A DNA stretch of 63,800 nt, counting the filler. It is 14 parts of 14 records of this genome, joined end to end, with 100 filler letters (N's around TTAATTAATTAA, not from the genome) between each part and the next. Parts side by side here need not be neighbours in the genome. Positions count along the whole stretch, not along the records: positions 30,385 to 37,259 come from SRR9670534_955; positions 37,360 to 47,660 come from SRR9670534_960; positions 47,761 to 50,493 come from SRR9670534_970; 11 more parts are not named here. One strand, given 5' to 3'. Each line of letters begins with the position of its first letter. The stretch's first letter is position 1. Below are positions 1 through 63,800 of the stretch, one piece after another. Both the position numbers and the translations under genes were made by a program. The notes beneath the pieces were generated by a model. That model did no database searches and was not told the origin of the DNA. It worked only from the letters and a program-made list of their open reading frames with translations.

Positions 1-1186
1 CCAAGACAAATTGTTCCCATACGCCACTGTTGGTTATTATGTCATCATTCCAAGATTTGACCTTGATTTCTTGTGATATTGCCATTGTGTCAGGAGATCC
101 ATGTGATATAGCATAAGTATGATAGAAATCATTATGATTCGATACCAAAAATTTAACAAAGTTTCTTCCACCATTAACAAAGGCAAATTCGGTTTCTAAG
201 ATGTAGGTATAGAAATTATAACTTCTAGTTTTGTTATTATCAATAATAATGTTATTAGTAATTTGATAATTTTGATAATATATAACATATTCTTATTATT
301 AATAATGCATGCATAATTTCCGAAATTTATAATTTCATAATTTTATAATTTACGTAATTGTCAATTTATGTAAATGTTTTATAATTATACAATTGTTATA
401 ACTTTTAGTAATTAAAATTTAATTTATATAATCCTTATATAATATGTCAATAAGTTTTATAAATAACTTATATTCTTGAATATTAATAATCAATATTATA
501 ATTTATATAATTATTATAAGTGTACATCTATTATCATAATTAATAATAATGTCATCATGTAATTAGTAATAGATATGATAAGTGATAATTACTAATATGA
601 GTAGTAAATAATAATTGATTTATTCAAGAATAACTTGGTTAATTAATTAAATTAATTTACTATGATGTAAACACATGTAAATTATAATTTATATTGGTAT
701 TCCAATTATTATTAATAATAAACTAAAATTACCTCTTGCAGCAAAATTGCCACGATTTCCCATAAGAGATTCAATTTTATGGTAAAAAATGTGTTTGCAT
801 CTGAGGTCACCGTTTAACTTGGTTTGAAGTGTTAATCCTTCAGTCATATTCACTTGAAAGACAATTCCATGAAATTCAATGTTATGTTTAACATTTACTA
901 TCTTGGAAAAGAATAAAACGTGTTCATCATAAAACACCGATGGCGGGAAAATTAAGGAACACTGTTTAGTTTCCATTGATTTTAAAAAAAGGCAAAGTTG
1001 TTTTTTCAACTTTAAATGAGGCATTGATACAAGATCTTCCGATAAAATGCAACTGTTGTGTACTTGGGCCTTCCACTCGGGCTTTCTCATTTTTGTATCA
1101 CTATTTTCTGAAACACAAGTGCTTTTGTTTTCAACTAATTTCAAAGCAATCATATCTTCCGTCATTTGTACTACTTCGGAATACAA
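1..1186 (-). CDS. Spliced gene of unknown function, 3' end runs off the window
   Basis: ORF 689-1186 has a donor at ...GCAAGAG|gtaatt (~732). An acceptor cttag|AAACCGAA (~196) continues the frame without a stop to base 1 (ETEFAFVNGGRNFVKFLVSNHNDFYHTYAISHGSPD...). No family recognised. Confidence 0.45.
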
Positions 1187-1574
1187 AGCTGCAAAGAATT
1201 AAAAAATTAAGTTATAAAGTATTAATAATTAACTATCTATGTTATTTGCTACTAGTAATTAATAATTTATGTTACTTACTATTAATAGAAATAATAATGT
1301 ATATTTACTATATTATAAGTAAATAAGCTTTCGATTTATAATCTAATATCATGTATATAATAATATTATGATTAATCGATCAATTAATTAATAATTAACA
1401 TATCAATAAACATTCTATTTATAATTTAATTATGTAATTATATTTATATCTTTTTAATAATAATAGATATAATATATACTATAGTATTTATTGTTAATAA
1501 AGTTATGTTATCAATAACATACATAGGTAACATATTATATTTTTAAAAAGGTTTCATTTATTGTAAAAGGTCTT

Positions 1575-2294
1575 TTACTCACGTTTTTTTACTGGTTTAT
1601 CATTAACATCACTAATTAAATTTAAATTTATGGCATGAGTCCTCATTTCGCTATAGACAGAAAATTTCTTATCTTCAATGGCATCAAGCCAAGTCTTAAT
1701 TTGTTCTCTTTCAGATCTTGAGTTATTTATTTCCTTTTGTTTATCGTCAATTTTCATAAGCAAATCCTCTATTTCAGTTTCCTTTATTTCTATTCCATCA
1801 TCCAAAGAATTTTGTCTACCTTTCATTGCTGTAATTATCTCTTCTACTGCTTGTCCCTTTGATAAATCAATTGGCTTTGGTACATGTTCATCATGTTCTT
1901 CAAATGCACAAGCAGCACAAGTAACTTCACAGCAATGTTGACAATAGAATTTTTTATCCAAAAAGTGAATAGGGCACTTTTCTTCCTTTTTGAATTTTTC
2001 ATTCTCAGCTATAACAGGAATGATTCCCTCCAAAGTTTCATCTTTAATAAATTTAGCCCTTTGTCTGCAGAAAGGACATTTTGTCAAATCTTGTCCATCG
2101 ACAGGTACACCCAGGTAAAAATAATCATCCATGCTACTGCCAAAAGAGGCTTTCTCCCTATCATTAATTTTCACCAAGCAGGTATCACAAATTCTTTTGC
2201 TGCACTTGGAGCATATCTTTTGATTCTCAAAAAAGAATTTACAAATGTTGCAAGCCAATTGCTCTTCTACATTTTCAGGCAATTTTGCAGCCAT
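1575..2294 (-). CDS. Intronless TRIM/RBCC protein (C4C4-type RING, B-box 2, coiled coil), TRIM37-like N-terminus without MATH domain
   Basis: RING CNIC...CSKCSKRICDTC...CPFCR; B-box CPIH...FYCQHCCEVTCAACAFEEHDEH; heptad-rich C-terminus; ATG at 2294. Confidence 0.75.
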   Translation of the reverse strand: MAAKLPENVEEQLACNICKFFFENQKICSKCSKRICDTCLVKINDREKASFGSSMDDYFYLGVPVDGQDLTKCPFCRQRAKFIKDETLEGIIPVIAENEKFKKEEKCPIHFLDKKFYCQHCCEVTCAACAFEEHDEHVPKPIDLSKGQAVEEIITAMKGRQNSLDDGIEIKETEIEDLLMKIDDKQKEINNSRSEREQIKTWLDAIEDKKFSVYSEMRTHAINLNLISDVNDKPVKKRE

Positions 2295-2584
2295 TTGTGA
2301 TAGTAACAATTGAGAAAAGCTTTGAGAAGCTTCAAGCTTCAAGAAGTTTTTTGACACAAACTATGAATCAAGTGAATTAGCCCTACTGAGTAAACGTTGT
2401 CAACGTGCCATAATGGCAGCCATTCAAATGTGGCCTCTACGGCTTTATTTGTTATATGGGCCTATTTTCAAAATAGTATTTTGTCAGCCAGTGAATCCTG
2501 CAATAGTCACTATTGTAAGCAATTGTTCCTCATATATAGTTATAACACAAAGAGTTGTCACAGGGCCAAAGTTTGGTTGATTGG

Positions 2585-2684
2585 NNNNNNNNNNNNNNNN
2601 NNNNNNNNNNNNNNNNNNNNNNNNNNNNTTAATTAATTAANNNNNNNNNNNNNNNNNNNNNNNNNNNNNNNNNNNNNNNNNNNN
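2585..2684. other. Artificial contig-joining spacer, first of 13
   Basis: Identical 44N-TTAATTAATTAA-44N linkers (stops in all six frames) also at 5264-5363, 8452-8551, 19593-19692, 24377-24476, 27050-27149, 30285-30384, 37260-37359, 47661-47760, 50494-50593, 54794-54893, 58256-58355 and 61590-61689. Confidence 0.98.
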
Positions 2685-2825
2685 TGTCGCCTTTTATGGG
2701 GAATTATTAACAACAACAAAATTTATCCATAAATAACAAATAACATATTGTACACCACAAATAGTTACTCTTTTATTATTAAAAACAAAAAGCCAAAAAT
2801 CATCATCCTAAATTAAATTTCGAAC

Positions 2826-5004
2826 TTATTTGTTACTAACAGAGCCTAATTTAACAACTTTAGGTTTATCTTTGATTGATCCCTTTCTGTACTTTGTCTT
2901 TTTTGATTTTTTACCAGAGCCGCTCACATAAACTGGTGTTACTCCCAGCTTTCGTTTTGCCTTTGCGTTTTCCTGCCTGTTTTTCAAGTCTAAAACTTTG
3001 TAAATTCTAACAATCCAATGCTCAGTGGTGTATGCTTCTTCTAAATGTTCAAAACTTATGTCCTTCCTACCGATTTCTGCTGATCTCGTCTTATCATATC
3101 CACCAGGTAACCTAAGCATATAGACTAAATTTATGCAAAATTAAATGCTCATTCAAATTAAATTATTCAAGCTAAAAATCTTACCTATAATCAGTTTGAA
3201 CTTCTCCGAATCGATAATAGCTCATTTTATACATCAAACAGTTTAGCATTGTTTGTGACGCAGATCCGTCAATTCTGTATTCACCCTGAGGAGTGAAATA
3301 ATCAGCTTCATGAATGTCCTTAGGATGTTCACCTTCTGCAATTCTGACCATCCATAGAAACTTATTAATGTCATCCCCAGAGTAACCAATAAGTCCCCCG
3401 AATATCACCAAAACATAATCCACGTCAAGATCTCTCATGATTACGTAAGCTTTGTCCTCTGAACTGCTCATAGCTTTACCCACAAGGGCAATATGAGAAT
3501 TGTTCCATGTGTTGTTATCGACAAGGGTTGTTTTATTACCCATGCCCGTAATTTGATAGCCATAATCCCACCAAGACATTACTCGGACATGGTCATCCGT
3601 ATTTTTTCGCAACCAATAATAACCTTCTCGAAAATCATCTATGATGTATCTAAAATTTAAATGCTTTGAATTTTAATAATCTAAAAAATAAGTTAAGTTT
3701 GAACTCACCTTGAACCATCTTGAAGATAATTGGCTAATACAATTGATGGGCTGGAATAAGCATTAGAAGTTACCCATGTACAATGGACAGTATAGAAACA
3801 CAAAAATACTGCAATTAGGACGAGAGTCAAACTCTTTGCATTAAAACCGTATGCATTATCGTCTGCTCCACTACCTGCTTCATCTTTCCCTTGTTTATCA
3901 CCATTATCTTTAGATAATTTTGGTGGTTTATCATATTTTCTCTTTTCCTTGTTATCCTTCTTGCTGCTCTTTTCGCTTCTATCTGTTGTGAGGTCGATGT
4001 TGTCTTCCATAACTCCGCTAACAATAGTTGACACAACAATGCCTACGAAATAGATACTTACAATAATAACATAATGTGCTATGACTCATCGTCAAACTTA
4101 CCGGCTAAAACGCAGACGACTGGTGTAAGCGTTAACATAAGTCTAACCATAACTCCAGCAAAATACGCGGCGCTCAATGCGAACAAAATGATAAAAACAC
4201 GCGCGTCAGTCAATTTCTTAACGCATAACCATATTCCAGCTGGGAAAAAACATACCAAAACATGAAGATCGAAGAAGAAACTTGTCCAGGCTGTTGGCTG
4301 ATGTTCAGAAACGCTGGCAATAATTGGAATATGAATTTTCGCATAATTTGTATCCCATAAAGAATAAAATCTTCCTGACCAGGGTGCGACGAATCCAGCA
4401 TATGTTAGGATAACTACGCATAAGAATACAAAACCCGCAAAGCCAATGCCTCCAAAAAAGAGCAAATCTCGAAACGCTTTTTTCGAAAGTTTAAAGGAAT
4501 CTTGAAGATATTTTAATAGAGCATAAGCATTGAGCAAGGCAAAAACGCCTGCTGCAGCCATATGTTCACTTGTTCTTATAGGTTGAAAGCCAACAAATGG
4601 CACTTGCATGGCCAAAAGTTGCCCAACAACATAAAATGTAGAATAGGCAACGTAAACTCTATGAGAGTACCTTCCAAGAAGCATCAAAACAAAAACATGC
4701 AATGGAATTAGATTTATGATAAAGACGTAACCACCCCATGCAGCCACCATGTAAAAATAACTCAAACTGGTCAGGATTGCCCAGCCGATTTGTCCAGTTT
4801 TAATTGATCTAAGCCAAAGGAAATATGTAAATTGTAGAGCAAAAATAGCGATTCCTTCATTGTCATATGATCCTGCTACAGAGCGAGATATGTATCCTGG
4901 TGCAACCGCAATAAAACAAGCAGCAAAAAGTCCAGCTCCAGATGACCATAGTTCTTTTGTAAGAAGATAGGTTGCAATTGCAGTTAAACCAGAAAAAAAG
5001 GGTG
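2826..5004 (-). CDS. STT3B: Oligosaccharyltransferase catalytic subunit STT3 (STT3B-like), 5'-partial, multi-exon
   Basis: Motifs [64 protein letters not shown] and [16 protein letters not shown]; ~55-65 nt GT-AG introns. Confidence 0.93.
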
Positions 5005-5578
5005 CTAAAAATTTGTTCTATTCTATAATGCGAATATGCACACGTGCAAAAATAAACATCTTTATGATAAGTACTTGGCCCTAAACAGTTGTGTATGTAT
5101 ACATATAGGTACAAATAATATTATAGTATAATAGGTAATTATACAGTACAATTTTGCATCTAAACCTATAATATGTACAAATATTATACATACAATACAA
5201 TGTTGGCATGTAGGCACACCTACGTATTATACAATACCAGGGCCGGATCTGATGGCCATTTTTNNNNNNNNNNNNNNNNNNNNNNNNNNNNNNNNNNNNN
5301 NNNNNNNTTAATTAATTAANNNNNNNNNNNNNNNNNNNNNNNNNNNNNNNNNNNNNNNNNNNNAATTTAAAATTTAAATTTTAAATATTTTAAACATTTT
5401 CAAAGGTAAGTAGTTAAAAATTCAAATTTGAAATTTTAATTAAAATTTTATTTTAAAATTTAAATTAAAATGTTAATTTGTAATTTAAATTAAAATTTGA
5501 AATTTAAATTTGAACTGCCAGAGATTTTCCAAGGTTTAGGATTATTTGAAAAATTTAAATTATCTTTTTGAATTTAAG

Positions 5579-6579
5579 CTCATTGAAAGACATGAAGCAA
5601 GACTCCACAGTCATGCATTGAATGGTTCAGCACAATTAACTTCAATTATGGAAGAATATGCAAAAAAGGTTGCTTTAAGAGATCAAGTAACAGCCATTAA
5701 AACTGAACTAAAAAAGACAAAATCTCTACTTCAACTTGATGAATTGAAGTGTAAAAAAAGGGTTTTAAGAAGATTGGGCTATTGTACAGCCCAGGATGTT
5801 ATTGAACTCAAAGGTAGAGTGGCTTGTGAAATTTCAAGGTAAACTTTTTTAAAAACTTTTTCAAAATGTTTTTTAAAATTTTTCAAATTTTAGTGGAGAT
5901 GAACTGATATTGACAGAATTGCTATTTCATGGCGTTTTTAATGACTTGGATGTTCCTCATATATGTGCCTTGTTAAGTTGTTTTGTTTTTGATGAAAAAG
6001 CAACAGAAATAGCAAAGTTGACAGAGGAGTTATCAAATGCTTTAAGACTGTTGCAAAAGACGGCCAGAAAAATTGCCCAAGTCTCTGTTGAATGTAAGGT
6101 TGATTTGGATGAGGATACTTATGTGGATAAATTTAAGCCTCAACTTATGGATGTTGTTTATGCTTGGGCTAATGGAGCTACTTTTACAAAAATTTGTGAA
6201 ATGACTAATGTTTATGAAGGTATACTTATGAAACTATATTATAGTAGTTATTAATATTTAATGTGATATAGTTATTAGTTTTAATATGTTAATATGGTTT
6301 TAATATAGTTAATATAGTTTTAATATAGTTTTAATGTAGTTTATATAGTTTTGATATAATTTTAATATAGCTATATTTAATATAGTTATTAGTTTTAACA
6401 TACAACTTCTTTGGATTTCAGGAAGTATAATTAGATCAATGAGAAGACTTGAAGAGTTAATGAGAGAACTATGTTTAGCAGCTAAAACAATGGGAAATTC
6501 AGAACTTGAAGCAAAGTTTTCTGATGGTATAAGTAGGATTAAAAGGGATATTGTATTTGCTGCAAGCTTGTACTTATGA
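5579..6579 (+). CDS. MTREX: Exosome RNA helicase MTR4 (SKIV2L2), C-terminal exons (DSHCT domain)
   Basis: Exons 5579-5838, 5894-6219 and 6422-6579 give ELKCKKRVLRRLGY...KGRVACEIS...GSIIRSMRRLEEL...IKRDIVFAASLYL*. Confidence 0.92.
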
Positions 6580-7646
6580 TGGTTAAACTAACTGTTGTAA
6601 GAGTTTGAATTTGCACTTCTACTATTCAAACGTCTGGTATATTAATAAGTTATAGTTATTAAGTTATTATATATTAACTTTTCATGTCGCATGGTGATGC
6701 GTTTTACGTGTTATCATTATTATTATTAATAGTATACTATAATGATATTAATATTAATAATAATAAATGTTGTTCATTATGATGCAATATAAGTCATATA
6801 ACATTGTTATACTATATGGATGTAGTTATAAGTAACTGTGCTGAATTACAGCACGTTCTCCTGAATGACTCATCAATGAGTTATCATTATGCTCATACTT
6901 CTCTGCCGAGCTTGGATCACCATTATTTCCGTAACAGTAGAATGGGTAGTTATTTTTCCATTATTAATAATGTTGGCAATTGTTACTTTTTGCAAGAAGA
7001 TATCATACAAAGAACTTGCTAATAATGGTTATGAGTCACCAATTTTGATAATAACCTCAAAGAAGACACAAAACCAAAGCCTTTTACCTACTCACAAAAC
7101 CATTATTAATAATAGTAAAGAAATTTTTTGAAGGCACTTAAGTTACAGTTGAAAAGTTATATAATTTCAATTTTGAAATTTAGAATTAGAAATCTTAAAC
7201 TGAGTTTTTTTGACCTGGCTATGGTAAAATATTTTGACTGTTCATTTTTTGGGTGTGGCTATTTTATAGGTTAGGTTAAGCAGGTATTAGCAATCAAAGC
7301 TATTATTAATGCCCATTGTAATGATGAGCTGTCAATCATCATTAGGATTTTGTCAGTAGATTTCTGAAATACGTCCAAGTTACTTCCAAGATACCTGGCG
7401 TTTATCTATTGTCCTCAGTAGAGCTTACCTACGAATTTCTCGCAAGGTGATTATGCAGTAATTATGCCCACTTAGTTCTCGATCGATATAATATTATAGT
7501 GCTTTTTTTTATAATACTGTTTATTTTTCCTTTGAGGGAGGATTAGGTAGGTATCCTATAGAAATTCGTGATTTTGTTTTTCCTTGTATGAAGCCCCCTT
7601 CTACTAGGTGTTTATTTTTGATTCAATAACAATTTCTACCTTGAAT

Positions 7647-8434
7647 ATGACGATACAGGAATGGTTTCTGCTTATTTTATTACAGGTATCCTTCTTTGGT
7701 GATGTAAAAGGTAACTATTACGTCATTTGCTATGCGATGTCATGTCATATTCATATCTTTATGATGATATCCTATAGGTCAGCTTCCACATGGCCCTTCC
7801 CATGGGGATTCAGAGTTACCCAGTTGTACCTTTTGCGTTTCCGATGCAATAAATCTCACCAATCCATTGGGAGTCAAGGATGGCAATGACATTGAGCAAC
7901 TTTATGTTACGGCAAACGGATACATTGCTCTGTACCACTCATTCAACATATATTTCCCCAAATTTGATGAAATTTCTTGCCATAGTTTTGTGGCATTCTT
8001 TTGGACATATCTAAGCCATGGATATGGTATTAGTGCCATATATTTCAGAGAAATTTTGCCTTCAGAGTCTTCAATTTTTACTACTTACAATATAAGTCAA
8101 AGCATTTCAAATGGGTATGGAATTACGTTTAATGCTACACATGGATTCGTTGTAACCTATGTTCATGTGTCACATTATGGTATTGAAGAAACCATGAATT
8201 CTATGCAATGCATTTTGGCTTCTGATGGTGTTGATACTTATGTTTATTTAATGTATGGTACAATTTATGGAGTTGATGGAAGAGCTTCCTACGTTGGGTA
8301 TAACCTAAATGGAGATAAATTTAATAATCTGTTTTTCGGCACTGATTACTTATATTATGACGATACGTTGCGATTGGTACAAGAATCTAATTTCGGCAAT
8401 AATGGGCATTGGTTAATGAAGTTAAGTTCAACAG
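7647..8434 (+). CDS. Secreted or extracellular NIDO-domain protein, 3'-partial
   Basis: Signal-peptide exon MTIQEWFLLILLQVSFFGDVK, an intron, then LPHGPSHGDSELP...LYVTANGYI...FVAFFW...FNATHGFVVTY...NSMQCILASDGVDTYVYLMY, a NIDO pattern. Confidence 0.78.
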
Positions 8435-9560
8435 GTAATTTTGTTACATTANNNNNNNNNNNNNNNNNNNNNNNNNNNNNNNNNNNNNNNNNNNNTTAAT
8501 TAATTAANNNNNNNNNNNNNNNNNNNNNNNNNNNNNNNNNNNNNNNNNNNNTTGTATAGTATATTATATATTATAGGTATACACTATATATACTATATAC
8601 ACTTTGTTGCGTAATACGTTAGACTGTAGCTCTTACAGTGTAAGATATCATTATTTCTTGTTTGATTTAGCTAATAACGGTCCCAACGATTATAGTTTCT
8701 TCGTATATGACTAACAGCATGAAAACTGTGGTTCTCGGGTCATTTGTTGTAGCTGCTGCATCTTATCAAACATTTGGTATTTTACTTTGGATAATCGTCC
8801 ATTACAAAATTATCATGCCAACTGTTTACACATTCTACGCGGTAAGGAATCAATGATAATTGGCTGTAAACAGTTCAATTTTAATAATGTACCAGTTCTG
8901 ATTGGTGTATATGTATATTGTATAAATCTTATTGCTAACAATAACCACCAATATATTCAGCAAGGAATATATCGATAAACTTATTTGTTTGTTCCTAAGT
9001 TGACAACGACTTTTCTCATAGGAATTGCTATTCCACGCGTCACTGGTATTTGCACATACTACTTTAACAATATGGTCCAGCGGGGTTTGGATTAAATTTT
9101 ACAACGAAGCTAAAAGTGAAGCTTTCCTCGCAGCTGCTGTACGCATTATTCATCATTATTATCATTACTGATATGAGACACTATCATGCGTTCTATAGAA
9201 TGTGCCACCAATTACTAATTAGTAACTAGATACTAATTACTAGCAATACGTAATTATATCATTATTATTATTATTAATGACTAACACAGTGTGAATTAAT
9301 CCGTGAAATATGTAGGTCTTTGAGTTTATAAACATTTGGCTTTCTATATTTGGCTATCTGCTTTGGGTTTATTACAAAAGAACTCCAGAAATTCACAAAA
9401 TTAACATGTAGGAATTTAAATTTATTAAAATGTACTTTTTTTTATAATTTTATAAATGTTTTATAATTTATTAAACAGTAGTTTTACAATTTATTATAAT
9501 TAAAGACTATATATTGATTAATTTCATAGGTACTATTTCAATAAAAATTATTATCAAGGC

Positions 9561-10804
9561 ATGACCACAGTGAAAAGGCAGAGAATCTGGAATAACATGT
9601 ATGTAAGAAAGTTCTTCTTCAAAATGAAGTCCATTGCAAACAAATCAAGAAACGCAAAGATTGAGAAGCAAACAAAAAATACGTACGCGAAAAAGCTTCA
9701 CTTAGGCGCGTTTTTAGAATCGTCCATGTTGGTAAATGAATTCATCATATTATACACAATACAGTTTGTATTGTAATACAATAATTGTATAGTATAGTAT
9801 ATAGTGTGCATATATTGTATGCATGAAATATACAGAATACTCTACACTATATAGTACTACTACAAATTCGTACTTTATCTACGTGGTGCATAACATCATC
9901 TTTGTCCATATACAAGCTACTGTGGCTTAAATAATGCACATATACTGTACAGTACAATGTACTTAGTACATTATTTACATATGTACATACATGTACGTAC
10001 GTTACGTACGGCGTAGTACGTACGATGTTTTAGTACTACGTACGATGTACCAAGAATTGATTCCATTAGGCCAAACGCATGTTTTACCTGAAATTACATA
10101 AGTAATGGTAAATTAAAAATAAATTATACAATAATTTAGCTTTTATCCATCCTGGCATTTGTGGTTGGTTTGTTAAAATTAGATAATCCAGTTTGGATAT
10201 GGTCAACTGTAATAAATGGTGCATCTGCTACTTTACTAGTCTTAATGGCATCTACTTCCATTATAACAGCTTGCAATTATCGTTCAAAATTATCCCAGAT
10301 AATGTCATTACTAGTGTTCAATAATCTTTACGTAAGTTCCTTATTGGAGTAAATACAACAACAACAGGGTATTTTAAGCTTGATAACGAATCGTTATTAA
10401 CAACAATTAGGAAGAATAATAAAATTAACAATCTTCTTATTTATCATTATTTATAGCAAACATCTGTCAAAATATACATTTACATCTCTCAAATCCTACT
10501 TGGTGCAGTGGTAATTGGCTATGAAACAAATCTTTGGTTTTGTTTCGTGCGTATTTTTATTAATAATAATAATGATAATTTTAATAAGGAATTCTACTAA
10601 TAATATTGTACATAAAATTACATACATACCATGTTTTCTTTTCAGTTTCCTGCCATGAAGGTTTTCATGCTATTATCCTTATTTATAATACAGCAATCAT
10701 ATGGACGACTGGACAATCTTTCAAATTTATCTCATCTGTTACTTTTTTCAATATATTGGCGGCTTTTTTGCCGAAAAAATGAACCAAGCTTTGCGATTTG
10801 GTAG
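9561..10804 (+). CDS. Small multi-pass membrane protein of unknown family, about 4 exons, last exon frame ambiguous
   Basis: Basic N-terminal exon 9561-9731, then hydrophobic exons 10140-10330 and ~10457-10550 with in-phase GT-AG sites. Confidence 0.45.
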
Positions 10805-11421
10805 CGCTATGGAAAACTCCACCTACGTGTTATTAACTCGCAATTATACCATCATTGATACAAGATTGTATTCCAAAAACCAAATGATTATTATTATTAT
10901 TATTAATCACAGAGCAATAAATAACAATAACAAAAACATATATCATATCTACAAAGCACAATGAATACAAATGGCTTGATAACAATGGTATTTCGAACAA
11001 CTTCAAGTTACTTGGCAATTAAGCAAGAATTCAAAAAAAGTAATGACTATTTTACATATGTGAGCATATGCTAATTATTACTTTAATTATTTTAAAACTA
11101 CACTGCATTAAAAAAAATAAATACATACATGTAGATAGCAAATAGTACACCTATGATAGTGAACTACAATAGTTTAGAAAAACAGAATATCTTGGAAAAG
11201 GAGATCTAAAATTAATGAGGCCGTAAGTTCATATACTGAACAAACTATATCAAAATATGGACGGAAAAAGAAAACTATACTTGAAGAAAGTGAGATCAAA
11301 ATTCTTTACAAAGAATGCTATGTATAGAATCTATACTATAGATATATACTATAGAATCTATACTATAGATATATAAAACATGAATAAGATCATCAGTGGT
11401 TTCGAGGCGAAACTCTCGTCC

Positions 11422-14400
11422 TCAGATCATTGTTTCACGAACTGTTTGAGCATCCTAGGCAAAAATTTAATAAATTAACTTTGATTTTGTATGATATCCT
11501 TAACATACCTTTAACTGTTGCAAGAATTCCGCAAATATATTGAACAGCTCATCAAAATACATTTCCTCTGAATTTTCACCAAAAAATTCCATAACATCAT
11601 TAGTTTCATTGAAAACTTCTGCTTTTAGTGACAGTAGTTTTTGTATTTCATCAAACGCTTTAGCAACAAAATGCTAAAAATGTATACATTATATACGTTG
11701 GCTAGAAGTAGCAGTAGCATGGTAGTACCCCTATAACATCTTGAAATTTATCATCAGGTGTAAATTTTTGCATTCGACCAACCTTCCTGACAGTATTGTC
11801 AACATTATCCAAAACTTCTCGAAGTTCATTGATTTGCTCCAAAATGGTATCTTGACCCACTATAAAGTATATTTGTAGAATAGTATTCGAATACTTAATA
11901 ATAAATGAAGGAGAAGGTATTCCCACCTTTTGCAGCCATTTTTACACATGTAAGTTCCTCAAAAACGCGTTTCAAGTAAGGCATTTGCTCATCAATTGTT
12001 TTGGCGAGAATATCCATAAAATTAGCTTTACCACTGCTTGTTTTCGTAGTGGCCAGAATGCGAAGCGATTCTATCTTGAAAGCTTTCGCGTCACCAATTC
12101 GTTCGCTTCCTGCGTTCAAATAGTTGCCTATGTTCAAAATAATCTAAAAGAAAACAATGGTAGATAAAATCTAATTTGAAATGCATCAGGTTCACCTCAA
12201 TTATCTTTGGTAAATATTGGCTATGCTTAAGTTCTTTAGCTGCAGTAGAGACAATACGCAAATTCTGATCTACTTGCTCTAATTTTTCATAAAATTCGTT
12301 CTTAAAAAGCATAGCTTGAAGCCTCTCCTTGTAATAAGGTATGGTAAATAGCTCCAAAAAGAATTTATCAACATCATTTAGTTTTGACAAAGAACCTTGA
12401 TATTCGAGAAACTTTTCCGTCTAAAATGTTGTCTGGTTAAGTTAATTAATAATAAGTTTAATACTCTTTACTCAAGATGTTGCAATTAACATTGAAATAA
12501 TTAAATTAATTTAGCCAAGTAACAGTATCTAAAATAGACAAATATTTACCTCATTTTCATCTGGTGAATATGCAATTAATTGCCTTAGCAATTCTCTGTG
12601 TACAACTGATTCATCCACATGAATTACAGCTTGTGTTAACTGAGACACTGATAATTTAGTGCAGCTCAAGACAATGGCTAAACAAATTAAAATATAAGTA
12701 CCAAATATGCAAAAATGGTTTGTTACAAATCTTACAAAGATTGTGCGCTTTTTTATGCGTAAGAATGCCAGGCCGTCTTCGAGGAGACCTTGGAGATTTT
12801 GGTGATGGTTCCTTGGCACTGAATTCCTTTTCCAATTCAAGATATTTTAAAATGTCTCCAAGTTCATCATTTTGAGGTTTTACCCTAGCCCACACAGTTT
12901 CTTTTTGAAAAAATGGATCTATTTTGAGCCAATTAAAACGTCTAACATTTGGTCTGGTATATCCTTCCTCCTTCTTCCTTTCAGAGAAAGAATTAAAATC
13001 TTCAATTGGTGGGGCAGGAGGAGGAGGTGGAATCGTTTCATCATTCTTTCTTCTATTAGGAGAACTTCTAGGACTTTTCTGCCTTTCATAACTGCTTCTA
13101 CCAATTAGGGAAGATGCACTGTTAGTGCTATTTATGTATTCACCAATTGCGTTATGAAAAGAGTCACTAGGTAATCTTTTGTTATACGGGGTTAATGTAG
13201 AAGAACTTCTAATTGTAGAATTCCTCGAGGAAGAAACTGTCGTTGTTGAATATATAGTGTTAGTTTCAAAATCATTTTGGGAAGTTGATACAATTCTAAT
13301 AGCACCATCATCTCCAATTTCATCTGTTATGATGGTAGGCCTAGTACCTTCGTCTAAGAACACGTCTTGAAGCAAGGGTGAATTAGTTTTTTTAAGATGA
13401 ACTCCAAATGGAGATATTTCACTAGAATTGGATGGAGGTGGTTCCTCAGCAATGGAAGAATCCTTTGGCGAAAAACTTTTTGACATGTCTTTAGCTTCTC
13501 TTGGAGCTGGACTTCTTTTCTTTTTAGGAACCCTCAAGGATTCTCCAGTTTGTACACCAAGTTCAACGGGTTCTTTACATCTAAGAGAGGTTTGGCTTCC
13601 TTCATTAATTTTTGGCGAAGGATATTTATGTTCTGCTTCAGGAGAAGTCTTCTTACGATCAGCTTTGCTGCTAATCGCATAATTTGCCTCAACTTTCACT
13701 TTTGTAACATGCGAACCACTTTCACTGCCGAAAATGTCTTCAAAAGCAGAATCTCTATCTAATGGTTTGTCCTCATCATTAGATATTGGTCTTCGATCGT
13801 TGAGTAAGCCATGCTGAACTTTAGAACTAGCTGGAAAAGAGTTGTGACCAACGATCTCATTACTGTTACCATTCTCTTCATAATTCAAAACTCTTCCAGG
13901 CATCCCTTCCCTTTCAGTGTAGTAAAAGACATTTCTAGTATCTCGGTTCACATTGTTGCTAACACCTCCAATTGTTGGATGTTGGTGACTATTGTAAAAA
14001 TGAGCCAAGTTTTTCTTTTCCTGCAACAGACTAACAGACGGTGCTGGTCTCTCGTGCATTACACTTGCACTGGCAGTTGATTTTTCACTTGATCCACCAA
14101 CTTTCAAAACTGCTCTCCCTCGATGACGTGTTTGTCTTGATGGTGGCGTTACAAAGGTACTGTCACCATAATATTTAGACCTCTGGGGTGGAGAATCGTT
14201 TAAGTCAGAAACTGGGACCTGAGGTGGATAATAATGTTGTTGGTATTCATTTCCAACCCTAGGCGGTGATCTTGCAGGTGAAGAAGATATTTCAAAGTTT
14301 GACGGTGATACAACGTAATTTTCATCACGAGTTGGCTGTGCTGGCCGATGGTATACAGGACCAACTCCAGTCCTTACAGGAAAGTTACTGGGATGATAAG

Positions 14401-17400
14401 CATGACTCTGCTCATTTTCGAATGAATTGACAAAATTTGCAACTTTACCAGGAGGTATTATCAAAGAAGCAGGCTTTTTGGGTCCTTGGTAATTTTCCAG
14501 AGGTTGGCGCAATTGATAATCTTCCATTCTAGATTTATGTTGACGATAGTATTCAGGAGAAGGATTTGTAGTATGATGATCTGGGGACAACTTCCCATCA
14601 TACCAATATTGTTGAGGAATTTCCCTGGTAGGAAACTGACTAGGCCAAAAGTGTCGTACTGCGCCCACCTGACCATGGTGAAGTCCAGACATTGGAGAAC
14701 TACCATTGGGGACAAAGAGTCCGGCAGCGTCATCTCTTCTACCTTGTTCAGAAGTTGGTCTGGATGGAATCATTACTTGATCATTTAAGTTTTGTTGGCG
14801 TAAATACTTGCGTAAAGTGTATTGACCATCTTCTGCACCATTTAGAGCTCTTTCTATAATATTCGTAATTTTTGTTCAATTAACAGTTAAATTCTTACAC
14901 TATTACTACATACAAATTTCCGCTATTTGTATTAGTATCATTAGGGATCATACGACAATAGAAGATATTGAAAGAAAAAAACCTTGGTAATGTGGGTTAG
15001 TAATAGGATTAGCTGACTCATTTTCTGAAAGGCCCTGGTAATCCCGACGACGTAGTGAATTAATACCAACTTGGGTTCCAAAACTTTTCAACGCTTTCTT
15101 TTTTTCTTGTTTTGACTTTTTTCCCTTCCTCTTGTGCTTTTTTCGACGATGCTTCTTACTAGAGGAATCACTGTTGCTTGTCTAAAATAATAATGATATG
15201 TATGTTAGTTAAAAGGACGCCATACAAATAAAGACACAATGCAAAACAATTTATACCAAACAATATAAAGTTATGAACGCAAGTATTTATACATATACAT
15301 TTCAAGTTAAATCAATAATCAGGTAAATAGTAATGTTATGACATGATCGATACAAGGTTGCTAAGTAACCATTAATAAGAAAAGATGAATTTTACCCACC
15401 TCAGAGGAAGAAGAATTCTCTGAGGAACCATCCTTGTCACTCAATATTACAGACATTGCCTCTGAAACTACATCAACAATAATTAGATTAGAAACAATAC
15501 GACAAGATGGCGCTACTTTTATTTATTCTGGGGGAAATTTATGAAAACAAAAGCTTACTCATGCTAAAATCACCCTCTTCCAGGGAATCATGATCAGAAG
15601 AATTCTGCCTTTTTTTCTTTTTATTAGACCTTTTGTCTTTATTAGGAGGAATTTTAGAACCTCTTGCGTTTGAGAGAGAAATATCAAGCGCACTGGGCTT
15701 TTCCAACGATACGGTTGTGATTTCCATACCAGCTAAATGTTCGGAAATATTATCCCCATAGTTGGCCTGGTCAGAAGCATGGATTACAGCAGAAGTTTGT
15801 GCATTTTGTTGCTGACCCACAGGTGACATTTGAGAAAACTGTTGCAATCGCTGCCAACAGTAATCTTGGTCACTGACAGAAAGCAATGGAATCATATGAT
15901 GAAAAAGAGTTCTTTTGGAAGCTGTATCTAGCAAAAATTCCAGATCTGCTAAAAGGCTGTCTACATTCCTTGTTTCTCTGTAATTCTTCAGAGATGCCAT
16001 AACAAGTGCTCTGTCACGTGAATTCAATAAGAATGAAAGCTAAAGAAGAATTCATAGTACACAACGCAAAAATAACAAAGAAACAGTATTCATTACATTT
16101 TCCTTTAAGGTGGCAACTGAGACTTTACTGGCACTTCCTGGAACTGATGCTACAGAACTTGGTCGATTTCTCTTTTGAAAGTTAACCTCTTCTGTTAAAT
16201 CAGGAACAGAAGTTGACAAAACTCCTTTCATGCTGCGATTAGTATTTCCTCTAGTAGCAATTTTCGAATAATATTCCGAAAAGTCTGGTTCCATATTTGG
16301 CTGTTGGCTAAAGTCAGTTCCAGCTCTTCTGTTGCTATTGATAATGTGTGCAGGGATATTGACCATTTGGCGAACGTAATGTTGATCTGCCTTGGTCAAG
16401 TTAGGAAATATAAAACTCCAAACATTCAGTTTGCTTGGGGTATCCAAAATGGAAGTTAGCCTTTGGACGAACTGTGCTATGTCTCGATTATTATCATCAA
16501 AAACTGCCATTGCCTGTTTCAGCATTTTACGCTCTGACGGGGTAAGCAGGTAATTAACCAATTGCTTGAAACTTCGTCCACTCTCATCTTTCATTTTACT
16601 GATACTGGTTAAAAAGGCAGATGTAGGTTTATTACTGGGAGTTGTCTTGCCCCTCATAACTGAATCCCTTCCAACTTGATATACTAAGAATACAGCAAAA
16701 TGAAACAATGTACTCTACCACCTTCCACTGGTAAATAGCCTAATTAATTACTCGAGAACTTACGATTAGCTTCATCATCGTTTTTATCCTGTTCAATGCA
16801 CTGACCTACTTCAAATAGGGGAGATTCACCACAGTGGTGCAGGGTCTGTACAAGAGAAGGGTAATCAAGTCCACTAACATCTGCAGCATCAATTTTCAAA
16901 AAAACGTCATTAATGTGTAAACCTGCTAATTGTGCGGGACTGTTATATTCAACGTGCTTTATAAAATAAGGTGGTGAACCATGAAGAGAAAATCCATAGA
17001 AGCCGCTGGGTTTCCTGTTTACTTTTAGTACTCTAAAAATATCATCATATGCATGTAATACATTGTATTATAATATAATGTATATATTACCTATATTATT
17101 AATATAGTAACACACATAATAGCTATACATTTTAATTTTATTGTAATGAAATTGCTAATAAAAAGCTAAACAGGAAGGAGATGTCCAACGACTTTCATAA
17201 TTTTTAGAGATAACGATGCAATGCTCAGTGAGCATTGCTCACTAACCTCACATTAGCTAACTTAATTCCAGGAAATACGGGATGCTTCTGGACTTTAGAA
17301 TTCACATTTGGAGTTTTATGGAAAAGATTCGATGTCGTCATTAAGGAGTCGAATTGGGGTCTCAAATTGGCCGAAATTAAACTTCTGATAATTGGTAAAA

Positions 17401-19441
17401 TCTTTCGATCAGTTGGTGTTCGTAAAAGACGGTTGAGCTTATGACAAAACATCCCCAAATCATCGTTATTCATGTATTCGGACAGTAAATCTTTCAAGGC
17501 GTTTTTCTTTGGTTCATCATTGCCGAAAACATTGTTCATCTAAAGAAACAAAGACATAAGATTATAGTCCTTCTGTTGACATGAACACAATTTACTGCTA
17601 GTGTAACCTTTGTATGGAGCAGCCTAGAATGTTCAATTTGACTCTGAATGGCCTCGGCAGCAGTACTTCTACTGCCAGATGGTATGTACTTAAAACGCAA
17701 CCTTCTGCCAGGCTTTTCAAGAAGAGGCTTTGTATGTCTGCCATTGCGAACTTTTCGTCCATTAGCTTCAACAATAACATCTCCTATATTAACAAAAGAA
17801 GTGAAGTCAACGTTTCAAGAAAAATTCGCGATTGATAAAACAAAAAGGAATACAAGTAAAACCATATGTTTCACTATGGATTATTGTAAATATATTAACA
17901 GCATAAATATCTTTTGGTACATTGTACATGAACATATTAATAATATATAATACAATGGTCATAATACATACATAATAAGCTAGAGAGTACAATGGTTGAA
18001 TAATAATAAACCAATTGGAATGAATCACCTACCAACGCCTTGACTTAAAATCACACCCTTATTATTGGCCATCACCATTTTCTTCTTCAAAGTGCGTAAT
18101 TTTGGATAACGTTTACGTTTGAGGTAGTACCGCTTATTACTGGATAATAAATTATTATTAAGCTTACGCATAGTGCGTATTGATCATCTTAGCCGTAGCA
18201 ATTTTGCTATAAGTACAGCTAGCCATATGAAATTAATATGACCTACGAAGTTTATCGCTTCCTTTTATATGCAACCCAAGCATTGCAACAATTTTAATAA
18301 CGTGCAATAACACCAAATGTCAACGCTGATTCAGTCTTTCATACATACTATGAAATCCATAGGCAAGCTTTCACTCGTATTTTTGTGTATCATGCGTAAC
18401 AAGTTGTTACTAACAACAGCCTATTAAAGTTACCTATCATACATGTTGCCAACGATGTTATGAGTAATAGTAACAGGTAGGTATGTGCAGTAGCATCACA
18501 GATACCTAGCAACACCTAACAGTTATTGTTATGTACATATTATGTATTAAAATCCATACAAAATCTACAAAGTATGTATCCATTAAACACGTACAGTAAC
18601 TAATAATACTGTGTTATAGCCAAAATTGTAAATGTACCCAATACAGTAAAAATACCTACCTAAATGTAGAAAAATATGTACCTAAATGTAAATGTAGGGT
18701 TGATATTGCATTCCCTAGATGTACTGAATAAGTACCGCTGACATATACCTGGTATGTACATATACGCTGGTATGTACCTATGTACATAAGTATTATGCTG
18801 TACTGTATGTGTAAAACAGTTTACATTACCCATCTGATAAGTAATTATTGTCACTAATAGATTGACTATGTAATAACGTAACTTACAATGCACCATTAGT
18901 AAGGTAGCTATGTATTATGTGTGTACTTACATGTTGTTACCATGTATACAGTATACTGTATACAGTACAAAAATAATACATACTACAATACAGGATAAAT
19001 ACATATGTACTATGTAAGTATGGTACGTTATAGTATAACGGTTATACGTTGTTATTAAGCATACTAATTACCATTTCGTAAACCAGCTTTCCAAGCAGGT
19101 CCATTAGCTATCACATTTTCAACATCAAGTGGTAACCCTGCTCTTCTTAGTTCAAATCCGTAGTACGGTTTTTCTGTGCCCGATGTTACAACAGCACTCA
19201 ACAAAAAATTGCTTACATCAATACTTGCAGAAAAATCAATCTTGTTTTCTTTAGCCCACTGCTTTAAAGAATCCGCATTCATGTGCGTTACATCAATGCC
19301 ATCAATGGTATTGATGGCATCACCAACCTGTAGGCCAGAAAACTCTGCTTCAGAATTCCTTCTAATATGATAAATATAGCTAGGACCTGGACCACAAATA
19401 AAAAATCCGTAGCTATTCGGCCAAACAATTTTGTTGGACAT
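11422..19441 (-). CDS. GRID2IP: Delphilin-like formin (PDZ + harmonin-N-like domains + FH1 + FH2)
   Basis: N-terminal PDZ WPNSYGFFICGPGPSYI...GLQVGD. Further PDZ exons at ~19070/17600-17790 and 16800-17035. Harmonin-N-like repeats (LLRTPTDRKIL, ILDTPSKLNVW, LLDTASKRTLF). FH1 PPPPPAPP. FH2 VRRFNWLKI...KKAHNL...IPYYKERL...NIGNYLNAG...FFGENSE. Stop at 11422-11424. Confidence 0.88.
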
Positions 19442-20043
19442 CTACTAAGAAGCAATATATCGAGAACATGTACATATACGGTATATATGTACCGTAGGTA
19501 CATATAATTTGAAAACTGTGATACGTGGTCAGCTGTAATGTTCTCAGTAGGTACATATAATTTAGTACATAGTATGTACTACATACCTGTGTNNNNNNNN
19601 NNNNNNNNNNNNNNNNNNNNNNNNNNNNNNNNNNNNTTAATTAATTAANNNNNNNNNNNNNNNNNNNNNNNNNNNNNNNNNNNNNNNNNNNNAATAAGAA
19701 TAAACAGTAAGTTAAATAGTTAGCATTACTACCCCCAGTACTGTGAATATATTAATAATAATAACATTCAGGTTAATAATACACCACCATTAATAATGGC
19801 AAAGACAAGAATTCACAAATAATAAAGACTTTGGACAACCACCTTCGAAGTATCACTGTTGATCATACCACATGGTATAATGAATGTAATTTTGAGAAAT
19901 TTGCCCCCAGAACTGAGTGGCTAAGAGCGGAAATTCCACTGCAGAAACACCAATATAGGCTAAAAACGCAAGGAGAATTACTTTAACTAGAGTATTAAAC
20001 TAATTAAGTTACATAACTTATTAAGTTACTACAAGTAAATAGC

Positions 20044-22890
20044 CTAGAAGTGCCCAGTATAATAATTAATAGGGCAGCCGAACCTCTTTTCAATTCTATC
20101 TGGCAGTTGTATATAAAATGCAATACCCTCCTTCATGCTAAAGTCCATTTGCTCAACTTCGGACCTAAAAGTAAATCTACAGTTGCTCAACCTCAACTCT
20201 CTATCCAGTTCATTCCACTTACCAGTAGCCCTACAAGCGAAGTGTTTTCTAACAACATCACTTTTATCTTTTCTGGTAGTCAAATTCCCATTTAGTCTTT
20301 CAGAGCTGACTTTTTCCCAAGGCATGAAGTTTTCAACTTTGTAATGATTGTGATAGATTTCATGAGCAATAACCAAGTCATGTTGATATATATGTTCAGC
20401 TAGTGATTGGATACCAAGGGCATTACATTGATCTTCATAACGTGGCATATATTCTTCCTTGGACTTCAAGTAAGCAAGACGAAAGTACAGTCTTTGAAGC
20501 TTTTCAAGTTCTTCTATTCTGGAACTATAGTTTAGACCCCAAGCAGAAATAGCGTAATCAATGATTGGTCTGATGTAAAGTAAGTATACTATTCTATAAA
20601 TGACCAATGATCGTGACTTTAAAGTTCTAAAAATCTGTTTCATTCTAGTTCTAACATGGCTACAGACATTTTTCAGATAACTATGGTACAACAAGGTCTT
20701 ATCCATAACCAAGCCAAGATCCTTAAATTCCTTGACAAACATAAGAGTATTGCCACCAAGATTGAATTCAATTTCATCTGCTGTTCCAATCGCTAAAGTA
20801 ACAGACTTTTTAACATTGAAATTCATTCTCCAAGCTCTGCTCTAAGATCATGCCACATTAAGTGCTGCTTGTAATCTGTCCTTACCATAACCTGGTTTAT
20901 TCCAGATCTTCAGATCATCTGCAAATGCAGAATGACCAGCGTCTTCAATTTTCTCCAACTTTAACAAAAGGTCATTGAAGAACAGCACAAAAAGGGTCAG
21001 TCCAAGGACCAAACTCTGTACAACACCAGATGAGACAGGTAGTGGAGCTAAAATAGACTTACCTATCAGAACTTGTTGAGTTCTTCCAGATAACCATGCA
21101 GAAATGAAAGTTAATGCTTTTCCATAGATATTATAGCTTCCAAACAGCTTTTTGCAAAGTAGTTTATGATCCACTTGACATATGTAACCATTAGTCTTTT
21201 TCTCAATATGACTTAATCAGTCTTGTTGCGAAAAAATTAAGTTGGCTTCACATGATCGATTCTGAAGGAAACCAAACTGTTTATCAGACACCATTTTGTT
21301 GCCAATACAAAAAGTCTTCAGTTGGTCATTGATTATCTCTTCCATTAGCTTTGACACCATGCAAGTGAGCGAGATAGGTCGGTAGTTTTGTACTTCACTT
21401 TTGCAACCATTTTTGAAAATAGGTATCACTATTGCTTTCCGCCAATAGCTTGGTATACTTCCAGTCTCGATGCATCTTTCAAAAAGAAAGTGCAGAGGAG
21501 CAATCAGGACATCAGAAAGATTTTTAAACACTATAGGAGATAGATCATCAGGTGTTGGATACACTTTGTTGGCCAGCTTCATTATTTTCAAGTCAATATC
21601 AGCTGGTGAAATGCGAAAATCATTAAGCCTTTTCTAATCAGGGGCCAAGGAGGTGACATCTACCCCAGTATTGACCTCACCCACTAGGTATACTGAGCTA
21701 AAGTAAGAGTTAAACAATTCTGCTACTTTTTGTGAATCAGTTTGAAAGTTACCATTATTATCTTTGACAACAGAAATGCTATTTTGGTCAGATAAGGCAT
21801 TTTTAAGTTTATTGTATGTTTTTTGAAAGCTTTTAGTACCAATGATGTGATCTTCTAGCCATTCATGATAAGAATTAACACAACCTTCGTAGTATATGGA
21901 GAAATCCAAATATTGTTTGGTATTTTCAGGTGTTTCATTAGCTTTCATCTTTTTGCACAAATGGCATTTTTTCCTTTTTTTCCTAACCAACCATTGAGGA
22001 TAGCCACCATTTTTCTGCACTTTTTTCAAGGGAACATATTTTTCCAGAAGCACAATCATATATGAAACAAACCACTCATAATACATTTCAATGTCATTGG
22101 TCATAATTAAATTTTGCCAATCTACCATAGAAATTTCTTCTTTTATAGCCTTCCAGTTGGCATTAGCAAAGTCATGCACAAAAATATCAGGACCAGCTTC
22201 AAGCATAATTTTCATATTTGCCATAAATTTCACAGCTCTATGATCACACTTAACTGAGACATTTTCACAAACTTCACAAGAAAGGATGTCAAAATTAGAC
22301 AGCACAATGTCTATTAGGGATTCTTTTCTGATAAAAGTGGGACTTTGGACAAATTGTGTTAGGTCAAATTCAGCTGCAAATTCCAAGAAGGCCCTTGAGG
22401 AGGAACTCTTGCACATCAGGTCCTGCCATTGAATATCTAAGAGATTTAGGTCACTAGCTATTATATAATAATTAACATTATTACAATAATAACGTAAAGT
22501 ACTAATTAATTTATCCATAATACATTTAGTTTTAGCACTTCTAGGTGGTAAATATACACTAATAAGTCTAACGTGTTTTCCGTCTATTTCAGCATCTACA
22601 GCAACAATTTCAAACTTATCAGAATGCATTGCATTAGGTAAGCTTAAAGGGGTGGCTTGTATGGAATTGTGCATGACAATACCAGCACCACCTTCTTTTT
22701 TACCACTTCTGTCAGCTCTATAAAATTTATAATTAGAATTACCTAGGGCAACATAGTCAGTGACGCTTTAATCCAAATGAGTCTCTGTGATAAATGCTAT
22801 ACCAATTCCATTATCTACAAGATAATCCAGAAAAAGTTCTCTCCTGCGAAGCAGGCCATTAATATTAGTTAAGTATAAGCACAAGTTGTC
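20044..22890 (-). pseudogene. LINE ORF2 (APE endonuclease + reverse transcriptase), disrupted
   Basis: APE motifs: TNINGL, ITETHL*, YRADR..GG, SVYLPP, SDLN, CDHRAV. RT motifs: NYRPISLTCMVSKLME, QFGF..NRSCEANL, SGVVQSLVLG, FADDLKI, KDLG. In-frame stops at ~22768, 21634, 21217 and 20848; the expected D-F-x-K-A-F-D block is deleted near 21180. Confidence 0.9.
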
Positions 22891-23333
22891 ATTTAAGCTA
22901 CCAGAAGGTATGTAATCATTCAAAATAAACTTATCAGTTATTAAATTATTACTATACATAACATCGTCAAAAGCAATAGAGAAGTGTTGGTGGTTGTCAA
23001 TCATACTGTGCAAAAAGATACCTGACATGCCAGAGAGATATAAAATGGAATTATTGAGTGTAGATGTATTTTCATTAAGTATAGGTCGTGATTTTACTCT
23101 AGCAGAGACATTAGCAGGGTTATATAACATGTACAGAATTTTGAATACATCATAAAAGGTACATTTTATAGAAAAAGCATCATTATCAAGCAAGGTAGCA
23201 CTCTTGCAGTACTGGGAGAAATGGGTAAAAATTACAATAGTATACATAAAACACAAATAAAATTCAACAATAGAAATACATAACACAGAGTTGCTAATAA
23301 TATTGTTAACTTGAATAGTATCAACAGCCCCAT

Positions 23334-24230
23334 CTAGTTTTCCGACATACTCTCATTGTTACTGGCTAAAGCTTTATTCACAACTTGATTGAACATGGCT
23401 GAAAGGTTTCCAAGATTACCTGAATCCTTGTTTTGTAATGGAGAAGAGGTTTTCCTAGCTGTTGTAGCAATAGGGACTTCTACAATTTTCCAGGTAGAGA
23501 CATTACCTTTGCGCTGCACTACCAAATTTTTGCCAGCATTCTCTGATTTTAGCTTTTCAGCATCTAACTTTTTATATAACTCAGATGCCTGTTTTTTCTG
23601 GCTACTGGTCATAGGAGGCCTGAAGAAAATCTTGTTGTAATTAGCAGATTTTGCAAGAGCTTTAGCAGCATTTTTCATGGACTTTTTTTCTCTTTCAGTT
23701 TTGAATTTTACCAATAGCGCTCTGGTAATAACATTGCCATGCCCATCCTTTTTAGATATGCCTAGTCTTTCAGTAGATACCACACGGCAATCTTTGACAA
23801 CAGATGCCACAACATTTTGCATATAATTGTGATCTACATCTTCTCTAGTTTGCAAATCAAAGGTAGGGTTTGGCTCAGGAACTCCATAGGCAACAAGAAA
23901 TTTTCTATTTCTGACCATTTCCACACTTGTCATATGATCTTTTTGGTCATTGTTAGCTACTTTATCAAGTCCATCTTCAAGTACACATACACGATCACGA
24001 ATTTTACTGAAATCTTGCTTCAGCTTATCAAAATTTTGCTTAAACTCAGTAAAGTTATCCAGCTGCTTTTGTTGGCCTATCACCAATAAATTGACATTTT
24101 TAGCCATAGCTGCAAAATTGACATTGGCAAGGGCATCAAAATTCACTCTGGCAAATTTAGCCTTTATCTCTTCACAATCAGAACACATATCAGTCCCTGA
24201 CTTTTCCAAGTTGTCATGAGATCTCTTCAT
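23334..24230 (-). CDS. LINE ORF1p (coiled coil + RRM-like region)
   Basis: Coiled coil, then RNRKFLVAYGVPE, ERLG and RALLVKF, typical of CR1/L2-type ORF1. Confidence 0.8.
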   Translation of the reverse strand: MKRSHDNLEKSGTDMCSDCEEIKAKFARVNFDALANVNFAAMAKNVNLLVIGQQKQLDNFTEFKQNFDKLKQDFSKIRDRVCVLEDGLDKVANNDQKDHMTSVEMVRNRKFLVAYGVPEPNPTFDLQTREDVDHNYMQNVVASVVKDCRVVSTERLGISKKDGHGNVITRALLVKFKTEREKKSMKNAAKALAKSANYNKIFFRPPMTSSQKKQASELYKKLDAEKLKSENAGKNLVVQRKGNVSTWKIVEVPIATTARKTSSPLQNKDSGNLGNLSAMFNQVVNKALASNNESMSEN

Positions 24231-24854
24231 ACACTCAAGGTAAACGTTAGGTTAAAATTGGAGAAAAGAAAATTATGATAAATCAGGTTTTCAATAGTAG
24301 CAGGTCCAGCGAAGAAAGCAACTCCCCACATGTATCCGTGATATCTACTATGTAGTAGTTGACTACTACATTGATANNNNNNNNNNNNNNNNNNNNNNNN
24401 NNNNNNNNNNNNNNNNNNNNTTAATTAATTAANNNNNNNNNNNNNNNNNNNNNNNNNNNNNNNNNNNNNNNNNNNNTTCTTGACTTTTTTAAAAGTATTT
24501 TGACAATTTTCTCAAATATAGTAAGAGATATTTCTTAATAAATCTAATACTGCCAACTTTTCATTCAATTTTTCAATGCATTTATTATAGCAATCTAAAT
24601 AATTAGAATTACATAGTATATTTTCTTAAAGTCAATTTCAATTATATTGATTATTTATAAAAACTGCATCAATGATGAAAATGAAGTTCTTATAAATCTA
24701 TAAAAGTTAATATAATATTAATTGCATAAATAATGCAAAAACAACTTTTGTTATTATTTTATCAATTATAATACTTGTAAGTATTATTATTAATAATATT
24801 AATCATAAGTATAACTAGTCTAAATAGTGAATATAATGTTAGTAACTACAAGGT

Positions 24855-25163
24855 ATTTATATAATATCATTCATAAGCTATTATAACTAGTATAAGAGTG
24901 AAAAAGATATCACTATTATAAGTACTATACAACTACTAACAATTATCTTATTTTAATGGTAAAATATAAAGTGATACTACATAAAAGCATTCCATATAAA
25001 TATTACTGTATATAATATTTATATGGAATACTGTTATATAGTATCACTTCATATTTTACCATTGAAATAAAATAGTTGTCAGTAGTTGTATAGTACATAT
25101 AATGGTGACATTTTTTTCATTCTCATACTAGTTATAATAACTTATGGATAATATTATATAAAT
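24855..25163. repeat. ~310-bp imperfect palindrome (foldback/MITE-like)
   Basis: Arms of ~150 bp centred near 25008 (ttccatataaatatta...taatatttatatggaa; outer ends atttatataatat...atattatataaat). Confidence 0.85.
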
Positions 25164-26088
25164 TAGCCATATTTTGCAGTAATATACTAAATATAATTAG
25201 CTATATGTATGTGAATTTTTATATAATTACCTATAGATGTTAATTAAATAGAAGTAATTACAATTATTGTATTATATACTATTATACATAAGTTTATATT
25301 TTACTAGCAATATTGGCTGAAATTTAGTACATCATATTTAGAAAGATATATATATGTATGTGTGTAAAGTTTAGTAATTGTAGGCTATACATGTAGTATT
25401 TTACCCCTTTTTTATAGTATTATAATAATATTGTACAGCTTATAAATATGTCATAATATAACATGCAAAATAATACTTTGTTATAAAAATACATAAAACA
25501 TGTTACATATACATAATATCAATAATATATTATCTTATAGTTTATTATAATATAAAAGATATATATATATAACATTGATTACATATTATAATATAGTTTA
25601 TAATATAGGTATATCATAATAATGCAATAATAGTATTACAGATAATGACCATAATAATAAACATTACACAAACTGAATATTGTTAGTAACAATTTGTTAC
25701 AAAAAATCTTATAAGATTCTATATACACTATAGTAATTGACTACTATGGTAATCTTATAGTTTACTATAGTATCATTATACTGTACTATAGTAATCTTGA
25801 GATACTAGTAGTATCATACTACAGTAATCTTAGTATAATTATACTATCTTAATTTATAGATTAATAATACCTTAATACTATTTATTATGACAAATAGTAA
25901 GATAATTATAATATTATTAATATCAAATTTACATAATATTTTTTTACTAAAATATAATTTTAAATTATGTAATAAGTATTAATAATTTGCAAGATATTTG
26001 ATTTATAATGTATTTTTATGGAATATCTCAAGTTATTAATATTTTGCATTCTATAATAGAATTTTATCTACCAACAAATATTAATTAC

Positions 26089-26612
26089 CTGATATAGGCA
26101 AATGTCCAAAGATATTGAAGATAATTACAAAACATTTGATAACCACATGTTAAAAAATTTGCTCTAACCAATAATCTGACCATTTTTTTTACAGAACATT
26201 TCAAAAACTTCTTGGATTTTAAACTTTAGATATTATTTTTGTAAAACAACTTTTTTTTATTTTGTCAAATTCTTACATCATCTTTCTGTTCAGCTGTTGC
26301 ATTTGAAATTCCATTCATTTGATAAAAAAAGTCTTAACTTTTGCCTTAAATTCAAAATTTTTAACAAAAGCCTTCTGAGGATGGTATTTAGAAATTATCT
26401 AAAGTCTAATCTGATTTGCTAATGAACTAATAACTACTTTCTGTTTGCACTTTGATTTTGGCAATTTTTTTTAAACTTCTTTTACTGCCTTTCGCAATGT
26501 TGCTTTAGATTTATAAGAATGAGAGCTAGAAGTAAAAGCTTGACTTAACTCTTAACTACTATATGTTTTAGCTTGCTGCTTCTGTCTTTGTCTCATTTTT
26601 GCCATTCTAGTC
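26089..26612 (-). pseudogene. Decayed DNA-transposon transposase N-terminal exon (possibly Sola2-like, family uncertain)
   Basis: Manual translation: YKSKATLRKAVKEV*KKLPKSKCKQKVVI...VKTFF/YQMNGIS...QKDDV...LQK*YLKFKIQEVFEMFC...IG*SKFFNMW..NVL...DICLYQ|gtaatt. Several stops and frameshifts. Confidence 0.55.
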
Positions 26613-28329
26613 CTAATATAAACTATTGAATATTACTAACTATTATTATTATTATTATTTAATATTAGTTATAATATTTATTAGTTTGTAGTTAAAATAG
26701 CAATTATTATTAATTAATAATATTAGTAAATTAATATGCATATTAATTCTAAAATATAATAAGTTATCATAACTATATTATTATTTTTAATATGATTGTA
26801 CTATTATTAATAATTTCATATGTTAGTACATTTTGTTATTGCTAAATTATTGATAATTTTTATAAATTATCTCTTTATATACAATATATTAATAATAAGA
26901 AATAGCACATGAGTTAGAAACTCATCTTATGGTACCTAAGATCTCCAGTTCAAATCTCTATGTGAGATGCAAAGGGAAAATAAATAAAAAATAGATATTA
27001 GGTATGCAATGCAAAGGAGCAATGGATTTAAATAAACCTTAAGAGATTANNNNNNNNNNNNNNNNNNNNNNNNNNNNNNNNNNNNNNNNNNNNTTAATTA
27101 ATTAANNNNNNNNNNNNNNNNNNNNNNNNNNNNNNNNNNNNNNNNNNNNTCTATCAAAAACAATACAGTTAATAGAGCCTTTTTTAAATAGTATTCTTAC
27201 ATAAATAAAGTTCTTTCTTTTTACCCTTTCCAAAATAAAATAATAATAAAGCTCTAAAAGCTCTAATTGAGTAAATACAGTACCTTAAATTAAGATAATC
27301 TCATTACAAAGATATTTTAAACTTCATTTGAAGTAAACATTCAATAAAATTTTTAAAATGTTAGTTAAGTAAAAGTAGCTAGAAAAGTTTTTTAAAATTA
27401 TAGAAATGTAAACATTCCTTATTATTTTCTAGTAAATCTGGGCCTAAAAAGACCATGCATTCAGTCTATACAGAGATCACTAGCAAGTATGATTTTTAGA
27501 TGTTAATTAGCTTTACCTTCAATTTATTTCAACCTATAATACTTTATATTTATATTATTTAAGTTATAGTAATTTTGTATAATAACTAATAAAATATTAA
27601 TTTGTATATTTGTATTTCTAAATATATATTAAAAAAACATATTAATAACTATCAATTCTATAGAGACTAGTATTAATTAATGTACTAATTAACAACAAAT
27701 AATAAAAATATTATTTAGTTATTATAGAACTTTTTTCAGACATTTCTTTACTAAGCTTAAAATACAGTACTTTATAGCTATATTTATAAAAACGAATATG
27801 CCTAGTTAAAAAAGTACAAATTACAGTAAACATATGTTGTACACACTGCAGTAAATCTATGGCAAAGATAAAGGTATTTCTATAAGAATTTTAAATCTAT
27901 GCTTTAGTACAAAAACAACTTTACCATCAATCTCAAATTAAACTTTACAGTTGCATTTTTTAACTATAACAATATATTTAGTAAGATACTTAAGAGTATC
28001 TTTATTAGCAAAAAAAATTAACTTAATCTATATAAAATATCTATTAATTAATTAGAGTACCTTTTGATCAACAACAATTTGATCTCTTAGTAAATTATAA
28101 TTATTTAAGCCAAAATGTAAAAAAAGTACATTATTGTTATACATATACATACTAATACAATGTTGAAACAAAATAAGTTAGTTTATAAGTTCTATGCTTC
28201 TATTTTAAAAAATGTATACATAAGTTACTAGACCTAAATGAATAAAAAATATGGCAGCTTACAATAAGTCTATTTTAGTATACCTCATGGGAATCAATAA
28301 GCCTCCAAAATTCAACTATAGTAAAGTAA

Positions 28330-29600
28330 ATATAGTTATTTCCATTAGCCTATTATGATATTTCATATTTATGACGTTCTTTTGTAAAGAAGTTATGAAT
28401 GAGCTTGTCCTACTTCGCAGAATAAGTTTATACATTATTCACTTTTACATAAATAAACATCATATATATTCTCATAGACAAAGGGAATCTACCAATATGC
28501 TGCAGTTAACAATAAGTCTTTTTTATAAATTATCTATTTAGATCAGAATTTTTAGTTTTTATGAATAATACTTACATTATTTCTAATTTAGAATTGGTAA
28601 TTTCAGAGTTCTATTTTAGAGTTAAATTGCTCATAGATTATATTTACTAATTTGCCCTCAAATTGTAATAAACACTTTTTTTGGAAGCTTATTTCATCTT
28701 AAAATCATCAAATCAGCTACTATGTTCAGAGCACATTTTAAAGAGCTGATATTATTTTTCTTCTATTATAAAATCTAATAAAATCAAATATATGGTTATA
28801 TAAAGCAGTTTAGATTGCATAATATTATATAAAATGTAATCTTTAATAAGCTTTCAATAAAACATTAAAATGATCATTTTATTTGAAAATTTGAAAATAA
28901 GTTAATTATTTGAATAGTCTTAATATATTGGCTATAAAGCACTTGATAATACAAGAAAAGTCCAAACTAATAAATATGCATAAAATTATGATAAAGGTTA
29001 TTTTTATTATTTGTATAAAAGTAAAAGAAATTTTGTTTTAATATGGTCTATATTTTCATTTTTATAAAAATAACTTGAATTATACTTTATATGCAATTTA
29101 TTAACAAAAATACTAATTATTTCAAAAATATAAGTCTTTATCTCTATGGCAAAAAAGTACATTTTTCTCACAAAAAGAGTATTGCAGAATGTTTTTATGC
29201 ACTTAAATTAAAACAAAAGTTTTTATTAGCTTTAAAATTCAAAAATGTTTAATATGCCCAATTTTGAAATAAAAAAGATATTATTAACGAAATGGACATT
29301 ATTAAAAGTTTAGAATAAGAGATGTATATAAACATTATTATTAATAATATTAATTTTCCATAATATTAAAGAAATATGAAACAATAGTAGTGACATAATC
29401 AACAATTTTTATCATAATATATCCAATAATCCTAGTTTTAGACAAAATCTCTTTTAAGCAGATAAACAAAGTAAAATAGTCATTTCTCTGAACTTGAACA
29501 TTCATATATAGACATAGAGTTAATAGAATATTATAGTTCTTCTTACATTTTTTGATGAAAAATATGCTAAATCATTATTTATCACTTAGGGGTAAAAAGT
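28330..29600 (+). pseudogene. Possible very old, heavily decayed RT-like coding remnant
   Basis: Only faint motif ghosts (ILIDKG, KAF-like, LYLYG) in RT-like order, in sequence less repetitive than neighbouring AT tracts. No open frame. Confidence 0.2.
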
Positions 29601-30384
29601 TATTATATATATTTTTTACAATCTAAAATAAAAATAAGCATATTAATAGAAACATAGATAGTATCTGTAAAGCAAAATTGCTACAATTTATGAGAATTAT
29701 ACCAAAGTGTGAATAACTTGTTTATTATGGTCATTATTTAAATTTTACGTAGTGCTAAGTTTTAAACTTTCTTATTGAATATGAGTAATGCCATATTTTA
29801 CAAGTAGCTTTAAGAATTTGTTGAAAAATTTTTACTTATTGTTACAATTTTTAAATTGATAATAATAAACAGTATTTTTAATGTAGAATATTAATTCAAA
29901 TATAATAGTAACAATTTAGTCATTTATTAACAATGTTTTTTACTAACAATAATATTAAATAAACATTTATATTATCTAAATATATAATAACAAACTTCTT
30001 AATAAAAACATTTTGTTATTATTAATAATAACAACAACATAAACCTTAAATGTTAATAATATAATTGCACAAATATTATACATTTAATAAATATATTATT
30101 TATATTGCAAAGTTATTTTATATTAATAATGTCTATCTGTAACTATGTCCTTGCCTTACTAGTTTCCATCCTCCCAGAAAATTTTCACCTTTTAGGCTTG
30201 CTAGCAATTACAACATTCATTTTCATGTGTTGCTATATAATGTAAAAGATAGAGAATTTTCTGGCCTCTCGAATAACATATTACNNNNNNNNNNNNNNNN
30301 NNNNNNNNNNNNNNNNNNNNNNNNNNNNTTAATTAATTAANNNNNNNNNNNNNNNNNNNNNNNNNNNNNNNNNNNNNNNNNNNN

Positions 30385-33300
30385 ACTTAAAAATCCTGCT
30401 TCATCATAAGCTTTTTGTTGTGAAATAGTTTCGATTTCTAATTCGCCATAATAGATGGTCAATTTGATCATGTTATTGCTACAATTATTGAATACAATTA
30501 GTTAATAAAAGTTATTTTAAAACTAAAATAAGTTAGGGATTACTATTGTACATAAAAAAGCAAAATATTTGTACTCAATCAACTTGTCTTCTTCATTACT
30601 GACATATTCCAGAAACGCTTCATATTGATTCAACGCTTCATCCAAAACTCCAGTACCATCACTTTCACCAACAAGGACATTATGAATATCGGTAAACGTA
30701 TCAATTGCCATTTCAATATTTTCTGCTATTTCACCAAATGAAAACTTTAAGTAAGATGTGTAGCTAAGCAATGTTTGAAGACAACTTTTTCCTTGAATAA
30801 CTGATTTAAACTCATCTATGACGTCATCTGGTAATACCGCTTGCCAAATTCCAAATTCACCAATGACATTTGAAATAGTGTCAATACAGTCCTCGTCATT
30901 CTCTTCTATATAATAACTGCCAATTTCATAAAGTTTTACAATGATATCATCCATGTTGTTTTTCAATGTCATATAAGCATGAGAAGTTACACTATAATAA
31001 TCATCTAATACTAGAAGCAGTGATCCAGTAAAAGAGACAATGTTAGCTTTTGCTGTTGCAATTTTTGCCGAAGTAAAGATGTTCTTGCTGAAGTCGTCCT
31101 TTGTCATTGAATCAGATGTCTTTTTGGACAAAAAAAGTTGGTAATTCTTCAAGAAATAGAGTGCATCAGCTTCAACCTTTTTCCTTTTTACAGTTAAATC
31201 AGACATGACTTCGTCATAGTTGTCCACAATTACTGTTTTCCATTCAGAAACCTGTTCACCATAACTAATCCCTTTTGTCAAAAATCCAGTACATTTAGTA
31301 GAGAACTGGTTTGCCAAAGCTCCAAACTCATAAACAGCTACAAGAAATCGATCAGCTTGAGCCCTGACATCATCGATCAAGTACGTGGCCACTGACACTA
31401 GTTCATCCAATGTTTCAGCAGATGCAATGTACTCTACCATGTCAAGCAAACCACCATCATTTGCAATTAAAGCTGTCAAATAGTTTGTACTTTTCTGAAT
31501 TTGATCCAAGAAAGAGTCTAGCTTCATGGTCATTTGAAATTCCTTGTTTAAGAAAAATGAGTAAATTAATTGAACATGCAAGTGACCTATGAGATCTGTA
31601 ATAATAACTCGATATGTTTCCCAAACGTCATCCATTTTGTCATATCCAGGAGGAGTGTCTGTGAAATTTAAATAAGCAGTGTTAACAAAGTAGTCTATTC
31701 TTCCAACAACTGTGTAATAAACTGTGAGAAAAGTGGCAAGGGATGATTCAATTGTGGTAATTTGGGTTCGAAACGATAGTTCAAATGATTCACAGTAAAA
31801 GGCACCAGCTTCATATGCTAATGTCCCATCTTCTGTTATGGTTATCAAAAGATTCACCAGTTGAACATTAAGCTTACATATAAGACAATTATCGAAATGA
31901 CTTAATCTTTCTGCGTATGTCACATAACGGTCATAAGCATGGAGGACTTTCCAAGCAATAGCCTCTTCAGAAAACCATAGATCATCTATGGCTCTCATTC
32001 TAAAGTCAAGGCTTGATCGGAGGTCAGCTTTCATATTGGAAAGAAAAGGCAGTGAATAAGATTCCAATGCTGATTCCAGTTTTTCTTTAGATAAGCTAGA
32101 GTAGGATAAGTCTACATCATAAATAAATTCATCACAAGGATCTGGACATCTGTCTTTACATTCAGTTTGAGCTTGTAAGCTTATTGAAACAGACTTGTTC
32201 ACATAACAAGATGAATATAAGTTCAGCTGACAAAATGGAATTTCCATGGTGCCTACATAAAGATGTCACTTATATTGGTGAGTACTATTTTAATTCTAAT
32301 TTAATTTTATGACACAAACAAAATATCATGTTTCGACAATAGAGAAGATTAATCAGATGATAATCATACAAATGTTGTACTTTCGAACTGATATAACAAA
32401 ATTAATAGGTATAAAGTACAACTACTTTTCAGTTGGTATTTCATTTCTGATGGAAGACATCCACAAGCTAACAATATAAGATCAATTTCGCAATCTCTGT
32501 AGCACTTGTTATAGAAGTATATTTCATCCTCAGTTTTAGACAGATAAGTATAATCGTAAGTCGTCTCGCAAGTACCCCATTTTTCTTCTGCGCTCGTTCT
32601 TCCCAAATTCATTACCTATAGATGTAAATAAACTAACGAATACCACAATTAATGACTACTGTGATTAACTACATGCATTAATACCTTCCTTAAATGAACA
32701 TTCGCGTAAGTGTGAGCACCGGCAGCAACACTAAAGGATGATCGATCTATAGATGGTATATCGGAGTGATTATGTACGGCAATTCTCACACCTGTGTCAC
32801 TTCCAGGTGAAGTTATATAGTCATACTCTTGAACCAAAATAACCAGGTCAAGACCATAATCAGTTCCTGAACGAAAAATAGACAATAATTACGTCATAAC
32901 GAGTCAATAATAAAGCATCTAACCCCCAACAGTTTGAACATAATCCATAACATCATCCCCATTAATGCTATAGCATATACCATAATCAGTAAAAGTTGGT
33001 TGAATGATGGTTGTGGGACAGGGTTGTCCTTGCCAATAGCAACTACGTAGTAAAGATTTTACTGTAAAATTATATCGCTTAGATGTCAAAGTTATGTTAT
33101 AGTACAATATGTTTATTAAACCTGCGCTTTAGACTATGGTTTAAGAACTAGGCCTAAATAATTAACTTACTAATCAATTTGATTTTGATCATGAGATGAC
33201 TTCATCCAATATTCCGTTAAGTTAACATTTCCTACAAATATTCTAGTGAAGGATATCCTTGATATCAATTAACTAACGTATAATGAGTGTACTAAAATAA

Positions 33301-36300
33301 TTGGTGTAAAATTACAACCGTTGAACCATGACATTGACGTATCAATAATAATAATACGTGTAATTTAGTATGTCTGCGTAAACTATATAAAGGCTTTATA
33401 TTGTAATAAAGCCCATACTATAGATACTATCTATATACTTATATTATAAGTATACATATAATGAATACTATATAAATCTACGTTGTATAATAAACTAGAC
33501 AATCAATACCACAATCAATCTCATCTGATAAATCAATACAGTCAATATAATAGTTGCATCGCTTATCAATAGGAATACAGCTGCCATCACAACTCCATGC
33601 ATGATCCGGATGACAAATAACTAAGCAAGGCAAAAAGCTTTACAGAATAGTGAATGTTACACCCTGTAACTTACAGGAGAGCTACTAATACAACATTTTA
33701 TGAGAACAATTTAGCATTGGTAATGTAACAGTTATACCAACATTTTTGTTTCATGTATCTATTTCTATTTCTACATGAAACAAAAATATGCCGAGTGCAT
33801 GGCATGCATAAAAGTACTAACCACATACAGTCATATTTGATTGAAAAGCCACCATATAATAGCTCCTCCTCATTAGCAGCCAATGACTCATTATCAGCAG
33901 ATACCGAAGTAATTTGTATAAGCGCTTCATGAAAGTATGTGATGAAATTCTGAGGACCATAATCATCGCAAAAAATCTCACTTGCAAAATATTCAGAATT
34001 GGCCAAGTGTGTCAAATTTTGGTCAAACTGCCTATAATAAGACTACTTTTTAAACCATATTTATTAACACCTTCACATAGCTACAAATGCAAAAGTACCA
34101 AGAAGGGTAGGTAAGAGAGCCTCCACTAAATATAAGTACTTGTGTTGTTGCATAAACACATCCATATTTGGCGTCATAGGCTGTTCCATTGTTGAGATCA
34201 AAATATTCATCCACATCAAACATGATCACATGATAAATGGATGGTGCTTGTATATGGTATGAACAATATGTACCATATGTATACTGCCTATTTTCTCCAC
34301 CAAAAGTAATACTACCTACTTCTGTAAGTGTTTCGATAACACATTCAGGTCTACAGGGATCAGTGCATTTGGAGATAGCTACATTTTTAGTACAGCTGTA
34401 TTTTGTCTAAATATGTTTAACATTCCTAAACCTGTTATCATAAAAGTAAATCCTTCGTTATTCCCATAGGCATCTGACTTAAATTCAATAAAAGCTTCAT
34501 TGGTTGAAAGTGTATAAATCACACCTGAAGGAATATCCCCACACAATCTTGCTATTTCGTTGATTCCAGACTGAGTTTCGTGATCATAACCTTCAAAAAT
34601 CAATAGGTAATCATAGAAACAGTCAGGAACATATTCAGTATAGCCACTTTCATCAAAAATTATCTCGACAATGCTATTAAGAGGACTTGATATGTACCAC
34701 CTAAAGGAAAAAGAAAGAAATGTGTAAGGACTGCTTGTAATATAAAATTTCAAAAAAAGTTACCGACAAGAAGTCATAGATTCATAATAAGTTGTACCAA
34801 AACCAGGGGTACCAATACGTACTTTTGTATCCGTTCTCGCATATCTATGTTTAACGCTACCATCACAAGCATCAGCAGGAACAATTGTAGCTTCCTCTCC
34901 AGGTGCTATTTAAATTCGTAATATATGAATTATTCGAATACTATGCAATAACGCAAATAGTACCTATAGCTGTAACCAGAAGTTCAAATCCTGCGAAACC
35001 TTTCACGTAATCTGATACAAATTCGACAATAACGTAAAAGTTGTTTGACAGGTAAGGATCAGGTTGATTGTAACCACAAAATGCTATATTTTCAGCACCA
35101 TCACTAATCTAGAGTAAATAGAAAGAAATATATAGGTACTAAATTTTCCACCAAAATTAGCGACACCTTTTATTACTTCTAGTTTCACAAGATTTCGGAA
35201 GATGTCTCTTTATAGCTGAATACAAATATGCATACGTATACATACCTACACGTATACGTATTAACAGTGTCTAGGTATGCAGCTGCATTATCATATGATG
35301 ATCATGAATACAACAAGTTGATATCTCACAGTACATACTATAGTAATCATATATTTTAGATTAGTAATCATATATTAATCATATATAGATTAGTAATCAT
35401 ATATTTTCACAGTACAATATATTGATACAGCAAATATGTAATTACAACAGTTGCGACAGAATCATTGCCGACAAGAGTGAAAGTGAATGATAGAACGACG
35501 TTCTCAAAACTTTGTCTACAATGATTCCACGTAAGACTTACGTCGTAAGTATTCTACATATAACAATTCTAAAGACTAACCATAAGATAATCATAAGAAC
35601 ATGACTCTTCATCCTCAATTTCAAAAACATTTCCAAATTCAAACAAAAGTCTTCCCTCTGCTATATTTTGAAAGTAGTACCTAATTTTCTCTTTGCTTAG
35701 GTAATCTTCAAACGGATAATTTAAACTGCTCACATTTTGAGTTTCACCAGGCATTAACTGATAAAAATTTTGTAACGAAGTAGTGTTTTCATAGCTTGCG
35801 CTAACAGAAAGCATTGCGCCATTTCGTTCAACTCGATCGTCTGATACAAAGGTTATTCTGACTTCGCTAATGCCCAATGGAAGATCTAAACTTGGAATAG
35901 TTTCACCGCAAATTCTTTCTACAATAAAATGTGTTTTTATCATCATCATCATGGACCATTGTAGGTATTGCTGCTCTGCATACCTGTATCCCACCATCCA
36001 TTTTCAGTAGGCCAAGAAATACTAAGGTAATCCAAAGCACAACTATCGGATGTCTCAATGTCCACGTGATGAAAATTAATGGACAAACTTATTCCAATAC
36101 CGGCTCGAAAGGAGTATTCACAAGTTAACCCTTCATAATACATACCTTCAAAGTAACCTGGAGTTACACCAACATAACTACCTTCTCCACCAAAGTATAC
36201 ATAGAGTTCACAGGGATAATACCATATTGATGCACTTATGTATTCGCTATCTAAATAAAAGCAAGACTTAATATGTATACTATAGTGCCACTATAGAATA

Positions 36301-36888
36301 CATCATATAATACAACAAATTATGTTTTATTATAAGTATTATTGTATTAGTTAACATTTTATTGAAACATCAAAAAAAAAGAAAAAAAATCCGTTTGGTC
36401 CTTATTTCAATCATGGATATTACTCATGTATTGAATAATATCCTTGATTTCAATGCAGGCATTTTTAATACAAATTATCATTGCCTAAGTTAAAAGCTTA
36501 CAATTGCCAAAACTGTATATTTCCTGGCTACTGTCTTCTTCCTTTGGCGAATTGGACGCTTCTCTTTGAACACGATTCGATATGTTACTTTTCGTTCTAT
36601 GTCCATCAAGAAGCATGCTGTTGAACGTCCATTGATCATAGTCAAGTTTGCTGGGTAATCTAACCATTTTCAAAACAGGCTTTTCATTGACCAGAAAAAC
36701 CGATCTTTTTTCGTTCTCTGAACGACTTTTCGTCACTTTTGTACGCTTTAAATCGTACTGATTAGTTAGATCGCGTTTTCTTCTATTATTAATCATCCCA
36801 TCTAGACCAGTGTCACAAACTTCTGTCAACGATGAATTAAACAAAACTGCCATTTCACAAGACAAGTTTAACATTCCATTGGGTTCAT
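30385..36888 (-). CDS. DEG/ENaC/ASIC-family channel subunit with four CUB domains and a large helical insertion; partial at both ends (TM1 and TM2 outside contig)
   Basis: ENaC motifs in order: NLTEYWMKSSHD..CYWQGQPC...FTDYGICYSING; GTDYGLDLVI...DTGVRIAVH...FSVAAGAHTY; thumb CYRDCEID...CGC; CPDPCDEFIYDVDLSYSSL; NNMIKLTIYYGELEIETISQQKAYDEAGFLS. CUB exons at 33851-36250 splice in phase into this chain. Confidence 0.88.
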
Positions 36889-38255
36889 CTACGTATGGTC
36901 ATATGTATACTAGTAGGAATATTATGGTCAAGGCACAATTATAACACACATGTTACACAAGGTGATACCTAGGCGGTTTGGGTATCGCCTTGGTCTCACA
37001 AAATATTGCCACTGTCATTCTGACAGAAGCCAATCAACGACCATTTTGATTGTGCTTTGATGTTTACGTAAGAATGTTAGGTTGACAGTACTGATATGGT
37101 TCTTTCAATAATTCTTTGCATTTATTATACAATTCAACGTTGTTGCAAAACGTAAAAAGGAGTTGAAAACTGCAGTTTACAGTTACCATGGTCCATGGTT
37201 TTACATTTATTAAACTACACTTCCTTGAAAATATGTTTATTATTATTAATAATAATAACNNNNNNNNNNNNNNNNNNNNNNNNNNNNNNNNNNNNNNNNN
37301 NNNTTAATTAATTAANNNNNNNNNNNNNNNNNNNNNNNNNNNNNNNNNNNNNNNNNNNNGGAAGGCCTTGTCAGGCCTTCCTGATTAAGCTTAATCTTTA
37401 ATTGATAATAATGCTTATACTATTATTAATTATATATTTAATTATAATAATGATAGCTTGATAAATAAAAATCCAGCTTGAAGCTAAGCTTACTAAAACT
37501 TTGTTCAATAAAGATTATTATTAATAAACTTTGCAATCAAATGAAATTGAATGTAATCAATTTGTTAAAAAACAGTAGTTAAAAATTATAACGTCTCCGA
37601 TTACACATTCATATAATACAAAGTCTTACAGTCTTGCATTCCACATTCATATATACTTTTATGAATCTCTCTCATTAACGTGTTAAAACTTTTATTATGA
37701 GACATTTACTGTTGGAACAAAAACTCTCATAATTAGAAAAACTTTTCAAGAAAAACTATCACAACTTCAAATGCCTTTATCGTAAATAATAGTAATTGTA
37801 TTAAATACTTATAATACATTATTTATGAACATTATGTTATAAATTGATATGAAAATAGAACCTATAAAGATGCTACTTAAATAAACATTAGATGCAATCA
37901 GAAAGAACAGTCTAATAATATACTTTAACAGTAACTATATCCATATTTGAACATATTTTCCATCCAATCAAGATCAAGTAATTAAACAATGAAGATATAT
38001 GCGAAGCATTACAACAGTTGTTGTATTCGTTCATGAACAGCGTTCTTCACCGTGCCTTTTCCTCGTTCCTAATAAAAAAATTTACTTATATACAAAGGAC
38101 TGATTTCAAATATTAGCTATAATATGCGATTACTCCTTTCTGACGCGAATGAGTTGAATCTTCAGGAATATTCCCAAATTCAAGTTTTTTCTTAGCATTA
38201 CACAATGTTGTCACCTACAATAAAAGGCTTATCTTGTATTATCATTTGGTGTATA

Positions 38256-41200
38256 TCACATATGTCTATATACCTTATCATGCTTAGACCACCTGGAAGA
38301 TTTCTTCCATTTCGCGTTCTTGACCGGTAAGCATACAACTGTTTTGCCATCTTTATGGAATAAATCCATTGATCTTACTCCAGCACTTAAGTAAGCAAAA
38401 GTAAAATCATTGATGGAAACACAATATTCTCTGAGGTAAGAGCACATCAGCATATTTGTAAGCAATCGGTCAGCACGATTTTTCACGTAAGAAGAAAGAA
38501 TACCAAAGACAGGAAAAGTTGTCAAACCCTTCTCAACAATTTCGGGACTTTCAGTGCCTGAGATTATATCACACATTTCATCTAAGGTAATTCCCTCAAT
38601 ACCACTATACACATCGAGATTTGCAGCAGAAACGCTTTTGACTATTTCCCTGGCAATAGCAGTTACATCTTGGCTATCCATCTTCGATATACGTTTACAA
38701 TTATCGCATATACTGACAGAATCACTCTTGCACAATTCACTGTCGAAAGACTCTCTGAAGTATTCAACTTGGAGAGCCTTTCTACAGTCTATTGTGTTCT
38801 CACAATATAAGATTAAACGATGGAGGTTTTGAGTGTTCTGCTTCTTGTTATCCCGAGAACTAAAGCCATATCGACCGGAATTGTTATTTATCATCAGATT
38901 GAGTACCTTCACATCAGAAGGTGAAAAGAAGAGAATACAACTTGCATACTGTCTGTCATGACCAGCGCGTCCCGATTCTTGATAATAGCCTTCCACACTC
39001 TTTGGAAGGCTAAAGTGCATTACGAAGCAAACAGTGGCCTTATCTATCCCCATCCCAAAGGCCACTGTCGTGATCATTACTTTAATAATGTCTTGTTGCC
39101 ATTCCATCTGTATTTCACTCCTTTCCTCACTTGATAAACCGGCATGATACTCTCTACAGTTTATACCATGTCCATCCAAAAACTCACACAGATCAGTACA
39201 CTCTTGTCTAATTTAAAGTAGAAGAAAAAACCCTTAAAACTATATGTTCTACAAACAAAATAAAGCTGATTAACTAACCTGCTTAGGCAGTAGATGATAC
39301 CACTCTGATTGTAATAATTCTTGTTAATTATATCCGCCACTACTTGCATACTTTTCCTTCCTTCTTTTTTACGAACTTCGTAATAAAGATTTGTGCACGT
39401 AAAAGATTGGATGAAAATTTTTCCGTTTTGTATTTTTAACTGATTCATAATATCGGCCCTCACTCATGAAGTTGCTGTTGCTGTGAGGGCCAATATAGGT
39501 ATTTTTGGAAATTCTGTTCTCAATGTGGCCAAATTAGTATACTGTTTTCGAAAATCATAGCCCCATTGTGATATGCAATGGGCCTCGTCTATCACGAATC
39601 TCTCGATCAAATTTCTACCATACAATGGCTTTATTACACAGTTCAAAATACTCCCGCAAAATAACTAAATAAAAAAATTACATATTGAACAATATAATAA
39701 AAATGATAGATAGAAAACCTTTTCTAGGGTCAAAAAAAGTACTTTATATGGTGGATGTTCATCTTTTAGCTTTTCAACGATGTCAATTTCATTGTAACCA
39801 TATTGATCTACACCAGCCAGATATGCAACGGAAATCTAAGAACGTTTTATTAAATAAAAAAATGGAAAATTATATTACATATCGGAAATAGAAACAGAAA
39901 TATTACATGTAGCTATTATTGAACACACCAGCCAGATGTGCAACAGAAATCTAAGAATGTTTTATTAAATAAAAAAACAGAAAAATATATTACATATTGG
40001 AAATAGAAACGGAAATATTACATATAACTATTATTGAACACACATATAAGAGCTAATCAAAAATATCATTGTATTTATACTAGATGATAACCTAGGTAAT
40101 ATAATAATATTGATACCCCTAATTGCGAAAACTTCATTACTTGGTCCTCAATTAAGGAAAGCAAAGGCATTATGCATATAGTAATTCCTTCCTGTATAAT
40201 TGCTGGGAGTTGGTAACAAAAACTCTTGCCCCCTCCCATGGGCATGAGTACGAGACAATCATACCCACATAAAGCGGCATTTACTGCCTGTAATTGATTG
40301 GTCCTGAATGTCGAAAATCCGAACACATCTTTCATAGTAGATGATATTTTTTCAGTGAAATTGTAAATACGGCCTTCAAATTCACCGGTTACCCCAGCAT
40401 TTTCAATGTCCTCAGTAAAATGCCCTATAGAAAGCATTTATTACTAAAAAAAGTTGCAACATTAGCTATAACAACAAACCTAAATTTTTTCCCGTCTGTA
40501 TAGGATAAAAAACACCATCATCCCTATCCAATAAAGGCACATACAAAGTCCTATCAGAATCACTACTTTCCTTTGGTAGACCCACATTGTGACAAAACTC
40601 AGAAGAAGAAATACCTTTAACATCTTCAACAACACTTTTCACCCTCGAATGTGAAACAACTGGAAAATGAGATGTTATCTTATCAGATTTAGTCTCTACT
40701 GTACGTCCAAGCAACAATTCTCTCAGTTTACCTTCATCTAATTCATCACCATCGAAAAAATAATCATTTTTCGTTTGTTTATCAGGCCTGGTAGATGAAA
40801 CTATTTCTGAACTTTGCATAATAGCCACATCCTTAGCAGTACACAAAGATAAATCAACTAAATTAAGCAATTGTTAAAGTAAACATTTATTAAGTTAAGA
40901 TCGTAAACATTTGGAGTTTTGAAACTTTCAAAAAACTAAACTAACCATTATAACCATCATAAGATGCCTTTCCAAGACTTTCCGATTGAATTCTCGACTT
41001 ATCTTTTGACATATTATTTACCTCTTCATCTATTGAACCTTTCAAAAGATAAATATAGACATATAATTATTATTATTATTTACAAATAGTAAATTTCAAA
41101 GAAATGATTTGATTTACTTGATTTATCTGCAAGACTAACACTTTCATCGCAAGCATTTCCAGAATTGCTATTATCATTATCTTCTCGATTATAAATAGGT

Positions 41201-41622
41201 GAGAAAGATCCTGAATCTTCAAAATTATCCATGGTACTCTCACATGCCGAAATATCTTTTCCATCAATAACTATGCCAGATTTCACAAAGATAGATTTCA
41301 ACTCATTACGACTTTCAATTGGAAGACAGGGCAAAATGCATGATGCATTATCCGATACAATCTTAAAAACTTTTGATTGAACTTTATCAGAACTTTCTTT
41401 TGCAAGACAAGATGTCAACACGGAAACATCCTCAATAGCTGCCGCACTAGTTGTTCTTTTCCTGGAAGACTTCTTTTCTTTCGACAAACCTTCTCCAGAT
41501 ATACCAAACATATTCTTATGTGTTGTCACAGGTTGAAAAGTGAACTTCTTCTTGGAATTTCCAACCCCAATCCTATTCTTTGCAGATTTAACTTTTTTAT
41601 CCAAAATACTTGGTTTCAACAT
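38256..41622 (-). pseudogene. BLM-type RecQ helicase (helicase core + RQC, no HRDC seen), disrupted
   Basis: [54 protein letters not shown] (TGA at 39464-39466), SGIIYCLSR, AFGMGIDK, SLPKSVEGYYQESGRAG, RQC YCEN...CR...CDNC. Frameshift near 39770. Confidence 0.85.
39810..40042. repeat. Tandem duplication of ~115 bp (2 copies) over a RecQ intron/exon junction
   Basis: acaccagccagat...gaaatctaagaa...gaaatagaaac...attattgaac occurs at ~39810 and ~39925. Confidence 0.9.
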
Positions 41623-41915
41623 TGTAAACTGACTGAAAATTCCAAATCTTTTCGAGATAATAGTCAAACAAAATGACAACTATAAGATTAAACACAATAA
41701 CTGTTAAATATTAAATTATATAATTTTCATTATAAAAAAACACTAAAAAGAAAACTATAACATCTTATTACTATAACCTATCTAACATTAGCAACAAAAT
41801 TTATATAAGAAAGAAGGTAAATAAATTTCCTATTATATGACACATTTACGTATATGACACATTTACGTATTACTATCACAAACTATCACAAACTTTTATC
41901 AAATACGAATAAGAA

Positions 41916-44459
41916 TTATTTCTCTGTGGAATTTCTGAGATGAAAATGAACATTGAAAACAGAATCAGTTATAGACGGAGAACCACTAAATGGTAGTAAA
42001 CACACTATATGAGCTTTAAGTTCTTCGTCTTCAACAGATTGCAATAATTCATCTGCAGCTTTGCTTAATTCTCCCTCATCATCTAATATGTAACAGTACT
42101 TACAAGTATTATAATATAATATAATAATATTTTACTTATAAAATTACTTATAAAAATATACAATCTCATAAATTGTATAATAAATCAAACCTGAAAACAG
42201 ATTATCATTTAGATTTTCTTCAACCTCAACATTTGATATTCTGCTATCATTATCTCTATCATTATTTCTCAATCTCAACTTTTCTGCAATATAGTTGCTA
42301 TTAAATAAAAGTGTCTATATTTATATCATGTAATAAAACTACAATATCAAATATAGTGTAATAAAAGTATAGTATTATAGAATATATAATATTATAAAAG
42401 TACACTATTATAGATATATAAATATACCTGCATTACGATTCCTTTTAGATGGTGGTTCTCCATCTAACATTCCAACCCTTTTTGAATTAACAGGAACTAA
42501 ATGTTCAGATTTTCGAATAGGTGGTTTAATCACACCTAAATATTATAACATCCTATATATGTAATCAACCAATATGTTACAAAGAATAACAATCACCAAC
42601 TCTTATTATCCTTCTTGTTATTAGTTGACCTTCTAATATGCAATTTTACTTTCTTCTTCTCATCATCAATTTCAGGTGCATACACAACATCATCATTTCG
42701 TAAAGTACCAGCGTCTGTTTCAACACTTGCATTATCAAAGAATTTATCTTCACTCTGTATTCCAGAATCTCTACATTCTAATCTAGATCCAGAAGTACCA
42801 CTGAGGTCAGATACTCTATCATTAGATGACGTTTCACTGATACTATTTAATGATGTTTTTGTAAACACATTTGAAAATCTTCCACCTTCCTGAACATTTG
42901 GTAAATGTTGCATATTATAAGTTCCAGGAAAACACAGACCAAAGTATTGACCATGTCCTAATTGACCATTTGGCAATTGTGTACTGCCTAACTGCCCAGA
43001 TCCTAGATATGTAAGAAGATATCAAAGATATTTAAATCATTAAAATTTTGACTTATTAACTATACTTATAATAATATAATTAATAGGTAAATAAAGTCAA
43101 AACCATATATAAAACCACCATAACCCATCAGAACAGCTTGAAATTGACTTTGAACATGTGGAGGCATTGAATTGCTACTACAAGTTGCAGATGAAGAATT
43201 ATTGTTAACCACATTAGAATTAACTTCTTAACAAACATTAACATGTTGTTGACCAGCACTTTTTCCTTCTATAAAAATAATTAATATAAATTATGCATTA
43301 ATAAAATTTACTTGCACACAAAACCTGAGTGTTCATCAGCCATTGTTGCAATTATAGTCCTTTGCATGTACGGACTTTCATCTATATAATGATCTACAAC
43401 TTTAGGGTCATTCCACCTTCCAAGAACCATAAGCTATCTTTGCAAACAACCCATAGCCGCTGCATAAGTTGCTGAAGATCTACGAAAACAATGACCAGTA
43501 TACTTTTCTGGTTCAGAAAGTTCCAAAAATATAGCCATTTTTCTAGGATAATAGCTCATACCCTTTTCCCAGTATTTTCTGTACCAAATGCAGCTATCTT
43601 ACTGTTGAAATTCTTGAAAAATTTACCACTTCTATTCTTAGTTCTTTTACAATATTGCACAAGTAGATGTAAACAATCAAATTTCTCTCGAAAATGATTA
43701 AAACGAAACTTAAAAGGGATGCTAAATCTTTTGGGCATGGCACATCGTTTTGATGTTTTAACCATTATTTCAATAAACCCTTCACTATTTATATCCATGC
43801 AATCCCATGTTAGCTTCCATAAGTCATCACAATGCATGGTACAAAAGAAAGCAATAAGCACTGCCAAACGCATAGAAAGTGTTTTGGCCTCCTGTGAACT
43901 TTTTATCAAATAATAAAATATTTGATTAACAGTAAATATTTTGGACTGCTTAGAATTATAGCCATTCTTAAATGATTTTAATACGTATTGCAAATCAGCT
44001 AAACCTTTAAAATTTAATCTTAGCTGTCTGAAACCAGGAGCAAGGTGGAACATACGTTTTACAAATGAATATTGCTTTATAAGAGTCGACCAAGTATACT
44101 TTTCTGCCAGCAATTCGATATAGCCTATAAGTCATTCTTCATAATCTTCATCTACATCACAAGAAAACCAGAAGGGCAAAAAATGTGTTTTGGTACATAT
44201 ATAATCCTTTAAAGTGTCTGATTGAACACCTGCAAGTTTTATGTGCAAGGACTGGATTTCTATTTTACAACTACTATTTGTAATGCTTACAATACCTGAT
44301 TTTTCTCTTTTTATCTACATTATAAGGATCAATACCCAATGTTTTGAAAGCAGATGGATCACCAAGATTTACTGTAATTGGACTTTCTGCAAATCCAGGC
44401 AAAGGTTGACTACATCCACTAGCATTGTTCACACTTCTGCGATTTCTCCCACCAGGCAT
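41916..44459 (-). pseudogene. Tyrosine recombinase YR1 (Crypton-like) with long spliced low-complexity C-tail, disrupted
   Basis: SAM-like LIGYIELLAEKYTWSTL; box I FFCTM(H<R)CDDLWKLTW; KTSK; PEKYTGHCFRRSSATYAA...LGRWNDPKVVDHYI (HxxR, W, nucleophile Y). Stops at 44132-44134 and 43434-43436; frameshift at ~43560. Tail ends FSGSPSITDSVFNVHFH. Confidence 0.85.
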
Positions 44460-44679
44460 ACTTACAAAGCAATATTCTAAAATTATTAACTAAAATATAT
44501 CCTATAAAATTTTAATAACCAATCATGAGATATTTAAACATTACACAATGTAAACTATTAGTACCAAAAAAAATCGAAACACATATTTGTTTTTTTCAAT
44601 ATCTAAAATCAAAAAATTCAAATAACCCTACTAACAACAAATTTGCATTATGTAAGATTTCATAACAGAACTTGAATAT

Positions 44680-46027
44680 TCATGCCAAACTTGGTATACT
44701 TCTGTTGCTGTAAATCGTAGGATTAACCAAGTTTAATATCTACAAACATATCAATTATAATTTAATAAAAGAACGAAAGAATAGTTAACTATATACAAAC
44801 TTTGCATTGCAAACGTACTTCAGCAACATGTTTTCCAATGTCCATTAAATCAGACTTTGTTACATGCATACGACCTATTTTCTTTGTTTCATTATCCCAT
44901 TTTCTTAATAAATATCTGCAACGAACATCACAAATAGACAGATACCTCGTGATGATTGTAATACAAAAAACTGGTGGTAATCCACATATCATATATCTGT
45001 TAGGAATTTCTATAATTCTAACATCTAATGTTCTACCATATCTCATCGAAATTTTCACAGAGTTACCATTGCCATATTTAACATCACCAAAGTGAAGCTT
45101 ATAAAAAGCCTTCAAACTATATAATATATACATATTTTCAAAGACAGTATTATCAAATGTTTAAAAACAATGGACAGATGTCTATCATGTTTGTACGAAA
45201 AAGAGAGCATAATAGTATTAATAATTACAATACAACCTGAATGATGTATAGCAGCACAATAATGCAATTAGCTTTTGCACTGCTGATTTGTCCTCATAAT
45301 CCCTATTGAGAAAGCATACCATGTCTCCAATAGTAAAGCATGGAAGTATTTTTGAATAACCTGATAGCACATACTTTTTCTTCAATTTATCCAAAAAACC
45401 AGTTTCATGTGAAGTATGGCTTTGTACCATCTTCTTTGAAAGCACAATGTCTTCAACAGCTTTAAAAACAACTGGAAGAAGCTTTTTACCCAAAACATCA
45501 GAAACTATGGCCATGTATGACTTGATGTTTGATTGAACAGAGAACCCTTTAAAGGATTTAACATGAAGTAAAAAAGATTGTATTGATTCTCGATACAAAT
45601 CTCCATAACCTAAATAGAAATAGCTATTATATGATGTCATAATAATATTATACAAACCAATGCAACGAGTAAAGCATCTATCACCATAATCAACTACAAT
45701 ATTAAGATTTATGTTGAATATTAAAAATAAAAATTTTTATAAATAATAAGTAAAACCTTTTTCAATTTCAAAATGACCATACATAGCATCACTATCCATA
45801 AGCTCTCTCAAACAAGGACATTTCAAGAAATCGACATGTTCACCATCATAACCAACATTCAAAACGTGATTTCTAATAGTCATAAAACTGAACCAGACCA
45901 CAGAAGGAGGAACTCCAATTTCCAACAATTTTTGAAAGTACAACAATGTTTTACGAACAATATCAAGATCGATATCCATAGTATCTAGAAATTCCATATA
46001 ATCATCCAGACTCTCTTGAGTATTCAT
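44680..46027 (-). CDS. Tyrosine-recombinase-fold protein YR2, catalytically incomplete (5 exons)
   Basis: Spliced: KLIALLCCYTSF-S-LKAFYKLHFGDV...IEIP...IITRYL...RYLLRKW...KHVAE|ILNLVNPTIYSNRSIPSLA*. Aligns with YR1 but has no HxxR or nucleophile Y. Confidence 0.65.
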
Positions 46028-46583
46028 CGCGTGTGTTGTTAAGAGTAAAATAAAGAAATACTTCGAATGAACTATGATAGGATATCTATATATACAAACT
46101 TGTCTACTTGTAAGTATAACAAGTTTACAAATTCAATACAATTGTAAAGACTTACAATACACCATAAATAGACCTTGTTATCCTAACAAATCCTTGTTTT
46201 AAGACGAGCACGATCAGAAAGATAACAATTGGAAACTTGAATTTTACTTGCAGCAGATATTAGAATGCAAACACTTACAATCGGAAACCTTAATCTTCCT
46301 GCAAATATAAGAAGTATGATATAATATTGCAGTTTAAATTCCTTTTAATTGAAATGATAACTTCCTCAGCTTCTACAACCTTCACTTTACCTTAATATAA
46401 TTTTATATAAATATTCATATAGCACATATTTTAAAAATTGAAAATCCTATTTCGAATAAAGAACAGAAACCATATAAATAATTATTTATTTAAACAAGAA
46501 AATCCTATTAACACTTAAGAACAATATTGATTTAAATGTTATGTAATAAACAGATATGATTACACAATACTATTGATAAATAT

Positions 46584-47506
46584 TTAATCAATATCAAATA
46601 TTCTTCCATTTATTTCTCTTCTACAAGAATAAATGCTGGAAATATTGAACAAATTGGCAAAAGGAAGAAAACATTTCTGAAAAAAGTTATAAATAGAAAC
46701 CATTCAATATGATTATTAAGTACAGAAAATCAATATTTATTAACCTAAGCAACAACATATGCAAAAGCGCCTATTTCTTCAATTTCCATATCCTCTTTAT
46801 ACAATTTTTTCTTATTGTTACATTGTTTCAAGAACTGTCCAATAGGACGTTCAGTATGTCTTCTATAATCATCAAAAATGATAGAACAGTTTACTGGTAA
46901 CAAGTCTCCATATTCCATATACTTTGGAATAGTAAAGCTCTTGTCTGCATTAACAGAAATCAGTGTATGGAAACCTCCATAGTAAACCTGGACATTTTTC
47001 CATTGAAGTTCTTTCAACTCCTTTTTACTAAAATACTTTTATAATGATTATATAACGTTTCATGTACTAAAATAATTATACACAAACTAGTGATATACAA
47101 ATTACCTTAATAAACCATAGAATACTAACAATATAATCACGCATATCCAAAGATACTTTCCATAAGCATATAAGCTCAAAAATTTCATCAGAATTCTTCT
47201 CTGTAATGGCAAATGTACTTTTCGAAAGCAACCATTGTCCAGATGATCAATCAATATCTTCAATCTCCAATCTCCAGCAATATTTGGGCACAAACAGCGT
47301 AATGAAGGGTAATAAGCAAAAATATCAAAGACATGAACAAACATTTCTTTAATTTCATGATTTGTAAAAGCTCCATGCAAAGTTAACATGAAATTAATGA
47401 CTTTGTGCTGAGAACTCAAATCCGGTGGCTGCTTTAAGTAAAATTCCATAAACTTATTCTTCTTTTGTAAAAATCGATAATTAACAAATACTGGAGAAAT
47501 GGCCAT
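46584..47506 (-). CDS. Tyrosine-recombinase-fold protein YR3, catalytically incomplete (3 exons; TAG at end of exon 2)
   Basis: Spliced: VIILLVFYGLL-S-KKELKELQWKNVQ...SFTIP...IFDDYRR...GQFLKQCN...AYVVA*|KCFLPFANLFNISSI. Confidence 0.65.
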
Positions 47507-47794
47507 TAGAAAATTTAATCATCTATAACAAAAAGTTTATATTGCTATATTCAATTTAATGGACTACAAAATATTAATATGAAAATAAATGCTCTTATTT
47601 GTACATATTATTCAAAATCCAAAAACAATATATATATATAAACATCCTATGAAACCTAGGNNNNNNNNNNNNNNNNNNNNNNNNNNNNNNNNNNNNNNNN
47701 NNNNTTAATTAATTAANNNNNNNNNNNNNNNNNNNNNNNNNNNNNNNNNNNNNNNNNNNNTAGGATACGGATAAGATTTTCCCTCTCTAACTAC

Positions 47795-47802
47795 TATATA
47801 AA
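47795..47802 (+). promoter_or_regulatory. Candidate TATA box of the small Cys-tailed gene
   Basis: TATATAAA about 90 nt upstream of the ATG at 47888. Weak evidence in such AT-rich DNA. Confidence 0.3.
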
Positions 47803-47887
47803 TTGGGCATAATTGAGAGCTTTTAGAGTAGCAACAACAAATTATTACAAACCTCCACCTATATTTATCAGAGTCTTATAGTAAAAA

Positions 47888-48597
47888 ATGCAAAGAACAG
47901 TAACTGCTAAATTTGTACCAGTTAAAAATGCTTTCCTGACAAGTTGGACTGGTAACAGCATGGTTAGCAATGCTAACTTAGCATTAGTAAAAATTTAGAG
48001 TAAGCATAGCTATAATTAACTTTGATTTTGAAATGTAGATTAAAAGCAATGCATTGTTAAGCTTAAAGATAAGAGATTTACATCAACAAAATGTCAAGGA
48101 GAGTTCAAAGATTGCTTTTATTAATAGTAAGGAGGTATGCAACTTACAGCATATACATAGTATACATAGGCTTAGGGAGCATGGGCCTAAACTTTGGGCC
48201 CTAGAGAGCTACAACTGAGTTACTCTCCAAAGAAATTTTTGAAATTTCGGCTAGACCAAAGAAATTAGAAACTTTTGGGCAAATTGCGCCAGCCTACATA
48301 TTATATTGGGCTTATATGCTAATAATAATAGTATAGAATGTCAAGCATTCACAAAGCCTTCTTTAGATGGTCTTTGATGACAAAGTTGCAAAATTGATGA
48401 AAAGGGTTGCTGACAAAAGCAAGAATGTGGAATTGGCAAACAAACTGATTTCTGGTAAAGATAAAAAAGCAAAGAAAATGGCTGAAGATTTGTATGGTGA
48501 TAACTTTACCAAAGCTGTTATGAAAGATGATGCAAAATGTGGTTATGGTTGTTGGTGTGTTTGTACTTGTGGTACTGTTGGTAAAACTTGTTGGTAA
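47888..48597 (+). CDS. Small (~135-140 aa) three-exon protein with presequence-like N-terminus and six-Cys C-terminal tail
   Basis: Exons ~47888-47962/47986, 48039-48134 and 48367-48597, all phase 0: MQRTVTAKFVPVKNAFLTSWTGNSM..|IKSNALLSLKIRDLHQQ...NSKE|MVFDDKVAKLMKRV...DDAKCGYGCWCVCTCGTVGKTCW*. Confidence 0.65.
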
Positions 48598-49263
48598 AGA
48601 TAGGTTTCAAAGTATGAATTTGTCAGGCATGTTTTGTTTTCAAAAAGTTATTTTAATTATGAATAGTGTTGTATTATTAATAATGTTTTAATTTTAATCC
48701 CAATAATGCTATAATACTATATTAATGTCCAAATTTTGGATTTCACCATCTATTGGCTTCAAGGTATAATAGGATATTATTAATATCCTAATAGTATTCC
48801 TATCTTACATTTACAATGGTATATTTTTTGTGATTTACTTACTAATCTATAATATACCTGTTTCTCCATTATTATTGATATTACTAACTAACATAGTCAT
48901 AATTACCAATAAAAATGGTGTATGGTAATTGCCATCTTGGATTTTGTCATATTTTATGATAAATCATATATTTATATGTCGTATCAATCCGAGTTTTATT
49001 AATGATAATAATAGTTCACTTTTCGCCAACACTTTTAAGTTTTTTTTTGCTAATTTGCTTTAAATTTGAAAAAAGGCTATTTTTGCCATTTTCAAATTAA
49101 TGTGTTTTTATTGGTCAGTGGCAGTTAATATTTACTTTCTAATGATTTAGGAACAAAATCATCATAAATATTAATAGATAAAATGTTTGACTAATATTAT
49201 TAATTTATTAATAAAAAAATGTTATCAAAGAAAGCTTGTTAATAAATGTGGTAATATGGAAAA

Positions 49264-50374
49264 TTATCCCAAAAGTGGATATTTCTTGCTGAACAATCTC
49301 AGAAAGTTTTTTAATACTTCAGGAAGTGGTAATGCATCAATGCCATTGACACTTGCTGCTTTCAAGATTTCTCTGCAACACCATTGATGCAAATGCAATA
49401 CTAGAAGATAACATTTCAAAAGTAATGATATAATAATATAATAATATTAAAATATATTAATAATTATTTATAATTATAATAATTTAAATATAATAATATA
49501 CCATAAGAATTATACTGTGTAATATAGAGTAGTAAAACATTTCAAAAGTAATAATATAATAATATTCAAGTATATTAATAATAATACTAATTAAAAATAA
49601 TAATATAATAATATTACATAATATTATAATTATATACCCAGTAAATGAGCAGTATAAGGTTGAATTATAATAAATATGCATTAATGTGTTTACGTTTATA
49701 TAATGTTTGTATAATGATACATTTCAACTTTTGAGGCTTAGGCCTGGACCACACATACGAAAGTCCTTCTCCAGCACATACACCATATTCAACATCATTG
49801 CATCCTAAATTGTCACAAAATTTATACTCATAATTATTAGGGTAAAATTGAGAATTTAAAATTCTGTATGTATGTTTCCTCCAGAGCTAAGTACATATAG
49901 GGCATTCACATAAAATATTAAAAACTTTCATAAAAAGTCTATTAGTAGAAATTCAGTAGTAAAAAGGATTATACGTTGTAAATTCAAAAGACATCAGTTG
50001 ACAACAGATGTCACCTGATAGCGTTGAAAGTGAAACTGGAGGACCGTCCTTCCCAATAGTACATAGATGTCGCCATAAAAGCCTTTAAGCTGAGCTTATT
50101 ATTGAGCTATGAACACCATTATGTTAGCATTCATACTTCAAATCTTAGTTTGGCTATCAATTGAAAGCCTACGTGTTTACAGTGATTCACTGTGAGTAAT
50201 CAAGGACAATACAATTAAAGCAAAAATATTATAGGTTATCCCATGCCATGCTAATTAATTTCATAAAATATTAATGAAATTATAGAACCTGCTGTCATTG
50301 TTAGTACTTCTCTTGGGATAAGACAGGAATCATAGCCATTCAGAATTCTATAAATATCTGGAGCTTTCGAACCC
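49264..50374 (-). CDS. SOCS-box protein, 3' exons only
   Basis: Last exon (49264-49400) reads LLHLHQWCCREILKAASVNGIDALPLPEVLKNFL...*, a SOCS box with BC box and LPLP cullin box. Upstream exons at ~49760-49804, 50015-50082 and 50289-50374. Confidence 0.7.
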
Positions 50375-51321
50375 TACACATAAACCTCGCCTAATCAAAT
50401 ATAGGACTGCTGAATAAGGTGGTTCACAAAAAAATAAAAAACCAGATCAAAATTTGAACGTAAAATTTATCATAGATAACCCATAGAGAATAANNNNNNN
50501 NNNNNNNNNNNNNNNNNNNNNNNNNNNNNNNNNNNNNTTAATTAATTAANNNNNNNNNNNNNNNNNNNNNNNNNNNNNNNNNNNNNNNNNNNNTAAATAA
50601 ACTAACCTATACACTAAACAATATACGAATGCATATATGTAAAATGACATAGAGAAGTGAATACTAATTATTATAAAAGTCAAAATGAGCTTCCGTAGTT
50701 TTATGAGAGCATTACTACTCATAATACCATGTCCGTTACCAACAATACAATACCTTGTAGTGCTCAAAAGCTTTTTCACAAAAGATGGGTTTTATAAAGT
50801 TACTATATTATAATACAATACAACGAATAGTACATAAATACGTAAACATGGTAAAAAATTGCGTAGACAAAAGATAATTAAGATCTTATGATTAATAATA
50901 CTTTGAGATCTTATTATTAATACATGTCATTGACAATGGAATATTAATAATTATAAACCATCGGATCATCCGTGATAATAACAAAATGACATAAAACAGA
51001 CCAAGAAATGGCAAGGCTAGTAAACAGGGTAATTAATACCAATAAATTGAAATTAATTAGTATTAATAAATGTGTATATATTAATAATCGTAGAACTAAG
51101 AATCACATTGTAATTCATGGAATGGACTCCATTCAATGTAGCATCAAGAAAGAGAAATTCATTGTGACATAGGCGAGTTTTGACTAACAATTTGGGGAAT
51201 AGTTGTTTATTAAGTTAGAACGAATGTAAGAAAATCTCTGAATAGGGATCTGAATAGGGATTTGTGTTCTAACTAACTTCATTTTGTTAGAACACAAATT
51301 AGAACATGGTGTAAGTCAAAG

Positions 51322-52744
51322 TCAGGTGGGATTACAACAAGTCTTCTTTACGAGCATAGCAACCAAACAAGGAGTCGCCAAAAGGATTAAAGGTGCCATC
51401 AATAATCCCATTACCGACATAAAGATCAAAGTCCCAACAACCTATACAACAGATATAATAACTAGTGAAACCTGACACGACATTAATCATCAGTACTTAC
51501 CTTTGCTCTATACTTCAGCAAATAAACTTTGCTGTGCCCAGATTTTGATCTACATCGACCCTTCGAGTAATGAACCAAAAGGACATCATTCTAAATTAGA
51601 GAGATTCGTCAAAATTAGGGTATTCTTCGGTACATACGGTAAGAATCTTTAGACAGTGCCAACAAAAGATGCTTCGACATATGGTGCATCGAACTTGAGA
51701 ACATCCTTCATCTTTTTGAATAGGGATAAAGCAACCAGGGCAAAATTTGATGTTGTTTTTCTCGGACAGATTTCCCCCACTGAGAACATTGATGCTTCGA
51801 TGGCAAATGGGAACGTTACTTGATAAAGCTCTGCAAGGGTGGTTTTTATTCCATACACACTTGCAGTATGGACAAAATAAAGCGTCACACTAAAATTATT
51901 GAAATTAGTAATACATATTACATAATAATCGCTAGAAAATAAATTGGTAAACCTTTTCGCAAGAACATGGTTTGATTTTGCTTGATCGTTTATTGCAAAC
52001 TTTCACATTGCACAAATTATCACATTTTCCAGAAGGGCACCAAACCTTGCTAGTATTGATTCCTTGGTTACAAGTTGCTACGATGGCAAGGTTATTAATT
52101 ATTAATAATAATATTCTAACAAAACAGGTACAAAAGTTTACTCACCTGAAAACGAACAAACTCTTTTGTATTTAACAAAACTAGAATAACCAGAAATAGT
52201 AAGCACCTAAATTAATTCGTTACAAACTTAAATTTTTAGAAAGTGTACCAAAAATTCATTGGAAATGGATGCTTACATCGTAAGGTGTGACAACACCATC
52301 TTGAGGACACATATAGCTAGGACAAGATAAAAGAGATCGATGTTCACTGGGTAAACTCTTGCCAGCCTTTGTATCTATAACAGTTTTGCTATCCAAAAGA
52401 AAGTTAACATATTCCTGTAAACACTAAAAAACACATTTATTTTTAATAATAATCTTTTCATATCAAATTACTATTTAATTTCTAATTTCATACGTTTGAA
52501 AATTACCATTGTGTGTATATTATATAATATTTAATTACTATGTCTAATTAATAATACTACATATCAATACACATGATAATATTACCTCTCGACAGAATAA
52601 GCAACCGCACATGAGGGCAATACAATGTGGATGTTCATTGCAAGTATTTTTTAAACAAATCCCACATTGTTTAAATTTACCCTCTTTCGCGTCGCCAATA
52701 TCGCAGTGACCATCGGCAAGACTGGGATTTTCAATAATTTCCAT
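51322..52744 (-). CDS. RNF144: RBR E3 ubiquitin ligase, RNF144-like (RING1-IBR-RING2-TM)
   Basis: Spliced: CGICL...CGCLFCRE|CLQEYV...VWCP..C...FCPYCK...IKFCPGCFIPIQKDEGCSQVRCTICRSIFCWHCL|NDVLLVHYSKGRCRSKSGHS...|VVGTLIF...APLILLATPCL. Confidence 0.85.
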
Positions 52745-54084
52745 CACTTCAGACGCTGATAAGTTTTCTTTTTGATTTTAATAGCACTAACCGTTTGTTG
52801 CTGTGAAGTAACTTTCTTTTACGAAATAAATTAGCATTCCTATAATACAGATCCTACCAGTGGTAGTAGACTACCACATATAATTCTAAAAATTAATAAA
52901 TTCACATTATAACTATTCATAAAATAATTACATGTACAGTACAGACTGCTGTCGTGAGATGAGATAATAATAATCATTAGCAGCAGTGTTTGCTTGCTTT
53001 TGCTTATTGTATTATTACACGTAAAAGTAACATTAATAAGTATTACTGATGAATATCATTATTAATAATACATATAATATCAGGTTAATGATAATAATAG
53101 CAATAAAAATAATAAGAAGAAAAACAATGAACATCGATCCTAATGATTATTATTATTTCGCAAGTGTAGTACACAGAGAATGAACAACTTACAGTATGTT
53201 TTACGCAATCCTTCACGGAAAAACAAATACAATACCATGGTAACACCATGGTACGTAATATCATAATGGTACATACATAGGCCTATAGACAAAAGGGTTT
53301 TGAATTGTGACATAATCATGATTCATGATTCATGATATCACCAAAGATGCCCAGAAGTAGCCAGGTTTTCAGCCTCATTGACTTTCTTAGACTGCCAGAA
53401 TTTCTAGGAATACCAACTTCCCCAGGAATCACAGAAATCAAAAATTTGAAATAATAAGTAATTCGAATCTACACTAACACTATACAGTAGTAGGTATACA
53501 AAAACCAAGAGTAGGCATAACTACCTATAGGTAGTCGTTAATATATTAATTAACGAGACTCTCGAGACCCTCATTACGAGAATCATCATTATTATTAATA
53601 ATACATAATAAGATTACGAAATATGAAACTAAACAGCAAGTGAATGACAAGAAATTATGAAATAAAACTATAAGTACACTAATAAAAAAGCCATAATCAT
53701 CTAGGACTACATATGTACAATCAAATCATCAACTCTCAAGTTATAACAAATGTCGATCGGTAAGTGTGATGATGAAGCCATTCAAATTTAAAATTCGTCC
53801 TTATTATAGCAACATCATTGTATTGTAAGAATAACTTGAACAGCATAGCCTAGGTACTCACAGTAGGCATCATTTATTAGGTATTTATAAATAACATTTA
53901 AATTATTAAATGTATCATATATGACAATTGTCATATTTATTAATAAATACATAATATTATTTGTGTTCTTCATCTGAGGTTCTACGTTCATCTGACGATG
54001 ACATTCGTCCAAAACAACAATAACAACCGTTGAAGCCTTCAACTTGATGGTATATAATTATTATTATTATTAAAAAACCTTGGT

Positions 54085-54411
54085 TTAGTTATGCCGATTA
54101 CTATATCCATTATAGGAAAGTCTGTCATAATGTTCTGTACCTGTAAAAGTTCCAGCAATTCTTTCACAGTTTGGGTTGAAAACAGAATAAGCACTCAATT
54201 CATGTTTTGATTTTCTATTAGATGACTTTGTAGTAGAAAAATATATTACAACAATTACAGCTATTATAAAGTAAACAGCACCAAATCCAATATAAATAAA
54301 ATAAGTCCAACCCAGAACTAATAGTAAAAGTTTCAGAAAAGTTTCGCTCCACACCATCTCTTTTAACCACTGAATGCATTTACTTCTGGTCATTATATTG
54401 GTCAATATTTA
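54085..54411 (-). CDS. SAYSD1: SAYSvFN-domain protein, last exon (5'-partial)
   Basis: Hydrophobic GFGAVYFII segment, then ELSAYSVFNPNCERIAGTF. Confidence 0.85.
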
Positions 54412-54994
54412 CTAAGAATAAGTATGTAGTAACATATGTACAAAGTACATACCTATGTAATATTATATTACAATGTACATATATAATATTATTTATACAT
54501 ACATACATACTATGTACATATATGTAGTAATGATTGCAAAATACATACAACACTAGGTAATCACAGGCACTTATGTATGTAATATCATGTAAAATATAAT
54601 GAAAAATAAGTGCATTATTATTTTTTCTCTTAATTAATGTTATTTTTAATTAGTAGTTGTTATTTAAATTATTTTTTAGTCATTTATGAAAAAAATAAAA
54701 ATTTGTTATCTATTAATGAAAGTTAATAAAAAGTATCCATCTACCATATTTCCTTTAATAATGACACTATGTTATTATTATTTCACTCACCAANNNNNNN
54801 NNNNNNNNNNNNNNNNNNNNNNNNNNNNNNNNNNNNNTTAATTAATTAANNNNNNNNNNNNNNNNNNNNNNNNNNNNNNNNNNNNNNNNNNNNTTTTTTG
54901 AGCAAAATCAATGTTTTTTTTTGCACTATGTAGAACAATTAAACGTTGATCAGCTGCAATTATTCCAAATAAATATTCACCATCTTATTAAATA

Positions 54995-55314
54995 GGAGTA
55001 CAAATTTAACGTTATCATTATTATTATCAATAATAATAAAGTACTCTACATTGGGGGTCCCAACCTTATAATGGAATGGAAATTTAATGCTAAGTAAGCA
55101 GTTTCTACCTCATAGTGTAGTACAAATTTAAGTTATTAAATAGTAGTACTATTTAACTTTAAATGTGAACTACAATGTAGTTACTACATTATCACTGATA
55201 TGGCAGGTGGAGAGTACTTACTTAGCATTATTAATTAATAATAAATTTCTATTCCATTACAAGGTGGGGACCCCCAAGGTAGAATACTTTAATAATAAAG
55301 TTAAATTGTACTCC
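54995..55314. mobile_element. MITE with long imperfect TIRs and TA flanks (Tc1/mariner-like target)
   Basis: TA|GGAGTACAAATTTAAC...GTTAAATTGTACTCC|TA. Internal mirrored blocks ttgggggtcccaacctt / aaggtggggacccccaa and aatgctaagtaag / cttacttagcatt. Confidence 0.75.
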
Positions 55315-56543
55315 TATTAGTAGTATATTCATAAAATTTTAATCTTGAATTCTGTAATTTTAAGTTATTAATAACTTATTAATTTGCAGTTCAGTGTACT
55401 TGTAAATACTTAGTTATTAATTAATAATAAGTAATTATTAATGCATGCGCATGCTCTATTAGTGCATAAGCTGCGGCTTATTCAAATCACATATGACTAT
55501 AGTCATATGTATTACATCAAAAATGGTGATTCACCATAAAAATAATAATATTGTATTCATATATATATGCTATAAGTAAATGCTATAGCATTAGTAAAGC
55601 AATTATTATTATTAATGTTTATAGTATACTTATATTGTTAGTGTATTATTAATTAATACTATGTGAATGCTATGCTTTGACTGTAACATTGTGGCAATTC
55701 CACCATCACATACCATTAGGGTAATACTATTACCATACATGACATACATTACATTTGCTATTGTCACAGGACCAAAATTTGGTAATTGTCACAAGTTCTT
55801 TAGATATTGCATGATTCTGTGATGTTGTGGCCATGAAGGCTAATTCTGTATTATACTTCCACAGCAATATAATTAGCATTTTTTATTCAATCTTTTCACA
55901 CAATCACAGTATTTATTATTCATTATTTTCACACAATCATAGAAATAAACAAAGATTTTGGCTTCCCTTAAACAAAATATTAATTGTTATATTTATAGTA
56001 TAAGAGCAAAAAATTGTAAAGTAAGCCTTCTGAGAAACATTGATTTTTTTTATTAATTAATAATAATGTATAGCTTCCCATCCTATTGCTGCAGCATGTT
56101 ATTAATAACATGATGTTATATTATTAATACATTACTCTATCTGATTAATTGACATTGACTCCAAAACAAATAGTTATTTGTTATGGTGATAAGCAGATGG
56201 TATTGCAGGGATTTGAAGCTGGTAGCTAAGAATATTGGATAATTAATAAGAGCATTTTGTATTGAAAGAAGATATTGATCTTTAGTCCATAAATGTAATG
56301 AAAACTGCTAAATGTTGTATTTCTTTTATGCTGTAGCAATATATAAAATTTACTACATTATAGCTATTATTATTATTATTGTTATCAATAATTGTAGCCT
56401 GTTACATTATATTGTTATTATTTTAATACAATTATTAATATAATTAAAATAGCACTGCTATTATAACAGGAATATAACTATTATATTATAACATACTGTA
56501 TTAGTAGTATACAGTGTGCTATATTACTATTATTTTATTAAAG

Positions 56544-57821
56544 ATGAAGATTACCAATTTTCTCTTGAAGTTTTCACTATTTACAATTTTAGTAGCAACA
56601 ACATTTATCTTTCTTTTTGCTATTATTAAAAATACAATTGTAAAAATAACAAATTTCAATGAATTAAAAAATCCAAAACTGTTTCTGATGGATTCTAACA
56701 AAAGCTTTGACATTTGGCCCAATCATAGAAACTTGACAATTTCCCCCTCCTTGATGGAAGGGTTTGGCAAAAAAAAGCATGTATTTTTCTTAAAAATTCA
56801 CAAAGCAGGAAGTACCACAGCCCAAAGAATATTTTTTAGATTTGCTGACAACAACAATCTGATCCAACAAATTAGCTCAAAAGATCCAGATCCAAATAAA
56901 CTCACAAAACTAAAATTAAAATTTCAAAGTAAATGGATATTAATTAATACATCTTTAGTCAAGCTAGATATGTATGCACATCATGTAATTTTCAATGAAC
57001 CAGAGCTTAGAAAAGTCTTACCAGATGATACCATATTTATTGCTCTTATAAGAAATCCAGTTACTCATCTTCAGAGTTGGTACCAAGTCAAGCATGGTTA
57101 TGCAGAACCAAAGAAAATTCAAAAGAATATAGAGAACAATTTAATAAAACATCAAGATGAATTAAAAAACAATATGATATTTGAATTTGGTACTTTACCA
57201 TTTGGTGTCAATCATACTATAGAAAGTGCTCTTGATTATCTGAACAAAACTTTTGATTTGGTGATGCTTTTGGAAAGATTTGATGATTCTCTAATTTTAC
57301 TTAAAAATATCCTCAATTGGGATTTGGATGATTTGTTATACATTCCTGTAAATATGTATCAAGTTCAGCCAAGAAAGGTTGATGCTAATTTTGAGCAGTT
57401 TGTAAGAAAATTTAACAAGAATGATATCATGCTTTATGAGTATTTTGAGAAAGAATTTGAGAGAAAGTTAGAATTCATCAAAGATAAAGAGACATTTTAC
57501 AAAGAAGTTAGAATGTTAAAAGATCTTAATCAATTTTGGAAAAATTACTGCTTAAAAGAAGTTAAAAGAAGTAGTTTTGACAATCAAAGAACAAGAGGTA
57601 TAGTACCAGTCCTAAAACTTTCTGTAAAAGATGAAGCTAAAACCAACCTAACATGCAACCAATTAACCAGATTTGATGTGGAATATTTTAATGATTATTT
57701 AAGACCAAAATCTATCTCTTTGTATTGTGATAAGGTAAAAGAAATGGGAGTAAATTGTGATAGAGATGCTTTCTTAAAAGCTGGAGATGAGAAATCAAAG
57801 CATAAAATTCTTGTTACATAA
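56544..57821 (+). CDS. Galactose-3-O-sulfotransferase family protein (type II Golgi membrane), single exon
   Basis: N-terminal TM; 5'-PSB FLKIHKAGSTT; 3'-PB ALIRNPVTHLQS; FDLVMLLERFDDSLILLKNILNW; NKNDIMLYEYF. Confidence 0.88.
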   Translation: MKITNFLLKFSLFTILVATTFIFLFAIIKNTIVKITNFNELKNPKLFLMDSNKSFDIWPNHRNLTISPSLMEGFGKKKHVFFLKIHKAGSTTAQRIFFRFADNNNLIQQISSKDPDPNKLTKLKLKFQSKWILINTSLVKLDMYAHHVIFNEPELRKVLPDDTIFIALIRNPVTHLQSWYQVKHGYAEPKKIQKNIENNLIKHQDELKNNMIFEFGTLPFGVNHTIESALDYLNKTFDLVMLLERFDDSLILLKNILNWDLDDLLYIPVNMYQVQPRKVDANFEQFVRKFNKNDIMLYEYFEKEFERKLEFIKDKETFYKEVRMLKDLNQFWKNYCLKEVKRSSFDNQRTRGIVPVLKLSVKDEAKTNLTCNQLTRFDVEYFNDYLRPKSISLYCDKVKEMGVNCDRDAFLKAGDEKSKHKILVT

Positions 57822-57914
57822 ATGAAACTGCTCTATAACTTGAAAAAAACATACTAACTAATGACAGTTTTTGAAATATACAAAAAAAGTCAAAGTTCAA
57901 AATTAGTTAAAAAT

Positions 57915-57994
57915 ATAATTCATATTTTCAAAATTTAAATATTAATTAATAATATATTGTTAATTAATATTTAAATTTTAAAAATATGAATTAT
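57915..57994. repeat. ~80-bp AT-rich near-perfect palindrome downstream of the sulfotransferase
   Basis: tataattcatatttt-caaaatttaaatattaatta...taattaatatttaaatttt-aaaaatatgaattata. Confidence 0.75.
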
Positions 57995-58355
57995 ATCAAT
58001 GTTATTGTTATATTTGTGGTATTTTTATGCTATTTTGATTTCAAATAAGACTTTGGTAATTTTAAAAATATCATGGCTAATTAGACTTCAATATAAGATA
58101 GTTATAATAAAGACTGATATAATACATAATTAAATTTCTTAATTATTAATTTATATTATTAAAATTTTAAATTTTATATATATATACTGATTTATTTTTT
58201 TGTCAATAATGTATATATATATAGGCAATTCTATGCATTGCATACATACAAGTTANNNNNNNNNNNNNNNNNNNNNNNNNNNNNNNNNNNNNNNNNNNNT
58301 TAATTAATTAANNNNNNNNNNNNNNNNNNNNNNNNNNNNNNNNNNNNNNNNNNNN

Positions 58356-58460
58356 CATATAAGTGTACTATGTACTATATGCTACTAATAAATGTACTAT
58401 GTACTACATATAATGTACTACAATGTACTATGTATTACATATAAGTGTACTATGTACATG
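58356..58460. repeat. Short degenerate tandem repeat (TGTACTA-based)
   Basis: Repeated ataagtgtactatgtacta / aatgtactatgtacta units. Confidence 0.7.
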
Positions 58461-58513
58461 TTTTATTATTAATAATATTAATATTACTTTAATAAGTTAT
58501 TATTAATTACTTA

Positions 58514-58813
58514 GGGTGGGTTCACACCTGCTTCTTTTTTTTGGGCGTCAACTTCATGCATTAGCGGCAGGTATCAAACCTGCAGAACTTCAGCGTCAGC
58601 GTCAAACTGGGCATCAACTTCACGAGAATTTTTCAAAAAAAAAGCTGACGCTAATGCTGACACTGATGCTGACGCAGAACTTCAGCATCAGTGTCAAACT
58701 GGGTGTCAACTTCATGAGAATTTCTCAAAAAAAGCTGACGCTGACGCTGACACTAATGCTGATGCTGATGCATGAAGTTGACACCCAAAAAAGAAGCAGG
58801 TGTGAACCTACCC
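58514..58813. mobile_element. 300-bp MITE, PIF/Harbinger-like
   Basis: TIRs GGGTGGGTTCACACCTGCTTCTTTTTT / AAAAAAGAAGCAGGTGTGAACCTACCC; flanks TTA and TTG (near-TSD); internal duplicated block with TGACGC-type hexamers. Confidence 0.8.
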
Positions 58814-58883
58814 TTGTACAAACAATGATAAGACATTTTCTAATTAATAAGTTACTTGTAGAATTAGTTAATATAAAACATAT

Positions 58884-59174
58884 GTGGATTCTGTAATTTT
58901 TAGAGAATTTGTTAGAATTAGATCTAAGGATCTGACTGATGAGCTGGATAGGGATGGTGATCAAAAAGCTGACAAATGGATGATGGAAAGCAATTGGATG
59001 GTGGAAGATGGGGATGAGTCAACTAAAGAAATGAGGATTGACATTAGAAAATGGTTTTTGAGAAAGAAAAAGTACCATCCGACTAGAGCAGGTGTGAGCT
59101 TAACCATGGATCAGGCAGATAATCTTAGAAGATTTATTGAAAAATCTATTGTAAAGACTAAGAAAAAGTCTTAG
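58884..59174 (+). CDS. PC4/Sub1-like ssDNA-binding domain protein, start unclear
   Basis: MRIDIRKWF....HPTRAGVSLTMDQADNL matches the PC4 pattern IDIR.....P..KG.SL..EQ...L. Confidence 0.6.
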   Translation: MDSVIFREFVRIRSKDLTDELDRDGDQKADKWMMESNWMVEDGDESTKEMRIDIRKWFLRKKKYHPTRAGVSLTMDQADNLRRFIEKSIVKTKKKS

Positions 59175-59200
59175 TTTATAATATTATTGTTATTGTGTTC

Positions 59201-59490
59201 TATTTATACTATTATATAATTAGATATATTATTAAAAATAGTTTATATCTTATGATTATTAAAGCTTAATATCTTAATAAAAAATGTTAGCATTATTTAT
59301 TCTTTATTAGCCATTATTATGCTTTTTGTGAAGTGATGTTATATTTATACTATTATATAATTAGACATATTATTAATAATAGTTTATAACTTGTGATTAT
59401 TAAAACATTACTAATTATTTATTAACTTAATATCTTAATAATAACATGTTAACATTATTTATTCTTTATTAGTTATTGTCATGCTTTTTT
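59201..59490. repeat. Imperfect direct duplication (~125-150 bp, 2 copies)
   Basis: atttatactattatataattaga...cttaatatcttaataa...attatttattctttattag...atgcttttt at ~59201 and ~59342. Confidence 0.8.
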
Positions 59491-59839
59491 GATTATTATT
59501 AGTATTATTAATAATTATAACTGTGGCTAGTATACTATATATTATTAATGGTTATCAGTGTTATTTTTTTATTATAATTAGTATTACTATTAAGTATGAT
59601 TGTTATTATTAAATAAAGATCTGTGATGTAATGTAATAAGTAAAAAAATGGGTTTTTGTTAAAGGTTATGTTATGAAAACAAAATACTTATTCATACATA
59701 GAATAATTATTAATAATAGGATTGTTATCATAGCAAATAAATTGATTATAGGGTTGTTGTTATAGTAAACAAATGATTATTATTAACTAAACTGTTCATA
59801 TAATCTCATTTAGTGCTAATTAGCCTCAATACGGTCACA

Positions 59840-60709
59840 ATGTATTCAAATGAACCTGACATACTGCTACCAATAGAACCAGTACAATCACTACAAATAC
59901 CACCCTTGTCGCCAGAAACATGGTCTTCATCGCATCCATTTCTAGACAATCCATGGCTAACATCCACACCATTGTCAGACAGTAGTATAAATCATGCGGA
60001 GATAGAGCAGCAGCCTACTGTTATGCCAACTGAAAATAGTTCACCATTTGATGAACCATTGCAATCACCACTTATTATACCAGCACCTGAGCAAGCAATG
60101 TCACCAGAATTGCCATCCTGGATGTTAGGTACGTCAGAATTTTTGCAATTACCAACACAGATGTCAACTACAGAGCAACCTTCAGTTTGTGCATCAGCTA
60201 TAGAGCAACCACCGATTTGCGCATCGAGTATGGCAACCACAACAATCCATGCATCAACTGTGGACCAACCACCAATTTATACATCGACAATGGAACAACC
60301 ATTGCCACTACTAACTCATGCACCGACTGTTGAGCAACAGCCACAACTGCCAACTCATACGTCAACAATAGAGCAGCCATCGAATTATGCTGCAACTACT
60401 GAGCAGTTACCGGCAACAGCAGAACAATCACATACTTTTACTTTTACACCATCTCTAAGTGAATCAACAAATGATGGAACTTCAGAAGCAGTGCAGAATC
60501 ACACTGTATATTCAATACCATCAGAATCTGATTTATCATCTTTTTTATCAATTAATGTACCTATACAGGTACCAGCTTTCATATGTCCACTAAATTCAAA
60601 CACACCAATGCTAAATCAATACATTGAAATACCAACGTTTGTACTTCCATTAAAATTACATGTGCAACTAATGGAGACTACATTGGTGTTTCAACCATCT
60701 AATCAGTAG
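59840..60709 (+). CDS. Intronless Pro/Ser/Thr-rich low-complexity protein with internal STxEQP repeats
   Basis: GC-richer 290-codon ORF with repeats STTEQPS, SAIEQPP, STVDQPP, STMEQPL, PTVEQQP and STIEQPS. Confidence 0.5.
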   Translation: MYSNEPDILLPIEPVQSLQIPPLSPETWSSSHPFLDNPWLTSTPLSDSSINHAEIEQQPTVMPTENSSPFDEPLQSPLIIPAPEQAMSPELPSWMLGTSEFLQLPTQMSTTEQPSVCASAIEQPPICASSMATTTIHASTVDQPPIYTSTMEQPLPLLTHAPTVEQQPQLPTHTSTIEQPSNYAATTEQLPATAEQSHTFTFTPSLSESTNDGTSEAVQNHTVYSIPSESDLSSFLSINVPIQVPAFICPLNSNTPMLNQYIEIPTFVLPLKLHVQLMETTLVFQPSNQ

Positions 60710-61039
60710 AATACTCTATACACGAATATTATAATAATAAATTGTGGACTTTTACTTATCATAGCGTGATTTGTTATACTATTACAATTTTTTACTTGTT
60801 ATGTTTTTGCAGTGTCAAATTTATGGAACAAATGCATAAATTTTTCTCTATATAAGCATTATAGTAATAAATAATTATGCTCTTTTTGTTTGGTAACATC
60901 ATTTAGTCTTTTTGTATACTTTAATCTACAATATTTATGCCTGCTTTTAGACTTTTTAAACTATAAAAGTAAATTTATTATCAATTATATCTCATTTTAG
61001 TACTACAAACAACACATTTATTAAATTTTTGAGAGAAAA

Positions 61040-61589
61040 ATGTCCAACAGATTGCTAGATTTAATTGAACCAATGGACCTATCATTTGACGATCAACAGA
61101 TGGAGCAGCTAGTAAATGAAGTCTCTTAGCCATCAATGCCATCTACATCACTAAATTTCAATTATTTCTGGAACTCTGCAATATGTGAAACCAATTTGAC
61201 TGTTGATGTAACATCACCACCTTTACATTCAACTGTTGATGTAGCAACATCACCAATTCCACAATTAATAGATCTTGATGATACACCCCCTGCAACGAAC
61301 AATACAAAGCAGATTCCAGAATACCCATCAAACTTATACCCATGTAGAAATAATTTAAAAAAGTCTTGGCCATTTTATGCATCATTAAATGCAGTTAAAA
61401 GGCAGCTTAAAAATGATGAGGAGCAATATAAGGTTTGGTTACATGTGCATAAGTATAGTGACTATGTGGGGGCATTACGTATAGCTTTCCCAAATGAAAA
61501 CTTTCACTATACCAAACTGCCTCATTTTGGGGGTTTCAAGATGAATGTCATAATTAGACAACAACAATTCACAAGTGATTTATTTGGAC
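61040..61589 (+). pseudogene. Unknown ORF with one in-frame TAG, 3'-truncated by contig end
   Basis: MSNRLLDLIEPMDLSFDDQQMEQLVNEVS*PSMPSTS... continues in frame into ORF 61136; duplicated TVDV(T/A)(T)SP motif. Confidence 0.35.
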
Positions 61590-61944
61590 NNNNNNNNNNN
61601 NNNNNNNNNNNNNNNNNNNNNNNNNNNNNNNNNTTAATTAATTAANNNNNNNNNNNNNNNNNNNNNNNNNNNNNNNNNNNNNNNNNNNNTGTACAGATGG
61701 TTGACAGACTTTTTCAATTCAAGTTCAGATCTGAATCAAATCTGATTCAGAAATTTTAAATTCTAAACCAGATTTGAGTGCTACATTTGAGATTTGATCC
61801 AGCCTGGATTGGTGTCTGAGTCAGATCTGATTCAGATTTGATTCTATATTGACTCTGAAACAAGAGGGCACTCGATTTGAGTGACTCAAGTCCGAATCCA
61901 AGGCCAAGGCCAAGGTACAGTAAGCTTTTGAAAAGTATTACATA

Positions 61945-63633
61945 TTATATAATACCTATATAATAGTGCCTTAACTTACTAGCAACAGTATCAACACCAG
62001 AAGTTGGTTCATCCAGAAGAATAACTTTAGCATCTCCAAGAAAGCATGTAACAACTGAAAGTTTTCTCTTCATACCACCAGATAAGACCTTTGCTCTAGT
62101 TGTCTTTGAATCAAAGAGTTTCACCTTCTGTAGCAGTTGGTTCTTTTGTAAGTCAATCTCATTTTCTGTCAGTCCTCTCAACCTACCATAAAACCACAGA
62201 TGTTCTTCAACACTGAGATCATCAAACAAAATGTTATACTGAGGACACATTGCAAAGGATCTTCTGATTCTTTCAAAGTTCTTGGTAACATCATACCCCA
62301 AAACACTAACTTCTCCATCACTGGGGCTAACTAGACTTGAAACAATAGACAGCAATGTTGATTTACCTGCACCATTATGCCCCAAGAGGCAAGTGATCTC
62401 ACCTTCATAGACATCTATGGAAACGCCTCTCAGAGCAACATTAGTCCTTTTTCTACGACCAGCATATACTTTGGTTAGATTCTTCATCTTAATGGATGGT
62501 TCTTTATATACAGAAGGGTGTTCATAAGGAATATCCAAATCACCAGTGAGATTTTCAACAGTATAAACAAATCTTTGCTCTCTTCTGGTTAACCAATAGG
62601 CAGGATCCAGAGGAAAATAAAAAGATCTACCAACACCATACTTCCCAGGTTTGATGTTTCCAACATACCAAGTTAATACCAAGTATAGAAAAATGTCTAG
62701 AATCAGTGTTAGAAAAACAGCTCCAAAAGAGAGAGTATTTTCAGGTGTGAATCCTGTAAAACCATTTGTCCAGGAAAGACCATACACCCATAGGTCATGA
62801 ACGTAAATGAAGTATCCACCAAAAAAGAACGCAAATTGTGGAATAAACAGTAAGGGGTATGCCAACTTAAGGGTTGTAATCGTTATCAAGAGTTTTTGAG
62901 CTATCGCAAAACCTGGTAATATTATATTTAACAAAATGTGAGCTATACAACTCGTTATAGCAGCATTGGTACTGGAATTCAAGCAAGCAGCAATAAAAAA
63001 TGTAAAAGTGATAGAACCAAATTGATAAGCCAATATAAATAAAAATATGCAAAAATGGTTGGAAAGAGGGAAAATACCATAATATCCAGCAATTGGGCCC
63101 ATTGCAAGAACCCAAACAAAAGCATGGACAACCAAAACAACGCTATATTGTAAAAATGTGACCAAATAAAGCGATCTGGATGAAACTCCATAGATCCTCA
63201 TAACTTCTTTTAAACCACTTTCCTTTACCATGTTAATATCTTTTGCCATGATTGCGCAAATAAAACAATTTGTAATTCCAATAAAAATAAGAAAACCGCT
63301 CCAGTAGCCCAAAAAATGCCCACTATCAAGTTCCTCATAGATGCCATAACAAGGCCAGGGTATCTGAGAATATTGAAAAAAATAGTCACTTGTAAGTTCA
63401 TCTATACCAGATTTATTCAAGGACAGTACAGTAATTGCTAAATCAACAAAAAGTTGAATATTTACAAGATCATGCAAATCTGTTTCATCAACTCTATCTG
63501 GCACTTCAAAGTCATGAAAATCAATTATATTTTCAAAAGGGTAACCAAAATATGAAATTTGATATTCAGATTTCTTCAAATTATTTGACAATGCACTCAG
63601 ATCAAGCATTACAAAACTCTGAAAAATAACCAA
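61945..63633 (-). CDS. ABCA-subfamily transporter, internal large exon (TMD1 + NBD1)
   Basis: KESGLKEVMRIYG, PGKYGVGRSFYFP, Walker A GHNGAGKST, CPQYNILFDDLSVEEHL, signature LSGGMKRKL, DEPTSGVD. Confidence 0.93.
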   Translation of the reverse strand: MVIFQSFVMLDLSALSNNLKKSEYQISYFGYPFENIIDFHDFEVPDRVDETDLHDLVNIQLFVDLAITVLSLNKSGIDELTSDYFFQYSQIPWPCYGIYEELDSGHFLGYWSGFLIFIGITNCFICAIMAKDINMVKESGLKEVMRIYGVSSRSLYLVTFLQYSVVLVVHAFVWVLAMGPIAGYYGIFPLSNHFCIFLFILAYQFGSITFTFFIAACLNSSTNAAITSCIAHILLNIILPGFAIAQKLLITITTLKLAYPLLFIPQFAFFFGGYFIYVHDLWVYGLSWTNGFTGFTPENTLSFGAVFLTLILDIFLYLVLTWYVGNIKPGKYGVGRSFYFPLDPAYWLTRREQRFVYTVENLTGDLDIPYEHPSVYKEPSIKMKNLTKVYAGRRKRTNVALRGVSIDVYEGEITCLLGHNGAGKSTLLSIVSSLVSPSDGEVSVLGYDVTKNFERIRRSFAMCPQYNILFDDLSVEEHLWFYGRLRGLTENEIDLQKNQLLQKVKLFDSKTTRAKVLSGGMKRKLSVVTCFLGDAKVILLDEPTSGVDTVASKLRHYYIGII

Positions 63634-63800
63634 TAATTTTATGTTATGGATATTACTATCATAGTATATACTATATTACAATGTATTATCATGATGGATA
63701 GTATCCATTGGATACTATGTATATAGTATATGTAATACTTTTTGTATATACTATATAGTATATGTAATACATATTATGTATTCAATACTATAGTATATGG

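Follow-up and report, generated by a model that had tools for sequence, protein, structure and literature searches.

As far as we know, animal Cryptons are minimal and encode a single recombinase; how they move has so far been deduced by analogy. In bacteria, RIT (recombinase in trio) elements carry three adjacent, co-oriented and intron-free tyrosine recombinase (YR) genes of mutually distant subfamilies and, to our knowledge, all three proteins keep the catalytic residues. One recombinase and no helicase are described for animal Cryptons (CryptonA/CryptonI) in the accessible text of Kojima and Jurka (2011, PMC3212892), where the word 'helicase' occurs 0 times and terminal repeats are given as absent. 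The same text covers the domesticated, Crypton-derived DUF3504 genes (KCTD1, ZMYM2-4, QRICH1, WOC), for which loss of the catalytic tetrad is reported. RecQ is a documented accessory gene of the DNA transposons KolobokH, Kolobok-1_CCri and Academ. According to the accessible parts of PMC9587614 and PMC3627910, a RecQ-family helicase there adjoins the gene(s) of a DDD/E transposase, and KolobokH is reported from fungi only. In the fungal Starship/Enterprise elements, as presented in the available portion of PMC8092012, a tyrosine recombinase is believed to mobilise a larger unit that includes cargo; Starships span tens to hundreds of kb, with a DUF3435 'Captain' at one end. In the literature searched, neither a Crypton-RecQ unit nor a YR trio with a BLM-type RecQ was found, in agreement with the original prediction that the combination studied here was not recognised as described.

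The window, that is the whole stretch of 63,800 nucleotides that was analysed, consists of 14 records joined by N44-TTAATTAATTAA-N44 spacers. The locus occupies one whole, separate record of 10,301 bp (Table 1). Over ~9.4 kb of its minus strand, four genes follow each other head to tail in the order YR3 > YR2 > YR1 > RecQ. Pfam, profile scores and GT-AG introns confirmed the four co-oriented, intron-containing genes that had been proposed. The gene models contain eight introns, each of them GT-AG. The first intron of RecQ is the longest, with 281 nt, and the other seven measure 54-120 nt. From the model coordinates, gaps of ~160-290 bp separate YR3 from YR2, YR2 from YR1, and YR1 from the first downstream ORF. 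Positions 37360 and 47660 are record boundaries and therefore not element ends. Terminal repeats or other ends were not found on the 10,301-bp record and, according to the accessible text of PMC3212892, animal Cryptons likewise have no terminal repeats. The locus is present as one copy on one record, with no second copy in the other 13 records (~52 kb). Pfam scans of the record's 27 ORFs, on both strands, detected no RT, RNase H or DDE domain, nor any other domain of viral type. The sequence itself shows which genes these are, how they are arranged, their introns, their lesions and how far they have diverged; that the four form one unit, that this unit was mobile and what each gene did is inferred. 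Tentatively, we read the locus as a possible compound DNA element of an animal genome, with tyrosine recombinases of Crypton type, that survives in decayed form as a single copy or a fragment.

Table 1. Features of the record, in positions of the window.
Feature	Position	Strand	Remark
Whole record	37360..47660	.	Bounded by N44-TTAATTAATTAA-N44 spacers
YR3	46745..47506	-	Spliced model, 2 exons
YR3 exon 1	47506-47106	-	
YR3 intron	47105-47028	-	78 nt, GT-AG, phase 2, inside Arg-I codon; splices to AGT (Ser)
YR3 exon 2	47027-46748	-	
YR3 stop	46747-46745	-	
YR2	44680..46027	-	Spliced model, 4 exons
YR2 exons	46027-45757, 45693-45237, 45116-44819, 44739-44683	-	
YR2 stop	44682-44680	-	TGA
YR1, Crypton-like tyrosine recombinase	43308..44459	-	HxxR, W, Y
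YR1 exon 1	44459-44291	-	
YR1 intron	44290-44230	-	61 nt, GT-AG
YR1 lesion, in-frame stop	44134-44132	-	TGA
YR1 Arg-I read as His	43834-43832	-	CAT
YR1 lesion, frameshift	between 43598 and 43559	-	
YR1 lesion, in-frame stop	43436-43434	-	TAG
YR1 terminal stop	43310-43308	-	TAA
Long ORFs without Pfam match	40466..43021	-	Putative RecQ N-terminal exons
Pfam-negative long ORFs upstream of RecQ core	43021-42596, 42131-41919, 41679-41083, 40873-40469	-	
BLM-type RecQ helicase core	38256..40437	-	Pfam domains, 4 exons
RecQ core exons	40437-40117, 39835-39719, 39664-39279, 39207-38259	-	
RecQ Walker A Thr>Met	40239	-	
RecQ His>Tyr	39559	-	In QWGHDFR
RecQ in-frame stop	39466-39464	-	TGA
RecQ motif VI Arg>His	38960	-	
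RecQ Gly>Arg	38954	-	
115-nt tandem duplication	39801..40043	.	Inside first helicase intron

YR1 reads YTGHCFRR...GRW...HY and matched a profile of its 19 database relatives with scores of 135 and 58.6 bits. It has an N-terminal SAM-like part and a catalytic domain, with no reverse transcriptase nearby, and in these respects resembles the eukaryotic recombinases of animal Cryptons as far as the accessible text of PMC3212892 describes them. By its sequence, YR1 is a transposon-type (Crypton-like) recombinase. A full R-K-HxxR-W-Y set had been announced for it; HxxR, W and Y are indeed present, but His occupies the Arg-I position of the R-H-R-Y tetrad. Two in-frame stops and one frameshift interrupt the gene.

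As single ORFs, YR2 and YR3 showed weak but colinear similarity to the YR1 family. Once spliced, they scored 29.4 and 30.4 bits, respectively, against the YR1-family profile, values reached by 0 of 501 shuffled or reversed controls (best 5.0 and 11.4). Judged by these scores, both are true members of YR1's family. Pairwise identity among the three recombinases is 15-18%, showing that they are not recent tandem copies. The YR2 introns measure 63, 120 and 79 nt. The second of them interrupts the Arg-I codon in phase 2, as the YR3 intron does, and in both genes the spliced codon is AGT (Ser). Since phase and codon are the same, YR2 and YR3 are paralogues that arose by DNA-level duplication; YR1 does not have this intron. 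YR2 extends over 361 codons without a stop and ends where the HxxR box is expected to begin. YR3 extends over 227 codons without a stop, and downstream of it, to ~46184, remnants of a C-terminal half are visible by eye only. No HxxR/W/Y half is statistically recognisable in either gene. The two frames lie in ~30% G+C sequence, with stops estimated at ~8% per random codon, and were therefore kept open by selection until recently. Because of the Ser at Arg-I and the lack of a recognisable HxxR/W/Y half, YR2 and YR3 are probably old, very divergent recombinase-derived paralogues that have lost the ability to cut DNA. The hetero-oligomeric catalytic trio of the original prediction is thus not supported.

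The absence of recognisable catalytic residues fits domesticated host genes equally well as accessory subunits. The locus might then be a host gene cluster, with YR2, YR3 and perhaps formerly YR1 as domesticated Crypton-derived genes without catalysis, like the DUF3504 genes KCTD1, ZMYM and QRICH1, beside a lineage-specific BLM paralogue, part of the cluster having recently turned into pseudogenes. The long open frames, the introns and the Ser at Arg-I agree with such a cluster, as do the host-like composition (see below) and the tetrad loss reported for domesticated genes in the accessible text of PMC3212892. As a lead only, the clusters to which a language-model search brought YR2 exon 2 close, with scores of 0.89-0.92, were QRICH1 and ZMYM-like. 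Yet we regard a host cluster as quite unlikely, as YR1 and RecQ are broken and YR1, with its HxxR, W and Y retained, looks less like a domesticated gene than like a transposase that was active until recently. Moreover, domesticated genes are usually conserved across species, whereas relatives of YR2, YR3 and this RecQ were found in no other animal. Unlike the domesticated DUF3504 genes, YR2 and YR3 have no DUF3504 match, and their neighbours are a near-catalytic YR1 and a helicase gene that is broken.

Relatives of YR1 elsewhere bear on whether the four genes belong together. Databases yielded 20 weak matches only (best E 1.9e-8). When ten relatives were scanned with Pfam, eight matched Phage_integrase at E <= 0.01, five of which pass the curated cut-off. 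Introns also occur among the relatives. DUF3504 was matched neither by YR1 nor by its scanned relatives, a difference from Crypton-derived DUF3504 proteins, and DUF3435 'Captain' neither by the YR ORFs nor by these relatives. The animal relatives, from a beetle and an orthonectid by their source names, are also solo recombinase loci. All 42 metagenome loci related to YR1, mostly on 1-3 kb contigs, contain a single recombinase. RecQ and several YRs had been expected to co-occur elsewhere, but 0 of the 42 loci, 33 of which are shorter than 4.7 kb, had a further recombinase, a gene like YR2 or YR3, or a RecQ.

These solo loci would be expected if no single element existed, and three unrelated Crypton-family lineages had landed nearby, each at its own time, where a BLM paralogue was in decay, their common orientation being due to chance. 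The low identity of the three recombinases, the Arg-I-codon intron missing from YR1 and the fact that no common ends are marked on the record point in the same direction. We nevertheless consider this explanation doubtful. All four genes would be co-oriented with a 1 in 8 chance, the spacers are too small for the flanks of separate elements and each gene carries few lesions. In addition, YR2 and YR3 have an intron position in common and are therefore not independent arrivals.

Concerning the helicase, Pfam identified DEAD, Helicase_C, RecQ_Zn_bind and RQC on the RecQ ORFs. The best solved relative is human BLM, with 163.6 bits as compared to 124.7 for RECQ1, and almost all named database matches are BLM. 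The domain set and these scores substantiate the BLM-like character previously assigned to the gene. The three introns of the core, all GT-AG, measure 281, 54 and 71 nt. HRDC (PF00570), which most of the listed BLM matches carry, was matched neither in the 318-aa RecQ ORF nor in an ORF downstream of it; the domain may be degraded or may be encoded outside the record. Upstream of the core, the long ORFs without a Pfam match are probably poorly conserved N-terminal exons of RecQ.

RecQ is 35-41% identical to animal BLMs, which are 43-60% identical to each other among phyla, one same-genus amphioxus pair being left aside. In the tree, its end branch is 2.61 long as compared to a median of 0.31, its placement being without support, and 38 of 183 near-invariant BLM columns are changed. 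Neither of the two length ranges of the protein collection yielded a close relative, the best full-length matches being ~40% identical. The gene has one stop and no frameshift in 591 codons, whereas ~7 stops are estimated under neutral divergence; most of the divergence therefore arose while the gene was functional. On these comparisons RecQ is of BLM type but is no ordinary host BLM orthologue.

BLM-type domain order, introns and a single in-frame stop might still be those of the BLM gene of the host itself, if assembly errors had produced the stops and Cryptons had inserted upstream. This is very improbable, as Walker A and motif VI are among the changed positions, the end branch exceeds the median eightfold and HRDC was not found. 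Furthermore, STT3B, a host gene of the same window, is 74-78% identical to that of other animals, which is normal, and the long host ORFs of the other records are unbroken, showing that the stops in this record are not general assembly noise. The distinction from a host BLM locus, on which the original prediction depended, is thereby supported.

A virus-like origin had also been envisaged. The locus would then stem from a large DNA virus, or something virus-like, that was endogenised together with its own integrases and helicase. Several recombinases and a helicase in a compact one-strand array do resemble viral gene blocks, and nudiviruses encode several tyrosine recombinases. Such an origin is very improbable, however: every gene has introns of the spliceosomal GT-AG type, 0 relatives of YR1 or RecQ were found in IMG/VR viral contigs, no other viral-type domain was found on either strand and the composition is host-like.

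Compared with the described systems, the record differs from animal Cryptons in bringing three divergent recombinase-type genes and a RecQ together. It can be likened, by description, to RIT elements, the trio being adjacent and co-oriented in both, but RIT is bacterial and intron-free whereas this trio bears introns, and here only YR1 has recognisable catalytic motifs. A RecQ-family helicase adjoins the recombinases as it adjoins transposase genes in KolobokH, Kolobok-1_CCri and Academ; the helicase found here is however BLM-type, intron-bearing and beside tyrosine recombinases, and no DDD/E transposase was found on either strand of the record. The likeness to Starships lies in a tyrosine recombinase that may move a larger unit with cargo, but the YR ORFs gave no DUF3435 match.

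Under the compound-element reading that we tentatively prefer, YR1 would be the canonical catalytic recombinase, excising the unit as a circle and reinserting it by way of a Holliday-junction intermediate, the route that has been put forward for Cryptons. As for YR2 and YR3, they may act as DNA-binding or architectural subunits. The BLM-type RecQ would have been captured long ago from a host genome, presumably as DNA because its introns were kept, and would then have evolved fast as an accessory gene; it could drive branch migration, or the processing of the junction or circular intermediate. If so, tyrosine-recombinase transposons recruit RecQ helicases as the DDE transposons KolobokH and Academ do, and the locus would offer a natural system for the role of a Holliday-junction helicase in recombinase-driven transposition. 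It might also represent an intermediate between active Crypton recombinases and catalytically dead domesticated genes (KCTD1, ZMYM, QRICH1).

A bolder proposal, which we deem unlikely, is that compound elements of Crypton type form a hitherto undescribed family in animals, each element moving with a catalytic YR, two non-catalytic YR-derived subunits and its own fast-evolving BLM-like helicase. The Ser at Arg-I would have been fixed in both subunits by the shared intron, and the helicase would handle the Holliday-junction or circular intermediate. This family, if real, would parallel in eukaryotes the bacterial elements with several recombinases, and in no earlier transposon would a tyrosine recombinase have been paired with RecQ. 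Should the genes be a chance cluster or a host locus, they would form an unusual but ordinary pseudogene neighbourhood.

Finally, lesions and composition were considered. Among 23 single-step departures of RecQ from near-invariant BLM residues, 15 are G:C>A:T, five of them within-codon CpG. The C>T/G>A excess noted earlier is therefore real in RecQ, but its attribution to joint decay as one silenced unit is indistinguishable from background, since the CpG o/e of the record (0.56) is not unusual for the window, whose other 13 records range from 0.04 to 0.75. The GC3 of the genes, 0.26-0.37, is like that of host genes. With GC3 and CpG depletion matching host genes and the other records, the four genes bear no compositional mark of a distinct unit. 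The tandem duplication in the first helicase intron comprises 2.1 copies, 90% alike, and repeats the splice acceptor together with the first 27 nt of the next RecQ exon.

The four genes studied here, three of the Crypton-like tyrosine-recombinase family (YR1, YR2 and YR3) and one encoding a BLM-type helicase (RecQ), occupy positions 37360-47660, exactly one complete record of 10,301 bp. In the original prediction, the order YR3 > YR2 > YR1 > RecQ was taken as a candidate mobile element made of a recombinase trio and a captured RecQ. The underlying observation was confirmed and sharpened: all four genes are co-oriented with spacers of ~160-290 bp, GT-AG introns are found at the modelled joints, and RecQ is closest to BLM. 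The mobile-element interpretation itself is partly supported. Our tentative preference is that the block is what decay has left of a compound element of Crypton type. Such an element would have carried one catalytic recombinase (YR1), two recombinase-derived, non-catalytic paralogues (YR2 and YR3) and a BLM-type helicase that was captured long ago and evolved fast.

The window consists of 14 separate records of 2.1-11 kb each, with spacers between them in which TTAATTAATTAA is flanked by 44 N on either side, so that a feature 'ends' at a spacer because the record stops there. Since the coordinates of the block coincide with a whole record, its 'ends' are those of the record. At the record start (37360-37381) stands a hairpin with a perfect stem of 8 bp, GGAAGGCC-TTGTCA-GGCCTTCC, which may be a real palindrome or an artefact of assembly or of an adaptor. 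Other records hold ordinary animal genes whose reading frames are long and clean, and the base-level assembly quality of the window looks adequate. STT3B exons served as a control for the host evolutionary rate. A protein search found no near-identical match to an STT3B exon, its identity to STT3B of many animal phyla being that shown in the table. As STT3B is normally conserved, we take the host to be a metazoan with an ordinary rate of evolution; its proteome lies outside the collection. Rfam gave no match on the whole window. On the minus strand of 19693-24376, a run of ORFs (122-377 aa), judged by eye alone from the translations, resembles a decayed non-LTR (LINE-type) retrotransposon.

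Coordinates of the modelled features and lesions
Feature	Position	Strand	Remarks
STT3B oligosaccharyltransferase exons	3181-5017	minus	74-78% identity to many animal phyla
YR1 exon 1	44459-44291	minus	followed by a 61-nt GT-AG intron, then coding up to TAA 43310-43308
YR1 in-frame TGA	44134-44132	minus	lesion
YR1 191-aa ORF	44131-43559	minus	query of the protein search
YR1 Arg-I codon, CAT (His)	43834-43832	minus	lesion
YR1 frameshift	43598-43559	minus	lesion, somewhere in this interval
YR1 in-frame TAG	43436-43434	minus	lesion
RecQ core exons	40437-40117, 39835-39719, 39664-39279, 39207-38259	minus	homologue alignment and DNA reading
Tandem duplication, 115 nt, 2.1 copies, 90% alike	39801-40043		within first RecQ intron
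RecQ in-frame TGA	39466-39464	minus	Arg in BLMs

A search of 1.84 billion representatives with the YR1 ORF returned 20 proteins at E <= 0.001, the best at 1.9e-8 and none below 1e-10. Named relatives are an uncharacterised beetle protein and an orthonectid 'Tyr recombinase domain-containing protein'. P0128 ('titin') was rejected as a false positive, being an FN3/subtilase protein; the length filter had excluded it from the family profile, which was built from 19 of the 20 matches. Phage_integrase (Pfam) was detected at E <= 0.01 in eight of the ten matches scanned, and five of these eight pass the curated threshold. Against the family profile, two parts of YR1 score 135 and 58.6 bits. The full R-K-HxxR-W-Y catalytic set had been ascribed to YR1. 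The HxxR, W and Y boxes are indeed present (...YTGHCFRRSSAT...GRW...HYIDES), whereas the first catalytic Arg (Arg-I) reads His. The remaining lesions, two in-frame stops and a frameshift, are listed in the table.

Single ORFs of YR2 and YR3 match the profile weakly and in strictly colinear order. The two ORFs of YR3 cover profile columns 115-171 and 172-262 (for the second, hhalign probability 84%, E 8e-6), and the three of YR2 cover columns 59-124, 120-171 and 176-270. Reading of the DNA placed canonical GT-AG introns exactly at the ORF joints. Against the profile, the spliced YR3 model (227 codons) scored 30.4 bits and the spliced YR2 model (361 codons) 29.4 bits, with maxima of 11.4 and 5.0, respectively, in 501 shuffled or reversed controls per model. 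When the 57 ORFs of the window that reach 100 aa are ordered by profile score, YR2 and YR3 ORFs hold ranks 2, 3, 4 and 6 behind YR1. The signal came solely from the profile and the spliced models, direct pairwise comparison of the three recombinases as single ORFs being near noise. A language-model search placed YR2 exon 2 near SAM-like integrase, QRICH1 and ZMYM/DUF3504 clusters, the scores of 0.89-0.92 being a lead only; YR3 exon 1 gave nothing usable (top score 0.81).

To judge by their sequences, the three recombinases are ancient paralogues rather than recent tandem copies, with mutual identities of 15-18% over profile columns (18/122, 23/129 and 20/114). YR2 and YR3 are linked by duplication at the DNA level. 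They have in common a phase 2 intron in the codon aligned with Arg-I, spliced to AG|T (Ser) in both; YR1 has no intron there. In many metagenome relatives of YR1 (L002, L003, L016, L019, L021, L024, L027, L028, L031, L033, L035 and L038), the frame is broken after a conserved Lys-Val, ~ten residues upstream of Arg-I. This break is probably a conserved short intron, and its position differs from that of the intron common to YR2 and YR3.

No statistically recognisable HxxR/W/Y half was present in YR2 or YR3. The YR2 frame stops at a TGA right where the HxxR box would start, and that of YR3 ~ten residues earlier. C-terminal remnants were picked out by eye: YR3 has a box resembling 'YSCRR' and tails resembling 'VSNC', and YR2 has 'LNLVNPTIY' and, in a different frame, a W...Y stretch. 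They were discarded for want of statistical support. Because the YR2 and YR3 frames are long and stop-free at ~30% G+C, it can be argued that the truncated forms were kept by selection; they are probably non-catalytic. Domesticated Crypton-derived genes that have lost the catalytic tetrad are described in PMC3212892, and the block might likewise be a host cluster of domesticated genes. With YR1 next to them of transposase type, we regard such a cluster as rather improbable.

On the minus strand, Pfam scans detected DEAD, Helicase_C, RecQ_Zn_bind and RQC in RecQ, and no HRDC domain. Among solved proteins it matches human BLM best (163.6 bits), followed by RECQ1 (124.7), RECQ5 (108.8), bacterial RecQ and WRN; in a collection of 5.8 billion proteins, nearly all named matches are animal BLMs. 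The core contains three GT-AG introns of 281, 54 and 71 nt. Since introns were kept, the gene was copied as genomic DNA. The tandem duplication in the first intron includes a copy of the splice acceptor together with 27 nt from the start of the exon that follows. Another tandem repeat, perfect and with a 17-nt unit (41834-41870, 2.2 copies, non-coding), lies just upstream of the ORF 41679-41083, in what is putatively the N-terminal part of the gene. RecQ is lightly broken, with one in-frame TGA and no frameshift across 591 codons. Several catalytic positions are altered: Thr>Met in Walker A (ACG>ATG), His>Tyr within QWGHDFR, and Arg>His in motif VI with an adjoining Gly>Arg.

In the 300 residues that follow motif IV, RecQ is 35-41% identical to all 14 BLMs compared, as against 43-60% between animal phyla, sponge included (one same-genus amphioxus pair at 97% omitted). 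In a maximum-likelihood tree of 43 rows, it falls in no supported group and has a terminal branch of 2.61 changes per column (median 0.31, next longest 1.38). In a set of 27 BLMs, 183 columns are conserved in 90% or more of the sequences, and RecQ departs at 38 of these. No closer relative was found in the two protein length bands searched, the best full-length matches being ~40% identical. This divergence rules out the host's ordinary BLM orthologue, and argues likewise against a host BLM locus with assembly errors; the clean frames and adequate quality of the other records also speak against such errors, and we give this explanation almost no weight. By our estimate, neutral decay to this extent would have put ~seven stops and numerous indels into the 1.8 kb; the lesions seen therefore suggest that most of the divergence arose under selection, before its loss, and that inactivation is recent. 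From its sequence, RecQ is best described as an extra, fast-evolving BLM-type paralogue.

In favour of one unit are the common orientation and short spacers of the four genes, the small number of lesions in each, the duplication that links YR2 and YR3, and the position of the transposase-type YR1 next to a helicase of a family carried by DDE transposons. Against it, the block is known from a single copy; similar DNA or protein was absent from the other 13 records (~52 kb). Terminal direct or inverted repeats were not found on the record, and in Pfam scans neither strand showed an RT, RNase H, DDE or any further mobile-element domain. When metagenomes were scanned with the YTG[HQ]CFRR box of YR1 (C-terminal box alignment), 42 related loci came up, nine of them of 4.7-20 kb. 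All 42 have a single recombinase, and none has RecQ or a YR2/YR3-like gene. A chance pile-up beside a helicase pseudogene is a rival to the compound element; we consider it somewhat unlikely. A virus-like origin, also envisaged originally, is disfavoured because IMG/VR viral contigs contain no relative of YR1's box or of RecQ and because introns are present. We judge it very improbable.

According to Kojima and Jurka 2011 (PMC3212892), animal Cryptons have a single recombinase, no C-terminal domain and no terminal repeats, and 'helicase' never occurs there as a word. In contrast, this record has three recombinase-family genes and RecQ. A RecQ-family helicase is carried by the DDE transposons KolobokH, Kolobok-1_CCri and Academ (PMC9587614 and PMC3627910), with a DDE transposase, whereas here it accompanies tyrosine recombinases. 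A full-text literature search found neither a tyrosine-recombinase element with RecQ nor a eukaryotic recombinase trio described, a Repbase/Dfam library entry being possible for both.

Among the 38 RecQ departures, 23 can be explained by one base change: 15 are readable as G:C>A:T transitions (for three of these, all Leu>Phe, a transversion would serve as well), one as A:T>G:C and seven as transversions. Five of the G:C>A:T changes lie in within-codon CpGs (ACG>ATG, CGA>TGA, CGC>TGC twice, CGT>CAT), and Arg-I>His in YR1 is of the same kind. The predicted C>T/G>A, CpG-type spectrum was therefore borne out, but its reading as silencing of one unit was not, as the CpG o/e of the record (0.56; 0.04-0.75 in the other 13) and its GC3 are host-like. 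Composition was accordingly rejected as a sign that the unit is foreign or was silenced. Such a spectrum is consistent with any AT-rich genome that methylates CpG. Three records (24477-30284 and 54894-58255) have a G+C of 0.20-0.25 and, with a CpG o/e of 0.04-0.18, are nearly CpG-free; since others reach 0.75, the depletion of CpG is strongly mosaic across this genome.
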